Of a stretch of 32,000 bases of DNA, positions 1-32,000 are shown piece after piece; position 1 is the first letter of the stretch, and each line of letters starts with the position of its first letter. Made by a program: the position numbers and the translations under genes. This DNA is from an uncultured Chloroflexia bacterium (GTDB taxonomy: Bacteria > Chloroflexota > Anaerolineae > Anaerolineales > Anaerolineaceae). Below the pieces are notes generated by a model. It had not been told where the DNA came from, ran no database searches, and saw nothing but the letters and a program-made list of their open reading frames with translations. Location: the NCBI GenBank assembly GCA_963704755.1, contig OY969938.1, positions 2,280,001 to 2,312,000 on the forward strand, read 5' to 3'.

Positions 1-30
1 GGGCTTCGCCCCCGCCAACACCTGTATTTT

Positions 31-1146
31 TTAATCAAGCCCGTTGAGGCTGCCGACTTTTTCCAGCGCCTCGCGGAAGTTCGCCCGCCCCAGGCCGATG
101 CGGAAATGCCCGCCGGGGAAGTCGAACATGCTGCCGGGCACGATCATGACGCCCTGCTCATCCAGGGCCTGCCGGCAAAAATCATCCACCGTGCCAGGGC
201 CAAGGTAGCGCGGGAAAGCAGTCGAGCCGGCCAGCGGCTGGAGCCATTCGAAGTGCTGCGGGCGAGCCATAAAAAACTGGCGGGCGGCCGCCAGGTTGGC
301 CTGGACGATACCCAGGCTGCGCTCCGCCACCGTTTGCCAGGCGCCCAGGGCGATGCGCGCCAGTACTTCACTGGGGGCGCTGTTGCAAATGGTGGTGTAG
401 TCCTTGAACGACTGGCAGCGCCGGATCAGGTCCTGGTCGCGGCTGGCCAGCCAGCCGATGCGCAGGCCGGGCATGGCAAAGGTCTTGGACAGGCCGCTAA
501 GGGTGACGGCCCGCTCGTAGCGATCGCACAGGGCCGGCAAGCGCCGGGCCGGGTCGTGCTCGAGCAGGCGGTACATCTCGTCGGAAAAGACGTAAATGCC
601 GCGTTTGCGCGCCATTGCGATGATCGCGGTCTGCTGGTCCAGGTCGAGCAGGTGACCGGTTGGATTGTGAGGAAAGTTGATCACGATCATCCGGGTATGC
701 TCATCCAGGCTGGCCTCCAGCCGGTCCAGGTCCACCTGCCAGGCGCCGCCCTGGGCCTGCAGCGGCCAGGGTGTGACCCGGCAGCCGATCGCACCGGCCA
801 GCTCGTACAGCGATTGGTAGGCCGGCGAGATCGCCACCACCCCATCGCCGGGCTCCAGTAGGGCGTACATCGCCAGAAAGATCAACTCCTCCGGCGCGGC
901 GATCAGCACGTCGTCAATATTGATGGAGGTGTACAGGGCGGTGACCGCCTGGCGCAGCAGCGGGTCGCCGGACGATTCGGTGTAGCCCAGGCTGAGCTGC
1001 TCCCAGGCGCGTAGGTCATCCGCGGATGCCAGTGCCAGCAGGTCCTTGACCGGGAAAGCCTCGCAATCCGAGGGGCTGAGCAGGTAGCGGACCTTGAATT
1101 CATATTGCGCGAAATAGCGCTCGAGTTTGAAGGGGGGTAGGTTCAT
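31..1146 (-). CDS. PLP-dependent aminotransferase (class I/II, fold type I)
   Basis: 371-aa ORF with NFPHNPTG and SGLSKTFAMPGLRIGW (SxxK PLP-lysine context), typical of class I/II aminotransferases. Substrate cannot be assigned from sequence alone. Confidence 0.85.
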   Translation of the reverse strand: MNLPPFKLERYFAQYEFKVRYLLSPSDCEAFPVKDLLALASADDLRAWEQLSLGYTESSGDPLLRQAVTALYTSINIDDVLIAAPEELIFLAMYALLEPGDGVVAISPAYQSLYELAGAIGCRVTPWPLQAQGGAWQVDLDRLEASLDEHTRMIVINFPHNPTGHLLDLDQQTAIIAMARKRGIYVFSDEMYRLLEHDPARRLPALCDRYERAVTLSGLSKTFAMPGLRIGWLASRDQDLIRRCQSFKDYTTICNSAPSEVLARIALGAWQTVAERSLGIVQANLAAARQFFMARPQHFEWLQPLAGSTAFPRYLGPGTVDDFCRQALDEQGVMIVPGSMFDFPGGHFRIGLGRANFREALEKVGSLNGLD

Positions 1147-1150
1147 GGGG

Positions 1151-1236
1151 GGAAGAGAAGAGATTAGGGAATAGAGAATAGTTAGCGGTTAGCGGTTAGC
1201 GGTTAGCTGTTAGGTGTTAGCTGTTAGCTGTTCGCC
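1151..1236. repeat. GA-rich module followed by eight tandem heptamers
   Basis: 1151-1182 GGAAGAGAAGAGATTAGGGAATAGAGAATAG resembles modules at 12822-12855 and (reverse) 13420-13462. 1181-1236 is GTTAGCG x3, GTTAGCT, GTTAGGT, GTTAGCT x2, GTTCGCC read directly. It lies just upstream of the aminotransferase start codon. Confidence 0.9.
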
Positions 1237-1382
1237 AGAAGATTAAGAGTATCGAAGGTAATTATAACGAAAAGACGACAATCTGCCAGCATGTAGGTTG
1301 GGTTGCGGGTTCTTTTATGGCGCCGGCATGCGGAAGGGCTTCTGTTTTGCCGGGCTTTTCCCGTAACCCAACGGGAGATGAT

Positions 1383-2280
1383 GGCCGGGGCTTCGCCCTC
1401 AGTAGCGTAGCTCGGGTTTCTAACCCGAGAAAGCGCCGGCCTGCCAGAACCCTGGCTAGGGAATCGGCTTTCGCCAAAAGAGAGACCCACGCAGGTGGGT
1501 CTTCGTGTACCTGTAGGTGCAGCTTTAGCTGTCGTAGACCCGGACAGAGATGCATGCCGAGCTACCCCCCGGCTTTGAAAGCCGGGCTACGCAGACGTAA
1601 GGCCCCGGCGACCGAGGTCGCGGCTGCAAAAAACACGAAGCCCGGCGCAGGCCGGGCTCAAGGTAGCGTAGCTCGGGTTTCAAACCCGAGAAAGCGCCGG
1701 CCTGCCACAACCCTGGCCAGGGAATCGGCTTCTGCCGAAAAGGAGACCCACGCAGGTGGGTCTTCGTGTACCTGTAGGTGCAGCTTTAGCTGTCGTAGAC
1801 CCGGCCAGAGATGCCGAGCTACCCCCCGGCTTAGAAAGCCGGGCTACGCAAACTCATCCCAACCTTCTTCCTGCGGAGGGCTCAAGGTAGCGTAGCTCGG
1901 GTTTCTAACCCGAGAAAGCGCCGGCCCGCCAGAACCCTGGCTAAGAGACCGGCTTTCGTCGAAAAGGAGACTCACGCAGGTGGGTCTTCGTGTACCTGTA
2001 GGTGCAGCTTTAGCTGTCGTAGACCTGGACAGAGATACATGCCTTGCTACCCTCCCGGCTTTGAAAGCCGGGCTACGTAAACTCATCCCAACCTTCTTCC
2101 TGCGGAGGGCTCAAGGTAGCGTAGCTCGGGTTTCAAACCCGAGAGAGCGCCGGCCCATCAGAATCCCGGCCATCAAACCGGCTTTCGTCGAAAAGGAGAC
2201 CCACGTAGGTGGGTCTTCGTGTACCTGTAGGTGCAGCTTTAGCTGCCACGGTCTTGGCCAGAGATACTTCCCTTGCTACT
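1383..2280 (+). repeat. Array of four head-to-tail structured repeat units of about 225-260 bp
   Basis: The anchor GTAGCGTAGCTCGGGTTTC occurs at 1402, 1663, 1887 and 2116 (spacings 261, 224, 229 bp). All units share the core GAGACCCACGCAGGTGGGTCTTCGTGTACCTGTAGGTGCAGCTTTAGCTG. All units have the CTCGGGTTTCNAACCCGAG and GACCCACGCAGGTGGGTC hairpins; units 1-3 also have CCCGGCTTTGAAAGCCGGG. Confidence 0.9.
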
Positions 2281-2315
2281 ATTTTTCATTTCCCCTTCCA
2301 GGCAAAGGGAAAGAT

Positions 2316-2369
2316 ACGGAAATTTGAGGTTAGTTGGGCCAAATAGCCCAACTAACCTCAAATTTCCGT
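2316..2369 (-). terminator. Perfect 24-bp-stem hairpin immediately 3' of the GNAT gene (possible terminator or repeat family member)
   Basis: ACGGAAATTTGAGGTTAGTTGGGC (2316-2339) pairs with GCCCAACTAACCTCAAATTTCCGT (2346-2369) and abuts the stop codon at 2370. The trailing U-tract is weak. Confidence 0.45.
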
Positions 2370-2894
2370 TTAACTCCTCGCCCCGGCAAATAAATCCAGG
2401 CTCCAGTCGTTGCAGCGCATGAAACTGCCTTTGGGATACTCGAATTCGTACTCCCCCTGCAAAGTAAAACCTGCTTTCCGGCAGATCGCGTTGGAGGCGC
2501 CGTTATCCACAGCCGGGTAGGCGTGAAGGAAGCGGTATTTCTTTTCGGATCGGGCACGGTCCACGATGAGGCGCGCAGCGGCGGTAGCAATGCCGCGCCC
2601 CTGAAATTCGGGAAGGACCGACCAGCCGGTTTCCCATACCTGCTGGCCCTGCCACTCTTTTTGCCAATACCCCACCGACCCGACCTGTGTCTGCTCGGGT
2701 CCCAGGATAATCGCAAATATGGGGTCTTGACCGGTTGCGCTGTCCTGGCAGTAGCGGGCGTGGCGGTTACGAATCTTTTCGGCCAACTCTGGCCCGCCGA
2801 GGTGCTCGGTCATAGCCGGATCGCCCAGCAGCCGTTCCAACAAGGGTAAATCGTCTTCTGCCCAAAGGCGGATGTCCACTTTAAGTTGTTCCAT
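2370..2894 (-). CDS. GNAT family N-acetyltransferase (RimJ/RimL-like)
   Basis: 174 aa with the acetyl-CoA-binding core QGRGIATAAARLIVDRA and the overall Acetyltransf_3-like pattern. Confidence 0.85.
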   Translation of the reverse strand: MEQLKVDIRLWAEDDLPLLERLLGDPAMTEHLGGPELAEKIRNRHARYCQDSATGQDPIFAIILGPEQTQVGSVGYWQKEWQGQQVWETGWSVLPEFQGRGIATAAARLIVDRARSEKKYRFLHAYPAVDNGASNAICRKAGFTLQGEYEFEYPKGSFMRCNDWSLDLFAGARS

Positions 2895-2965
2895 TTTTTT
2901 GTTCCTTTTCTACCGCTAAAAAACACCGATATTCCTTGGATAGCTGAACAGGCGCCGGCCATCGA

Positions 2966-3349
2966 TTATCCCATCAGTTCGACCAGATGTTTGCGATTTT
3001 CCGGCGCAGGATAGTCCTCGGGCCAGTATTCGACCTGTTTGCTGATCTTGCCATCCTGCACGGTCGTGAATGTAATTGCCCTGGCCTTGATCACGCCATC
3101 CGTAACGGAAACATCGCTCACGGCTTCCGTTTCGTTTCCCACGATGCGGTTGATGACGAAACGCCAGCGCCCGTGGGCCGGGTATTCTTCATTCATACGG
3201 CTGAAATTTTCTCGTCCGCGGATGCGTTCTTTGGATTGAGGCCATTCGAGAACGTAATCGTCGCTGAACAGTTCGCTGGCCAAACGGAAGTCGTTTGTGT
3301 TCATCCGCCGGAAGAATTCTCTAACGATTTCACTCGCTGCAGCAGCCAT
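2966..3349 (-). CDS. SnoaL-like / NTF2-fold protein
   Basis: 127 aa with an N-terminal EIVREFFRRMNTNDF...LFSDDYVLEWP pattern typical of SnoaL/NTF2-like small proteins. Function unknown. Confidence 0.7.
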   Translation of the reverse strand: MAAAASEIVREFFRRMNTNDFRLASELFSDDYVLEWPQSKERIRGRENFSRMNEEYPAHGRWRFVINRIVGNETEAVSDVSVTDGVIKARAITFTTVQDGKISKQVEYWPEDYPAPENRKHLVELMG

Positions 3350-3431
3350 CCTACTCCCTTCAGGTTTTTCCGTTCACCAATCCACTGGGTTAATTCTGCA
3401 CACTGTGAAACTGAAACACCAAATCACTGCA

Positions 3432-4625
3432 TCACTGTCTCACCGCATCCCCCAGATACTTCAACCCGCTGCCGGTGTTGAGCAGCACAATTTTATCGGC
3501 CGGCGAGAGCCAGCCGGTGGCCCGCAAATGCAGCAGCCCGGCCAGGTTGGCGGCGCCTTCCGGGGCGGCAAAGATCCCTTCCCGTTGGCCCAGGCGGCGC
3601 TGGGCCGCATCGATTTGCGCTTCGCTGACCGCCACGGCCGTACCGCCGCTCTGGTACAGGGCCGAAAGCACCAACCGGTCGCCAAAGCTCTTGGGTACGC
3701 GCAGGCCCGAAGCGCGGGTCTGGGCCCCTTGCCAGAAGGTACAGGTCTCGGCCTGCGCTTCGAAGGCGCGCACAAAGGGTGCGCAGCCGTCCGGCTGGAC
3801 GGCGACCAGGCGCGTCCGCGGGCCGGGTTCCAGCCAGCCCAGGCTTTCCAGCTCCTCAAAAGCCTTCCAGATGCCCGCCAGTCCCATGCCGCCCCCGGCT
3901 GGGTAGATGATCACGTCCGGCAAGCGCCAGCCAAAATGCTCGGCGATCTCGTAACCCATGGTCTTTTTGCCTTCCAGGCGGTAAGGCTCCTTGAAGGTCG
4001 AGACGTCGAACCAGCCTTCGCGGGCAGCGATCTCCCCGGCCAAACGGCCGGCGTCGCTGATCAGGCCGTCCACCAGGGTCACCTGGGCGCCGGCCATGCG
4101 GCATTCTTCCGCGTTGGCAAAAGGTGTATCCGCCGGCATGAGCACCGAGGCCGGCAGCCCGGCCCGCGCGGCGTAGGCCGCCAGGGCGCCGCCGGCGTTG
4201 CCGGCCGTGGGGATGATGACTTTTTCCACACCCAGTTCGAGCGCCCGCGAGACGGCCGCCGACAACCCGCGGGCTTTGAAGGTGGCAGTCGGGTTCAGGC
4301 TCTCGTCTTTGAGGTACAGCTCGGGCAGGCCCAATTCACTGCCCAGGTTGGCCAGGTGCAGCACGGGGGTATCCCCTTCGCCCAGGCTGACGATATGCTC
4401 GCTGTGCTGTACCGGCAGCAGTTCCTGCCAGCGCCACATCCCACGCGGGCGGGCGCGGAAGCGGTCCCGGTCCAGGCCGGCGCGGGCGGCTGCCAGGTCG
4501 TAGCGGGCCAACAGGGGGCTGTTACAATCCGGGCAAGCCCGGTTGAGCCCGGCGGCATCCAATCGCCGTCCACAATGCGAACATTCCAGATAGCTCAGGT
4601 AAGAATAAGTAGAAGATGCAGCCAA
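3432..4625 (-). CDS. thrC: Threonine synthase (PLP fold type II) with N-terminal Cys4 zinc ribbon
   Basis: 397 aa with the PLP-lysine motif NPTATFKARG and a glycine-rich loop PAGGGMG. The N-terminus has CSHC...CPDC. A related beta-replacement enzyme such as cysteate synthase cannot be excluded without phylogeny. Confidence 0.8.
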   Translation of the reverse strand: MAASSTYSYLSYLECSHCGRRLDAAGLNRACPDCNSPLLARYDLAAARAGLDRDRFRARPRGMWRWQELLPVQHSEHIVSLGEGDTPVLHLANLGSELGLPELYLKDESLNPTATFKARGLSAAVSRALELGVEKVIIPTAGNAGGALAAYAARAGLPASVLMPADTPFANAEECRMAGAQVTLVDGLISDAGRLAGEIAAREGWFDVSTFKEPYRLEGKKTMGYEIAEHFGWRLPDVIIYPAGGGMGLAGIWKAFEELESLGWLEPGPRTRLVAVQPDGCAPFVRAFEAQAETCTFWQGAQTRASGLRVPKSFGDRLVLSALYQSGGTAVAVSEAQIDAAQRRLGQREGIFAAPEGAANLAGLLHLRATGWLSPADKIVLLNTGSGLKYLGDAVRQ

Positions 4626-4636
4626 AAACGCCTCGT

Positions 4637-5710
4637 TTATGCGACTACTTCGACCACGGTTCCGCCGGGCATGCTGACGGTCTGCTCACCCATGTCGTAG
4701 GTTACTTGCGGCATGGACCAGCGAAAGATCCATTTGGCGTCGTCCGGGGCAGCGTTGACGCAGCCGCGCGAACGGGGCACGCCGAAGTCGTTGTGCCAGT
4801 AGGTGGAGTGGATGGCCTCGCCGTGCCCGGAAAAGAGCACCGTCCAGGCGATGCCGGGCAAATCCCAGCCGCCCCCACTGACCCCACCGCTCATGTGCAG
4901 CGAAATCAGCTTGCGGAAGGTGATGTGTGCCCCCAGCGGTGTGGAGGAATGGTCGAGCGGGTTGCCGTCCGGGTCGAATTTGACCCCCGAAGAAATCCGG
5001 CAGGCGTATACCTCCCGGCCGTTTTCCAGGCAGGTCAGCATCTGGTTGTTCAAATAAACTTTAATCCGTTTGTCCTCGACTTCGGGGTGAATGGGATCCA
5101 GCTCAGCGCGCGTCAAGGGCCGGAAACCCTCGGCCGGCGCCCAAAACATATCGCCGTAGCCGTATTTTTCCACCGCGCGGTAATAAACCTGCCCGTCCGC
5201 GCCGGTCTTGAGACTGTCGATCCAATAGACCTGGCTGTAATACAGCCGCGGGTGAGCGGTGTTTTTCAGCCAGGGCGCGTGCGGGCTGGGGCCATCCAGG
5301 GTCAGGTCCAGGTACGGCACGCTGACCTCGGCCCACATGCCGGTACCCAGCGGGCCGTCCGGCAGGCTGGCCAGCGGCTGGTTAGGCAGGTCACGGACCG
5401 GCTGCAGGAGCGGCGCATAAATGTAGCCCTCCGGAGTTTCCACCCAGCGCCGGCTGGTGGAGAGGTCGGTCTTGCCGCCAACCACCTCGCGCAGCCAGGC
5501 AAACACTTCATCCAGGGCCGGCTTACGGATGGGTTCTCCGTCCACAGCGGGCTTGGGGTAAATGGCGGCCGTACTGGCGCATATCCGTCCCAAACGTTCG
5601 GACTGCGGCCAGGCAGCCTGAACCCCATGCGGCCTGGGCAGCAACAATGCCGCGGCAGAAAGCGCGCTTAATCGCAGAAAATCCCGGCGGGAGAAAAGTC
5701 GACCGAACAT
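4637..5710 (-). CDS. Tat-exported L,D-transpeptidase (YkuD domain)
   Basis: 357 aa with a twin-arginine signal SRRDFLRLSALSAAALL...VQAA. The C-terminal YkuD catalytic motif is HSTYWHNDFGVPRSRGCVNA (His...Cys). Confidence 0.85.
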   Translation of the reverse strand: MFGRLFSRRDFLRLSALSAAALLLPRPHGVQAAWPQSERLGRICASTAAIYPKPAVDGEPIRKPALDEVFAWLREVVGGKTDLSTSRRWVETPEGYIYAPLLQPVRDLPNQPLASLPDGPLGTGMWAEVSVPYLDLTLDGPSPHAPWLKNTAHPRLYYSQVYWIDSLKTGADGQVYYRAVEKYGYGDMFWAPAEGFRPLTRAELDPIHPEVEDKRIKVYLNNQMLTCLENGREVYACRISSGVKFDPDGNPLDHSSTPLGAHITFRKLISLHMSGGVSGGGWDLPGIAWTVLFSGHGEAIHSTYWHNDFGVPRSRGCVNAAPDDAKWIFRWSMPQVTYDMGEQTVSMPGGTVVEVVA

Positions 5711-5797
5711 GATGACTACTATACCAAAAATTCAGGAATCTGATCAGCCCGACGGGCAAGAACCCCGGAATCGAGATGAGCCCGAGGCGTTACAAAT

Positions 5798-6808
5798 TCA
5801 GGAAAGCGGAGCCGGATCTTTCTCGATCAGCGGCTTGAGCAGTTCGACATCGGCGCGGGCCAATTCGCCGAATTCGTTATCCCCGCGGATCTTGGTGATG
5901 TTGCCGAAACCGCAGCCGGTCCAGAAGCGCAGCGCGTGCCAGTTCTTCAGCCCTACACCCACCCGGGCCTCGCGGAAACCGGCCTGGCGGGCCCGTCTTT
6001 CCAGGTCCTCGACCAGCTCGCGGCCCATACCGCTGCCCTGGCAAAAGGGACGCAGGAACAGGCTGCCGATATAAATCGTGTCTGGCGAAGGATAGCCAAA
6101 ATAAAGCGACAGGACTCCCAGGGTGTCGCGGCTCTCGGTCTCGCGGATCAGGTATAGCTTTTCACGCCAGGCCACCCCGCCCGGCGGCAGGACCTCGTGG
6201 CGCAGCGCCTGGGCGGCCAGTTCGGCCGGGCTGGCACTAAAACCGTTCAGGGCGATGATGCTGCTGTTCTCGTTGAACACCAGGGTAACCGCGTCCTGCA
6301 TGCCGGCGTTGGCCTCGATCAGGAAACAGCGTTGGGTCCCCCAGGTAGCCGGCAGGTAGTCGATCGGGCGGCCTTCTTTGCGCATCCAGTAATGCGTGTC
6401 GGTTTCGCTGACTACCGTAAACCCCAGGCGCAGGTAAAGCTGGCGGGCGGGGTTGACTTTGAGCACGCGCAGGCTGACCGGTAATCCCTGCGCCTCGGCC
6501 CGCGAGAGCAGGCCCTGGATCAATTGGGTGCCGATTCCCAGCCCTTGAAACTGGGGCAGCAGTTCGATGGTGGAAAGGATAATCCCGTGGGGCGTCTCTT
6601 CCACGGCGATCACGCCGGCATCCTTTTCCTGAAAACGGATGATCTGGTTCCCCCATGGTGAAAAATGTTCGGTGAAATAGCGATACTGAAAATCTTCGTC
6701 CCAGCCCCAGGTGTTGGCAATATAGGGCTTTATAGTTGCACAATGGAGCTGCCAGAGAAAACTGGCATCCTGCATATTGGCCGGGCGAAGCGCTATTTCC
6801 AGGTTCAC
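5798..6808 (-). CDS. Tandem (double) GNAT acetyltransferase
   Basis: 336 aa with two separate GNAT cores, QFQGLGIGTQLIQGLLSRAE and FCQGSGMGRELVEDLERRAR. Its start overlaps the upstream GT2 stop by 4 nt. Confidence 0.8.
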   Translation of the reverse strand: MNLEIALRPANMQDASFLWQLHCATIKPYIANTWGWDEDFQYRYFTEHFSPWGNQIIRFQEKDAGVIAVEETPHGIILSTIELLPQFQGLGIGTQLIQGLLSRAEAQGLPVSLRVLKVNPARQLYLRLGFTVVSETDTHYWMRKEGRPIDYLPATWGTQRCFLIEANAGMQDAVTLVFNENSSIIALNGFSASPAELAAQALRHEVLPPGGVAWREKLYLIRETESRDTLGVLSLYFGYPSPDTIYIGSLFLRPFCQGSGMGRELVEDLERRARQAGFREARVGVGLKNWHALRFWTGCGFGNITKIRGDNEFGELARADVELLKPLIEKDPAPLS

Positions 6809-7566
6809 ATCTTTCCCCGTAAGTGCATTACCCTCCAGGTTCGCCAGGAAACCTGCATAAATTTTAGCCCATGTTTGAGTGGGCTGATATGGCTTTTTTC
6901 GTCAGCGTAGATGGTGCGGATGGGCACCCAATCCAGCTTGTACTCGTTCAGGATGCACTGCACGATCATTTCGACCTCGAACTCGAAACCGCGCTCGTTC
7001 TCGCGCATGGCCAGCATGGTGTGCATCAGCCGCTCGCTGAGCAAGCGGTAACCGGACTGGTTATCCGGCACCGGCCGGCCCAGGGCCCAGGAAAAGATCT
7101 GTGTGCCAATGGTGTTGCTCATCCGGCGTACGATCGGCATCAGGCTAAAGTTGCGCCGCCCGATGATCAGGTCGGCGTTGTGCTGCGAATAGGCGTCCAG
7201 AAAGGCGGGGATCTCGGCCGGGTCGTGCTGGCCGTCCGCGTCCAGGGTGATCACCGCGCGGAAGCCATCCTGCAGCACCTGCTTGAAACCCGCCAGCAGA
7301 GCGGCGCCCTTGCCCTGGTTGGGCTGCTGGATTAGAACCTGCGCGCCGGCCGAACGGGCCGCGGCGGCGGTCTGGTCGGATGAGCCATCGTCCACCACCA
7401 GCACCGGCAAGTACGCGCCGACGCTTTGCACAACCGTGCGAATATGCTCAACTTCGTTGAAGGCCGGGATTAGAGCAGCAACCCCTTGTGTTGAGTTAGT
7501 CATAAAAGCAACCTGGTTTGTCGAAAATATGCTCCGGCATGTGGGATGGGGTCTGGCATCACTCAA
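6805..7566 (-). CDS. Family 2 glycosyltransferase (DPM1/GtrB-like)
   Basis: ALIPAFNE...VVDDGSSDQT...NQGKGAAL...TLDADGQHDP is a classic GT2 (GT-A) signature. The more probable start is the internal ATG at 7503 (MTNSTQG...), giving 6805-7503. Confidence 0.85.
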   Translation of the reverse strand: MSDARPHPTCRSIFSTNQVAFMTNSTQGVAALIPAFNEVEHIRTVVQSVGAYLPVLVVDDGSSDQTAAAARSAGAQVLIQQPNQGKGAALLAGFKQVLQDGFRAVITLDADGQHDPAEIPAFLDAYSQHNADLIIGRRNFSLMPIVRRMSNTIGTQIFSWALGRPVPDNQSGYRLLSERLMHTMLAMRENERGFEFEVEMIVQCILNEYKLDWVPIRTIYADEKSHISPLKHGLKFMQVSWRTWRVMHLRGKM

Positions 7567-7612
7567 TGTTAGCCGGAGTAATTACAGAACAGTAACTGCT
7601 TGACCTAATGGG

Positions 7613-7682
7613 TAAGAACCCCGAATTTGAGGTGTTTTCGGGGGCGAAGCTCCCGAAAACACCTCAAATTCGGGAACTTTTT
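7613..7682. repeat. Palindromic hairpin element (CCCGAATTTG...CAAATTCGGG family)
   Basis: CCCGAATTTGAGGTGTTTTCGGG (7620-7642) pairs perfectly with CCCGAAAACACCTCAAATTCGGG (7652-7674). The flanks GTAAGAAC / ACTTTTTAC are also roughly complementary. A related element lies at 23806-23878. Confidence 0.85.
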
Positions 7683-7717
7683 ACCAGGAGCTGGAGTAGT
7701 TACACAGAACAAATGAT

Positions 7718-8323
7718 TTATGGAGAGGATTGAAGCAAGTCTTTGTGGCTTAAAATAGCGAGCTTATTCAGCGGCCAGTAGATCAAAACGGCCCGCCCGA
7801 CCACGGTGCTTTCGGGTACGAATCCCCAGACATGGGAATTGGAGGAGCGGTTGCGGTTGTCGCCCAGCACGAAGAGCTGTCCGGCAGGGACATCCCAGGT
7901 ACCGACGTAGTCCGGCTCGGCAGCGATGTAGGGCTCGTTCAGGGTCACGCCATTGACCATCACTTTTTCGCCATCGATCTCGACGTGGTCCCCGGGCAGC
8001 CCGATCACCCGTTTGATGTAATCTTCGGGCGGCTGTTGGGTGTGATGAAAAACGATAATATCGCCGCGGTGGGGTTCACCAAACACGTACGAGAGCTTGG
8101 AAATAACCAGTAACTGGCCCTCGTAAAGGGTTGGCTGCATGCTGATATTTTCAACCCGTACCCGGTCGGTTACGGCACTGATGATGAAGTAAAGGATCAG
8201 GGCCAGCGCGACCGTTTTCACCATTTCCGTCACGAATTCAAGTGCCGGGGATTTGCCCTGTTCAGCCGGCGGCTGCTCTACACCAGGGATTGCAGGTTTA
8301 GACGATTCCATTTTTTCATCCAT
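7718..8323 (-). CDS. lepB: Signal peptidase I
   Basis: 201 aa with an N-terminal TM helix, the catalytic Ser box SMQPTL, the Lys box IKRVIGLPGD, and GDNRNRSSNSHVWGFV. Confidence 0.9.
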   Translation of the reverse strand: MDEKMESSKPAIPGVEQPPAEQGKSPALEFVTEMVKTVALALILYFIISAVTDRVRVENISMQPTLYEGQLLVISKLSYVFGEPHRGDIIVFHHTQQPPEDYIKRVIGLPGDHVEIDGEKVMVNGVTLNEPYIAAEPDYVGTWDVPAGQLFVLGDNRNRSSNSHVWGFVPESTVVGRAVLIYWPLNKLAILSHKDLLQSSP

Positions 8324-8399
8324 ACAGGGGGCATCTTATCACAAATCGGGCCAGATTGCGAGGTCGAGAGGCGCAGGATAAGGCAAGGGACGCTTTAAT

Positions 8400-8645
8400 C
8401 CGTCCAGGCTGTGATCGGTGCCCCTCTCCTGTCCGATGTAGGGGCGAAGCCGGTCGCCGGGTTGGATGACTTGGATGGCCACTTATGTGAAACCGCTATG
8501 TTCTGGCCGGGTCTACGACAGCTAAAGCTGCACCTACAACTACACGAAGACCCACCTGCGTGGGTCTCCCTTTCGAAAAAAGCCGGTTCCATGGACAGGG
8601 TTTTGAGGGGCCGGCGTTCTCTCGGGTTGGAAACCCGAGCTGACT
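8400..8645 (-). repeat. Dispersed fifth copy (inverted orientation) of the 1383-2280 repeat unit
   Basis: The reverse complement of 8503-8640 reads GCTCGGGTTTCCAACCCGAG...GAGACCCACGCAGGTGGGTCTTCGTGTAGTTGTAGGTGCAGCTTTAGCTGTCGTAGACCCGG, which is the same core and hairpins as the array units. Confidence 0.85.
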
Positions 8646-8652
8646 TAATCCT

Positions 8653-10320
8653 TCAGCGGCGGACCTGGGGCAAATAAATGGTGCTCAGGTTGGTGTACAG
8701 GGCCAGGTGTACCGGAATATATATCGTGTCCACCGCGGGATTATCGGCTTGCAGGGCCAGGCGGGTATCGTATTCCCCTGGGGTGAGCCCATCCCGGTCG
8801 ATGGCCAGGGACACCCGGCTGCCCTGGGTGGTGGCCTGCAGCCAGCCCGCCTCGGAAGTGGCGGTCCAGTTGAATTCTGTCCCGCAGGTCGTCCCCACGG
8901 TCAGCGTCCCGGTTGGCAGCAGGTGATCCGGCTGCAAGTCGGCCATAAAATTAAAGGAAGACGGTGCCGCAGATAGCGCCGGAACTGCCGTGACCCCCTC
9001 GCTGAAAGGCGTAAAATTGCTGCCGTCCGCGTTGGAATAGCGCACCCAGATGCCCTCACCGCGGTAATGGCCGCCCGGAACGCTCCAGGTCATCGACGAG
9101 CCGGTCAGCGGCTGGGGCGCGCTGAATACCGTGATTGCGTCCAGGCTGACCGCCGCGGACCCACTGCGCTGGACCACAAACTCCATGAAGGGATTTTCCG
9201 TGGTGGGACTGTAGGTGAACGGCACCGGGATCTCGACGTATTGATTGGAAGCCGGAAAATCGGCCCCGGTCAGGTGCACCGGCCCGTAGGAATTGGCCCC
9301 GGCGCTAATTAAAATGGAAGCCAGTTCGCCGCTCTGCTGCTTATCGCTGACTTTGAGGCGCACGTACGCCACCAGGGGTGTGTTTTCGACGAAACTGGTC
9401 GTCCAGACCCAGGAAAAATTCTGGCCGTTTTGGGTCGAAAGCACCACCGCTTTACCGTCCCAGGCGTCGCTGTCGGCCGACTGGGGCAGCAAATTATTAT
9501 TGCCATCCATGAAGCCGTCGCCCAGCCAGCCGGGGGAGAACTGAACGTAGCCCCGCCCGTCCCCGTTGAGCTGGTACAGCTTGACCGACGAGGCGATGGT
9601 AGACATCTGCGCTTCGCCGATTTCGTCCAAAGGCGGCGTGTCGCCCAGGTAGATCGTGTCGCTGGCGATGCTGGTGTGGCCGTAGGCATCCCGCGAGCGC
9701 ACGTAGACCGTTTTCCAGCCCTCTCCGCTCGAAAGGCTGTAGGACGGATCGGCGGAAAAGGCCTGGTAATCGCTGCCCAGGGCGCATTCATCCTCGCCCA
9801 CCTGCATTTGCACCGCCGGGCGCAAACTTTGGACATGATTGCCGATCTGGACGTTATAAATATACAGGTCCACGTCCGGAGAGGTGGTCTGCAGAGCCTC
9901 GTTGTCGATCACCACCGGCGCATAGTTCGAGTCCGCACCGAAATCCTCGGCGATCCAACCGCCGTTGGTCTGGCTGTAGCCCACGCCGACTTCACGGCTG
10001 TTCGGGTCCAATATGTTGGCCCGGTGTCCGCTGCTGTTCATCCAGCCTTCCAGGGCCGCCGGGGGCTCGAGGAAAGTACACCAGACGTCTTCCGCTCCGG
10101 CCAGGCCCTGGTAGCCGAAAGCAACCGCGCGGGTATTGGGATAATTCCCGAATGAATCCTGGTGGCCGTTTGTGTCGCTGCAGTCCGGCGAATGTGCCAC
10201 GCTGGACTTGTCCTGCGAAAACCAGCGCGCCGATTGGGTGAGCTGCCAGTTCATCTTCAGCGGGGGCAGGCCATTGTCCGCGCGGTTCTGGTTGGTTAAA
10301 ATAGACAGTTTCGACCTCAT
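8653..10320 (-). CDS. CAP/SCP (YkwD-like) domain exoprotein with long beta-rich C-terminal region; N-terminus displaced by a frameshift
   Basis: LTNQNRADNGLPPLKMNWQL...GHRANILDPNSREVGVGY is the CAP-domain signature. The rest is Ser/Thr/Gly-rich, as in a secreted protein. No signal peptide lies in this frame; see 10302-10432. Confidence 0.75.
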   Translation of the reverse strand: MRSKLSILTNQNRADNGLPPLKMNWQLTQSARWFSQDKSSVAHSPDCSDTNGHQDSFGNYPNTRAVAFGYQGLAGAEDVWCTFLEPPAALEGWMNSSGHRANILDPNSREVGVGYSQTNGGWIAEDFGADSNYAPVVIDNEALQTTSPDVDLYIYNVQIGNHVQSLRPAVQMQVGEDECALGSDYQAFSADPSYSLSSGEGWKTVYVRSRDAYGHTSIASDTIYLGDTPPLDEIGEAQMSTIASSVKLYQLNGDGRGYVQFSPGWLGDGFMDGNNNLLPQSADSDAWDGKAVVLSTQNGQNFSWVWTTSFVENTPLVAYVRLKVSDKQQSGELASILISAGANSYGPVHLTGADFPASNQYVEIPVPFTYSPTTENPFMEFVVQRSGSAAVSLDAITVFSAPQPLTGSSMTWSVPGGHYRGEGIWVRYSNADGSNFTPFSEGVTAVPALSAAPSSFNFMADLQPDHLLPTGTLTVGTTCGTEFNWTATSEAGWLQATTQGSRVSLAIDRDGLTPGEYDTRLALQADNPAVDTIYIPVHLALYTNLSTIYLPQVRR

Positions 10321-10432
10321 CTGAGGCCAGTTGAGGCGTTTGAGTCACCGGCTGGTAGCCGCTTTGGGCGGCAACAAGGCCGGCAGAAACGGCTAACAGG
10401 ATAACTCCGGCGAAGATGGCTCCGATGCGCAT
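10302..10432 (-). other. Orphan signal-peptide-encoding 5' segment of the CAP gene, in a frame offset by one nucleotide
   Basis: ATG at 10432 has GGAG 11 nt upstream and encodes MRIGAIFAGVILLAVSAGLVAAQSGYQ..QLASDEVETVY. This frame meets the CAP frame at the A4/T4 run 10298-10301. Confidence 0.6.
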
Positions 10433-10577
10433 GCTTTGAACTTCTCCTGAAACGGTGTGGCTCACTGGCTTTTCCCGCCGAGCCAAAACTATTGTACTCT
10501 TTATCGGTGAATAAAGCGGTAAAAGATGTCGTTTATCGCAAATTCAGGGATATCCGTCTCCAGCCGCTGCCATTCCT

Positions 10578-10586
10578 GGTACAATG
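10578..10586 (+). promoter_or_regulatory. Candidate extended -10 promoter (TGgTACAAT) for the helicase gene
   Basis: TGGTACAAT at 10578-10586 ends 8 nt before the ATG at 10595, with no Shine-Dalgarno between them. This fits a leaderless transcript, but it is a pattern match only. Confidence 0.3.
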
Positions 10587-10594
10587 ATGCCCGT

Positions 10595-12820
10595 ATGGAA
10601 ACAATGGACTATCTCAACCGCCTCAACCCGCAGCAGCGCCAGGCCGTCACCGCCGGGCTGGGACAAACCCTGGTATTGGCCGGCCCAGGTTCGGGCAAGA
10701 CCCGCGTGCTCACCCAGCGGATCGTTTACCTGATCCAGGCCATGGGCGTGTATCCGCAAAATATCCTGGCCGTTACATTTACCAACAAAGCTGCCCGCGA
10801 AATGGGCAACCGCCTGGAAAACCTGTTGGAAGGACAGGCGCAGGGCGTCTGGCTGGGCACTTTCCATGCCAACTGCGCCCGTATCCTGCGGCGCGAAACC
10901 CAGTACCTGCCCTTCGATAACAATTTCGTCATCATGGACGCGGATGACCAGTTGGCCATCATCAAGCGAGCCATTAAAGAGCTCAACGTGGACGACAAGA
11001 CCTTTCGTCCCATCAGCATCCACAACGCCATTTCGAACGCCAAGAACAACCTGCAAACGGTCGAGGATTTTCCCACCAACGGCTACCGCGAAGAGGTCAC
11101 CCAACGCATCTACGAGCGTTACCAATCCCTGCTGCGCGCCTCCAACGCGGTCGATTTCGACGACCTGCTGCTGGAAACGGTGCGCTTGCTGGCCAATAAC
11201 CCCCAGGTGCACGAGCGCTATGCCCAACGCTTTCAGCACGTGCTGGTCGATGAGTTCCAGGACACCAACCTGGTGCAGTATGAGCTGCTCAAGCTGCTGG
11301 CCTCGCTGAACCGCAACCTGTTCGTGGTGGGTGACGAGGACCAGTCGATTTATCGCTGGCGCGGGGCCGATTACCGCAACGTGCTGCGCTTCGAAGACGA
11401 TTACCCGGATTGCACCAAGATCCTGCTGGAGCAGAACTACCGCTCCACCCAGACCGTGCTGGATACGGCTCGGGCCGTCATCGACCGCAACGAATACCGC
11501 ACCCCCAAGCACCTCTTCTCTGACCGGGGCCGGGGCGACCGCATTGTGCTCTACGAGGCGGTGGACGACCACGCCGAGGCCGCCTTTGTGGTGGATACCG
11601 TCCACCAGTGGACCAGCACCGGCAAGGCCCAGGGCGGCGATTTCGCGGTTATGTACCGCACCAACGCTCAGTCCCGCCTGCTCGAAGAGGCCTTCCTGCG
11701 GGCCGGCATGCCCTACCGCCTGGTCGGCGCCACCCGGTTCTATGGCCGCCGGGAAGTCAAGGATGTGATTGCCTTTTTACGCCTGGTGCACAACCCGGAC
11801 GATGAAATATCGCTGGCGCGGGTGATCAACGTCCCGCCGCGCGGTGTGGGCGACAAGACCGTGGTCGCGCTCGACCTGGCCGCCCGCCAGGTACATCTCT
11901 CTTCCGGGCGAATGCTGCTCGAGTTGGGCAATAAAGGCAGCGATTCACCCAGTTGGGGGCTGTTCAACGGTCGCAGCGGGCCGGTTCTGGGTGATTTTGG
12001 CGCCATGCTGGCCGGTTGGCGCACTGCCAACGCGGGCGGGCTGTCATTGCCCGGTTTATTCGACCGCATCCTGGCGGATACTTCCTACCAGGAATACATC
12101 GACGACGGCAGCGATGAAGGCAGCGAGCGCTGGGGCAACGTGGAAGAGCTGCGCCGGCTGGCCTTCGAATACAGCGAGCGCGGCCTGTCCGCCTTCCTGG
12201 AAAACCTGGCGCTGGTCTCCGACCAGGACACCTTGCCGGACGAAGCCGCCCACGCGCCCACCTTGCTGACCCTGCATGCCGCCAAGGGCCTGGAATTTTC
12301 GCAGGTTTTCATCATCGGCCTGGATGAGGGGCTGCTGCCGCATTCACGCTCCAAGGAAGACCCCGAGGAAATGGCCGAGGAACGGCGCCTGTTTTACGTG
12401 GGCCTGACCCGCGCCAAGGACCGCGTCTACCTGGTGCATGCCAGCCAGCGCAGCACTTACGGCTCGCTCGAAATGCAAGAACCCTCGCAGTTTCTGGATG
12501 ATTTGCCGGAAGATCTGGTCCAGCGCCAGGGACAACGGCGCTACGACGGGGGAAACAGCGATTACGGCTCACGCCCCAAGACCTGGAACATCCATACCAC
12601 CACCTGGCAATCCAGCCGGCCGCCGCAGGCTTCCGCGCCGATCATCGAGCAGCATTTTCACCCGGCCGACCGTGTGCGCCATCCCGCCTGGGGCGAAGGT
12701 ATGGTCATGGAAAGCCGCATCCAGGACGGCGACGAGACCGTGGATGTCTATTTCGAGACCGTCGGCTTCAAGCGCCTGGTCGCTTCGATGGCCAAGCTGG
12801 AAGTGTTGCCGAAGGGGTGA
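10595..12820 (+). CDS. pcrA: ATP-dependent DNA helicase PcrA/UvrD (SF1A)
   Basis: LNPQQRQAV, Walker A AGPGSGKT, VDEFQDTN, GDEDQSIYRWRGA, QNYRST, TLHAAKGLEF and VGLTRAK are all present, plus a C-terminal Tudor-like tail HPAWGEGMV. The ORF is open from 10526, but homologues start at M-E-T-M-DYLN (10595). Confidence 0.92.
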   Translation: METMDYLNRLNPQQRQAVTAGLGQTLVLAGPGSGKTRVLTQRIVYLIQAMGVYPQNILAVTFTNKAAREMGNRLENLLEGQAQGVWLGTFHANCARILRRETQYLPFDNNFVIMDADDQLAIIKRAIKELNVDDKTFRPISIHNAISNAKNNLQTVEDFPTNGYREEVTQRIYERYQSLLRASNAVDFDDLLLETVRLLANNPQVHERYAQRFQHVLVDEFQDTNLVQYELLKLLASLNRNLFVVGDEDQSIYRWRGADYRNVLRFEDDYPDCTKILLEQNYRSTQTVLDTARAVIDRNEYRTPKHLFSDRGRGDRIVLYEAVDDHAEAAFVVDTVHQWTSTGKAQGGDFAVMYRTNAQSRLLEEAFLRAGMPYRLVGATRFYGRREVKDVIAFLRLVHNPDDEISLARVINVPPRGVGDKTVVALDLAARQVHLSSGRMLLELGNKGSDSPSWGLFNGRSGPVLGDFGAMLAGWRTANAGGLSLPGLFDRILADTSYQEYIDDGSDEGSERWGNVEELRRLAFEYSERGLSAFLENLALVSDQDTLPDEAAHAPTLLTLHAAKGLEFSQVFIIGLDEGLLPHSRSKEDPEEMAEERRLFYVGLTRAKDRVYLVHASQRSTYGSLEMQEPSQFLDDLPEDLVQRQGQRRYDGGNSDYGSRPKTWNIHTTTWQSSRPPQASAPIIEQHFHPADRVRHPAWGEGMVMESRIQDGDETVDVYFETVGFKRLVASMAKLEVLPKG

Positions 12821-12821
12821 T

Positions 12822-12900
12822 GAAGAGAGATAAGAGAAGAGAGAGTAGAGAATAGTCGATAAGGCGACGAGTTGACGAGGCAACCAGGCAACAAGGGAGG
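12822..12900 (+). repeat. Left arm of an imperfect ~75-bp inverted repeat (GA-rich module plus octamer-periodic tract)
   Basis: GAGAGTAGAGAATAGTCGA...TTGACGAGGCAACCAGGCAACAAGG matches the reverse complement of 13375-13462. It starts 2 nt after the helicase stop. Confidence 0.8.
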
Positions 12901-13050
12901 ATAAAGTCAAAGGTGATCGGGCCGGTCTCCTGACCGAGCCCGCTCTTCAACGCCGTCATTTGTAGCGCGTAGGGTGGGCTAACGGGTAACAAGTCAATGA
13001 GGCAAAAAGGGAATAAGGCAACGAGGGGGATGAAGTCAGAGGGCAAAGGT

Positions 13051-13130
13051 GATCGGCCCGGTCTCCAGACCGAGGCCGCTCTTATTGGCCGGCCAGGAAG
13101 AGCGGCCTCGGTCTGGAGACCGGGCCGATC
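13051..13130. repeat. Perfect 33-bp-stem hairpin between convergent operons (possible bidirectional terminator)
   Basis: GATCGGCCCGGTCTCCAGACCGAGGCCGCTCTT (13051-13083) is the exact reverse complement of 13098-13130, with the 14-nt loop ATTGGCCGGCCAGG. A half-copy lies at 12915-12950. Confidence 0.85.
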
Positions 13131-13257
13131 GCTTTGACCAATCGGATGGGTCTTTAGTGTGCAATCCATTTACACAATTCGTTTGACATTCTCGGGAGGA
13201 ATAAATCAAAAGACGCAGTCCTTTTCCCTGGTTGCCTGATCGGCCAGCTACAAGCCG

Positions 13258-13316
13258 TTGGCCGGCGCTTCGCCCTCATCCCCCGGCCCCTTCTCCCAGA
13301 AACGGGAGAAGGGGTG
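13258..13316 (+). repeat. REP-like element GCCCTCATCCCC..CCCCTTCTCCCAGAAACGGGAGAAGGGG
   Basis: The 11-bp stem CCCCTTCTCCC/GGGAGAAGGGG spans 13287-13314. The same family occurs in reverse orientation at 29262-29310. Confidence 0.75.
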
Positions 13317-13374
13317 TCTTGCTACCAGAATGCTACGTTTGGCGGTGAAAATTGATCGACCTTTCACCTTATTG

Positions 13375-13462
13375 CCTTATCAACTTGTTGCCTTGTTGCC
13401 TCGTTGCCTCATCAACTTTTCGACTATTCTCTACTCTCTATTCTCTATTCTCTTCTTCTCTT
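13375..13462 (-). repeat. Right arm of the ~75-bp inverted repeat
   Basis: Its reverse complement reads GAGAGTAGAGAATAGTCGAAAAGTTGATGAGGCAACGAGGCAACAAGG, with octamer periodicity (CTTGTTGC x3). It abuts the hydrogenase large-subunit stop codon. Confidence 0.8.
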
Positions 13463-13465
13463 CCC

Positions 13466-14545
13466 TCACCGATCCGTACACGAATAACACGGGTCGATCG
13501 AGGCCTGGATGAGCGGCATGTCGGCTAACTGCTGGCCGGCGCTCATGGCCTGCACCGAGGGCATGTTCACGTAGGTTGGGGTGCGGATTTTGACCCGGTG
13601 GGGGATATCGCTGCCGTCGGAGGCCAGGTAATAGAACACCTCACCCCGCGGGGCTTCTGCCCGCGCAGTCCCTTCGCCCATCGGGACGGTGGGGTAGCGG
13701 TTCAACGACTGGATCGGGCCAGACGGCAGGTCTTGCAGCGCTTTTTCGATCAGGCGGACGCTCTCCAGCATTTCCAGCGCACGCACGACCAGGCGGGCCT
13801 GCACGTCCCCGGCGGTCTCAACGATTTTCTTGACCTCCAGCTCGCCGTAAGCGGCATAGGGCAAGTCACTGCGCACGTCGAAAGCGACCCCCGAGGCGCG
13901 GGCGGTCGGGCCGACCGTGCCGTAAGCCAGGGCATCCGCGCGGGTGAGCACCCCTACACCGGCCGTGCGCGCCTTAACCGTGCGATCGCTGGTGAAGATC
14001 GGGATGACCACTTTCTCGATGCTCTGACGTATTTTGCGGATCGCCGTCAGGATCGACTCGGGATCGCTGACATCGCGGTTGACCCCGCCGATACAGTTCA
14101 TGGCGTAATTGACCCGGTTACCCGAGATGGCCTCGAGCACATCCATGACCAGCTCGCGCACCGCAAAAACTTGCATGAACATGGTCTGGAAACCGATCAA
14201 TTCGGCGGCCACGCCGGCCCACAGCAGGTGCGAGTGCAGCCGTTCCAACTCGGCCATAATGACGCGAATGTAGGCCGCCCGCGGCGGCAGGTCGAGCCCG
14301 GCCACCGTTTCGGCGGCCATACAGAAGGTCATGGTGTGGACGTTGGAACAGATGCCGCACACGCGCTCGACCAGGGCCAGGTCCTGGATGTAGTTGCGGC
14401 GCTGGGCCAGCAGCTCGATCCCACGGAAGTTGAAGCCGATTTCGATATCCACATTCTGCACGGATTCGCCCTGGCAGAACACGTTAATTTTGTACGGCTC
14501 TTCCAACGCGGGGTGGTAAGGGCCAATAGGAATGATATATGGCAT
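13466..14545 (-). CDS. Group-4 [NiFe]-hydrogenase large subunit (NuoD/CooH/HycE-C/EchE-like)
   Basis: N-terminal Ni-Fe ligand motif RVCGICSNVH. The C-terminal motif DPCYSCTDR is followed directly by the stop codon. The start was chosen at the ATG at 14545 (MPYIIPIGPYHP, GAGGG 6 nt upstream, 8 nt after the upstream stop). The ORF extension to 14689 overlaps the upstream gene and is rejected. Confidence 0.9.
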   Translation of the reverse strand: MPYIIPIGPYHPALEEPYKINVFCQGESVQNVDIEIGFNFRGIELLAQRRNYIQDLALVERVCGICSNVHTMTFCMAAETVAGLDLPPRAAYIRVIMAELERLHSHLLWAGVAAELIGFQTMFMQVFAVRELVMDVLEAISGNRVNYAMNCIGGVNRDVSDPESILTAIRKIRQSIEKVVIPIFTSDRTVKARTAGVGVLTRADALAYGTVGPTARASGVAFDVRSDLPYAAYGELEVKKIVETAGDVQARLVVRALEMLESVRLIEKALQDLPSGPIQSLNRYPTVPMGEGTARAEAPRGEVFYYLASDGSDIPHRVKIRTPTYVNMPSVQAMSAGQQLADMPLIQASIDPCYSCTDR

Positions 14546-14553
14546 GATACCCT

Positions 14554-14976
14554 CTATTGTTTCCCTTCTGCCCCGCCTGGTTCTCGGAAAATACCGGGCT
14601 CCATTCGAGCGGGAAGGATCAGCCGCTCCGTGGTGGGGCGGCCGCTGAACTCGACCCGGTATAAATCCCAGATTTCGCGCTCGATCCAATCCGCCGCCGG
14701 CAGGACGGCGCTGATCGAGGGCAGGGCGTTCTTTTGGGTGGTCACTTTAAAGTTGAAGCACTGCCGGTCGAGACAATAATGGTAAATGACCTCGGTTTCG
14801 TCGCCGGGCAAGGGAGCAGCCGTGATGGTGCTCAAGCGGGCTTCCCAATCCAGCATACAGCGGGCCGCCGCCACCACGTCCAGGGCCGGGGCGGACATCC
14901 ACCAGCCATCGCGGTGTTGAATCAGTTCCGTCGCGCCGGGTAAGCTGCGGATCTGGCTCTTGAGTTCAGTGGCCAT
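14554..14976 (-). CDS. Hydrogenase NuoC/CooU-like subunit
   Basis: 140 aa with AADWIEREIWDLYRVEFSGRP, matching the NuoC 30-kDa-subunit signature (EREixDxxGixF). Confidence 0.8.
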   Translation of the reverse strand: MATELKSQIRSLPGATELIQHRDGWWMSAPALDVVAAARCMLDWEARLSTITAAPLPGDETEVIYHYCLDRQCFNFKVTTQKNALPSISAVLPAADWIEREIWDLYRVEFSGRPTTERLILPARMEPGIFREPGGAEGKQ

Positions 14977-15493
14977 GCTTGCCTCCGTTCCATTCCATCG
15001 CGTCCAGGAAATGCTGGCCGGTCAGTTTCTGGCGGCAGCGCTCGCACAACCCGCGCGTCTCAGCGATGGCCTCGGGCAGCGGATCGCCGTAAAGGTGCGT
15101 CAGGGTCTCCTCGGGCAGCGCATGGACCGGCTGGCCGCACTCCCGGCACAACGGATAATCCTTTTCCAGAACCTGGACCAGTTCTTTGCGCTCCAGGTAT
15201 ACCGGCGGGCGTTCAGCCTCCATGCTCAGGGCGCCCATCGGGCAATATTCAGCGCAGCGCCCGCAAAAAGTGCACCGGCCGGGGTCGTAGCTCCATTCGT
15301 AACCCTTGCCATGATCGCTAACGGTGATCGCGGACGGGGAGCACACGTAGGCGCAGGTGCCGCAGCCGATACAGCGCTCCAGGTCGTTCTGCACCAGCCC
15401 GCGCAGGCCTTCGGCGGGAATTACCCGCTCGGGGAAAGGCAGTGTCACCGGCCCCTCCCGCATATTTTCCAGGATCATTTGCAGAATATTCAT
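14966..15493 (-). CDS. Hydrogenase 2x[4Fe-4S] subunit (NuoI/CooX/HycF-like) with extra C-terminal CxxC...CxxC
   Basis: CIGCGTCAYVCSP and CTFCGRCAEYCPMGA ferredoxin motifs, plus an additional CRECG...(31 aa)...CERC pair near the C-terminus. Confidence 0.85.
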   Translation of the reverse strand: MNILQMILENMREGPVTLPFPERVIPAEGLRGLVQNDLERCIGCGTCAYVCSPSAITVSDHGKGYEWSYDPGRCTFCGRCAEYCPMGALSMEAERPPVYLERKELVQVLEKDYPLCRECGQPVHALPEETLTHLYGDPLPEAIAETRGLCERCRQKLTGQHFLDAMEWNGGKHGH

Positions 15494-15494
15494 A

Positions 15495-16415
15495 TTACAA
15501 ACCTCTCCCTGCCAGGAATCCCGCTGCCAGCAAAGCCAGCGCCGCGACGATGAACCCCCAGCGGCTGTAGAAGCGCACCGCCTGGGTAATTTTCAGGCGG
15601 GCCGTCCCGGCCGCCAGGGCTGCCAGCAGCCATACCAGCAGCAGGGAAACGCCCACAAACAGGAGCAGGTCGAGCGGCCACAAACCGGTGCGTGGCAGGA
15701 GCAGGCAGGTGAAAAAGCCGGTCAGGGTCACCCATTCCAGGCCGTGGGCCAGCTCCCAAAGAGCCAACTGCGGGCCGCCGTATTCGGTCAGCGGGCCGGC
15801 GTAGATTTCCTGTTCGGCGTTGGGCTGAGAGAAGGGGTTGAGGCGCAGCTTGGCCGGCAGGCACAGCAGAATGGCCAGCAAAGCCAGGCCCCGTCCCAGG
15901 CTGAGCGGCGCAGCGGCCAGCCCGGAAAGCTGCAAGGTGTGCGCATCCACCGCCAGGGCCACAATCGCCATCAGGAAGGCCAGGTTATAGGTAATGCTCA
16001 AGACGGCCTCACGCACCGAGCCGATCTCGGCGAACAGCGAGCGCGAGGAGAACCCGGACAGCACGCTGCAAATCGAGGGCAGTTCCAGCAGAGCCACCAA
16101 CAGCACCAGGTCGCCGGCGAAGCCGCCGCCGGAGAGGGTGAACACCGGCAGCAGGGCCAGGGCTCCGGTCAGCGAGGCCAGCGCCAGCACCGGCCAGAAG
16201 GCCATCAGCTTGCCGTCCAGGCCGGGACGGGTCGGGCCGGTTTTGGCCATCAGCTTGACGAAATCGAAGAAGGGCTGCATGAAGGGCGGGCCGATGCGCC
16301 GTTGAAAACGGGCCTCGGTTTTGCGTTCCAGCCACAGCATCAGCCAGCCGGCCGGCAGGGCATACAGCAGGCCGGGAAAGACCAGGGTTGCAAAAAGCGC
16401 CGTTCCCAGGTTCAT
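15495..16415 (-). CDS. Hydrogenase membrane subunit (NuoH/CooK/HycD-like)
   Basis: 306 aa, polytopic, with LERKTEARFQRRIGP (the NuoH-type ERKxxxxxQxRxGP motif) near the N-terminus. Confidence 0.85.
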   Translation of the reverse strand: MNLGTALFATLVFPGLLYALPAGWLMLWLERKTEARFQRRIGPPFMQPFFDFVKLMAKTGPTRPGLDGKLMAFWPVLALASLTGALALLPVFTLSGGGFAGDLVLLVALLELPSICSVLSGFSSRSLFAEIGSVREAVLSITYNLAFLMAIVALAVDAHTLQLSGLAAAPLSLGRGLALLAILLCLPAKLRLNPFSQPNAEQEIYAGPLTEYGGPQLALWELAHGLEWVTLTGFFTCLLLPRTGLWPLDLLLFVGVSLLLVWLLAALAAGTARLKITQAVRFYSRWGFIVAALALLAAGFLAGRGL

Positions 16416-16879
16416 GATAGGGCCTCCTTCAGCACCGGCCGGGATGACTTGCTCGCCAGGATGTCTACCGCCTTCGCGATACCCTCGATGATCGCGTCCG
16501 GGCGGGGCGGACAGCCGGGCACGTACACGTCCACCGGGATGTAGCGGTCCAGCGGGCCGGCCACCACCGGGCTGCCGGCAAACACGTTGCAGGAAGCCGG
16601 GCAGGAGCCCAGCGCCACCACCACCTTGGGCTCGGGTACCTGGGCATAGACCGTCAGCAGGGCGTCCAGGGAATTGCAGGTGACCGGCCCGGTGATGACC
16701 AGGATATCGGCGTGCCGCGGGCTGCCCTGCAGGCGGATGCCCAACTGCTCCACGTCGTAGCGCGGGGTCAAGCAGGCCACCAGCTCGATGTCGCAGCCGT
16801 TGCAGGCGCCGGTATTGAGGTGGTAAAGCCAGGGGCTGCGTCGCCGGGATTGTTCGACCAGATTATCGATAAAACTCAT
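16412..16879 (-). CDS. Group-4 [NiFe]-hydrogenase small subunit (NuoB/CooL/HycG-like)
   Basis: 155 aa with Cys ligands in GACNGCDIE, GSCPASC and YVPGCPPRP (the NuoB-type proximal cluster pattern). It has no Tat signal, so it should face the cytoplasm. Confidence 0.88.
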   Translation of the reverse strand: MSFIDNLVEQSRRRSPWLYHLNTGACNGCDIELVACLTPRYDVEQLGIRLQGSPRHADILVITGPVTCNSLDALLTVYAQVPEPKVVVALGSCPASCNVFAGSPVVAGPLDRYIPVDVYVPGCPPRPDAIIEGIAKAVDILASKSSRPVLKEALS

Positions 16880-16883
16880 TCTG

Positions 16884-19800
16884 CTATCCTCCCAGCAGCC
16901 TGGAAAAGGCGTTCACCATTTCCGGCCAGATGCCGGCGGCCAATAAGGCCAGGATCAGGACCAGCATGACGGCATTCAGCGCAGCCAGCCGGGCCGGGGA
17001 TGAGCCGCCCTCCGCCGAAGGCTCGCCCCACCAGAAGATCACCAGCGCCCGCGCGTAAGCCAACAAGGCCATGCCCGAGGCCAGCAAGAAAGCGAACAGC
17101 AGCCAGGGGCTTCCGTAGGCGGCGGCAGCGGCGTACAACTGCCAGCGGGCGGCGAAACCCCAGGTAGGCGGCACACCCAGCATGGCCAGCATCCCAACCA
17201 GGAAGGCCGCCCCGGCCAGGGGATAACGGGAGGCCATGCCGTGTTTGTCCAGGGTAGGCGCGCCTTCCGTTTCCGGGCCGGACAGGCTGGCAAACAGCAG
17301 GGCCTTGGCCAGGGCGTGCACCATGATGCCCGTCAGAGCGCCGGAAAGCCCCCACTGGCCGGCGGCAAAGACACCCAGCACCAGGTAGCCCATATCTTCG
17401 ATGGTAGAGAAAGCCAGCAGACGCTTGAGATCGCGCTGGGCCAGCATCAGCAGCGCGCCACCCAGCGAGGAGAGCAGCGCCAGCGCCAGCCACAGCCCGG
17501 AGACCGCGGCGAACACGCCGCTGCTGCTGAGCAGCCACAACTCGCCAAAGGCGGACACATCCACCACCGAGATGACCAGGCCGATCACCAGGGCCGGGGT
17601 GGCAGCCGCAGCCTGAGGCAGCCAAAGGTACAGCGGCACCAGGGCCAGCTTGATAGCGAAACCGGCCAGCAGCAGGGCCGCCGCCCAGGTGACCTGGCCG
17701 GCGCTCAAGAGCAGGTTGCCCGCGACAACGGACACAATCGAAATCAGCATGGCGGCCAGGTAGGCCCGGCTGGCGATGCGGTCCTGGCTGCTGCGCCAGA
17801 CCAGCAGCAGGGCAGCCAACGACGAACATTCCAAAAGCGCCAGGCGCAAGACCGGGTTGGCCGAAGCCAGCCCGCCCACGGCCAGGACGCCGCTCAAAGC
17901 CATCAGCGGCAGCCGGGAGCGGACACCGGGCAGCGCTGCGGCGGAGACCAACAAAGCCAGGCAGGCCAGCCCGGCTGCAATAGTAAGAATAAGCGGGATG
18001 GAGCCGCTTTCAGTGCTCACAGCCCCAGCCGCGGGGGCGAAGGGCAGGACCGCGACGACCGCCGCCAGGCTGAAGGCCAGCAAAAACGCCACGGCGCGCC
18101 GTTCCAGCCAGGCGCCGGCCCGGCCAACCGAACTGCTCAAGCGCAATAAAGCATGCCAGACGGCCAGGTAATAGCGGTCCATGTCGAACCAGGTGTAGAA
18201 GGGCGCCAGGTTGTGCTTGATGATGGCCGAAAAGTCGCTGGCCGGCAGATGAGCCGACCCGCGCAGCGGTTCGCCGCCGGTGAACACACCGCCCCAGGCG
18301 GCTTCAGCCGCGCCGGCGCCCGAAGCGACGGCCACAACCTGGTGGCCGCGTTGGGTCAGATAATAGACCAGCCCGCCGCCGCCCAGGGCCACCACGGCCA
18401 AAACCAGCCCGCCGGTGCTCCACCAGCTCCCGGTGGCGGTAGTCAGGCCAAACCAGGTCACCTGCGTCACCGGGGTCATACCCAGGCCGGCCAGCACCGG
18501 GTTGATCAGGTATTGGATGGGCAGTTGCGGAGCAACACCCAGCACCAGGCTGACCGCCGCCATGGCGCCCATGCCCCAGCGCATCACCAGCGGCACTTCG
18601 TGGATTTCTTTGGAATCAGGGGTGGTTTCGACACCCAGGAATACTGAGCTGGTGGCCTTCATGAAGTAGAAGACCGTCAGCACACTGACGAACCAGGACA
18701 CCAGTGCCGGGATGATTTGTCCGGATTCGAGCGCGGCATTGTAGAGCAGCCATTTGCTAACAAAACCGCTCAGCAAGGGGATGCCGGAGATGGCCCCGGC
18801 ATTGATCAGCCAGAAGACGGTCGTGTGCGGCATACGCCGCGCCAACCCGCCCAATTGGTTCATATCTCTGGTGCCGGTTTCATGTTGTACCGAACCGGCC
18901 CCCAGGAACAGGCCGCCCTTGAAGAAGCCGTGGTTGAGGCAGTGCAGCAGCCCGGCGGCGATGCCCAGGGGTGTACCCAGGCCCAAGCCGAGCATCATGT
19001 AGCCGATCTGGCTAATGGTGCTGAAGGCCAGCATCCGTTTCAAATCGGTCTGGACCATGGCATACAACACCCCTACCAGCATGGTGACGGTTCCGATCCA
19101 GATGACGATATTGCTCCAGGCGGTTGGCCAGGCCCCCAGGCTGTGCAGGCGGGCCACCAGGTACACCCCGGCTTTAACGTAACAGGCCGCATGCAGCAGC
19201 GCACTGACCGGAGTCGGCGCGGCCATCGCATCCGGGATCCAGGTGTGCAGCGGGAACTGCACCGACTTGGCCACGGCGGCCACCAGGATAAGCAGGAACA
19301 GCCCGGTCGTCACGGCGCCGCCCAGGTTGGGGTCGGTCCACAGGATTGTGCCGGTACGGGTGTAAATCAGCAAGATGGCGGCCAGCAGGCCGTAACCGGC
19401 CAGGTGAGTCATCACCAGCACCTTGCGGGCCCCGCGGACGGCGTCCTTTTGCTGGTACCAGAAACTCACCAGCAGGAACGAGCACAATCCGATCACTTCC
19501 CAGCTCAGGTAGAAGACCAGCAGGTTGGCCGAATAGACCAGGTGAACCAGCCCACCGATAAAGACCAGCATCAGGATATAAAATCGGGTCGAGCCGGGAT
19601 CATCGGCCATGTAGCCGATCGAGTACAGCAGGATGGCAGCGCCGATAGCGGTGCCCATGAACGCGAACAGCAGGCTCAACCCATCCACGTGGTATGCCAG
19701 CGCCAGGGGGCCATCCCAGGTCAGCGCCGTCCAATCCAACGATCCGCCGCCCTGGATGGGAAAGGCTGCCGCGACCACACTGCCCAGGGCAGCCAGGCAG

Positions 19801-19913
19801 GCTACAAAGGCCAGCCAGCCTTTACTCTTGGCGGAGAGCCAACGTCCCAGGACGAATTGCAGCAGGATGCCGACGCCGAGCATGCCAAATGGCAAAATAA
19901 CATATTTTTCCAC
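16884..19913 (-). CDS. Fused double antiporter-like membrane subunit (CooM / NuoL-HycC-like plus NuoN/M-like)
   Basis: 1009 aa, GTG start with GGAGG 6 nt upstream. Module 1 has LSWEVIGLCSFLLVSFW, AKSVQFPLHTWIPDAMAAPTPVSALLHAA, LAFSTISQIGYM and HGFFKGGLFL. Module 2 (from about aa 620) has AIKLALVPLYLWLPQAAAATPALV, LAFSTIEDMGYL and HALAKALLFA. Confidence 0.85.
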   Translation of the reverse strand: MEKYVILPFGMLGVGILLQFVLGRWLSAKSKGWLAFVACLAALGSVVAAAFPIQGGGSLDWTALTWDGPLALAYHVDGLSLLFAFMGTAIGAAILLYSIGYMADDPGSTRFYILMLVFIGGLVHLVYSANLLVFYLSWEVIGLCSFLLVSFWYQQKDAVRGARKVLVMTHLAGYGLLAAILLIYTRTGTILWTDPNLGGAVTTGLFLLILVAAVAKSVQFPLHTWIPDAMAAPTPVSALLHAACYVKAGVYLVARLHSLGAWPTAWSNIVIWIGTVTMLVGVLYAMVQTDLKRMLAFSTISQIGYMMLGLGLGTPLGIAAGLLHCLNHGFFKGGLFLGAGSVQHETGTRDMNQLGGLARRMPHTTVFWLINAGAISGIPLLSGFVSKWLLYNAALESGQIIPALVSWFVSVLTVFYFMKATSSVFLGVETTPDSKEIHEVPLVMRWGMGAMAAVSLVLGVAPQLPIQYLINPVLAGLGMTPVTQVTWFGLTTATGSWWSTGGLVLAVVALGGGGLVYYLTQRGHQVVAVASGAGAAEAAWGGVFTGGEPLRGSAHLPASDFSAIIKHNLAPFYTWFDMDRYYLAVWHALLRLSSSVGRAGAWLERRAVAFLLAFSLAAVVAVLPFAPAAGAVSTESGSIPLILTIAAGLACLALLVSAAALPGVRSRLPLMALSGVLAVGGLASANPVLRLALLECSSLAALLLVWRSSQDRIASRAYLAAMLISIVSVVAGNLLLSAGQVTWAAALLLAGFAIKLALVPLYLWLPQAAAATPALVIGLVISVVDVSAFGELWLLSSSGVFAAVSGLWLALALLSSLGGALLMLAQRDLKRLLAFSTIEDMGYLVLGVFAAGQWGLSGALTGIMVHALAKALLFASLSGPETEGAPTLDKHGMASRYPLAGAAFLVGMLAMLGVPPTWGFAARWQLYAAAAAYGSPWLLFAFLLASGMALLAYARALVIFWWGEPSAEGGSSPARLAALNAVMLVLILALLAAGIWPEMVNAFSRLLGG

Positions 19914-20015
19914 GAGCGCCTCCGGATATGGCTGGGCCAGCCAGGCCCTCTCCTGGCACCTGGCTGGCCCAAAGCTAAGAGCTACCGACTAAGGATCTTT
20001 CCGAAAATTGCTGCG

Positions 20016-20056
20016 AGTGTTTGTTTTGGGCGGCTTAGCGGCCCAAAACAAACACT
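20016..20056. repeat. AT-rich 16-bp-stem hairpin in the gap between the ferredoxin and hydrogenase genes
   Basis: AGTGTTTGTTTTGGGC (20016-20031) pairs with GCCCAAAACAAACACT (20041-20056), loop GGCTTAGCG. A second small hairpin TCCCGTT/AACGGGA lies at about 20094-20111. Confidence 0.8.
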
Positions 20057-20140
20057 TAGAAAATAGTCTCTTCCATTTCTAGTGGGGGGTATTTTCCCGT
20101 TCAAAACGGGAGAGCCAGAAAATATTATTTCGGATAGATA

Positions 20141-20623
20141 CTAAGCAGGATTGCCCAGAATGGCATCTTTCATTTTCGAGGCAAAATCTCTCTGGCGCGC
20201 TTTGTTTGAAACCGTATCGTCCACATATTCCAACGCATCCGAAGGGCACATCTGGACACAGGCCGGATCGCCATTGCAGGTATCGCATTTGAAAATGCTG
20301 TCAGTCAGGGCATCGTACACGGCATTGCCGAACGGGCAGGCCATGGTGCACATACGGCAGCGGATGCAACGATTGTCGTCCCACTCGACCAGGGCAGTAT
20401 CCGCGTTACGGTGCATGGCGCCGGTGGGGCAGACGGTCACGCAGGCGGCATCGCTGCAATGTTGGCAGAGCATCGGCACCGAAACTCCTTCGAACGCCCA
20501 GGAATAAACATGAACGCGCGAGGCGTCCAGCCGTTGGCTGCCTTCATGTTCAAATGCACAGGCCATCTCGCAAGCCTGGCAGCCCACGCATCGTTCAGGG
20601 TGGATCATTAAAATTTTAGCCAT
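20141..20623 (-). CDS. 4x[4Fe-4S] ferredoxin-like electron-transfer subunit (CooF/HycB family)
   Basis: 160 aa with 16 Cys in four groups: C12xxC15xxC18xxxC22, C53xxC56x4C61xxxC65P, C86xxC89xxC92xxxC96P and C113xxC116x5C122xxxC126P. GGAGG lies 6 nt upstream of the ATG. Confidence 0.88.
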   Translation of the reverse strand: MAKILMIHPERCVGCQACEMACAFEHEGSQRLDASRVHVYSWAFEGVSVPMLCQHCSDAACVTVCPTGAMHRNADTALVEWDDNRCIRCRMCTMACPFGNAVYDALTDSIFKCDTCNGDPACVQMCPSDALEYVDDTVSNKARQRDFASKMKDAILGNPA

Positions 20624-20658
20624 TCGTACCTCCTTTACAGAGCGATGATCACAAAATC

Positions 20659-23412
20659 CTAATAGATGGCTGGGACTGCAACAGCCTGTTCTTCAGCCTC
20701 AAGGGCGGCCAGTACTTTCGCCGGGCGGGCCGGCAATTCTTTGACGCGGGCGCCAGTGGCGTTCTTGATGGCGTTGATGATGGCAGCGTGCGGCGAGGTC
20801 AGCGGAAGCTCACCCACGCCGGCGGCGCCGAAGGGGCCATTCTCGCGGGGTGTCTCGACGTAGATGATGTCGATCTTATCCGGCACATCGCGGGCGAAGG
20901 GCACGCCGGCGCCCATCAGGGTGGAGTGCAGCTCGATGTCCTCGAAATCCTCGCTCAGCGCCAGGCCAACGCCCTGGGCCAGGCCGCCGTAAATCTGGCC
21001 GTCCACCACCAGTTTGTTGTTGATCTTGCCGACATCGGCCGCCAGGGTCAAGCCGGTCACCTTGGTCTTGCCGCTCTTGACGTCCACCGTGACTTCGGCC
21101 ATGAAGATGCCGTACATGTACACGGCAAAGGGGCTGCCCTGGGCAGTTTCCGAGTCGCAGTTGGTGTTCATCGAAGAAGCCCAACTGCCCTTATAGCGCA
21201 GCGGTAAGCCCTCTTCCACCATCTGGTCGTAGGTGCGGAATTTGCCATCTTTGATGCGCATGGCGGCGATCAGGTTTTCGCAGCCGTTCTTGATAGCATT
21301 GCCAACCATCACCTGGCTGCGGCTGCCGCCGGCCGGGCCACCGTTGAGGGTCTTGGCGGTATCGTTCATCACCAGCTTGATGACTTTCGGGTCCAGGCCG
21401 AGCGGGCGCAGGGCCTCGTGAGCCGTGCCGAGCACGCCCATATCGGCGCCCTGGCCGTGGTCGTGCCAGTTGGCATACACGGTCACGCCTTGTTTGGTCA
21501 GTTCGACTTCGATTTCGGCCCCATCCACGCCATCCAGGCCGCAGCCATAGATGCCGATGGAGATCCCCACGCCTTTCTTCTTCTCGGGGGTCGATTCGCG
21601 TTCCGCCCGTTCCAGGGCTTCCTGGTAGCGCGGGCGCAGCTTGTCGATCATCTCCGGCAGGGAGTAAACCTCGGGCGGCTGGCCGGTAGGGGTGGTATCG
21701 CCGGGGCGATAGACGTTCTGGTAGCGCAATTCGAGCGGGTCCATATCCATGGCTTCGGCCAGCTCATCGATCAGGCACTCGGAGGCGAACATACTTTCCG
21801 GTGCGCCGTAGCCGCGGAATGCGGCTCCCCAGGCATGATTGGTGCAGACCGTGCGGCCAATACCGCGGATGCTGGGAATGTTGTAACCGGCGCCGATAAA
21901 CTGAGCCCCCCGCAGAGTCAACAGGTCGCCAAACTCGGAGTAGGGGCCGTGGTCCACGGTCCAGTCGCTCTCCATCGCCAGCAACTTGCCTTTCGAATCG
22001 GCCGCCAGCTTGAGGTTGACAAAGAAAGGCGAGCGCTTGCCGGTGTAGGTCATGTACTGGTGGTAATCGTAAGTCAGCGAGACCGGGTGATTGGTGGCCA
22101 TGCAGGCCACGCCCAGCAGGGCCTCCATGGTCGGGGAGAATTTATAGCCAAATGTACCGCCGGCCGGGTTTTGCACCATGCGGATCTTCTCGGGCTCGAG
22201 GCCGATGCCGGGGGCGATCATCAGCAGATGCAGATACAGGCCGATGCTCTTGGAGTGGATGGTCAGCCGGCCTTCGCTGTCGAAATAGGCAAAGCCGGTA
22301 TCCGATTCGATGCTCATGTGCGGCTGGCGCTGGGTGTAGAAATTGTCCTCCACCACGTAAGCGGCTTTGTCCATGATCGGGGCCGTTTCTTCGCCCTTGA
22401 CGATCTTCTGTTCGAAGTAGATGTTCGGCGTGCCGGGATGGATTTCGATGGCGTCGTCTGACATGGCATCCGGCGCATTCATATAAGCCGGCAGCTCTTC
22501 CAGCTCCACTTTGACCTTATCGGCGGCGGCCCGGGCATGCGCTTCGGTGTCGGCGCAGACGATGGCAATGGCGTCGCCGAACTGGAACACCTTGGTATCG
22601 CACAGGATCGGCCGGTCCCAACCATCGCCCTTATTGGTCGAAAAAGTGATCAGGCCGGTAATGCGGTTCTTGCCTTTGACGTCTTTGTGGGTGACCACTT
22701 TGAAGACGCCCGGCATCTTCTCGGCTGCCGAGGTATCGATTGAAAGGATGTTGGCGTGCGAGACCTTGGCCTGCACCAGCGCCAACCGCAGGGTGTTAGC
22801 CGGCATCTTGAGCGCCAAATCCTGGCCGAAATCTAACGTGCCGGTCACTTTGGCTTTCGCGGTGGGGCGGGGATATTTGCTGCCCCAGACGTGGCCGTCC
22901 TTGGGCATCTTGTATTCCAGCTCGGTCTCGCTCATTTCGCCCCGCAGAACCTTGGCCGCGTCCATGATCGAATCGACGATCGGTTTGTAGCCGGTGCAGC
23001 GGCAGACGTTATGATGCTTGGTGAGCCAGGTGCGTACTTCTTCGCGGGTGGGGTCGGGGTTCTGGTCCAGCAGTGCTTTGGAGGAAACCACCATACCCGG
23101 CGTGCAGAAACCGCATTGGGCCGCGCCATGCACGATCATGGCTTTCTGGATGGGATGCATGTGATCCGGGGTGCCGATGCCTTCCACCGTCGTGATTTTG
23201 GCCCCATCCGGCACGCGTTTGGCCCGGGTTACGCAGGACAGGGTTAACCTGCCATCCACGATAACCGAACAGGCCCCGCAGTGACCATCATTGCAGGAGA
23301 CTTTCGTACCGGTCAACAAAAGCTGCTGGCGCAGTACATCCGCCAATGACGCATCCTCGGCAACCTCAATTGACCGGGACACGCCATTAATATTAAACAT
23401 TTTCTTTTGCAT
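20659..23412 (-). CDS. mop: Mop-type aldehyde oxidoreductase (xanthine oxidase family; 2x[2Fe-2S] plus Mo-pterin domains in one chain, no FAD domain)
   Basis: CNDGHCGACSV..C (plant-type 2Fe-2S), QCGFCTPGMV..CRCTGY (second 2Fe-2S), then GTFGYKFS, AFRGYGAP and the catalytic-Glu context AAGVGELPLTSPHAAIINAI. Length and domain order match my recollection of Desulfovibrio gigas Mop along the whole chain. The start was chosen at the ATG at 23412 (GGAGG 5 nt upstream); the ORF is open to 23433. Confidence 0.9.
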   Translation of the reverse strand: MQKKMFNINGVSRSIEVAEDASLADVLRQQLLLTGTKVSCNDGHCGACSVIVDGRLTLSCVTRAKRVPDGAKITTVEGIGTPDHMHPIQKAMIVHGAAQCGFCTPGMVVSSKALLDQNPDPTREEVRTWLTKHHNVCRCTGYKPIVDSIMDAAKVLRGEMSETELEYKMPKDGHVWGSKYPRPTAKAKVTGTLDFGQDLALKMPANTLRLALVQAKVSHANILSIDTSAAEKMPGVFKVVTHKDVKGKNRITGLITFSTNKGDGWDRPILCDTKVFQFGDAIAIVCADTEAHARAAADKVKVELEELPAYMNAPDAMSDDAIEIHPGTPNIYFEQKIVKGEETAPIMDKAAYVVEDNFYTQRQPHMSIESDTGFAYFDSEGRLTIHSKSIGLYLHLLMIAPGIGLEPEKIRMVQNPAGGTFGYKFSPTMEALLGVACMATNHPVSLTYDYHQYMTYTGKRSPFFVNLKLAADSKGKLLAMESDWTVDHGPYSEFGDLLTLRGAQFIGAGYNIPSIRGIGRTVCTNHAWGAAFRGYGAPESMFASECLIDELAEAMDMDPLELRYQNVYRPGDTTPTGQPPEVYSLPEMIDKLRPRYQEALERAERESTPEKKKGVGISIGIYGCGLDGVDGAEIEVELTKQGVTVYANWHDHGQGADMGVLGTAHEALRPLGLDPKVIKLVMNDTAKTLNGGPAGGSRSQVMVGNAIKNGCENLIAAMRIKDGKFRTYDQMVEEGLPLRYKGSWASSMNTNCDSETAQGSPFAVYMYGIFMAEVTVDVKSGKTKVTGLTLAADVGKINNKLVVDGQIYGGLAQGVGLALSEDFEDIELHSTLMGAGVPFARDVPDKIDIIYVETPRENGPFGAAGVGELPLTSPHAAIINAIKNATGARVKELPARPAKVLAALEAEEQAVAVPAIY

Positions 23413-23541
23413 CCTTACCTCCTTATAAAACATTGGGAATATGGGGCACGGGCGGAAATTTCATCAAAATGCACATTGCATGCAGGGGAAAGGCCCTGAA
23501 TTCGGATACTTCTTGCATATACCTGAAAAGCTACTTTAGAT

Positions 23542-23655
23542 GTAACTGCTCAGGCAGGTTCAGAAGGGATGGGTGTTTTTTTTATTGTTTTTGTGTACTT
23601 CGCACACAAAAACAATAAAAAACACCCGGTCCCTCCATAGCAGCTGAGTAGTTAC
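23542..23655. promoter_or_regulatory. Nested ~115-bp palindrome with an AT-rich ~25-bp stem in the divergent control region
   Basis: Inner arms GGGTGTTTTTTTTATTGTTTTTGTGT (23571-) and ACACAAAAACAATAAAAAACACCC (-23627) pair with a 2-nt bulge. Outer arms are GTAACTGCTCAG (23542-23553) and CTGAGTAGTTAC (23644-23655). Confidence 0.7.
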
Positions 23656-23805
23656 CTTTACATCATAGGTTAAAAACTAGCGGGTTTCATCGGGCAGGTG
23701 GGTACTCTATATTGGGCCAGGTGACCCATTCCGGATAGCCCACTTGACCGATGAAATGGCCAGGGGGGCACTATATACTGAAAGCAACTGTCCAGCTCAA
23801 TAGCT

Positions 23806-23878
23806 AAAAAACCCGAATTTGCGATGTCCGCGGGGGTTTAGACCCCGCTGACATCGCAAATTCGGGAAATTCTTACAC
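23806..23878. repeat. Palindromic hairpin element, second member of the CCCGAATTTG...CAAATTCGGG family
   Basis: CCCGAATTTGCGATGTC (23812-23828) pairs with GACATCGCAAATTCGGG (23850-23866), with an inner GCGGGG/CCCCGC stem. The flank AAATTCTTAC mirrors GTAAGAAC of the 7613 copy. Confidence 0.8.
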
Positions 23879-23925
23879 TTGCTTGCGTCGTTACATTCAG
23901 GTTTCGGTCAGTTTAAGGTCAAAAG

Positions 23926-26256
23926 TTGGGAACTTTAATGGATCAAAAAGAAATGCACGACCTGGAAGCCGAATGCGTCCAGGAATGTGCCCCACCTTGC
24001 ACGGCAGCCTGCCCATTGCACGTAGATGTGCGTGCGTTGAACGCGGCCCTCAGCCAGGGCGACTTTTCCGCCGGTTTGCAGATCCTCAAAAAAAGCCTGC
24101 CTTTCCCCGGGATCATTGGCCGCATCTGCGAGCAGCCCTGCCGGGACGTCTGCCGGCGCAATGAAGCCATCGCGATTGCCAGCCTGGAGCGTGCCTGTGC
24201 GGACTGGGGCGAAACGGCCCCGGCCAAAAGCGGCACTCCAACGCTGCGTAAGCAGCGCGTTGCCATTGTCGGCGGGGGCCTGAGCGGCCTGACCGCTGCT
24301 TTCGATTTAGCCCGGAAGCGCTACAGTGTGGTGCTCTTCGAGGCCAGCGGCTACCTGGGCGGCAGCCTGTGGTCGCTGCCGGAAAGCCGCCTGCCGCGCC
24401 CGGTCATCGAGGCCGAAACGGCCCTGGTCGCCAAAATGGGTGTAGAAGTGCACCTGAACAGCCCGGTCAGTACCGAAGCCGGTTCGGGCAGCGTCTCTCT
24501 CTGGCAGCTCCAGCGTGATTTCGAAGCCGTTTACCTGGCGGTGGGGAGCCACCCGGCCGGGCGTTTTTCGTTTTCTTCCGATCCGGTCGACCCACTGACG
24601 TACGCCACCGGCCAGGAGGGCATCTTCGCCGGCGGTGAAATGCTGAAAAAGGATGGCCCGGTTTCGCCGGTCGCGGCCATGTCGGACGGGCGCCGGGCGG
24701 CCACCTCGATCGAGCGCTTCGTCCAGCGGGTTTCGCTGACCGCCTCGCGCGCCAACGAAGGCGCCTACGAAAGCTGCCTGTACACCAACACCGCGGGCCA
24801 GCCCGTTCTGCCGGTCACACCGGCCGGCCACACTGCCGCCGGCTACAGCCGGGAAGAAGCCCAAAGCGAAGCCGGCCGCTGCCTTCAATGCGAGTGCCTG
24901 GAATGCACCAAAGTGTGCGAATACCTGGCCCGTTTTGGCAGCTACCCGAAGAAATATATCCGCCAGATCTACAACAACCTGACCATCGTGATGGGCACCC
25001 GCTCGGCCAACAAGCTGATCAACTCGTGCAGTCTGTGCGGGCTGTGCGCCGAGGTTTGCCCGACCGACCTGGACATGGGAGCCCTGTGCAAGCAGGCCCG
25101 CCAGGTGATGGTGGCCCAGGGGCACATGCCCCCTTCGGCCCACGATTTCGCCTTACGCGATATGCAGTTCAGTAACAGCGCTAAATTTGCCCTGGCCCGC
25201 CACCAGCCGGGTAGCGAGACCAGCACGTATGTTTTCTTCCCCGGCTGCCAGCTCAGCGCCTCGGCCCCCGAGCAGGTGGAGCAGGTCTATGCCTACCTGC
25301 GCGAAAAGCTGTCCGGCGTGGGCCTGCTGCTGCGCTGCTGCGGCGCGCCGGCCGATTGGGCCGGGCGCAGCGACCTGGTCCAGGATAACCTGGCGGAACT
25401 CTCGGCCCAAATTGCCGCAATGGGCCACCCGCGCGTCATCCTGGCCTGTTCGAGCTGTTACCAGATCTTCAAGACCCGCCTGCCGGACGTCGAAATCGTC
25501 TCGCTGTGGGAGCTGTTCGAACAGCTCGGCCTGCCCCAGGGCGCTCCGCAGGGCAAGGACCGGGTGGTGGCCATCCACGACCCGTGTACCACCCGCTACG
25601 AATCGCATATTCAAGACAGCGTGCGCAGCCTGGTCGGCCGGCTGGGATACCGGGTCGAAGAGCTGCCCCTTAGCCGCGAGAAAACCACCTGCTGCAGCTA
25701 CGGGGGCGTGATGTGGCTGGCCAACCCGGAATTGGCCCAGGAAGTGGTCGAGCGGCGCATCAGCGCCAGCCCGGCCGATTACCTGACCTACTGCGCCATG
25801 TGCCGCGATTTCTTCGCCAACCACGGCAAGCGCACGCTGCACCTGCTCGACCTGGTCTTTGGCGGCGATTGGGATGCGCGGGCAACCCTTCCCGGGCCCG
25901 GCTACTCTCAACGGCACGAAAACCGGGCCAGGCTCAAACAAAAATTACTCAAAGAAGTCTGGGGTGAAACGATGACCGGACAAGAAGATTACGAATCGGT
26001 CCGCTTGGTGATCCCCGAGGACGTCGGGCAGCGCCTGGAAGACCGCCTGATCCTGGTCGAAGACATCCAGCGCGTGATTGCGTACGCCGAAAGGACCGGC
26101 CGCAAGTTCCGCCAGGCCCAGACCGGCCGCTTTCTGGCGCATTATTGCCCCACGCGGGTGACCTACTGGGTCGAGTATTCCCCCCAGGGAGATGCCTTCG
26201 AGGTCCACAACGCCTACAGCCACCGCATGGAAGTCGGGGAGGGCCAGAAATCATGA
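23926..26256 (+). CDS. Fusion oxidoreductase: GltD-like Fe-S/FAD module, HdrC-like 2x[4Fe-4S], two HdrB/GlcF-like CCG domains, and a C-terminal domain of unknown function
   Basis: N-terminal CxxxC..CP Fe-S region, a single dinucleotide fold VAIVGGGLSGLTAAFDL..FEASGYLGG, CLQCECLECTKVCEY and CSLCGLCAEVCP, then CCG motifs FFPGCQ...RCCGAP and HDPCTT...TCCSYGG. The start is ambiguous: TTG at 23926 or ATG at 23938. Confidence 0.85.
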   Translation: MGTLMDQKEMHDLEAECVQECAPPCTAACPLHVDVRALNAALSQGDFSAGLQILKKSLPFPGIIGRICEQPCRDVCRRNEAIAIASLERACADWGETAPAKSGTPTLRKQRVAIVGGGLSGLTAAFDLARKRYSVVLFEASGYLGGSLWSLPESRLPRPVIEAETALVAKMGVEVHLNSPVSTEAGSGSVSLWQLQRDFEAVYLAVGSHPAGRFSFSSDPVDPLTYATGQEGIFAGGEMLKKDGPVSPVAAMSDGRRAATSIERFVQRVSLTASRANEGAYESCLYTNTAGQPVLPVTPAGHTAAGYSREEAQSEAGRCLQCECLECTKVCEYLARFGSYPKKYIRQIYNNLTIVMGTRSANKLINSCSLCGLCAEVCPTDLDMGALCKQARQVMVAQGHMPPSAHDFALRDMQFSNSAKFALARHQPGSETSTYVFFPGCQLSASAPEQVEQVYAYLREKLSGVGLLLRCCGAPADWAGRSDLVQDNLAELSAQIAAMGHPRVILACSSCYQIFKTRLPDVEIVSLWELFEQLGLPQGAPQGKDRVVAIHDPCTTRYESHIQDSVRSLVGRLGYRVEELPLSREKTTCCSYGGVMWLANPELAQEVVERRISASPADYLTYCAMCRDFFANHGKRTLHLLDLVFGGDWDARATLPGPGYSQRHENRARLKQKLLKEVWGETMTGQEDYESVRLVIPEDVGQRLEDRLILVEDIQRVIAYAERTGRKFRQAQTGRFLAHYCPTRVTYWVEYSPQGDAFEVHNAYSHRMEVGEGQKS

Positions 26257-26462
26257 GCGAAGTACCGCAAGGGACGCCCGGCGAATGGCTATGCGCGAAC
26301 TGTAACTTGCCTTTGCAGCCCGGACAGATCACCGTGGCTTACCTGGGGAATTCCTACCCGGTCAGCCTGCTGCGCTGCCCCAACTGCGGCCTGGTCCTGG
26401 TGCCGGAAGACCTGGCGCTGGGCAAAATGGCCGAGGTGGAGAAAGCCCTGGAAGATAAATAA
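26253..26462 (+). CDS. Small zinc-ribbon / rubredoxin-like protein (DVU_1557-like, by recollection)
   Basis: 69 aa with CANC...(22 aa)...CPNC. Its ATG overlaps the upstream TGA (ATGA at 26253-26256). The longer ORF from 26145 is rejected. Confidence 0.7.
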   Translation: MSEVPQGTPGEWLCANCNLPLQPGQITVAYLGNSYPVSLLRCPNCGLVLVPEDLALGKMAEVEKALEDK

Positions 26463-26473
26463 CAGGCGCCCCG

Positions 26474-27196
26474 TTGAACTGGATCGAAGACCGCACGCGC
26501 ATCTACGAAAGGGCCGAGGTCCAACAGGCCCTGGGCGAAACGCTGCGGCCCGGCGGCCTGGCTTTGACCAAACGAGCGTTGGAGTATTGCGACCTGCTGC
26601 CCGGCGCGCGTGTGCTGGACGCGGGCTGCGGCGCCGGACTGACGGTGCAGTACCTGCGCAAAGCCGGCTACCTGGCCTGCGGGATCGACCTTTCGCTCGC
26701 GCTGCTGGGAAAAGGACGCCAGCAGTACCTGGATGTAGCCCTGGCGGACGCGGTTCATCTGCCCCTGCCAGCCGGCCGGATGGAGGCCATATTTTGCGAG
26801 TGCAGCCTTTCGGTATTCGCCCAGGCGGACGATGCCTTGAGAGAATTTTACCGGCTGCTCAACCGCTCCGGCTACCTGGTCATCAGCGACCTGTACGCGC
26901 GTAACCCGGCCCACCTGGCGGCGCTCCGCGCTCTGCCGGCCGGCAGTTGCATCCGCGGGATGATGTCCCAGGCCGATCTGCTGGCGCGGCTGGCCGCCTA
27001 TGGGCTCGAACTGCTGATCTGGGAGGACCATTCCGAGGCGCTGCGCCACATTTCCTGCCAGACGCTGGCCATGCCCAACCTCTCCGCCCTGGACCAGGGC
27101 GAGACCGGTGGGTGCGGCCTGGACGCCCTGGACTTGCAGCTCGCCATCGCCAAAGCCCGGCCGGGCTACTTCTTATTGATCGCTCAAAAGCATTGA
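26474..27196 (+). CDS. Class I SAM-dependent methyltransferase
   Basis: Motif I VLDAGCGAGLTV, the acidic loop GIDLS, and post-I/II pattern. It uses a TTG start 11 nt after the upstream stop, and no in-frame ATG precedes motif I. Confidence 0.8.
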   Translation: MNWIEDRTRIYERAEVQQALGETLRPGGLALTKRALEYCDLLPGARVLDAGCGAGLTVQYLRKAGYLACGIDLSLALLGKGRQQYLDVALADAVHLPLPAGRMEAIFCECSLSVFAQADDALREFYRLLNRSGYLVISDLYARNPAHLAALRALPAGSCIRGMMSQADLLARLAAYGLELLIWEDHSEALRHISCQTLAMPNLSALDQGETGGCGLDALDLQLAIAKARPGYFLLIAQKH

Positions 27197-27244
27197 TGGC
27201 CCTGGCGGACAAAACCGCAGGGCGTTTGCACAGGAGGTTTAGCC

Positions 27245-27688
27245 ATGGATGATATGGATCGCATGCGCGAGATGAAAGCCGAAGGTTTTCTTTGCAGCCA
27301 GATCCTGCTGAAACTGGGCCTGGAGTTGCAGGGCAAAGAAAACCCCGACCTGGTCCGGGCGGCAAACGGCCTGGCCAGGGGATTGGGTTTCTCCGGCGAA
27401 CTGTGCGGCGCGCTGACCGGCGGAGCCTGTTTGCTGGGGTTGTACGCCGGCAAGGGCCTGCCCGAGGACGAAGAAAATCCTCAACTGGATTTTATGGTGA
27501 CCGACCTGGTGAAATGGTTCAAACAGGAATACGGGCAGATGTACGGCGGCGTCCGCTGCCTGGATATCGCCGGCAACGACAGCAAAAATATGGCCACGCG
27601 CTGCCCGCTGATCGTGTTGGGCACGTTCCAACGGGTCAAGGAAATGCTGGTCGAGAACGGCTTCAACCTGGCAGGAGCGGACGAATGA
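27245..27688 (+). CDS. C_GCAxxG_C_C family protein (putative redox-active Cys protein)
   Basis: 147 aa with GFLCSQ, the GELCGALTGG core, VRCLDI and ATRCPLIV, which is the four conserved Cys pattern that names the family. CAGGAGG lies 7 nt upstream of the ATG. Confidence 0.8.
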   Translation: MDDMDRMREMKAEGFLCSQILLKLGLELQGKENPDLVRAANGLARGLGFSGELCGALTGGACLLGLYAGKGLPEDEENPQLDFMVTDLVKWFKQEYGQMYGGVRCLDIAGNDSKNMATRCPLIVLGTFQRVKEMLVENGFNLAGADE

Positions 27689-29202
27689 GCTGCTGTGGCG
27701 AAAAGCCAGCCAAAACCACGGAAACAACCTGCGGCTGCACTTCGGCACCTGCGTCCGGCGGCGGCGATAACTCAGCCGAGACTGCGGAAACAGCCTGCGA
27801 CTGTGCTCCGGCTCCCACATCCTGCTGCTGCCCATCGGAGGAAAGCGAGCAGGTGCTTTCTCTCACCGAGAGTGTTTGCCCCGAATGCCTGACGCGCCTG
27901 CCGGCCCGCCGGGTAGCCCGCGGCGAGAACGTTTACCTGGAAAAGTTCTGCCCCCAGCACGGCTTCTTCCAGACCGTCATCTGGCGCGGGCAGCCCGCCT
28001 TTTTGAGCTGGGTGCGGCCCAAAATTCCCACCGCACCGCGCTACCCCTTTACCCGGGTAGAGCAGGGCTGCCCGTTCGACTGCGGCCTGTGCCCCGACCA
28101 TCGCCAGCAGCCCTGCTGCGTCCTGCTGGACGTGACCCAGCGCTGCGACCTGGCCTGCGCTTTCTGTTTTGCCAGCGCGGGCGGCGCGAAGCCGGCCGTA
28201 GACCCGTCGCTGGACGAGATCGAGGGCTGGTACCGGCGTCTGCTGGAGGCCGGCGGGCCGTTCAACATCCAGCTTTCCGGAGGCGAGCCCAGCCTGCGAG
28301 ACGACTTGCCTGAGATCATCGCCCTGGGAAAGTCACTGGGGTTCACCTTTTTCCAGATCAACACCAATGGGCTGCGTCTGGCCAGGGACCCGGAATATTT
28401 GCACCGGCTCAAAGCCGCCGGGCTCTGCACCGTTTTCTTGCAGTTCGACGGCACCTGCGATGAAATCTACCGGCAAATGCGTGGCCGGAAGCTGCTGGCC
28501 CAGAAGAAGCAGGTCATCGAACGCTGCGCCGCGGAAGGCCTGGGCGTGGTGCTGGTGCCCACCCTGGTGCCCGGGGTCAACACCGCCAACATCGGCGAGA
28601 TCATCCGCCTGGCGCTGGACTATGTGCCAACCGTACGCGGGGTGCACTTCCAACCGGTCAGCTATTTTGGCCGCTATCCCCAGGCGCCGCGCGATGCGGA
28701 CCGGATCACCATCCCCGAGGTCATCTGCGCCGTCGAAGAACAAACCGGCAAGCTGATCGGGCGTGAGAGTTTTCTGCCCCCCGGCGGCGAGAATGCGCTG
28801 TGCTCCTTCCACGCCAATTTTGTGGTCATGCCCGACGGGACCCTGGCCCCCTTGACCCACCTCGAAGTCAATTCCTGCGGCTGCGGCAAGCCGGAACGGG
28901 CCGACGAAGGCGCGCTCAAGTCGCGCCTGGTCACGGCCAAACAATGGGCCGCCCCGCTGGCCGTCGAGGCCAAAAGCGAGTGCTGCGGCAGCAGCCTGGG
29001 CGGCTGGGACGTGTTCCTGGAGCGGGCCAAAACCCACACCTTCAGCGTCTCCGGCATGGCCTTTCAGGACGCCTGGAACCTGGACCTGGAGCGCCTGCGC
29101 GACTGCTACATCATGCAGGTGAGCCAGTCCAACAACCTGGTGCCCTTCTGCGCCTATAACCTGACCGACCGGCAGGGCCGGTCGTTGTACCGGGGAAAGT
29201 AA
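27685..29202 (+). CDS. Radical SAM enzyme of the COG1964 / Tes (GDGT-MAS, MJ0619)-like architecture with a Cys-rich N-terminal tail
   Basis: CDLACAFC (CxxxCxxC) follows a zinc-ribbon-like CPEC...CPQHG and an auxiliary GCPFDCGLCPDH..CC. SGGEP and the C-terminal MAFQDAWNLDLERLRDC...PFCAYN are also present. The ATG at 27685 overlaps the upstream TGA. The ORF extension back to 27292 overlaps the previous gene and is rejected. Confidence 0.85.
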   Translation: MSCCGEKPAKTTETTCGCTSAPASGGGDNSAETAETACDCAPAPTSCCCPSEESEQVLSLTESVCPECLTRLPARRVARGENVYLEKFCPQHGFFQTVIWRGQPAFLSWVRPKIPTAPRYPFTRVEQGCPFDCGLCPDHRQQPCCVLLDVTQRCDLACAFCFASAGGAKPAVDPSLDEIEGWYRRLLEAGGPFNIQLSGGEPSLRDDLPEIIALGKSLGFTFFQINTNGLRLARDPEYLHRLKAAGLCTVFLQFDGTCDEIYRQMRGRKLLAQKKQVIERCAAEGLGVVLVPTLVPGVNTANIGEIIRLALDYVPTVRGVHFQPVSYFGRYPQAPRDADRITIPEVICAVEEQTGKLIGRESFLPPGGENALCSFHANFVVMPDGTLAPLTHLEVNSCGCGKPERADEGALKSRLVTAKQWAAPLAVEAKSECCGSSLGGWDVFLERAKTHTFSVSGMAFQDAWNLDLERLRDCYIMQVSQSNNLVPFCAYNLTDRQGRSLYRGK

Positions 29203-29224
29203 ACACCTCCCTCATCCCTCCCAA

Positions 29225-29263
29225 CCCTCCCTTCCCCCAAATTGGGGGAAGGGAGGGCTTTTT
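29225..29263 (+). terminator. Rho-independent terminator of the plus-strand operon
   Basis: CCCTCCCTTCCCCC (29225-29238), loop AAATT, GGGGGAAGGGAGGG (29244-29257), followed by CTTTTT. It starts 23 nt after the radical SAM stop. Confidence 0.8.
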
Positions 29264-29310
29264 AAGCCCCTCTCACGTTTCTGGGAGAGGGGTTGGGGTG
29301 AGGGCTCTGC
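29262..29310 (-). repeat. REP-like element, same family as 13258-13316
   Basis: The reverse complement reads GCCCTCACCCCAACCCCTCTCCCAGAAACGTGAGAGGGG. Compare 13270-13314. Confidence 0.7.
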
Positions 29311-29343
29311 GCCGGACTTTACCGGGCTGCTGGCGCTAGAGCG

Positions 29344-29985
29344 TTAGCTATTCAAATGATGCTGTACGGCCAGCGCGACGGCCTCGGCGCGGTTGGCTGC
29401 GTCCAGTTTGGAGAGGATGTGGCTGACGTGGTGCTTGACCGTGGATGGGCTGACGACCAGTTGTTTGGCGATTTCAGTGTTGTTCAGGCCCTTGACCAAC
29501 AGCGCCAACACCTCGCGCTCGCGGTCGCTCAAATCGTGGCCAAGCTGGGGGGGCTGGGAGGCGGCGCGCAGCAGAGCCTGGGCGGCCTCCGGTGACAGGG
29601 TCGATTGGCCGGCGTTGGCCAGGCGGATGGCCTCGGCCAGCTCGTCTGCCTGGACATCTTTGATTAAATAGCCAATCGCCCCAGCCCGCAGGGCTTTTTG
29701 AACCAACGCCTCATCTTTAAAACTGGTCAAAACCAATACCCGGGTCTGGGGGCAGCACTCACGGATCGCCTGGGTGGCCTCGGCTCCGTCCATACCGGGC
29801 AAAGCCAGGTCCATCAGCACCACATCCGGCTGAACCTGGGGGCAGAGCTGGACGGCCTCTTCGCCTGTCCGCACGTCTCCTACCAGTTCCAAATCGTCAT
29901 ACGCCGCAAGAAAAGCCGACAAACCGCTGCGAAACACGGCATGGTCATCGACGATCATCACTCGAATGGTTTTAGCTGCGATCAT
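29344..29985 (-). CDS. NarL/FixJ-type response regulator (REC plus LuxR HTH)
   Basis: IRVMIVDDH...DVVLMDLALPGMDG receiver domain, and the C-terminal LSDREREVLALLVKGLNNTEIAKQLVVSPSTVKHHVSHILSKL. Confidence 0.92.
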   Translation of the reverse strand: MIAAKTIRVMIVDDHAVFRSGLSAFLAAYDDLELVGDVRTGEEAVQLCPQVQPDVVLMDLALPGMDGAEATQAIRECCPQTRVLVLTSFKDEALVQKALRAGAIGYLIKDVQADELAEAIRLANAGQSTLSPEAAQALLRAASQPPQLGHDLSDREREVLALLVKGLNNTEIAKQLVVSPSTVKHHVSHILSKLDAANRAEAVALAVQHHLNS

Positions 29986-31823
29986 GACTGCTCCTTAGGG
30001 GATGATTCCAACCAGGTCACTTCGATTTGAGTGCCACAGCCCGGCTTGGTTTTCAGCTTCATTGTCGCATGAATGGCGGCCGCCCGCTCATGCATAATCT
30101 TCAAGCCCAGATGCTCCGGCGAGACACAATCCGGCTCGAACCCGCAGCCATCGTCGCAAATCGTTATTTCTACCCGCTCAGGCAGGAAACGCAGGTTCAC
30201 CGCCGTCTGGCTGGGGTTGGCGTATTTCGCCACGTTATTCAAAGCTTCCTGGGTGATGCGGTACAAGGCGACCTGTACGTCCGGCGGGAGCATGCGGTCC
30301 CCCTCTACCGTCAGCGTGATGGGAATGCGTGTCCGGCTGGCAATGGCCTGGGTCAAGTGCTTGAAAAGGTCGCCCAGTTTGGCTTCTTTCAATGCGGAGG
30401 GGCGCAGCTCGAACAACAGCGTGCGCATTTCGGCCAAGGCCCCGCGGGTCAACTGGCGCAATTCCTCCAGGCGCCGGCGGCCTTCGGCCTGGTCCCGGTC
30501 CCACAGTCGCGGGATGACCTCGGCCATCAAGCTGGTTGAAAAGAGAGTCTGGCTGACGGCGTCGTGCAGCTCGCGGGCCAGGCGGTTGCGTTCGGCCATC
30601 ACCGCCGCTTGCTCGGCTTGCATACGCAGGCGGGCGTTTTCAATCGCCAGGGCGACCTGATCGCTGAAGGCCAGGGCCATGCCGATCTCTTCCTCAGAAA
30701 AAGCCTGCGGCTGCTGATAATACATCGAAATACCGCCGTAAACCTGGCCCTTAATGATCAGGGGCACGGCCAGCCAGGCCTGGTAAAGCGCGGTCATCTG
30801 GTTGACCAGGCTCCATTCGGTGGGGGTCATGGTCAGGTCTGACTCGTCATCCAAAGTGTCGGCCGCATTGGCCACCGCCACCGGCTGGCGGGTCAAGATG
30901 GCCTGGCGTACAGCTTCGCGCCCGGCCGACATCGCTTCGGTGTTCATAAATTCAGCCGGCAGCCCGTGAGCCGCTTGAACGGCAAGGTTGATGCCATTAG
31001 GCTGTAAGGAATAAATGGCCATCGCCTGGCAGTCCAGCAAGCGGCTGCTGACATGTTCGACGATATACCCCAAAATGTCATCCAGCGAGCGATTCGAGTT
31101 CAAAATGGCCATCATCACCCGCAGACCCTCGGCCATCTGGTGGCGTCCTTCGGCCTCGAGCCGCCGTTCTTGCTGCTCCTGGTAAAGGCGCGCGTTTTGC
31201 AGGCCAATCACCGCGCTGGGGGCCAACATACTCACCACCCGCAGGCTGTCGGCGCCTAATACCGCCTTGTCGTGGTCCGCCATCGCGATGACCCCGATCG
31301 GCCGGATCCCCGAAATGAGCGGCACCGTCATATAACTGTGGATATTGCCAAAGCGCTTGATGGCTTCGCGGTAAAGCCGGGTGTCGTCGCTTTGTACATC
31401 TGCGATCATGATCGGCTGGCTGGTTTGAATGGATAAACCGGCCACCGATTGCGCCACCGGGATACGATAGCCGATCAATTCTTCGGGGTGCTTGTGCCCA
31501 GACACCGCAGCGATCTGCAAGTCATTTCCTTCCAGCACGTACAACAAACTCAATTGGGCTGAAGTGAGGCGTTGGGCCGCATCGGCAATCAACTGCAATA
31601 CATCGCTCAAATCAAGCTGGCTGGTAATAGCCTGCTGGATGGTCAGCAGGGTCACTAACTCGTCGGCATGTTGTTTGGTCGAACAAGGGGTATTCGTATA
31701 ATGGCAAGAAGGCCAATCCACCGAGGGGGTGATCGTTTCCAGGTTTGGTTTTTTAGAGATGCTATTTTCTTTGACCATTCTCGCGTTTTTGGGGGAGTGA
31801 GCCAGGGATTTACTTTCAGGCAT
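29982..31823 (-). CDS. Cytoplasmic sensor histidine kinase (two GAF-like regions, HisKA_3, HATPase_c)
   Basis: H-box ARELHDAVSQTLFS, N-box EALNNVAKYA, DDGCGF and GLKIMHERA. No TM segments were seen. The N-terminal ~400 aa has two GAF-like repeats. It overlaps the response regulator start by 4 nt. Confidence 0.88.
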   Translation of the reverse strand: MPESKSLAHSPKNARMVKENSISKKPNLETITPSVDWPSCHYTNTPCSTKQHADELVTLLTIQQAITSQLDLSDVLQLIADAAQRLTSAQLSLLYVLEGNDLQIAAVSGHKHPEELIGYRIPVAQSVAGLSIQTSQPIMIADVQSDDTRLYREAIKRFGNIHSYMTVPLISGIRPIGVIAMADHDKAVLGADSLRVVSMLAPSAVIGLQNARLYQEQQERRLEAEGRHQMAEGLRVMMAILNSNRSLDDILGYIVEHVSSRLLDCQAMAIYSLQPNGINLAVQAAHGLPAEFMNTEAMSAGREAVRQAILTRQPVAVANAADTLDDESDLTMTPTEWSLVNQMTALYQAWLAVPLIIKGQVYGGISMYYQQPQAFSEEEIGMALAFSDQVALAIENARLRMQAEQAAVMAERNRLARELHDAVSQTLFSTSLMAEVIPRLWDRDQAEGRRRLEELRQLTRGALAEMRTLLFELRPSALKEAKLGDLFKHLTQAIASRTRIPITLTVEGDRMLPPDVQVALYRITQEALNNVAKYANPSQTAVNLRFLPERVEITICDDGCGFEPDCVSPEHLGLKIMHERAAAIHATMKLKTKPGCGTQIEVTWLESSPKEQS

Positions 31824-32000
31824 CTTCGATGGTCAGGTAAGCCATCGTCTGGTTCAACAACTGGTAGGCGATCTCGCCAAAGGTGATCGGGCCGGTAAAA
31901 TCGGTCGCTTTTCTTCCTTCCAGGCCGGCATAAAGATAGTTCAAAATACAATTACAGGCAAAGAAAAGTTTATCACCAATGCCGGCGGGCACTTGAGCCA
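31816..32000 (-). CDS. 3' end of a FIST-domain-like sensor protein (partial, continues beyond the window)
   Basis: The only open minus-strand frame here gives ...GIGDKLFFACNCILNYLYAGLEGRKATDFTGPITFGEIAYQLLNQTMAYLTIEDA*. The FGEI..xNQTM ending resembles FIST_C. The stop overlaps the kinase ATG (ATGCCTGA). Confidence 0.5.
   Translation of the reverse strand, partial: AQVPAGIGDKLFFACNCILNYLYAGLEGRKATDFTGPITFGEIAYQLLNQTMAYLTIEDA

Follow-up and report, generated by a model that had tools for sequence, protein, structure and literature searches.

Organization of the gene cluster

Does this locus encode a machine in which a molybdenum aldehyde oxidoreductase delivers electrons to a membrane-bound hydrogenase? 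The window (the whole 32-kb stretch of DNA analysed here, from an anaerobic Chloroflexota bacterium) holds eight intact ORFs that run on the minus strand from 23412 to 13466. Their order is mop, polyferredoxin (fdx), antiporter-like, NuoB-, NuoH-, NuoI-, NuoC-like and large subunit:

20659..23412, minus strand: mop, single-polypeptide Mo (MCD-type) aldehyde oxidoreductase, 917 aa (NCBIfam NF045668, Pfam, 1sij match, FeS Cys)
20141..20623, minus strand: polyferredoxin of the WorS/AorA type, 160 aa, 4 × [4Fe-4S] (16 Cys), C-terminal helix (PDB matches, AF2, Foldseek)
16884..19913, minus strand: double antiporter-like membrane subunit (CooM-like), 1009 aa, two Proton_antipo_M stretches (PF00361 twice, PF00662)
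16412..16879, minus strand: NuoB-like small subunit, one proximal [4Fe-4S] (PF01058)
15495..16415, minus strand: NuoH-like membrane subunit (PF00146)
14966..15493, minus strand: NuoI/HycF-like subunit, 2 × [4Fe-4S], 175 aa (HycF 7z0s_F, 3.7e-16 over residues 9–155)
14554..14976, minus strand: NuoC-like (CooU-like) subunit (PF00329)
13466..14545, minus strand: [NiFe]-hydrogenase large subunit, group 4, 359 aa (PF00346, PF00374)

The spacings calculated from the ORF coordinates are 35, 227, 4, −4, 1, −11 and 8 nt; ORFs and distances match exactly the eight co-directional genes of the original prediction. The family matches on these intact ORFs are high-scoring and far beyond chance, and the predicted identities of all eight parts are unambiguous.

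A Pfam profile search assigned Fer2, Fer2_2, Ald_Xan_dh_C and MoCoBD_1/2 domains to Mop and detected no FAD domain in it. With AFRGYGAP located at 531 and GVGELPL at 865, the proposed single-polypeptide Mop architecture holds. The protein reaches 1644 bits with the NCBIfam equivalog NF045668 ('molybdopterin-dependent aldehyde oxidoreductase'), for which the cut-off is 1100 bits, and D. gigas MOP (1sij) matches it over the full length with 1432 bits. The eight cysteines of its two [2Fe-2S] sites (40, 45, 48, 60, 100, 103, 137 and 139) are invariant among homologues. The ATG at 23412 is preferred as the start over 23433, because AAGGAGG lies 5–7 nt upstream and the homologues begin with MQKK or MLKK.

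The Cys positions of the 160-aa protein agree with the expected four groups of 16 cysteines, but its earlier label, CooF/HycB-like, has to be corrected to WorS/AorA-type. The PDB matches are 9mqx_E (6e-43) and 8c0z_C (1e-35), whereas HycB (7z0s_B) is weaker at 1.5e-20. The AF2 model (pLDDT 79), with a helix at 138–156, finds its best Foldseek match in WorS (TM 0.75–0.80). Polyferredoxins of this type are the 'nanowire' partners of tungsten AORs; the one in the window adjoins Mop instead.

The profile search also identified Oxidored_q6, NADHdh, Complex1_30kDa and Complex1_49kDa plus NiFeSe_Hases domains in the hydrogenase subunits. In the NuoB-like subunit, Cys 26, 29, 93 and 123 occupy the usual ligand positions. 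The large subunit, which matches MbhL (6cfw_L, 297 bits) and HycE (247 bits), carries RVCGICSNVH at 61 and DPCYSCTDR at 351–359, the C-terminus. Both CxxC ligand pairs (Cys 63, 66, 353 and 356) are invariant, in keeping with the earlier claim of a hydrogenase and not complex I. Since no residues follow the second CxxC pair, no C-terminal processing peptide is expected. Judged by these domains and motifs, the six-subunit enzyme is a group-4 [NiFe]-hydrogenase.

Conserved linkage and exchange of the input module

For comparison, seven other Mop-type loci were recovered (L001–L004, L084, L085 and L165), of which L001 belongs to Longilinea arvoryzae. A synteny search for Mop-like, polyferredoxin and group-4 hydrogenase genes found the linkage kept with short gaps in all seven, partially so in L085. 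The order Mop-Fdx-Ant-B-H-I-C-D is collinear in the other six, with identities of 80–91% for Mop and 69–82% for the polyferredoxin, and the truncated contig L085 shows I-C-D and then xdhC. The antiporter-like subunit is split into two genes in L084 and L165; mop is split into two ORFs in L165, the closest relative.

The Mop maturation gene xdhC follows the large subunit, co-directionally, in five to six of the seven loci (L001–L003, L084, L085 and L165), preceded in L165 by other Mop accessory genes (DUF364, AMP-binding), and mocA comes after it in four (L001–L003 and L084). No xdhC was found at AOR, CooS or stand-alone hydrogenase loci. With xdhC, and in places mocA, behind the large subunit, the hydrogenase genes have mop on one side and the genes for its maturation on the other.

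The same hydrogenase clade includes 12 loci with a tungsten AOR and a polyferredoxin 55–68% identical to that of the window, and four loci with CooF and CooS. The AOR of these sister loci has WorL (9mqx_D, 795 bits) as its best PDB match, and the AOR or CooS module lies either upstream or downstream of the hydrogenase genes. On the evidence of gene neighbourhood, the input module is exchangeable: Mop, the non-homologous tungsten AOR or CooS fill the same slot in sister lineages. An NJ tree groups the Mop-linked enzymes in a single clade whose sister is the AOR-linked clade of the Levilinea type; the Mop linkage therefore represents a single evolutionary acquisition, which counts against a single complex. 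Stand-alone versions of the same hydrogenase clade occur in Acidobacteria, where AdhE adjoins related hydrogenases.

A proposed HycF-type docking tail

The NuoI-like subunit ends in an extension:

14969..15193, minus strand: C-terminal extension of the NuoI-like subunit, residues 101–175, with Cys quartet 116, 119, 150 and 153

Its two CxxC pairs align with C117/C120/C155/C158 of E. coli HycF, the two CxxC motifs described in the structure paper (PMC9474812). In the E. coli FHL structure, the HycF extension binds the polyferredoxin HycB and faces FdhF (PMC9474812), and the tail in the window has the equivalent quartet. By analogy, we propose that the polyferredoxin docks on this tail.

All 21 loci that have Mop, AOR or CooS as input module carry the quartet. 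Where at least 3 kb was sampled on both sides, it occurs in 15/15 loci with a module versus 1/47 without (Fisher p ~2e-13, with no correction for phylogeny); the sole exception among the 47 is L027, which carries the tail. Even so, the tail has been gained or lost independently only a few times, most importantly in the derived Acidobacteria clade, which limits the weight of its link to an input module. In the window, the tail shows 69% identity to the L165/Mop lineage versus 44% to L093, whereas the rest of the NuoI-like protein comes from another lineage (37–49% to the L165/Mop lineage versus 62–74%).

Proposed electron path

Synteny, the placement of xdhC and mocA, module exchange and the HycF-type tail together support the original prediction of a Mo aldehyde oxidoreductase as the input module of an FHL/Coo-style enzyme. 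So do the survival of the Mop-lineage tail in the recombinant operon of the window and the conserved hairpin ahead of the antiporter gene. We consider it probable, though well short of certain, that the products of the eight genes make up a single membrane-bound 'aldehyde hydrogenlyase'; no experimental evidence exists for the complex, for aldehyde-dependent H2 or for ion translocation. In this inferred complex, the Mo-pterin site of cytoplasmic Mop would oxidize an aldehyde, yielding the carboxylic acid. Two electrons would exit through the two [2Fe-2S] clusters of Mop and then cross the four [4Fe-4S] clusters of the WorS/AorA-type polyferredoxin, seated on the Cys-quartet tail of the NuoI-like subunit. 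The two [4Fe-4S] clusters of that subunit and the proximal cluster of the NuoB-like subunit would lead to the [NiFe] site, where protons would be reduced to H2. Ion export may be coupled to this exergonic reaction through the NuoH-like and the double antiporter-like subunit. The substrate and the direction of electron flow are likewise inferred, as are H2 evolution from aldehyde and energy conservation by ion pumping.

From textbook potentials, acetaldehyde oxidation with H2 evolution yields about −32 kJ/mol under standard conditions. The [2Fe-2S] potentials of D. gigas MOP, about −260 to −285 mV, lie above the potential of H+/H2 at an H2 pressure of 1 bar; this speaks against the proposed path, and H2 would be released most readily when its pressure is low.

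Alternative explanations

The most serious competitor, although rather unlikely, is that the two units are merely co-regulated neighbours. Mop and the polyferredoxin would then be soluble and reduce a diffusible ferredoxin or flavodoxin, or a PNDO/dicluster protein, and the hydrogenase would be a general ferredoxin-dependent Ech/Coo-like enzyme that shares only regulation. The structured gap within the operon could be read in this way:

19914..20140, minus strand: intergenic region between fdx and the hydrogenase genes, 227 nt, with a window-specific insertion of ~150 nt (alignment, folding)
20017..20055, minus strand: hairpin with a 16-bp stem inside the insertion (folding), absent from L165 and L001–L003
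19934..19970, minus strand: conserved hairpin that directly precedes the RBS and start codon (GTG) of the antiporter-like gene (alignment)

The size of the gap and the presence of hairpins are as originally described; there are two strong ones (fold z-score of the gap −6.6 versus shuffles). Its reading as a possible operon break needs correction: the alignment indicates mostly a lineage-specific insertion beside the conserved hairpin, and the corresponding gaps in the relatives are 15–100 nt. The hairpin at 19934–19970 has a consensus 14-bp stem in six of seven Mop-type loci, with seven pairs changed on both sides. No Rfam family reached threshold for the 227-nt gap, the minus strand of 19914–20140 gave no sigma-70-like site, and the 65–75-nt gaps of relatives could hardly accommodate a separate promoter before the antiporter gene.

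The surroundings of the operon also bear on this explanation:

23926..29202, plus strand: divergent operon, canonical Mop neighbourhood (NCBIfam 'DVU_155x' families); the same genes adjoin Mop in L084 and L082/L083
23926–26256, plus strand: PNDO/dicluster protein (GltD/HdrD-like), in the divergent operon
about 26283–26462, plus strand: DVU_1557-family redox protein, in the divergent operon
26474–27196, plus strand: DVU_1556-family methyltransferase, in the divergent operon
27292–29202, plus strand: radical-SAM TrsS, in the divergent operon
29344–29985, minus strand: LuxR-type response regulator, of a regulator/kinase pair (29344..31823)
29982–31823, minus strand: GAF/HisKA_3 sensor kinase, of the same pair

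The regulator and kinase are conserved beside Anaerolineae hydrogenase clusters regardless of the input module. The PNDO/dicluster protein could be the usual redox partner of Mop: it is a conserved neighbour and directly follows a Mop paralogue without polyferredoxin or hydrogenase in L082/L083. Retention of this neighbourhood counts against a single complex and, like the stand-alone hydrogenases of Acidobacteria, favours independent units. D. gigas MOP reportedly works in vitro via soluble carriers. To our knowledge, tungsten AORs are the sole partners of WorS/AorA-type polyferredoxins, and we know of no precedent for a xanthine-oxidase-family enzyme docking on one; both points weigh against a single complex. 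However, the tail is missing from the stand-alone hydrogenases, L027 excepted, and present in all module-linked ones, and the relatives have short gaps and maturation genes behind the hydrogenase. Among the Mop loci examined, moreover, the polyferredoxin occurs only at hydrogenase-linked ones and is absent beside the paralogues in L081–L083.

It is quite improbable that the gene set is a decaying or non-functional recombinant, or that Mop acts on a non-aldehyde such as an N-heterocycle, but the window's own copy does weaken the case for a complex. Besides the hairpin-rich gap with its extra insertion, the operon is a two-lineage mosaic, in which Ant(51-end)-B-H-I(1-100) derives from another lineage, and xdhC-mocA is not present within the 32 kb of the window. 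Where relatives carry these genes, downstream of the operon, lies a different element:

12813..13466, no strand assigned: non-coding palindromic element with 83-nt inverted repeats at its ends and a central palindrome at 13046–13135

The split mop of L165 points the same way, and what Mop-type enzymes act on in the cell is, as far as we know, not settled. Nonetheless, the eight ORFs are intact with every cofactor ligand conserved, recombination left the tail, Fdx, Mop, C and D together as matching partners, and a broad-spectrum aldehyde enzyme, the tungsten AOR, in the same slot of sister loci points to aldehydes.

We know of no acid-reducing activity reported for Mop-type enzymes. Mainly reversed operation, with H2 and possibly an ion gradient driving a carboxylic acid to the aldehyde and then the alcohol, is very improbable: tungsten AORs reduce acids, that of A. 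aromaticum even using H2 directly (PMC9295118, PMC10413684), FHL is reversible (PMC9474812) and AdhE stands beside related hydrogenases in Acidobacteria, but acid reduction with H2 is strongly endergonic, since E0' is about −580 mV versus −414 mV, and cultured Anaerolineae are described as H2-producing fermenters (PMC5481317).

Possible role of the enzyme

No description of such a complex was found in a full-text literature search. A plausible role for an aldehyde hydrogenlyase would be to get rid of reducing equivalents as H2 once they have arrived at the level of aldehydes, for example from NADH and acetyl-CoA via acetaldehyde to acetate and H2; an ALDH-AOR route from acetyl-CoA via acetaldehyde to acetate has been described for acetogens (PMC11996240). 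Aldehyde detoxification is another possible role. The related genomes suggest an undescribed machine that oxidizes aldehydes to make H2, a variation on the hydrogenlyase design.

Architecture of the operon

The eight co-directional minus-strand reading frames that the original prediction had placed between 23412 and 13466 are borne out at their claimed coordinates, and the intergenic spacings of 35, 227, 4, −4, 1, −11 and 8 nt are exact.

20659-23412, minus strand: mop, 917-aa molybdenum aldehyde oxidoreductase (Mop)
20141-20623, minus strand: fdx, 160-aa polyferredoxin (Fdx)
Downstream of fdx to 13466, minus strand: six hydrogenase genes, encoding the antiporter-like (Ant), NuoB-, NuoH-, NuoI-, NuoC- and NuoD-like (large) subunits (B, H, I, C and D)

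Both AAGGAGG 5–7 nt upstream and the N-termini of homologues favour 23412 as the start of mop. The proposed single-polypeptide architecture of Mop holds: Pfam assigns only Fer2, Fer2_2, Ald_Xan_dh_C and MoCoBD_1/2, and a FAD domain is absent. Mop scores 1644 bits against the NCBIfam equivalog NF045668 'molybdopterin-dependent aldehyde oxidoreductase', for which the curated cut-off is 1100 bits, and gives a full-length match to D. gigas MOP (1sij_A; 1432 bits, residues 3–906). The eight cysteines of the two [2Fe-2S] clusters are Cys40, 45, 48, 60, 100, 103, 137 and 139. Both of the active-site motifs named earlier, AFRGYGAP at 531 and GVGELPL at 865, are found and are kept in homologues; we take GVGELPL and AFRGYGAP to correspond to the catalytic Glu869 and to Arg533 of MOP, respectively. 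Aldehyde oxidation with an MCD cofactor is inferred and has only indirect support, from xdhC and mocA (MCD cytidylyltransferase) in the operons of relatives. Hydrogenase-linked Mop proteins differ from their paralogues only by a C-terminus that is 7–10 aa longer and a one-residue insertion, which is not decisive.

The six downstream genes also carry the identities assigned to them (Pfam and NCBIfam), including a double Proton_antipo_M subunit followed by NuoB-, NuoH-, NuoI-, NuoC- and NuoD-like proteins. The large subunit (PF00374 and PF00346), whose best solved relatives are MbhL and HycE, ends at DPCYSCTDR and retains both predicted Ni–Fe CxxC pairs, Cys63/66 and Cys353/356, which are invariant in 14 homologues. 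The NuoB-like small subunit with one proximal cluster and the NuoH-like and antiporter-like membrane subunits are features of group 4. Within this group there are only indirect hints of a Coo-like (4c-like) enzyme, namely the CooS-linked sister loci and a report of peat Acidobacteria group-4 enzymes as 4a/4c (PMC6018796). The features of a stand-alone ferredoxin-dependent Ech-type enzyme (six subunits, one antiporter-like subunit, neither polyferredoxin nor input enzyme of its own) do not fit the doubled antiporter-like subunit, the adjacent polyferredoxin and Mop, and the proposed docking tail described below. The JGI automatic name 'ech hydrogenase subunit E' is generic.

Type of the polyferredoxin

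As claimed, the 160-aa protein contains 16 Cys, arranged in four clusters. Its proposed CooF/HycB-like character, however, is not supported by the PDB search and the predicted structure, which place it in the WorS/AorA type. The best solved relatives are WorS (9mqx_E, 6e-43), AorA (8c0z_C, 1e-35) and the Fe–S subunit of P. furiosus WOR5, whereas HycB is more distant (1.5e-20). In the AF2 model (pLDDT 79), residues 138–156 form a C-terminal helix, and superposition ranks WorS first (TM 0.75–0.80, 45–46% identity), then AorA, then HycB. Identity to CooF of the CooS-type loci is only 36–37%. In WorABCSL and AorABC, the C-terminal helix of the polyferredoxin polymerises the subunit into an electron-conducting wire with tungsten aldehyde oxidoreductase (AOR) subunits (PMC12318220; PMC10413684). 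No AFOR-domain protein (AFOR_N and AFOR_C, the tungsten bis-pterin AOR) is encoded in the window, and Mop stands in its place.

Conservation of the linkage and exchange of the input module

Species-representative genomes and metagenomes were scanned with an alignment of the large subunit, and the loci with 10-kb flanks were searched by tblastn with all window proteins and reference AOR, CooS, CooF and AdhE. The closest named relatives are Anaerolineae, with the large subunit of Longilinea arvoryzae at 83% identity, together with many 'Anaerolineaceae' and Chloroflexota MAGs. The expected synteny of Mop-like, polyferredoxin and group-4 hydrogenase genes is observed as a collinear Mop-Fdx-Ant-B-H-I-C-D order in L001 (L. 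arvoryzae), L002–L004, L084 and L165, the loci of the closest hydrogenases (large subunit 80–84% identical); L085, on a short contig, shows only I-C-D and the start of xdhC. In the Mop-type relatives the gap between Fdx and the antiporter gene is 15–100 nt. An oxidoreductase gene and a 4 × [4Fe-4S] polyferredoxin gene contiguous with those of a group-4 hydrogenase, as in the window and these relatives, are a hallmark of hydrogenlyase-type complexes (FHL, Coo). Behind the large subunit, xdhC (NCBIfam 'XdhC family aldehyde oxidoreductase maturation factor') follows co-directionally in L001–L003, L084, L085 and L165, and mocA comes next in L001–L003 and L084; in L165 other Mop accessory genes precede xdhC. 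No xdhC was found at the other locus types (AOR, CooS or stand-alone). Thus, mop on one side and its own maturation genes on the other enclose the hydrogenase genes. In L165, mop (1241–3993) is called as two reading frames, a 159-aa Fe–S part and a 749-aa Mo part, which reflects either a genuine split of the gene or a frameshift in the assembly.

In sister loci of the same hydrogenase clade, at 59–69% identity, different input modules (the catalytic enzyme encoded beside the hydrogenase) occupy the same slot:

Tungsten AOR with a polyferredoxin 55–68% identical to that of the window, 12 loci: L008, L009, L010, L012, L096, L099, L100, L109, L112, L115, L118, L123
CooF with CooS, four loci: L006, L011, L095, L106

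The best PDB match of the AOR is WorL (9mqx_D, 795 bits). In L008 of Levilinea saccharolytica (1923–11077), an AorA/WorS-like polyferredoxin and a WorL-like AOR lie within the hydrogenase operon, and a MoaD-like reading frame ending in GG follows the AOR gene. Most loci have the module upstream of the hydrogenase genes, but L096 and L106 have it downstream; thus, the linkage survived rearrangement. A derived Acidobacteriaceae clade carries the hydrogenase alone, without a module, often with adhE (bifunctional aldehyde/alcohol dehydrogenase) directly upstream. This arrangement is seen in L013, L025, L119, L125, L134, L136, L144, L147, L148, L153 and L160, all from peat and soil Acidobacteriaceae whose hydrogenase has neither polyferredoxin nor Cys-quartet tail, and is another recurrent tie between this hydrogenase clade and acetaldehyde metabolism.

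A neighbour-joining tree, which carries no support values, groups the Mop-linked enzymes in a single clade whose sister is the Levilinea-type AOR-linked clade, with the AOR and CooS types interspersed. The simplest history is that the hydrogenase 'socket' swapped input modules several times and that Mop displaced a tungsten AOR once, with the AorA-type polyferredoxin kept.

The C-terminal tail of the NuoI-like subunit

The 175-aa NuoI-like subunit has a C-terminal extension with Cys116, 119, 150 and 153. In a full-length alignment to E. coli HycF, these two CxxC pairs coincide with the two CxxC motifs of HycF, C117/C120/C155/C158, which lie in an extension that binds the polyferredoxin in formate hydrogenlyase (FHL; PMC9474812). 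The correspondence appears only in the full-length alignment, and a PDB search with the 73-aa tail alone gave no significant match. The Cys quartet is observed in 21 of the 21 fetched loci with a Mop, AOR or CooS module. When only fully sampled loci are counted (at least 3 kb on both sides of the locus), it is present in all 15 with a module and in 1 of the 47 without (Fisher p ~2e-13 for tail versus module); the p value overstates the case because the absences fall mostly in one clade. Stand-alone enzymes have Ala/Pro-rich tails in place of the quartet. By this alignment the tail is a HycF-type extension; its contact with the polyferredoxin is inferred. The sole fully sampled locus with a quartet tail and no recognisable module is L027, from an uncultured Eubacteriales MAG; Mop, AOR and CooS were sought within 4 kb upstream and 10 kb downstream, and its NuoI-like subunit lies upstream of 10001.

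A mosaic hydrogenase operon

We compared the operon with those of L165, L001, L093 and L006. Mop, Fdx, antiporter residues 1 to ~50, the NuoI-like tail and the NuoC- and NuoD-like subunits are 66–92% identical to L165, whereas antiporter residues 51–1009, the NuoB- and NuoH-like subunits and NuoI-like residues 1–100 reach only 32–82% per 50-residue fragment. Overall identity to L165 is 48% for Ant and H and 67% for B. In nearly all of its fragments the divergent block is closer to L093 or L006 (40–92% per 50-residue fragment), while the NuoI-like tail (101–175) is of the L165 type, with 69% identity compared with 44% to L093. The region spans 14966–19913, with breakpoints near 19760 and 15195. 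Judged from these fragment identities, the hydrogenase operon is a recombinant mosaic in which the membrane and connecting block appears to have been replaced. That the tail stayed with the polyferredoxin/Mop lineage is what would be expected of interaction partners and gives unexpected independent support, although coincidence is possible.

The gap between fdx and the antiporter gene

The 227-nt gap had been described as hairpin-containing, and two strong hairpins are indeed found. Alignment with L165 and L001–L003 identifies ~150 nt, including the hairpin at 20017–20055, as a lineage-specific insertion in the window. The second hairpin, at 19934–19970, is kept in six of seven Mop-type loci (homologous positions in L165, L001–L003 and L084); seven of the 14 pairs of its stem are changed on both sides, that is, by compensatory substitution. 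The GGAGG and GTG of the antiporter gene follow this hairpin immediately, and any U-tract that it has is short and offset. Its role may be that of an attenuator within the operon or of a transcript-stability element, and by inference it could cause Mop/Fdx to be made in excess of the membrane module. An Rfam scan of 12500–24500 gave only sub-threshold miRNA-type matches on long hairpins; thus, the gap holds no known riboswitch or leader. In consensus scans, which are weak evidence for Chloroflexota, the minus strand of the gap showed no sigma-70-like site, and neither hairpin scored as a canonical minus-strand terminator. For co-transcription there are only sequence-level hints, namely the conserved hairpin and too little space for a promoter, and both co-transcription and the complex itself are inferred.

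Genomic surroundings

The following elements flank the operon:

23926-29202, plus strand: divergent operon, the canonical Mop neighbourhood of NCBIfam 'DVU_155x' families
29344-31823: GAF-HisKA_3 kinase and LuxR-type regulator pair
12813-13466: 654-nt non-coding palindromic element, taking up all of the space between a uvrD-like gene and the large subunit
23552-23646: long, near-perfect AT-rich palindrome within the 513 nt that separate mop from the divergent operon

The divergent operon encodes a PNDO/dicluster-binding protein (NF045663, 1049 bits), a DVU_1557-family redox protein, a DVU_1556-family methyltransferase and the radical-SAM protein TrsS. The same DVU_155x-type gene set is present in L084 (4469–9678) and L082 (12874–21863), and in L082/L083 it is co-directional after a hydrogenase-free Mop paralogue. 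L. arvoryzae has a further stand-alone Mop paralogue. The hydrogenase-free paralogues in L082/L083 and L. arvoryzae have no polyferredoxin next to them. The window TrsS reading frame (636 aa) has ~190 extra N-terminal residues, and in L084 a separate C_GCAxxG_C_C protein stands there. The palindrome at 23552–23646 may act as an operator shared by both sides or as a terminator-like structure working in both directions. The kinase/regulator pair accompanies Anaerolineae clusters with Mop, AOR or CooS alike (L084 1908–4342, L006 9–1654, L008 7–1716, L009 and L010) and is absent from the non-Anaerolineae loci checked.

A GltD/HdrD-like neighbour was considered as an AorC-like NAD module for Mop. 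This assignment was set aside because the neighbour sits in the separate, divergent and conserved 'DVU_155x' gene set, and it is kept only within the alternative that a soluble Mop/Fdx pair and a ferredoxin-dependent hydrogenase are separate but co-regulated enzymes. We consider that alternative unlikely without discarding it: Mop paralogues do occur without a hydrogenase, while the quartet tail accompanies the module across loci.

The 654-nt element has bounding 83-nt inverted repeats (80% complementary), a central 45+45-nt palindrome at 13046–13135 and short tandem repeats. It is placed exactly where relatives have xdhC-mocA and may have arisen as a MITE-like insertion or as the scar of a deletion. 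A degenerate window copy, or a non-aldehyde substrate of Mop, seems improbable to us; this possibility has to be set between the element at the position of the maturation genes, with an aldehyde substrate that is itself inferred, and the intact active-site motifs and Ni ligand pairs.

Comparison with known systems

E. coli FHL-1 (FdhF, HycB and HycCDEFG; PDB 7z0s) has the same overall design, with the order of a soluble Mo enzyme, a 4 × [4Fe-4S] polyferredoxin, NuoI-like and NuoB-like subunits and a [NiFe] large subunit, as well as the membrane arm of NuoH-like and antiporter-like subunits and the HycF C-terminal Cys-quartet extension on the NuoI-like subunit. However, the input of FHL-1 is a Mo-bis-MGD formate dehydrogenase, whereas that of the window is a xanthine-oxidase-family Mo-MCD aldehyde oxidoreductase. 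In addition, the large subunit of the window is unfused to a NuoC-like domain and terminates at the last Ni ligand motif, the polyferredoxin is nearer to WorS/AorA than to HycB, and the antiporter-like subunit is doubled. The Coo hydrogenase of R. rubrum and Carboxydothermus hydrogenoformans has the same set, consisting of a double antiporter-like, NuoH-, B-, I- and C-like and a short NuoD-like subunit. Compared with CooS-CooF-CooMKLXUH, CooS is absent from the window, although sister loci have CooF and CooS, and the gene order is M-L-K-X-U-H instead of M-K-L-X-U-H.

WorABCSL of Acetomicrobium mobile (9mqx) and AorABC of Aromatoleum aromaticum (8c0z) share the polyferredoxin type with its C-terminal helix and the oxidation of aldehydes, and sister loci carry a complete WorS and WorL-like pair ahead of the hydrogenase. 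In the window, by contrast, the catalytic subunit is Mo-Mop and not a tungsten bis-pterin AOR, and the electrons would go to a membrane [NiFe]-hydrogenase in place of the bifurcating BfuABC core or the FAD/NAD subunit. Finally, Mop is a full-length, orthologue-grade match to D. gigas MOP (1sij/1vlb), and the Desulfovibrio Mop neighbourhood shares the families of the divergent operon, with XdhC_rel_AOR and MocA in the relatives of the window. To our knowledge, MOP of Desulfovibrio, a soluble homodimer, has no polyferredoxin dedicated to it and no group-4 hydrogenase beside it; compared with Desulfovibrio, a polyferredoxin gene and seven hydrogenase reading frames separate mop from xdhC-mocA. 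In Sulfurospirillum that contains Hyf and produces H2, strong induction of a Mop-like protein has been reported (PMC6242987). Open-access papers and preprints yielded no account of a group-4 hydrogenase linked to Mop or AOR, an absence that is not proof; what comes closest in the literature is the work on the WorABCSL and AorABC nanowires, FHL, Coo and the Sulfurospirillum report.

Proposed mechanism

In the proposed reaction, an aldehyde and water would be converted at the Mo site of Mop to the acid and two electrons. These would pass through the two [2Fe-2S] clusters of Mop, the four [4Fe-4S] clusters of the polyferredoxin and two [4Fe-4S] clusters of the NuoI-like subunit, and then through the one [4Fe-4S] cluster of the NuoB-like subunit to the [NiFe] site, where H2 would be released. 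Ion export via the NuoH-like and antiporter-like arm is possible, the coupling being inferred. The textbook potentials are −580 mV for acetaldehyde/acetate and −414 mV for H+/H2, from which we calculate about −32 kJ/mol, in agreement with the energy yield of the original prediction. Since the direction is inferred, the reverse process of H2-driven acid reduction cannot be struck out, but with this energy yield in the forward direction we think it very improbable. An ALDH-AOR route has been described for acetogens (PMC11996240). By analogy, this route suggests a role in which acetyl-CoA and NADH would give acetaldehyde and then acetate and H2, so that NADH would be vented as H2.

Biological implications

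We tentatively propose a modular, energy-conserving 'aldehyde hydrogenlyase' family in Anaerolineae, some Acidobacteriota and other metagenomic lineages, a reading that, with all of its parts taken jointly, is possible but not yet probable. In this proposal, the Coo-like group-4 hydrogenase would be the socket, by means of the HycF-type metal-binding tail on its NuoI-like subunit. The WorS/AorA-type polyferredoxin would plug into it and may polymerise to a nanowire with several catalytic heads. The head would be either a tungsten AOR or a molybdenum Mop that took its place by non-homologous displacement. Aldehyde oxidation would thereby become respiratory, ion-pumping and H2-evolving, and together with an acylating aldehyde dehydrogenase, fermenters would turn NADH into H2 without electron bifurcation.

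The donors of the hydrogenlyases known to us are one-carbon compounds, formate or CO; a version driven by aldehydes, if confirmed, would be a new substrate class for complex-I-related hydrogenases. As far as we know, the in vivo partner of Mop-type aldehyde oxidoreductases has been unclear since the 1990s, and the proposal would provide a physiological electron acceptor for them and a membrane partner for polyferredoxin-linked tungsten AORs. The Mo/W pair is a clean natural case of non-homologous displacement of a catalytic subunit with a conserved electron-transfer scaffold. Clusters are present in two cultured type strains, Longilinea arvoryzae KOME-1 (Mo) and Levilinea saccharolytica KIBI-1 (W); thus, the idea is directly testable. 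The system may also be of interest for H2 production from aldehydes or, in reverse, for H2-driven acid reduction. Digesters, paddy soils and sediments are rich in fermentative and syntrophic Anaerolineae. If the proposal is true, it would explain how these organisms dispose of aldehyde-level electrons as H2 with energy conservation.

Follow-up and report, generated by a model that had tools for sequence, protein, structure and literature searches.

The five genes at positions 23926-29202 of the window (the whole stretch of 32,000 nucleotides of DNA from an uncultured Chloroflexia bacterium that was analysed) belong, by their sequences, to a known gene neighbourhood that includes DVU_1551-1559, CLJU_RS11815-11830 and SMUL_2092-2101. 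The set is already catalogued in databases, and the copy in the window is a reduced, rearranged form of the one found beside molybdenum or tungsten aldehyde-oxidising enzymes in many anaerobes. A new observation is that the donor module is swapped between lineages, for a tungsten aldehyde oxidoreductase (AOR) in Geobacterales and for Hdr/Mvh-like or NAD(P)H-type modules in some Dehalococcoidia and Syntrophales. These swaps favour the tentative reading, to which we give somewhat less than even probability, that an interchangeable low-potential electron donor feeds the Tes-like radical SAM enzyme TrsS. They weigh against molybdenum cofactor maturation and lipid synthesis. The features of the window were as follows.

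13466-19913, minus strand: group-4 membrane-bound [NiFe]-hydrogenase genes, downstream of mop and the ferredoxin gene
20141-20623, minus strand: polyferredoxin, 160 aa, HycB/CooF-like (Fer4_11, Fer4_7), directly downstream of mop
20659-23433, minus strand: mop, Mop-type molybdopterin (MCD) aldehyde oxidoreductase (NF045668; Fer2, Fer2_2, Ald_Xan_dh_C, MoCoBD_1/2)
23434-23925: divergent intergenic control region between mop and DICL
23926-26256, plus strand: DICL, 776-aa fusion (NF045663; Pfam Fer4_20, NAD_binding_8, Fer4_17, CCG)
26253-26462, plus strand: ZR, 69 aa (NF045645; PF24292 (DUF7479), DVU_1557 family)
26474-27196, plus strand: MT, 240-aa class I SAM methyltransferase (NF045667, DVU_1556 family)
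27245-27688, plus strand: CGA, 147 aa (NF045669; PF09719, DVU_1555 family)
27685-29202, plus strand: TrsS, 505-aa Tes-like radical SAM enzyme (NF045646)
29225-29257, plus strand: intrinsic terminator, 15-bp stem with 11 G-C pairs, 3-nt loop, then CTTTTT
29344-29985, minus strand: LuxR-type response regulator (Pfam), convergent with the operon
29982-31823, minus strand: GAF/HisKA_3 histidine kinase (Pfam), convergent with the operon

All five open reading frames were present on the plus strand. The preliminary description had them joined by ATGA overlaps and short gaps and closed by a strong terminator, and this was borne out by direct reading of the sequence and a terminator scan. The overlaps lie at 26253-26256 (DICL/ZR) and 27685-27688 (CGA/TrsS), and the gaps are 11 nt (ZR-MT) and 48 nt (MT-CGA). 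DICL starts with TTG at 23926, with an in-frame ATG four codons further in (23938), and MT also starts with TTG. The terminator ranked first among the matches in a 10-kb stretch. Because of the gene spacing, shared strand and terminator, the five genes are predicted to be transcribed together as one operon.

The mop gene is divergent here, whereas in most genomes it lies upstream of the set on the same strand. Within the control region, block 23662-23781 has 72% identity over 120 nt with the nearest relative (L081) and contains promoter-like hexamers for both directions. An inverted-repeat search placed an imperfect palindrome, TTTCATCGG...CCGATGAAA, inside this block at 23685-23756. Two long hairpins, at 23571-23627 and 23812-23866, show no conservation. 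The control region was searched for an Rfam family and a sigma-54 element, and neither was found. The two-component pair at 29344-31823 is a candidate for regulating the operon; L081 also has this pair behind TrsS, and the Sulfurospirillum multivorans cluster is likewise flanked by a histidine kinase and response regulator (SMUL_2102/2103).

Family membership was assessed with NCBIfam profiles and their curated cut-offs (scores in bits). DICL scored 1048.7 against NF045663 (diclust_near_Sec; cut-off 530), ZR 99.7 against NF045645 (DVU_1557; 60), MT 212.7 against NF045667 (DVU_1556 methyltransferase; 155), CGA 165.7 against NF045669 (DVU_1555 C-GCAxxG-C-C; 103) and TrsS 673.1 against NF045646 (490). 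The families expected from the preliminary description were thus recovered for all five proteins, and chance open reading frames are excluded since each protein exceeds the cut-off of a specific family. The divergent neighbour scored 1644 against the Mop equivalog NF045668 (molybdopterin-dependent aldehyde oxidoreductase; 1100). TrsS was rejected as Tes proper (NF045702, 339.8; cut-off 450). Domain content was as first described, by NCBIfam, Pfam and alignment.

DICL comprises a GltD-like domain with two [4Fe-4S] clusters, an FAD Rossmann fold, a 4Fe-4S dicluster, two CCG motifs and a C-terminal domain of ~90 aa (Cdom, about 25963-26253). Domain analysis of the 776-aa protein found no NAD(P)H domain. 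Both CCG motifs are complete and of HdrB/HdrD type, with invariant cysteines in the alignment at C441, C471, C472, C508 and C511 (first motif) and C554, C589, C590, C623 and C626 (second). PDB relatives cover residues 16-233 only. Cdom is a separate protein in locus L053. In Geobacterales it is fused to ZR, and a 160-aa Cdom-ZR protein is found in 57 protein clusters; those with a name are from Geobacter and related genera. ZR is a four-cysteine zinc-ribbon or rubredoxin-like protein (CxxC...CxxC) with C14, C17, C42 and C45 invariant in 66/66 sequences. In CGA, C17, C54, C105 and C120 are invariant in the alignment; its AF2 model is all-alpha (pLDDT 79.8) and gave no fold match in the PDB.

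A functional link of the set to Mop, as first proposed, is strongly supported by two-way synteny and by protein co-induction in S. multivorans. Of the 64 TrsS-anchored loci whose upstream DNA was long enough, 48 carried mop; Mop-anchored loci carried the CCG-domain fusion DICL in 69/71 and TrsS in 43/45. Synteny spans at least eight phyla in both anchoring directions. At the protein level, the whole S. multivorans cluster was detected only in fermenting cells (PMC6242987 supplement). In adapted cells TrsS was 26-fold up, DICL 10-fold and Mop 16.5-fold, and Mop exceeded the accessory proteins ~20- to 270-fold in abundance (DICL ~34-fold), these proteins being at about the level of XdhC (PMC6242987). 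The set was upregulated in C. ljungdahlii on syngas or H2/CO2, in a study that already remarked on the neighbourhood (PMC5640608). No experimental assignment of function to the gene set was found in the literature, as the preliminary description had supposed.

The name TrsS is that of Haft & Tolstoy 2025, as cited in PMC13188914. TrsS matched the tetraether synthase GDGT-MAS (7tol) with E 2.5e-82 over residues 60-366 and 449-497, and all GDGT-MAS metal sites are kept in the alignment. The rubredoxin motif C65-X2-C68-X20-C89-X2-H92 matches C9X2C12X20C33X2H36 of GDGT-MAS, the [Fe4S4]N ligands are C129, C133, C136 and H139, and the radical SAM motif is C154-X3-C158-X2-C161. Met458 of an invariant SGM corresponds in the alignment to labile Met439 of the GDGT-MAS C-terminal cluster, which bears the substrate C-S bond. 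Residues 367-448, in place of the lipid pocket of GDGT-MAS, fail to align and carry a Cys/Sec column at 368 (C 46, A 15, G 10; TGA in L039) and a CC motif at 398-400.

This likeness would suit a role in which TrsS, as a Tes homologue, couples or modifies acyl or alkyl chains of membrane-spanning or branched lipids, with MT adding branches. TrsS also occurs in Acidobacteriota (L015, L035, L040), and brGDGT synthesis has been proposed as a role of bacterial Tes homologues (PMC8941075). Such a role is nevertheless extremely improbable, since the Tes score lies below its cut-off, the lipid-pocket region does not align and, among the annotated conserved neighbour clusters of 160 loci, no lipid-synthesis gene recurs. 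Contextual support for the lipid synthesis first suggested is absent. Membrane-spanning lipids are not known from Desulfovibrio, Acetobacterium, Blautia or Sulfurospirillum, all hosts of the set. Confirmed bacterial producers of such lipids lack Tes homologues (PMC13159169). One L052 locus contains a ketoacyl synthase.

MT carries a GCGxG motif and Cys110 ('EC'), kept in 57/58 sequences. Outside its own family its best NCBIfam matches are ArsM-type, which would suit metal(loid) or organometallic chemistry in which Cys/Sec-rich proteins bind As, Se, Te or Hg, MT and TrsS alkylate, and the CCG protein re-reduces thiols. The Cys/Sec site and CC motifs of TrsS would also fit, as would its fusion in some genomes to DUF5714, a Cys-rich domain matching 'metal-binding double selenoprotein MbdU', and the lineage-specific N-terminal tail of the window's TrsS (residues 1-52, CC/CxC/CCC pattern). 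This explanation is very unlikely, however. The closest solved relatives of MT are generic small-molecule O/N-methyltransferases. In a comparison with solved structures ArsM reached only 39.8 bits and generic O/N-methyltransferases 73 bits, and ArsM was not among the matches of the window's MT. Of 80 sequences, 25 have Gly or Ala in column 368 (Gly in the window), no conserved transporter or resistance gene was found in the cluster, and the inducers are fermentative or lithotrophic growth, not metal stress.

The canonical cluster also contains the AMP-ligase (NF045666) and MocA-like NTP-transferase (NF045665) partners named in the preliminary description, with XdhC (NF045664), a molybdopterin-binding protein, MoeA, tungstate/molybdate transporters and sometimes a cysteine desulfurase. 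Together with the near-obligate Mop linkage and the XdhC-like abundance of the accessory proteins, far under that of Mop, this inventory would suit maturation, repair or reactivation of a pterin enzyme (Mop, and tungsten AOR in Geobacter), with thiol/persulfide chemistry (CCG, CGA, ZR) and radical SAM chemistry installing or restoring a ligand or modification such as the terminal sulfido ligand. The alternative partners are likewise mostly pterin enzymes. Non-Mop contexts made up 6/81 TrsS-anchored loci, with Geobacterales additional. In Geobacterales a tungsten AOR and Fe-S subunit stand in for Mop and the DICL body (L045; L162/L163, one G. metallireducens locus; L164; L166), and the G. metallireducens MT, CGA, TrsS and LIG (a PaaK-like ligase) exceed curated cut-offs. 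A three-subunit XDH-like enzyme (L165) or a Fer2 protein with a Mo-bisPGD enzyme (L050) replaces the donor module in other loci, and a short HdrD-like DICL lies next to a Mo-bisPGD enzyme downstream of TrsS (L052) or with HdrA-like, MvhD and AsrAB-like proteins (L053). DICL of L071 has a full NAD(P)H domain. Across these swaps Cdom-ZR, MT, CGA, TrsS and LIG stay.

Several Dehalococcoidia and Syntrophales loci (L053, L055, L063, L071) had no pterin enzyme within 10 kb and yet kept the HdrD-like protein, Cdom, ZR, MT, TrsS and LIG. This, and the core beside non-homologous tungsten AOR, weakens the maturation first proposed and makes it unlikely. Mo-MCD enzymes are not related to W-bis-pyranopterin enzymes and follow a different maturation route, and crystal structures of D. 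gigas Mop show an ordinary MCD cofactor. Stand-alone TrsS-DUF5714 fusions (L030) also speak against maturation, an obvious sulfuration role is missing for the methyltransferase and ligase, and the window keeps its five genes although no ligase, XdhC or MocA-like partner was found within it.

LIG directly follows TrsS in 67/80 loci. This order would suit a pathway in which TrsS and MT produce or convert a small organic compound via an aldehyde, which Mop or tungsten AOR/ALDH would oxidise to an acid and the ligase convert to a CoA ester or adenylate. The Geobacterales replacement also oxidises aldehydes (with an NAD-type aldehyde dehydrogenase added in L045), L055 and L071 have the CoA-ester enzymes HGD-D/BcrAD beside the core, and some clusters include iron alcohol dehydrogenases as well as sigma-54 activators (closest named families PrdR, DhaR and AtoC). 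Even so, such a pathway is distinctly unlikely: LIG does not adjoin the operon in the window or its relatives L081-L083, neither the Hdr/Mvh-type nor the NAD(P)H-type replacement is an aldehyde enzyme, no candidate substrate suggests itself, and Mop greatly exceeds its putative pathway partners (~20- to 270-fold).

In the preferred reading, modular electron supply to TrsS, the five genes would be the core of a conserved 'TrsS system' in three parts. A low-potential dehydrogenase would be the electron source, here Mop oxidising an aldehyde (roughly -0.58 V). The DICL body would be an Fe-S/flavin adaptor relaying electrons to ZR through two N-terminal [4Fe-4S] clusters, FAD, the dicluster and two HdrB-type CCG clusters, with Cdom as the docking site for ZR. 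ZR would be the immediate reductant of TrsS, by analogy with Dph3, which reduces Dph1/Dph2 in diphthamide synthesis. From the retained metal sites and the Cys/Sec-rich segment in place of the lipid pocket, we infer that TrsS would abstract H from an unactivated carbon and form a carbon-sulfur (cluster) intermediate on a probably non-lipid substrate. MT and Cys-rich CGA may act on or carry that substrate, as may the PaaK-like adenylating ligase in most genomes. The Rosetta-stone fusions Cdom-ZR and TrsS-DUF5714 link parts of the system. The DICL body is missing where tungsten AOR, the three-subunit XDH-like enzyme or the L050 Mo-bisPGD enzyme replaces Mop, and this joint loss fits a Mop-specific adaptor.

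Every step of this electron supply is a prediction, and several points count against it. Non-Mop contexts are a minority, and the replacement partners share more than low potential, most being pterin enzymes and two loci encoding HGD-D/BcrAD enzymes, whose substrates are CoA esters. A flavodoxin or ferredoxin is normally enough, so that a donor dedicated to one radical SAM enzyme would be unusual, and thiol/disulfide chemistry, not mere relay, is the usual task of CCG clusters. No ligase lies in the window. DICL-ZR-(MT-CGA) occurs without TrsS in L101, L105 and L165, so the redox proteins may act independently of it, and no solved relative that could back a mechanism was found for Cdom-ZR or CGA.

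In the window, mop heads a mop-ferredoxin-hydrogenase array. The hydrogenase genes encode a NuoL/Mrp-like fusion, NuoB-like small subunit, NuoH-like, HycF-like and NuoC-like proteins and a large subunit with RVCGICSNVH and DPCYSCTDR motifs. Conservation of the polyferredoxin behind mop is confined to the closest relatives (L081-L083), and the hydrogenase array follows in L082, L083 and partly L081. The suggestion that electrons pass from Mop to a disulfide via the CCG domains of DICL is supported in part, but the likely end user would be TrsS and not a bulk disulfide sink, and Mop here has an outlet of its own. The great excess of Mop over accessory proteins in S. multivorans fits a minor electron branch, not a stoichiometric complex. 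In this Chloroflexia bacterium the polyferredoxin and group-4 hydrogenase would be the bulk outlet of Mop, and the TrsS branch would take a small share of its electrons.

Coordinates and strands of the window features are as follows.

13466-23433, minus strand: mop (20659-23433), polyferredoxin and group-4 [NiFe]-hydrogenase genes.
23926-29202, plus strand: five-gene operon.
3' of the last operon gene: terminator, then convergent genes for a LuxR-type response regulator and a GAF histidine kinase.

The operon encodes, in order, a 776-aa FAD/Fe-S/CCG fusion protein (DICL), a 69-aa four-Cys protein (ZR), a class I SAM methyltransferase (MT), a C_GCAxxG_C_C protein (CGA) and a 505-aa Tes-like radical SAM enzyme (TrsS). 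The five plus-strand open reading frames of the preliminary description were found at exactly the positions it gave. Reading of the junctions confirmed ATGA overlaps at 26253-26256 (DICL/ZR) and 27685-27688 (CGA/TrsS) and gaps of 11 nt (ZR-MT) and 48 nt (MT-CGA). The terminator was likewise confirmed, as a 15-bp G+C-rich hairpin followed by CTTTTT, 23 nt past the TrsS stop codon. Each of the five proteins scored above the curated cut-off of a specific NCBIfam family, which verifies by test the families named in the preliminary description.

Scores of window proteins against NCBIfam models (bits, curated cut-off in brackets)
DICL: diclust_near_Sec, NF045663; 1048.7 (530); residues 6-771 matched to profile positions 1-758 of 759
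ZR: DVU_1557 family, NF045645 / DUF7479; 99.7 (60)
MT: DVU_1556 methyltransferase, NF045667; 212.7 (155)
CGA: DVU_1555 C-GCAxxG-C-C protein, NF045669; 165.7 (103)
TrsS: radical SAM (seleno)protein, NF045646; 673.1 (490)
Divergent gene 20659-23433, minus strand: Mop (molybdopterin aldehyde oxidoreductase) equivalog, NF045668; 1644 (1100)

The five genes were correctly identified and form a new, reduced member of an already known system. The Mop-TrsS neighbourhood itself is not new: NCBIfam models exist for all nine of its proteins, and one database name for ZR is 'CLJU_RS11820 family redox protein'. Tandem sets of Mop, FAD-CCG fusion, four-Cys and C_GCAxxG_C_C proteins were described in C. ljungdahlii by Aklujkar et al., the first set being upregulated on syngas or H2/CO2 (PMC5640608). 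TrsS is listed as a selenoprotein family, credited to Haft & Tolstoy 2025 (PMC13188914). For DVU_1553-1559, a literature search for phenotypes returned nothing but proteomic listings of Aor.

The distribution of the system was surveyed in two scans. The TrsS alignment was searched against one genome per species and the best 80 loci were retained; a reciprocal, Mop-anchored scan of metagenome contigs was restricted to the best 80 matches. Both scans comprise the best 80 matches to the query, so that distant members of the family are under-represented. Gene clustering and family searches gave a canonical array beginning (molybdopterin-binding protein)-Mop-DICL-ZR-MT-CGA-TrsS and continuing with a DVU_1553-type PaaK-like ligase, an XdhC-type Mop maturation factor, a MocA-like NTP transferase with an HD domain and a CobC-like phosphatase. 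It often ends in a sigma-54 activator, and all genes are on one strand. The co-occurrence with mop raised in the preliminary description was checked and proved frequent among the matches listed: in TrsS loci listed with at least 7 kb upstream (n = 64), mop was present in 48, DICL in 49, ZR in 54, MT in 46 and CGA in 52, with strict colinearity in 35. Conversely, DICL was found at 69 of 71 and TrsS at 43 of 45 of the Mop loci listed with enough downstream DNA. Hosts among the matches listed belong to Chloroflexota, Bacillota, Desulfobacterota, Acidobacteriota, Campylobacterota, Spirochaetota, Myxococcota and Pseudomonadota. Divergence of Mop and DICL was correlated (rho = 0.61), which is confounded by phylogeny and was therefore not taken as evidence. 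Two loci (L003 and L021) hold a second, divergent paralogous whole array, with Mop 44-47% and DICL 34% identical to the window proteins; it is sometimes in the same genome as the first (L016 with L021), which recalls the tandem sets of C. ljungdahlii.

Published proteomes show when the system is used. SMUL_2092-2100 were detected only in pyruvate-fermenting S. multivorans, with Mop 142-fold up (Kruse et al. supplement, PMC6242987) and within the ten most abundant proteins. In fermentation-adapted cells TrsS was 26-fold, DICL 10-fold, CGA 9-fold, XdhC 6-fold and Mop 16.5-fold up (PMC6242987). Mop abundance exceeded that of accessory proteins approximately 20- to 270-fold (about 34-fold relative to DICL, 55-fold relative to TrsS; PMC6242987). 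Such low abundance of the accessory proteins, the near-obligate linkage to Mop and the presence of Moco genes within the cluster all favour the main rival to the reading preferred below, namely that the accessory proteins mature or repair the enzyme.

The window copy is a reduced, rearranged variant of the canonical array. Its Mop and five operon proteins score above the cut-offs of the families that describe DVU_1551-DVU_1559, CLJU_RS11815-11830 and SMUL_2092-2101 (NF045645, NF045646, NF045663-NF045669), and the order DICL-ZR-MT-CGA-TrsS is that of the 35 colinear loci listed. It differs from those neighbourhoods in that mop is inverted and followed by polyferredoxin and group-4 hydrogenase genes, and in TrsS, where Gly occupies the Cys/Sec site and a Cys-rich tail is added at the N-terminus. 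The AMP-ligase and NTP-transferase partners, which the preliminary description had proposed looking for, were absent: the DVU_1553-type ligase, XdhC, MocA-like NTP transferase and CobC-like phosphatase gave no tblastn match in the 32-kb window. Other parts of the genome may encode ligase, XdhC and NTP transferase. It is possible that an aldehyde intermediate is oxidised and the acid then activated with CoA, but such a pathway is a poor match for this ligase-less copy. The LuxR-type two-component pair appears to take the place of a sigma-54 activator in regulation.

The mop gene lies 492 nt upstream of the operon on the opposite strand. The intervening region contains two long, near-perfect hairpins with stems of 22-25 bp (23571-23627 and 23812-23866), which have no conserved counterpart in the nearest relative and no Rfam match, and a conserved block (23662-23781) with the imperfect palindrome TTTCATCGG...CCGATGAAA. 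No Moco riboswitch or other Rfam family was detected in the window, intergenic matches being hairpin noise, and no sigma-54 promoter was found in the intergenic region.

On the mop side, the next gene on the same strand encodes a 160-aa HycB/CooF-like polyferredoxin, separated by a 228-nt gap with a hairpin from a complete group-4 [NiFe]-hydrogenase gene set. The hydrogenase large subunit has both Ni-Fe motifs (RVCGICSNVH and C-terminal DPCYSCTDR; pattern RxCGxCxxxH / DPCxxCxxR/H), and its partner genes are NuoB-, NuoH-, NuoC-, HycF- and NuoL-like. This layout recurs in the three closest relatives of the window (loci L081-L083) and in none of the other approximately 155 loci listed. Formate hydrogenlyase (FdhH-HycB-Hyc) and CooS-CooF-Coo likewise link the gene of a soluble low-potential dehydrogenase to polyferredoxin and group-4 [NiFe]-hydrogenase genes, the latter including antiporter-like subunits. 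By analogy, Mop, polyferredoxin and hydrogenase could form an 'aldehyde hydrogenlyase'; here, in contrast, the dehydrogenase is a xanthine oxidase-family aldehyde oxidoreductase.

Approximately 650 nt (12820-13466) that separate a UvrD-type helicase gene from that of the hydrogenase large subunit hold no convincing gene; the equivalent position in L082 is occupied by XdhC-like and MocA-like genes. In L081, the closest relative, MT (8789-9504) lies in three frames with two frameshifts, and mop (3143-5895) is broken up into separate Fer2 and MoCoBD genes. Because mop is split there too, indel errors in the long-read assembly are as likely as decay of MT.

The N-terminus of DICL is GltD/NfnB-like and contains two four-Cys motifs and a single Rossmann fold of FAD type; the middle holds a ferredoxin-like dicluster and two complete HdrB/HdrD-type CCG motifs. 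Pfam Pyr_redox_2 covers residues 109-212 only. A second Rossmann fold for NAD(P)H is absent: GltD/NfnB-type structures align to residues 16-233 only, so DICL is missing the NAD(P)H-binding fold that its family name implies and was not assigned to the pyridine nucleotide-disulfide oxidoreductase class. Its C-terminal domain of approximately 90 residues (Cdom) is matched by no Pfam model. DICL resembles HdrB/HdrD proteins in its two complete CX(n)CCGX(m)CX2C motifs and its dicluster. In the class II benzoyl-CoA reductase BamB-BamC-BamDEF, a pterin enzyme is paired with an Hdr-like module (PMC13328260), as in the DICL system. DICL differs from both in its GltD-like Fe-S/FAD domain lacking the NAD(P)H-binding fold and in its unique Cdom; the window further differs from Bam in having no HdrA-like bifurcating flavoprotein and an XO-family Mo enzyme as partner.

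The four Cys of ZR, in two CxxC pairs, were invariant in 66 of 66 sequences. Cdom and ZR form a single 160-aa protein in 57 protein clusters, those named being from Geobacter, Geotalea, Geoanaerobacter and Desulfuromonadaceae. AlphaFold gave confident models of Cdom-ZR (pLDDT 82, pTM 0.79) and CGA (pLDDT 80, pTM 0.75). The Cdom-ZR model had no PDB match at E <= 0.001, Cdom showing weak RelE/HigB-like topology only, and the CGA model had no significant match among solved structures. C17, C54, C105 and C120 of CGA are invariant. Homology of CGA to the Cys-rich DUF5714 was not accepted (hhalign probability 2.3%, P = 0.02), because the alignment matches no more than the motifs CGAxxG and GG-x-RC.

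MT belongs to the ordinary class I small-molecule methyltransferases (SAM-binding motif I, VLDAGCGAG); its substrate region contains a Cys that is almost invariant. Against the ArsM arsenite methyltransferase model NF008823 it scored 43.8 bits (cut-off 263). ArsM structures were not among the matches of the window MT and ranked 19th for the L053 homologue (39.8 bits against 73 for the top match). A role in metalloid chemistry has lost its main support, because MT is no closer to ArsM than to other methyltransferases.

TrsS aligns with the tetraether lipid synthase GDGT-MAS/Tes (7tol) at E 2.5e-82. The metal-ligand list for the comparison was taken from PMC9433317. Three metal sites of TrsS are invariant in the best 80 loci and in alignment A1: a rubredoxin-type site (C65/C68/C89/H92), an N-terminal auxiliary cluster (C129/C133/C136/H139) and the radical SAM CX3CX2C motif (C154/C158/C161). 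In addition, Met458, in an invariant SGM, aligns with the labile Met439 of GDGT-MAS, which sits on the C-terminal cluster that forms a carbon-sulfur intermediate (PMC9433317). TrsS thus has in common with GDGT-MAS (MJ0619; 7TOL, 7TOM) the radical SAM core, two N-terminal metal sites (CX2CX20CX2H, rubredoxin-type, and CX3CX2C+His, auxiliary cluster) and, at the C-terminus, a further cluster with a conserved Met. These common sites suggest that TrsS probably uses the same chemistry, in which H is abstracted from an inert carbon and an adduct with cluster sulfur forms.

TrsS residues 367-448 gave no alignment with the lipid-pocket part of 7tol; the lipid-pocket segment of GDGT-MAS, approximately 80 residues long, has given way in TrsS to a Cys/Sec-rich one, and the genes around are for redox and pterin enzymes rather than lipid synthesis. 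Against the Tes/GDGT-MAS model NF045702, TrsS scored 339.8 bits, under the cut-off of 450, and lacks the conserved lipid-binding region. Lipid modification as the function of the cluster has no support in the gene context. Surveys of bacterial 'Tes homologues' as potential brGDGT producers have used thresholds such as E < 1e-50 (PMC8941075), with matches reported in Chloroflexota, Desulfobacterota and Acidobacteriota (bioRxiv 10.1101/2024.06.25.600576). Judged from the E value of TrsS against that threshold, such surveys probably count TrsS genes unrelated to lipids.

At TrsS column 368 the best 80 relatives have Cys in 46, Ala in 15, Gly in 10 and an in-frame TGA in L039. The window protein has Gly368 and so lacks the optional Cys/Sec of the selenoprotein position. 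The L039 TGA, near 10936, aligns with this mostly-Cys column in the context PPG[U]ENALCSFH and is a probable selenocysteine site; simple folding found no stable SECIS hairpin 3' of it (z = +1.46 relative to shuffles). Residues 1-52 of the window TrsS (27685-27840) form a Cys-rich low-complexity tail, MSCC...CGC...CDC...CCC, found only in the closest relatives (P0002, P0003, P0010), which could serve in metal binding or cluster delivery.

The genes beside the TrsS core vary. A partner census of the 81 TrsS-anchored loci listed gave Mop in 53 and distant XO-family relatives (30-40% identical) in two; others had a tungsten-type aldehyde:ferredoxin oxidoreductase (tungsten AOR, one), Mo-bisPGD enzymes (two), HGD-D/BcrAD proteins (two) or an Hdr/Mvh set (one), and 20 had none or were too short. 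Loci with replacements or additional modules are as follows.

Tungsten AOR, Geobacterales: L162 (G. metallireducens, CP000148.1 2011000-2031482), L164, L166 and L045.
Three-subunit XDH-like enzyme: L165.
Fer2 and Mo-bisPGD enzyme: L050.
Mo-bisPGD enzyme downstream of TrsS, beside a short HdrD-like DICL: L052.
HdrA-like/MvhD/AsrAB-like set and a short HdrD-like DICL: L053.
Several HGD-D pairs and a BcrAD-type ATPase beside the TrsS core: L055 12780-20143 and L071 3559-8227 (Dehalococcoidales, Syntrophales).
TrsS-DUF5714 fusions or neighbours: L030 9992-12169; P0029 and P0062; L029 12129-12863; L075 and L076, downstream of the PaaK-like ligase gene.

In G. metallireducens GS-15, Geoanaerobacter pelophilus, a third genome and L045, the tungsten AOR and a small Fe-S protein replace Mop and the whole DICL body. 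These loci keep Cdom-ZR, fused as the 160-aa protein, together with MT, CGA, TrsS and the ligase, the last four still above curated cut-offs. In two of the tungsten-AOR genomes a tungstate/molybdate-type ABC transporter follows. The DICL body is absent wherever Mop is replaced by the tungsten AOR, the XDH-like enzyme or the L050 bis-PGD enzyme, and Cdom stays with ZR. The donor end of the cluster is exchangeable. At L071, the DICL has a complete NAD(P)H domain and adjoins the HGD-D/BcrAD enzymes; these proteins, at L055 and L071, are 2-hydroxyacyl-CoA dehydratase or benzoyl-CoA reductase-like, a neighbourhood that hints at a CoA-ester substrate. DUF5714, sometimes fused to or beside TrsS, matches 'metal-binding double selenoprotein MbdU' below cut-off, and neither Mop nor DICL is encoded within 10 kb of the L030 fusion.

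Pterin-free contexts, and the exchange of a Mo enzyme for an unrelated W enzyme, speak against maturation or repair of the enzyme. The alternative partners have no common cofactor or substrate; what they share is delivery of very low-potential electrons into an Fe-S relay. Given this, and the loss of the DICL body with swaps while Cdom stays with ZR, we favour flow from dehydrogenase to TrsS, tentatively and at somewhat less than an even chance. The dehydrogenase would hand electrons to an Fe-S adaptor, which would pass them through Cdom-ZR, in the role we infer for ZR, to TrsS; dealing with the substrate would fall to MT, CGA and, in most cases, the ligase.

The Dph system provides a parallel. 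Dph3/Kti11 is the electron donor to the radical SAM enzyme Dph1-Dph2, with Dph5 as methyltransferase and Dph6 as ATP-dependent ligase. As in the model proposed for the TrsS system, a dedicated reductase serves a small four-Cys metal protein, and the set further comprises a radical SAM enzyme, a methyltransferase that uses SAM and an adenylating ligase. No relationship in sequence or fold was detected, and the likeness would be one of working mode, not family membership.

A bolder extension of this dehydrogenase-to-TrsS flow, which we consider unlikely as a whole, is a radical SAM pathway of a new kind, firmly tied to a low-potential electron generator of its own. The generator would be an Hdr/Mvh-type module or the oxidation of aldehydes by Mop or the tungsten AOR, and the product would be a novel cofactor containing a thiol or selenol, or a protein modification, common to strict anaerobes. 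In the Anaerolineae lineage of the window, Mop would serve in addition, with polyferredoxin and group-4 hydrogenase, in an energy-conserving 'aldehyde hydrogenlyase'.

The gene set is widespread in strict anaerobes, including sulfate reducers, acetogens, gut Blautia, Geobacter, Sulfurospirillum, Chloroflexota and Acidobacteriota. The comparative work contributes the module-swapping rule, and the window a putative lineage-specific coupling of Mop to a hydrogenase. Because it retains the complete metal machinery of a tetraether synthase in a redox context, TrsS is a good candidate for new C-H activating chemistry. Module swapping gives a concrete model that is testable in tractable organisms, namely D. 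vulgaris, G. metallireducens, S. multivorans and C. ljungdahlii.
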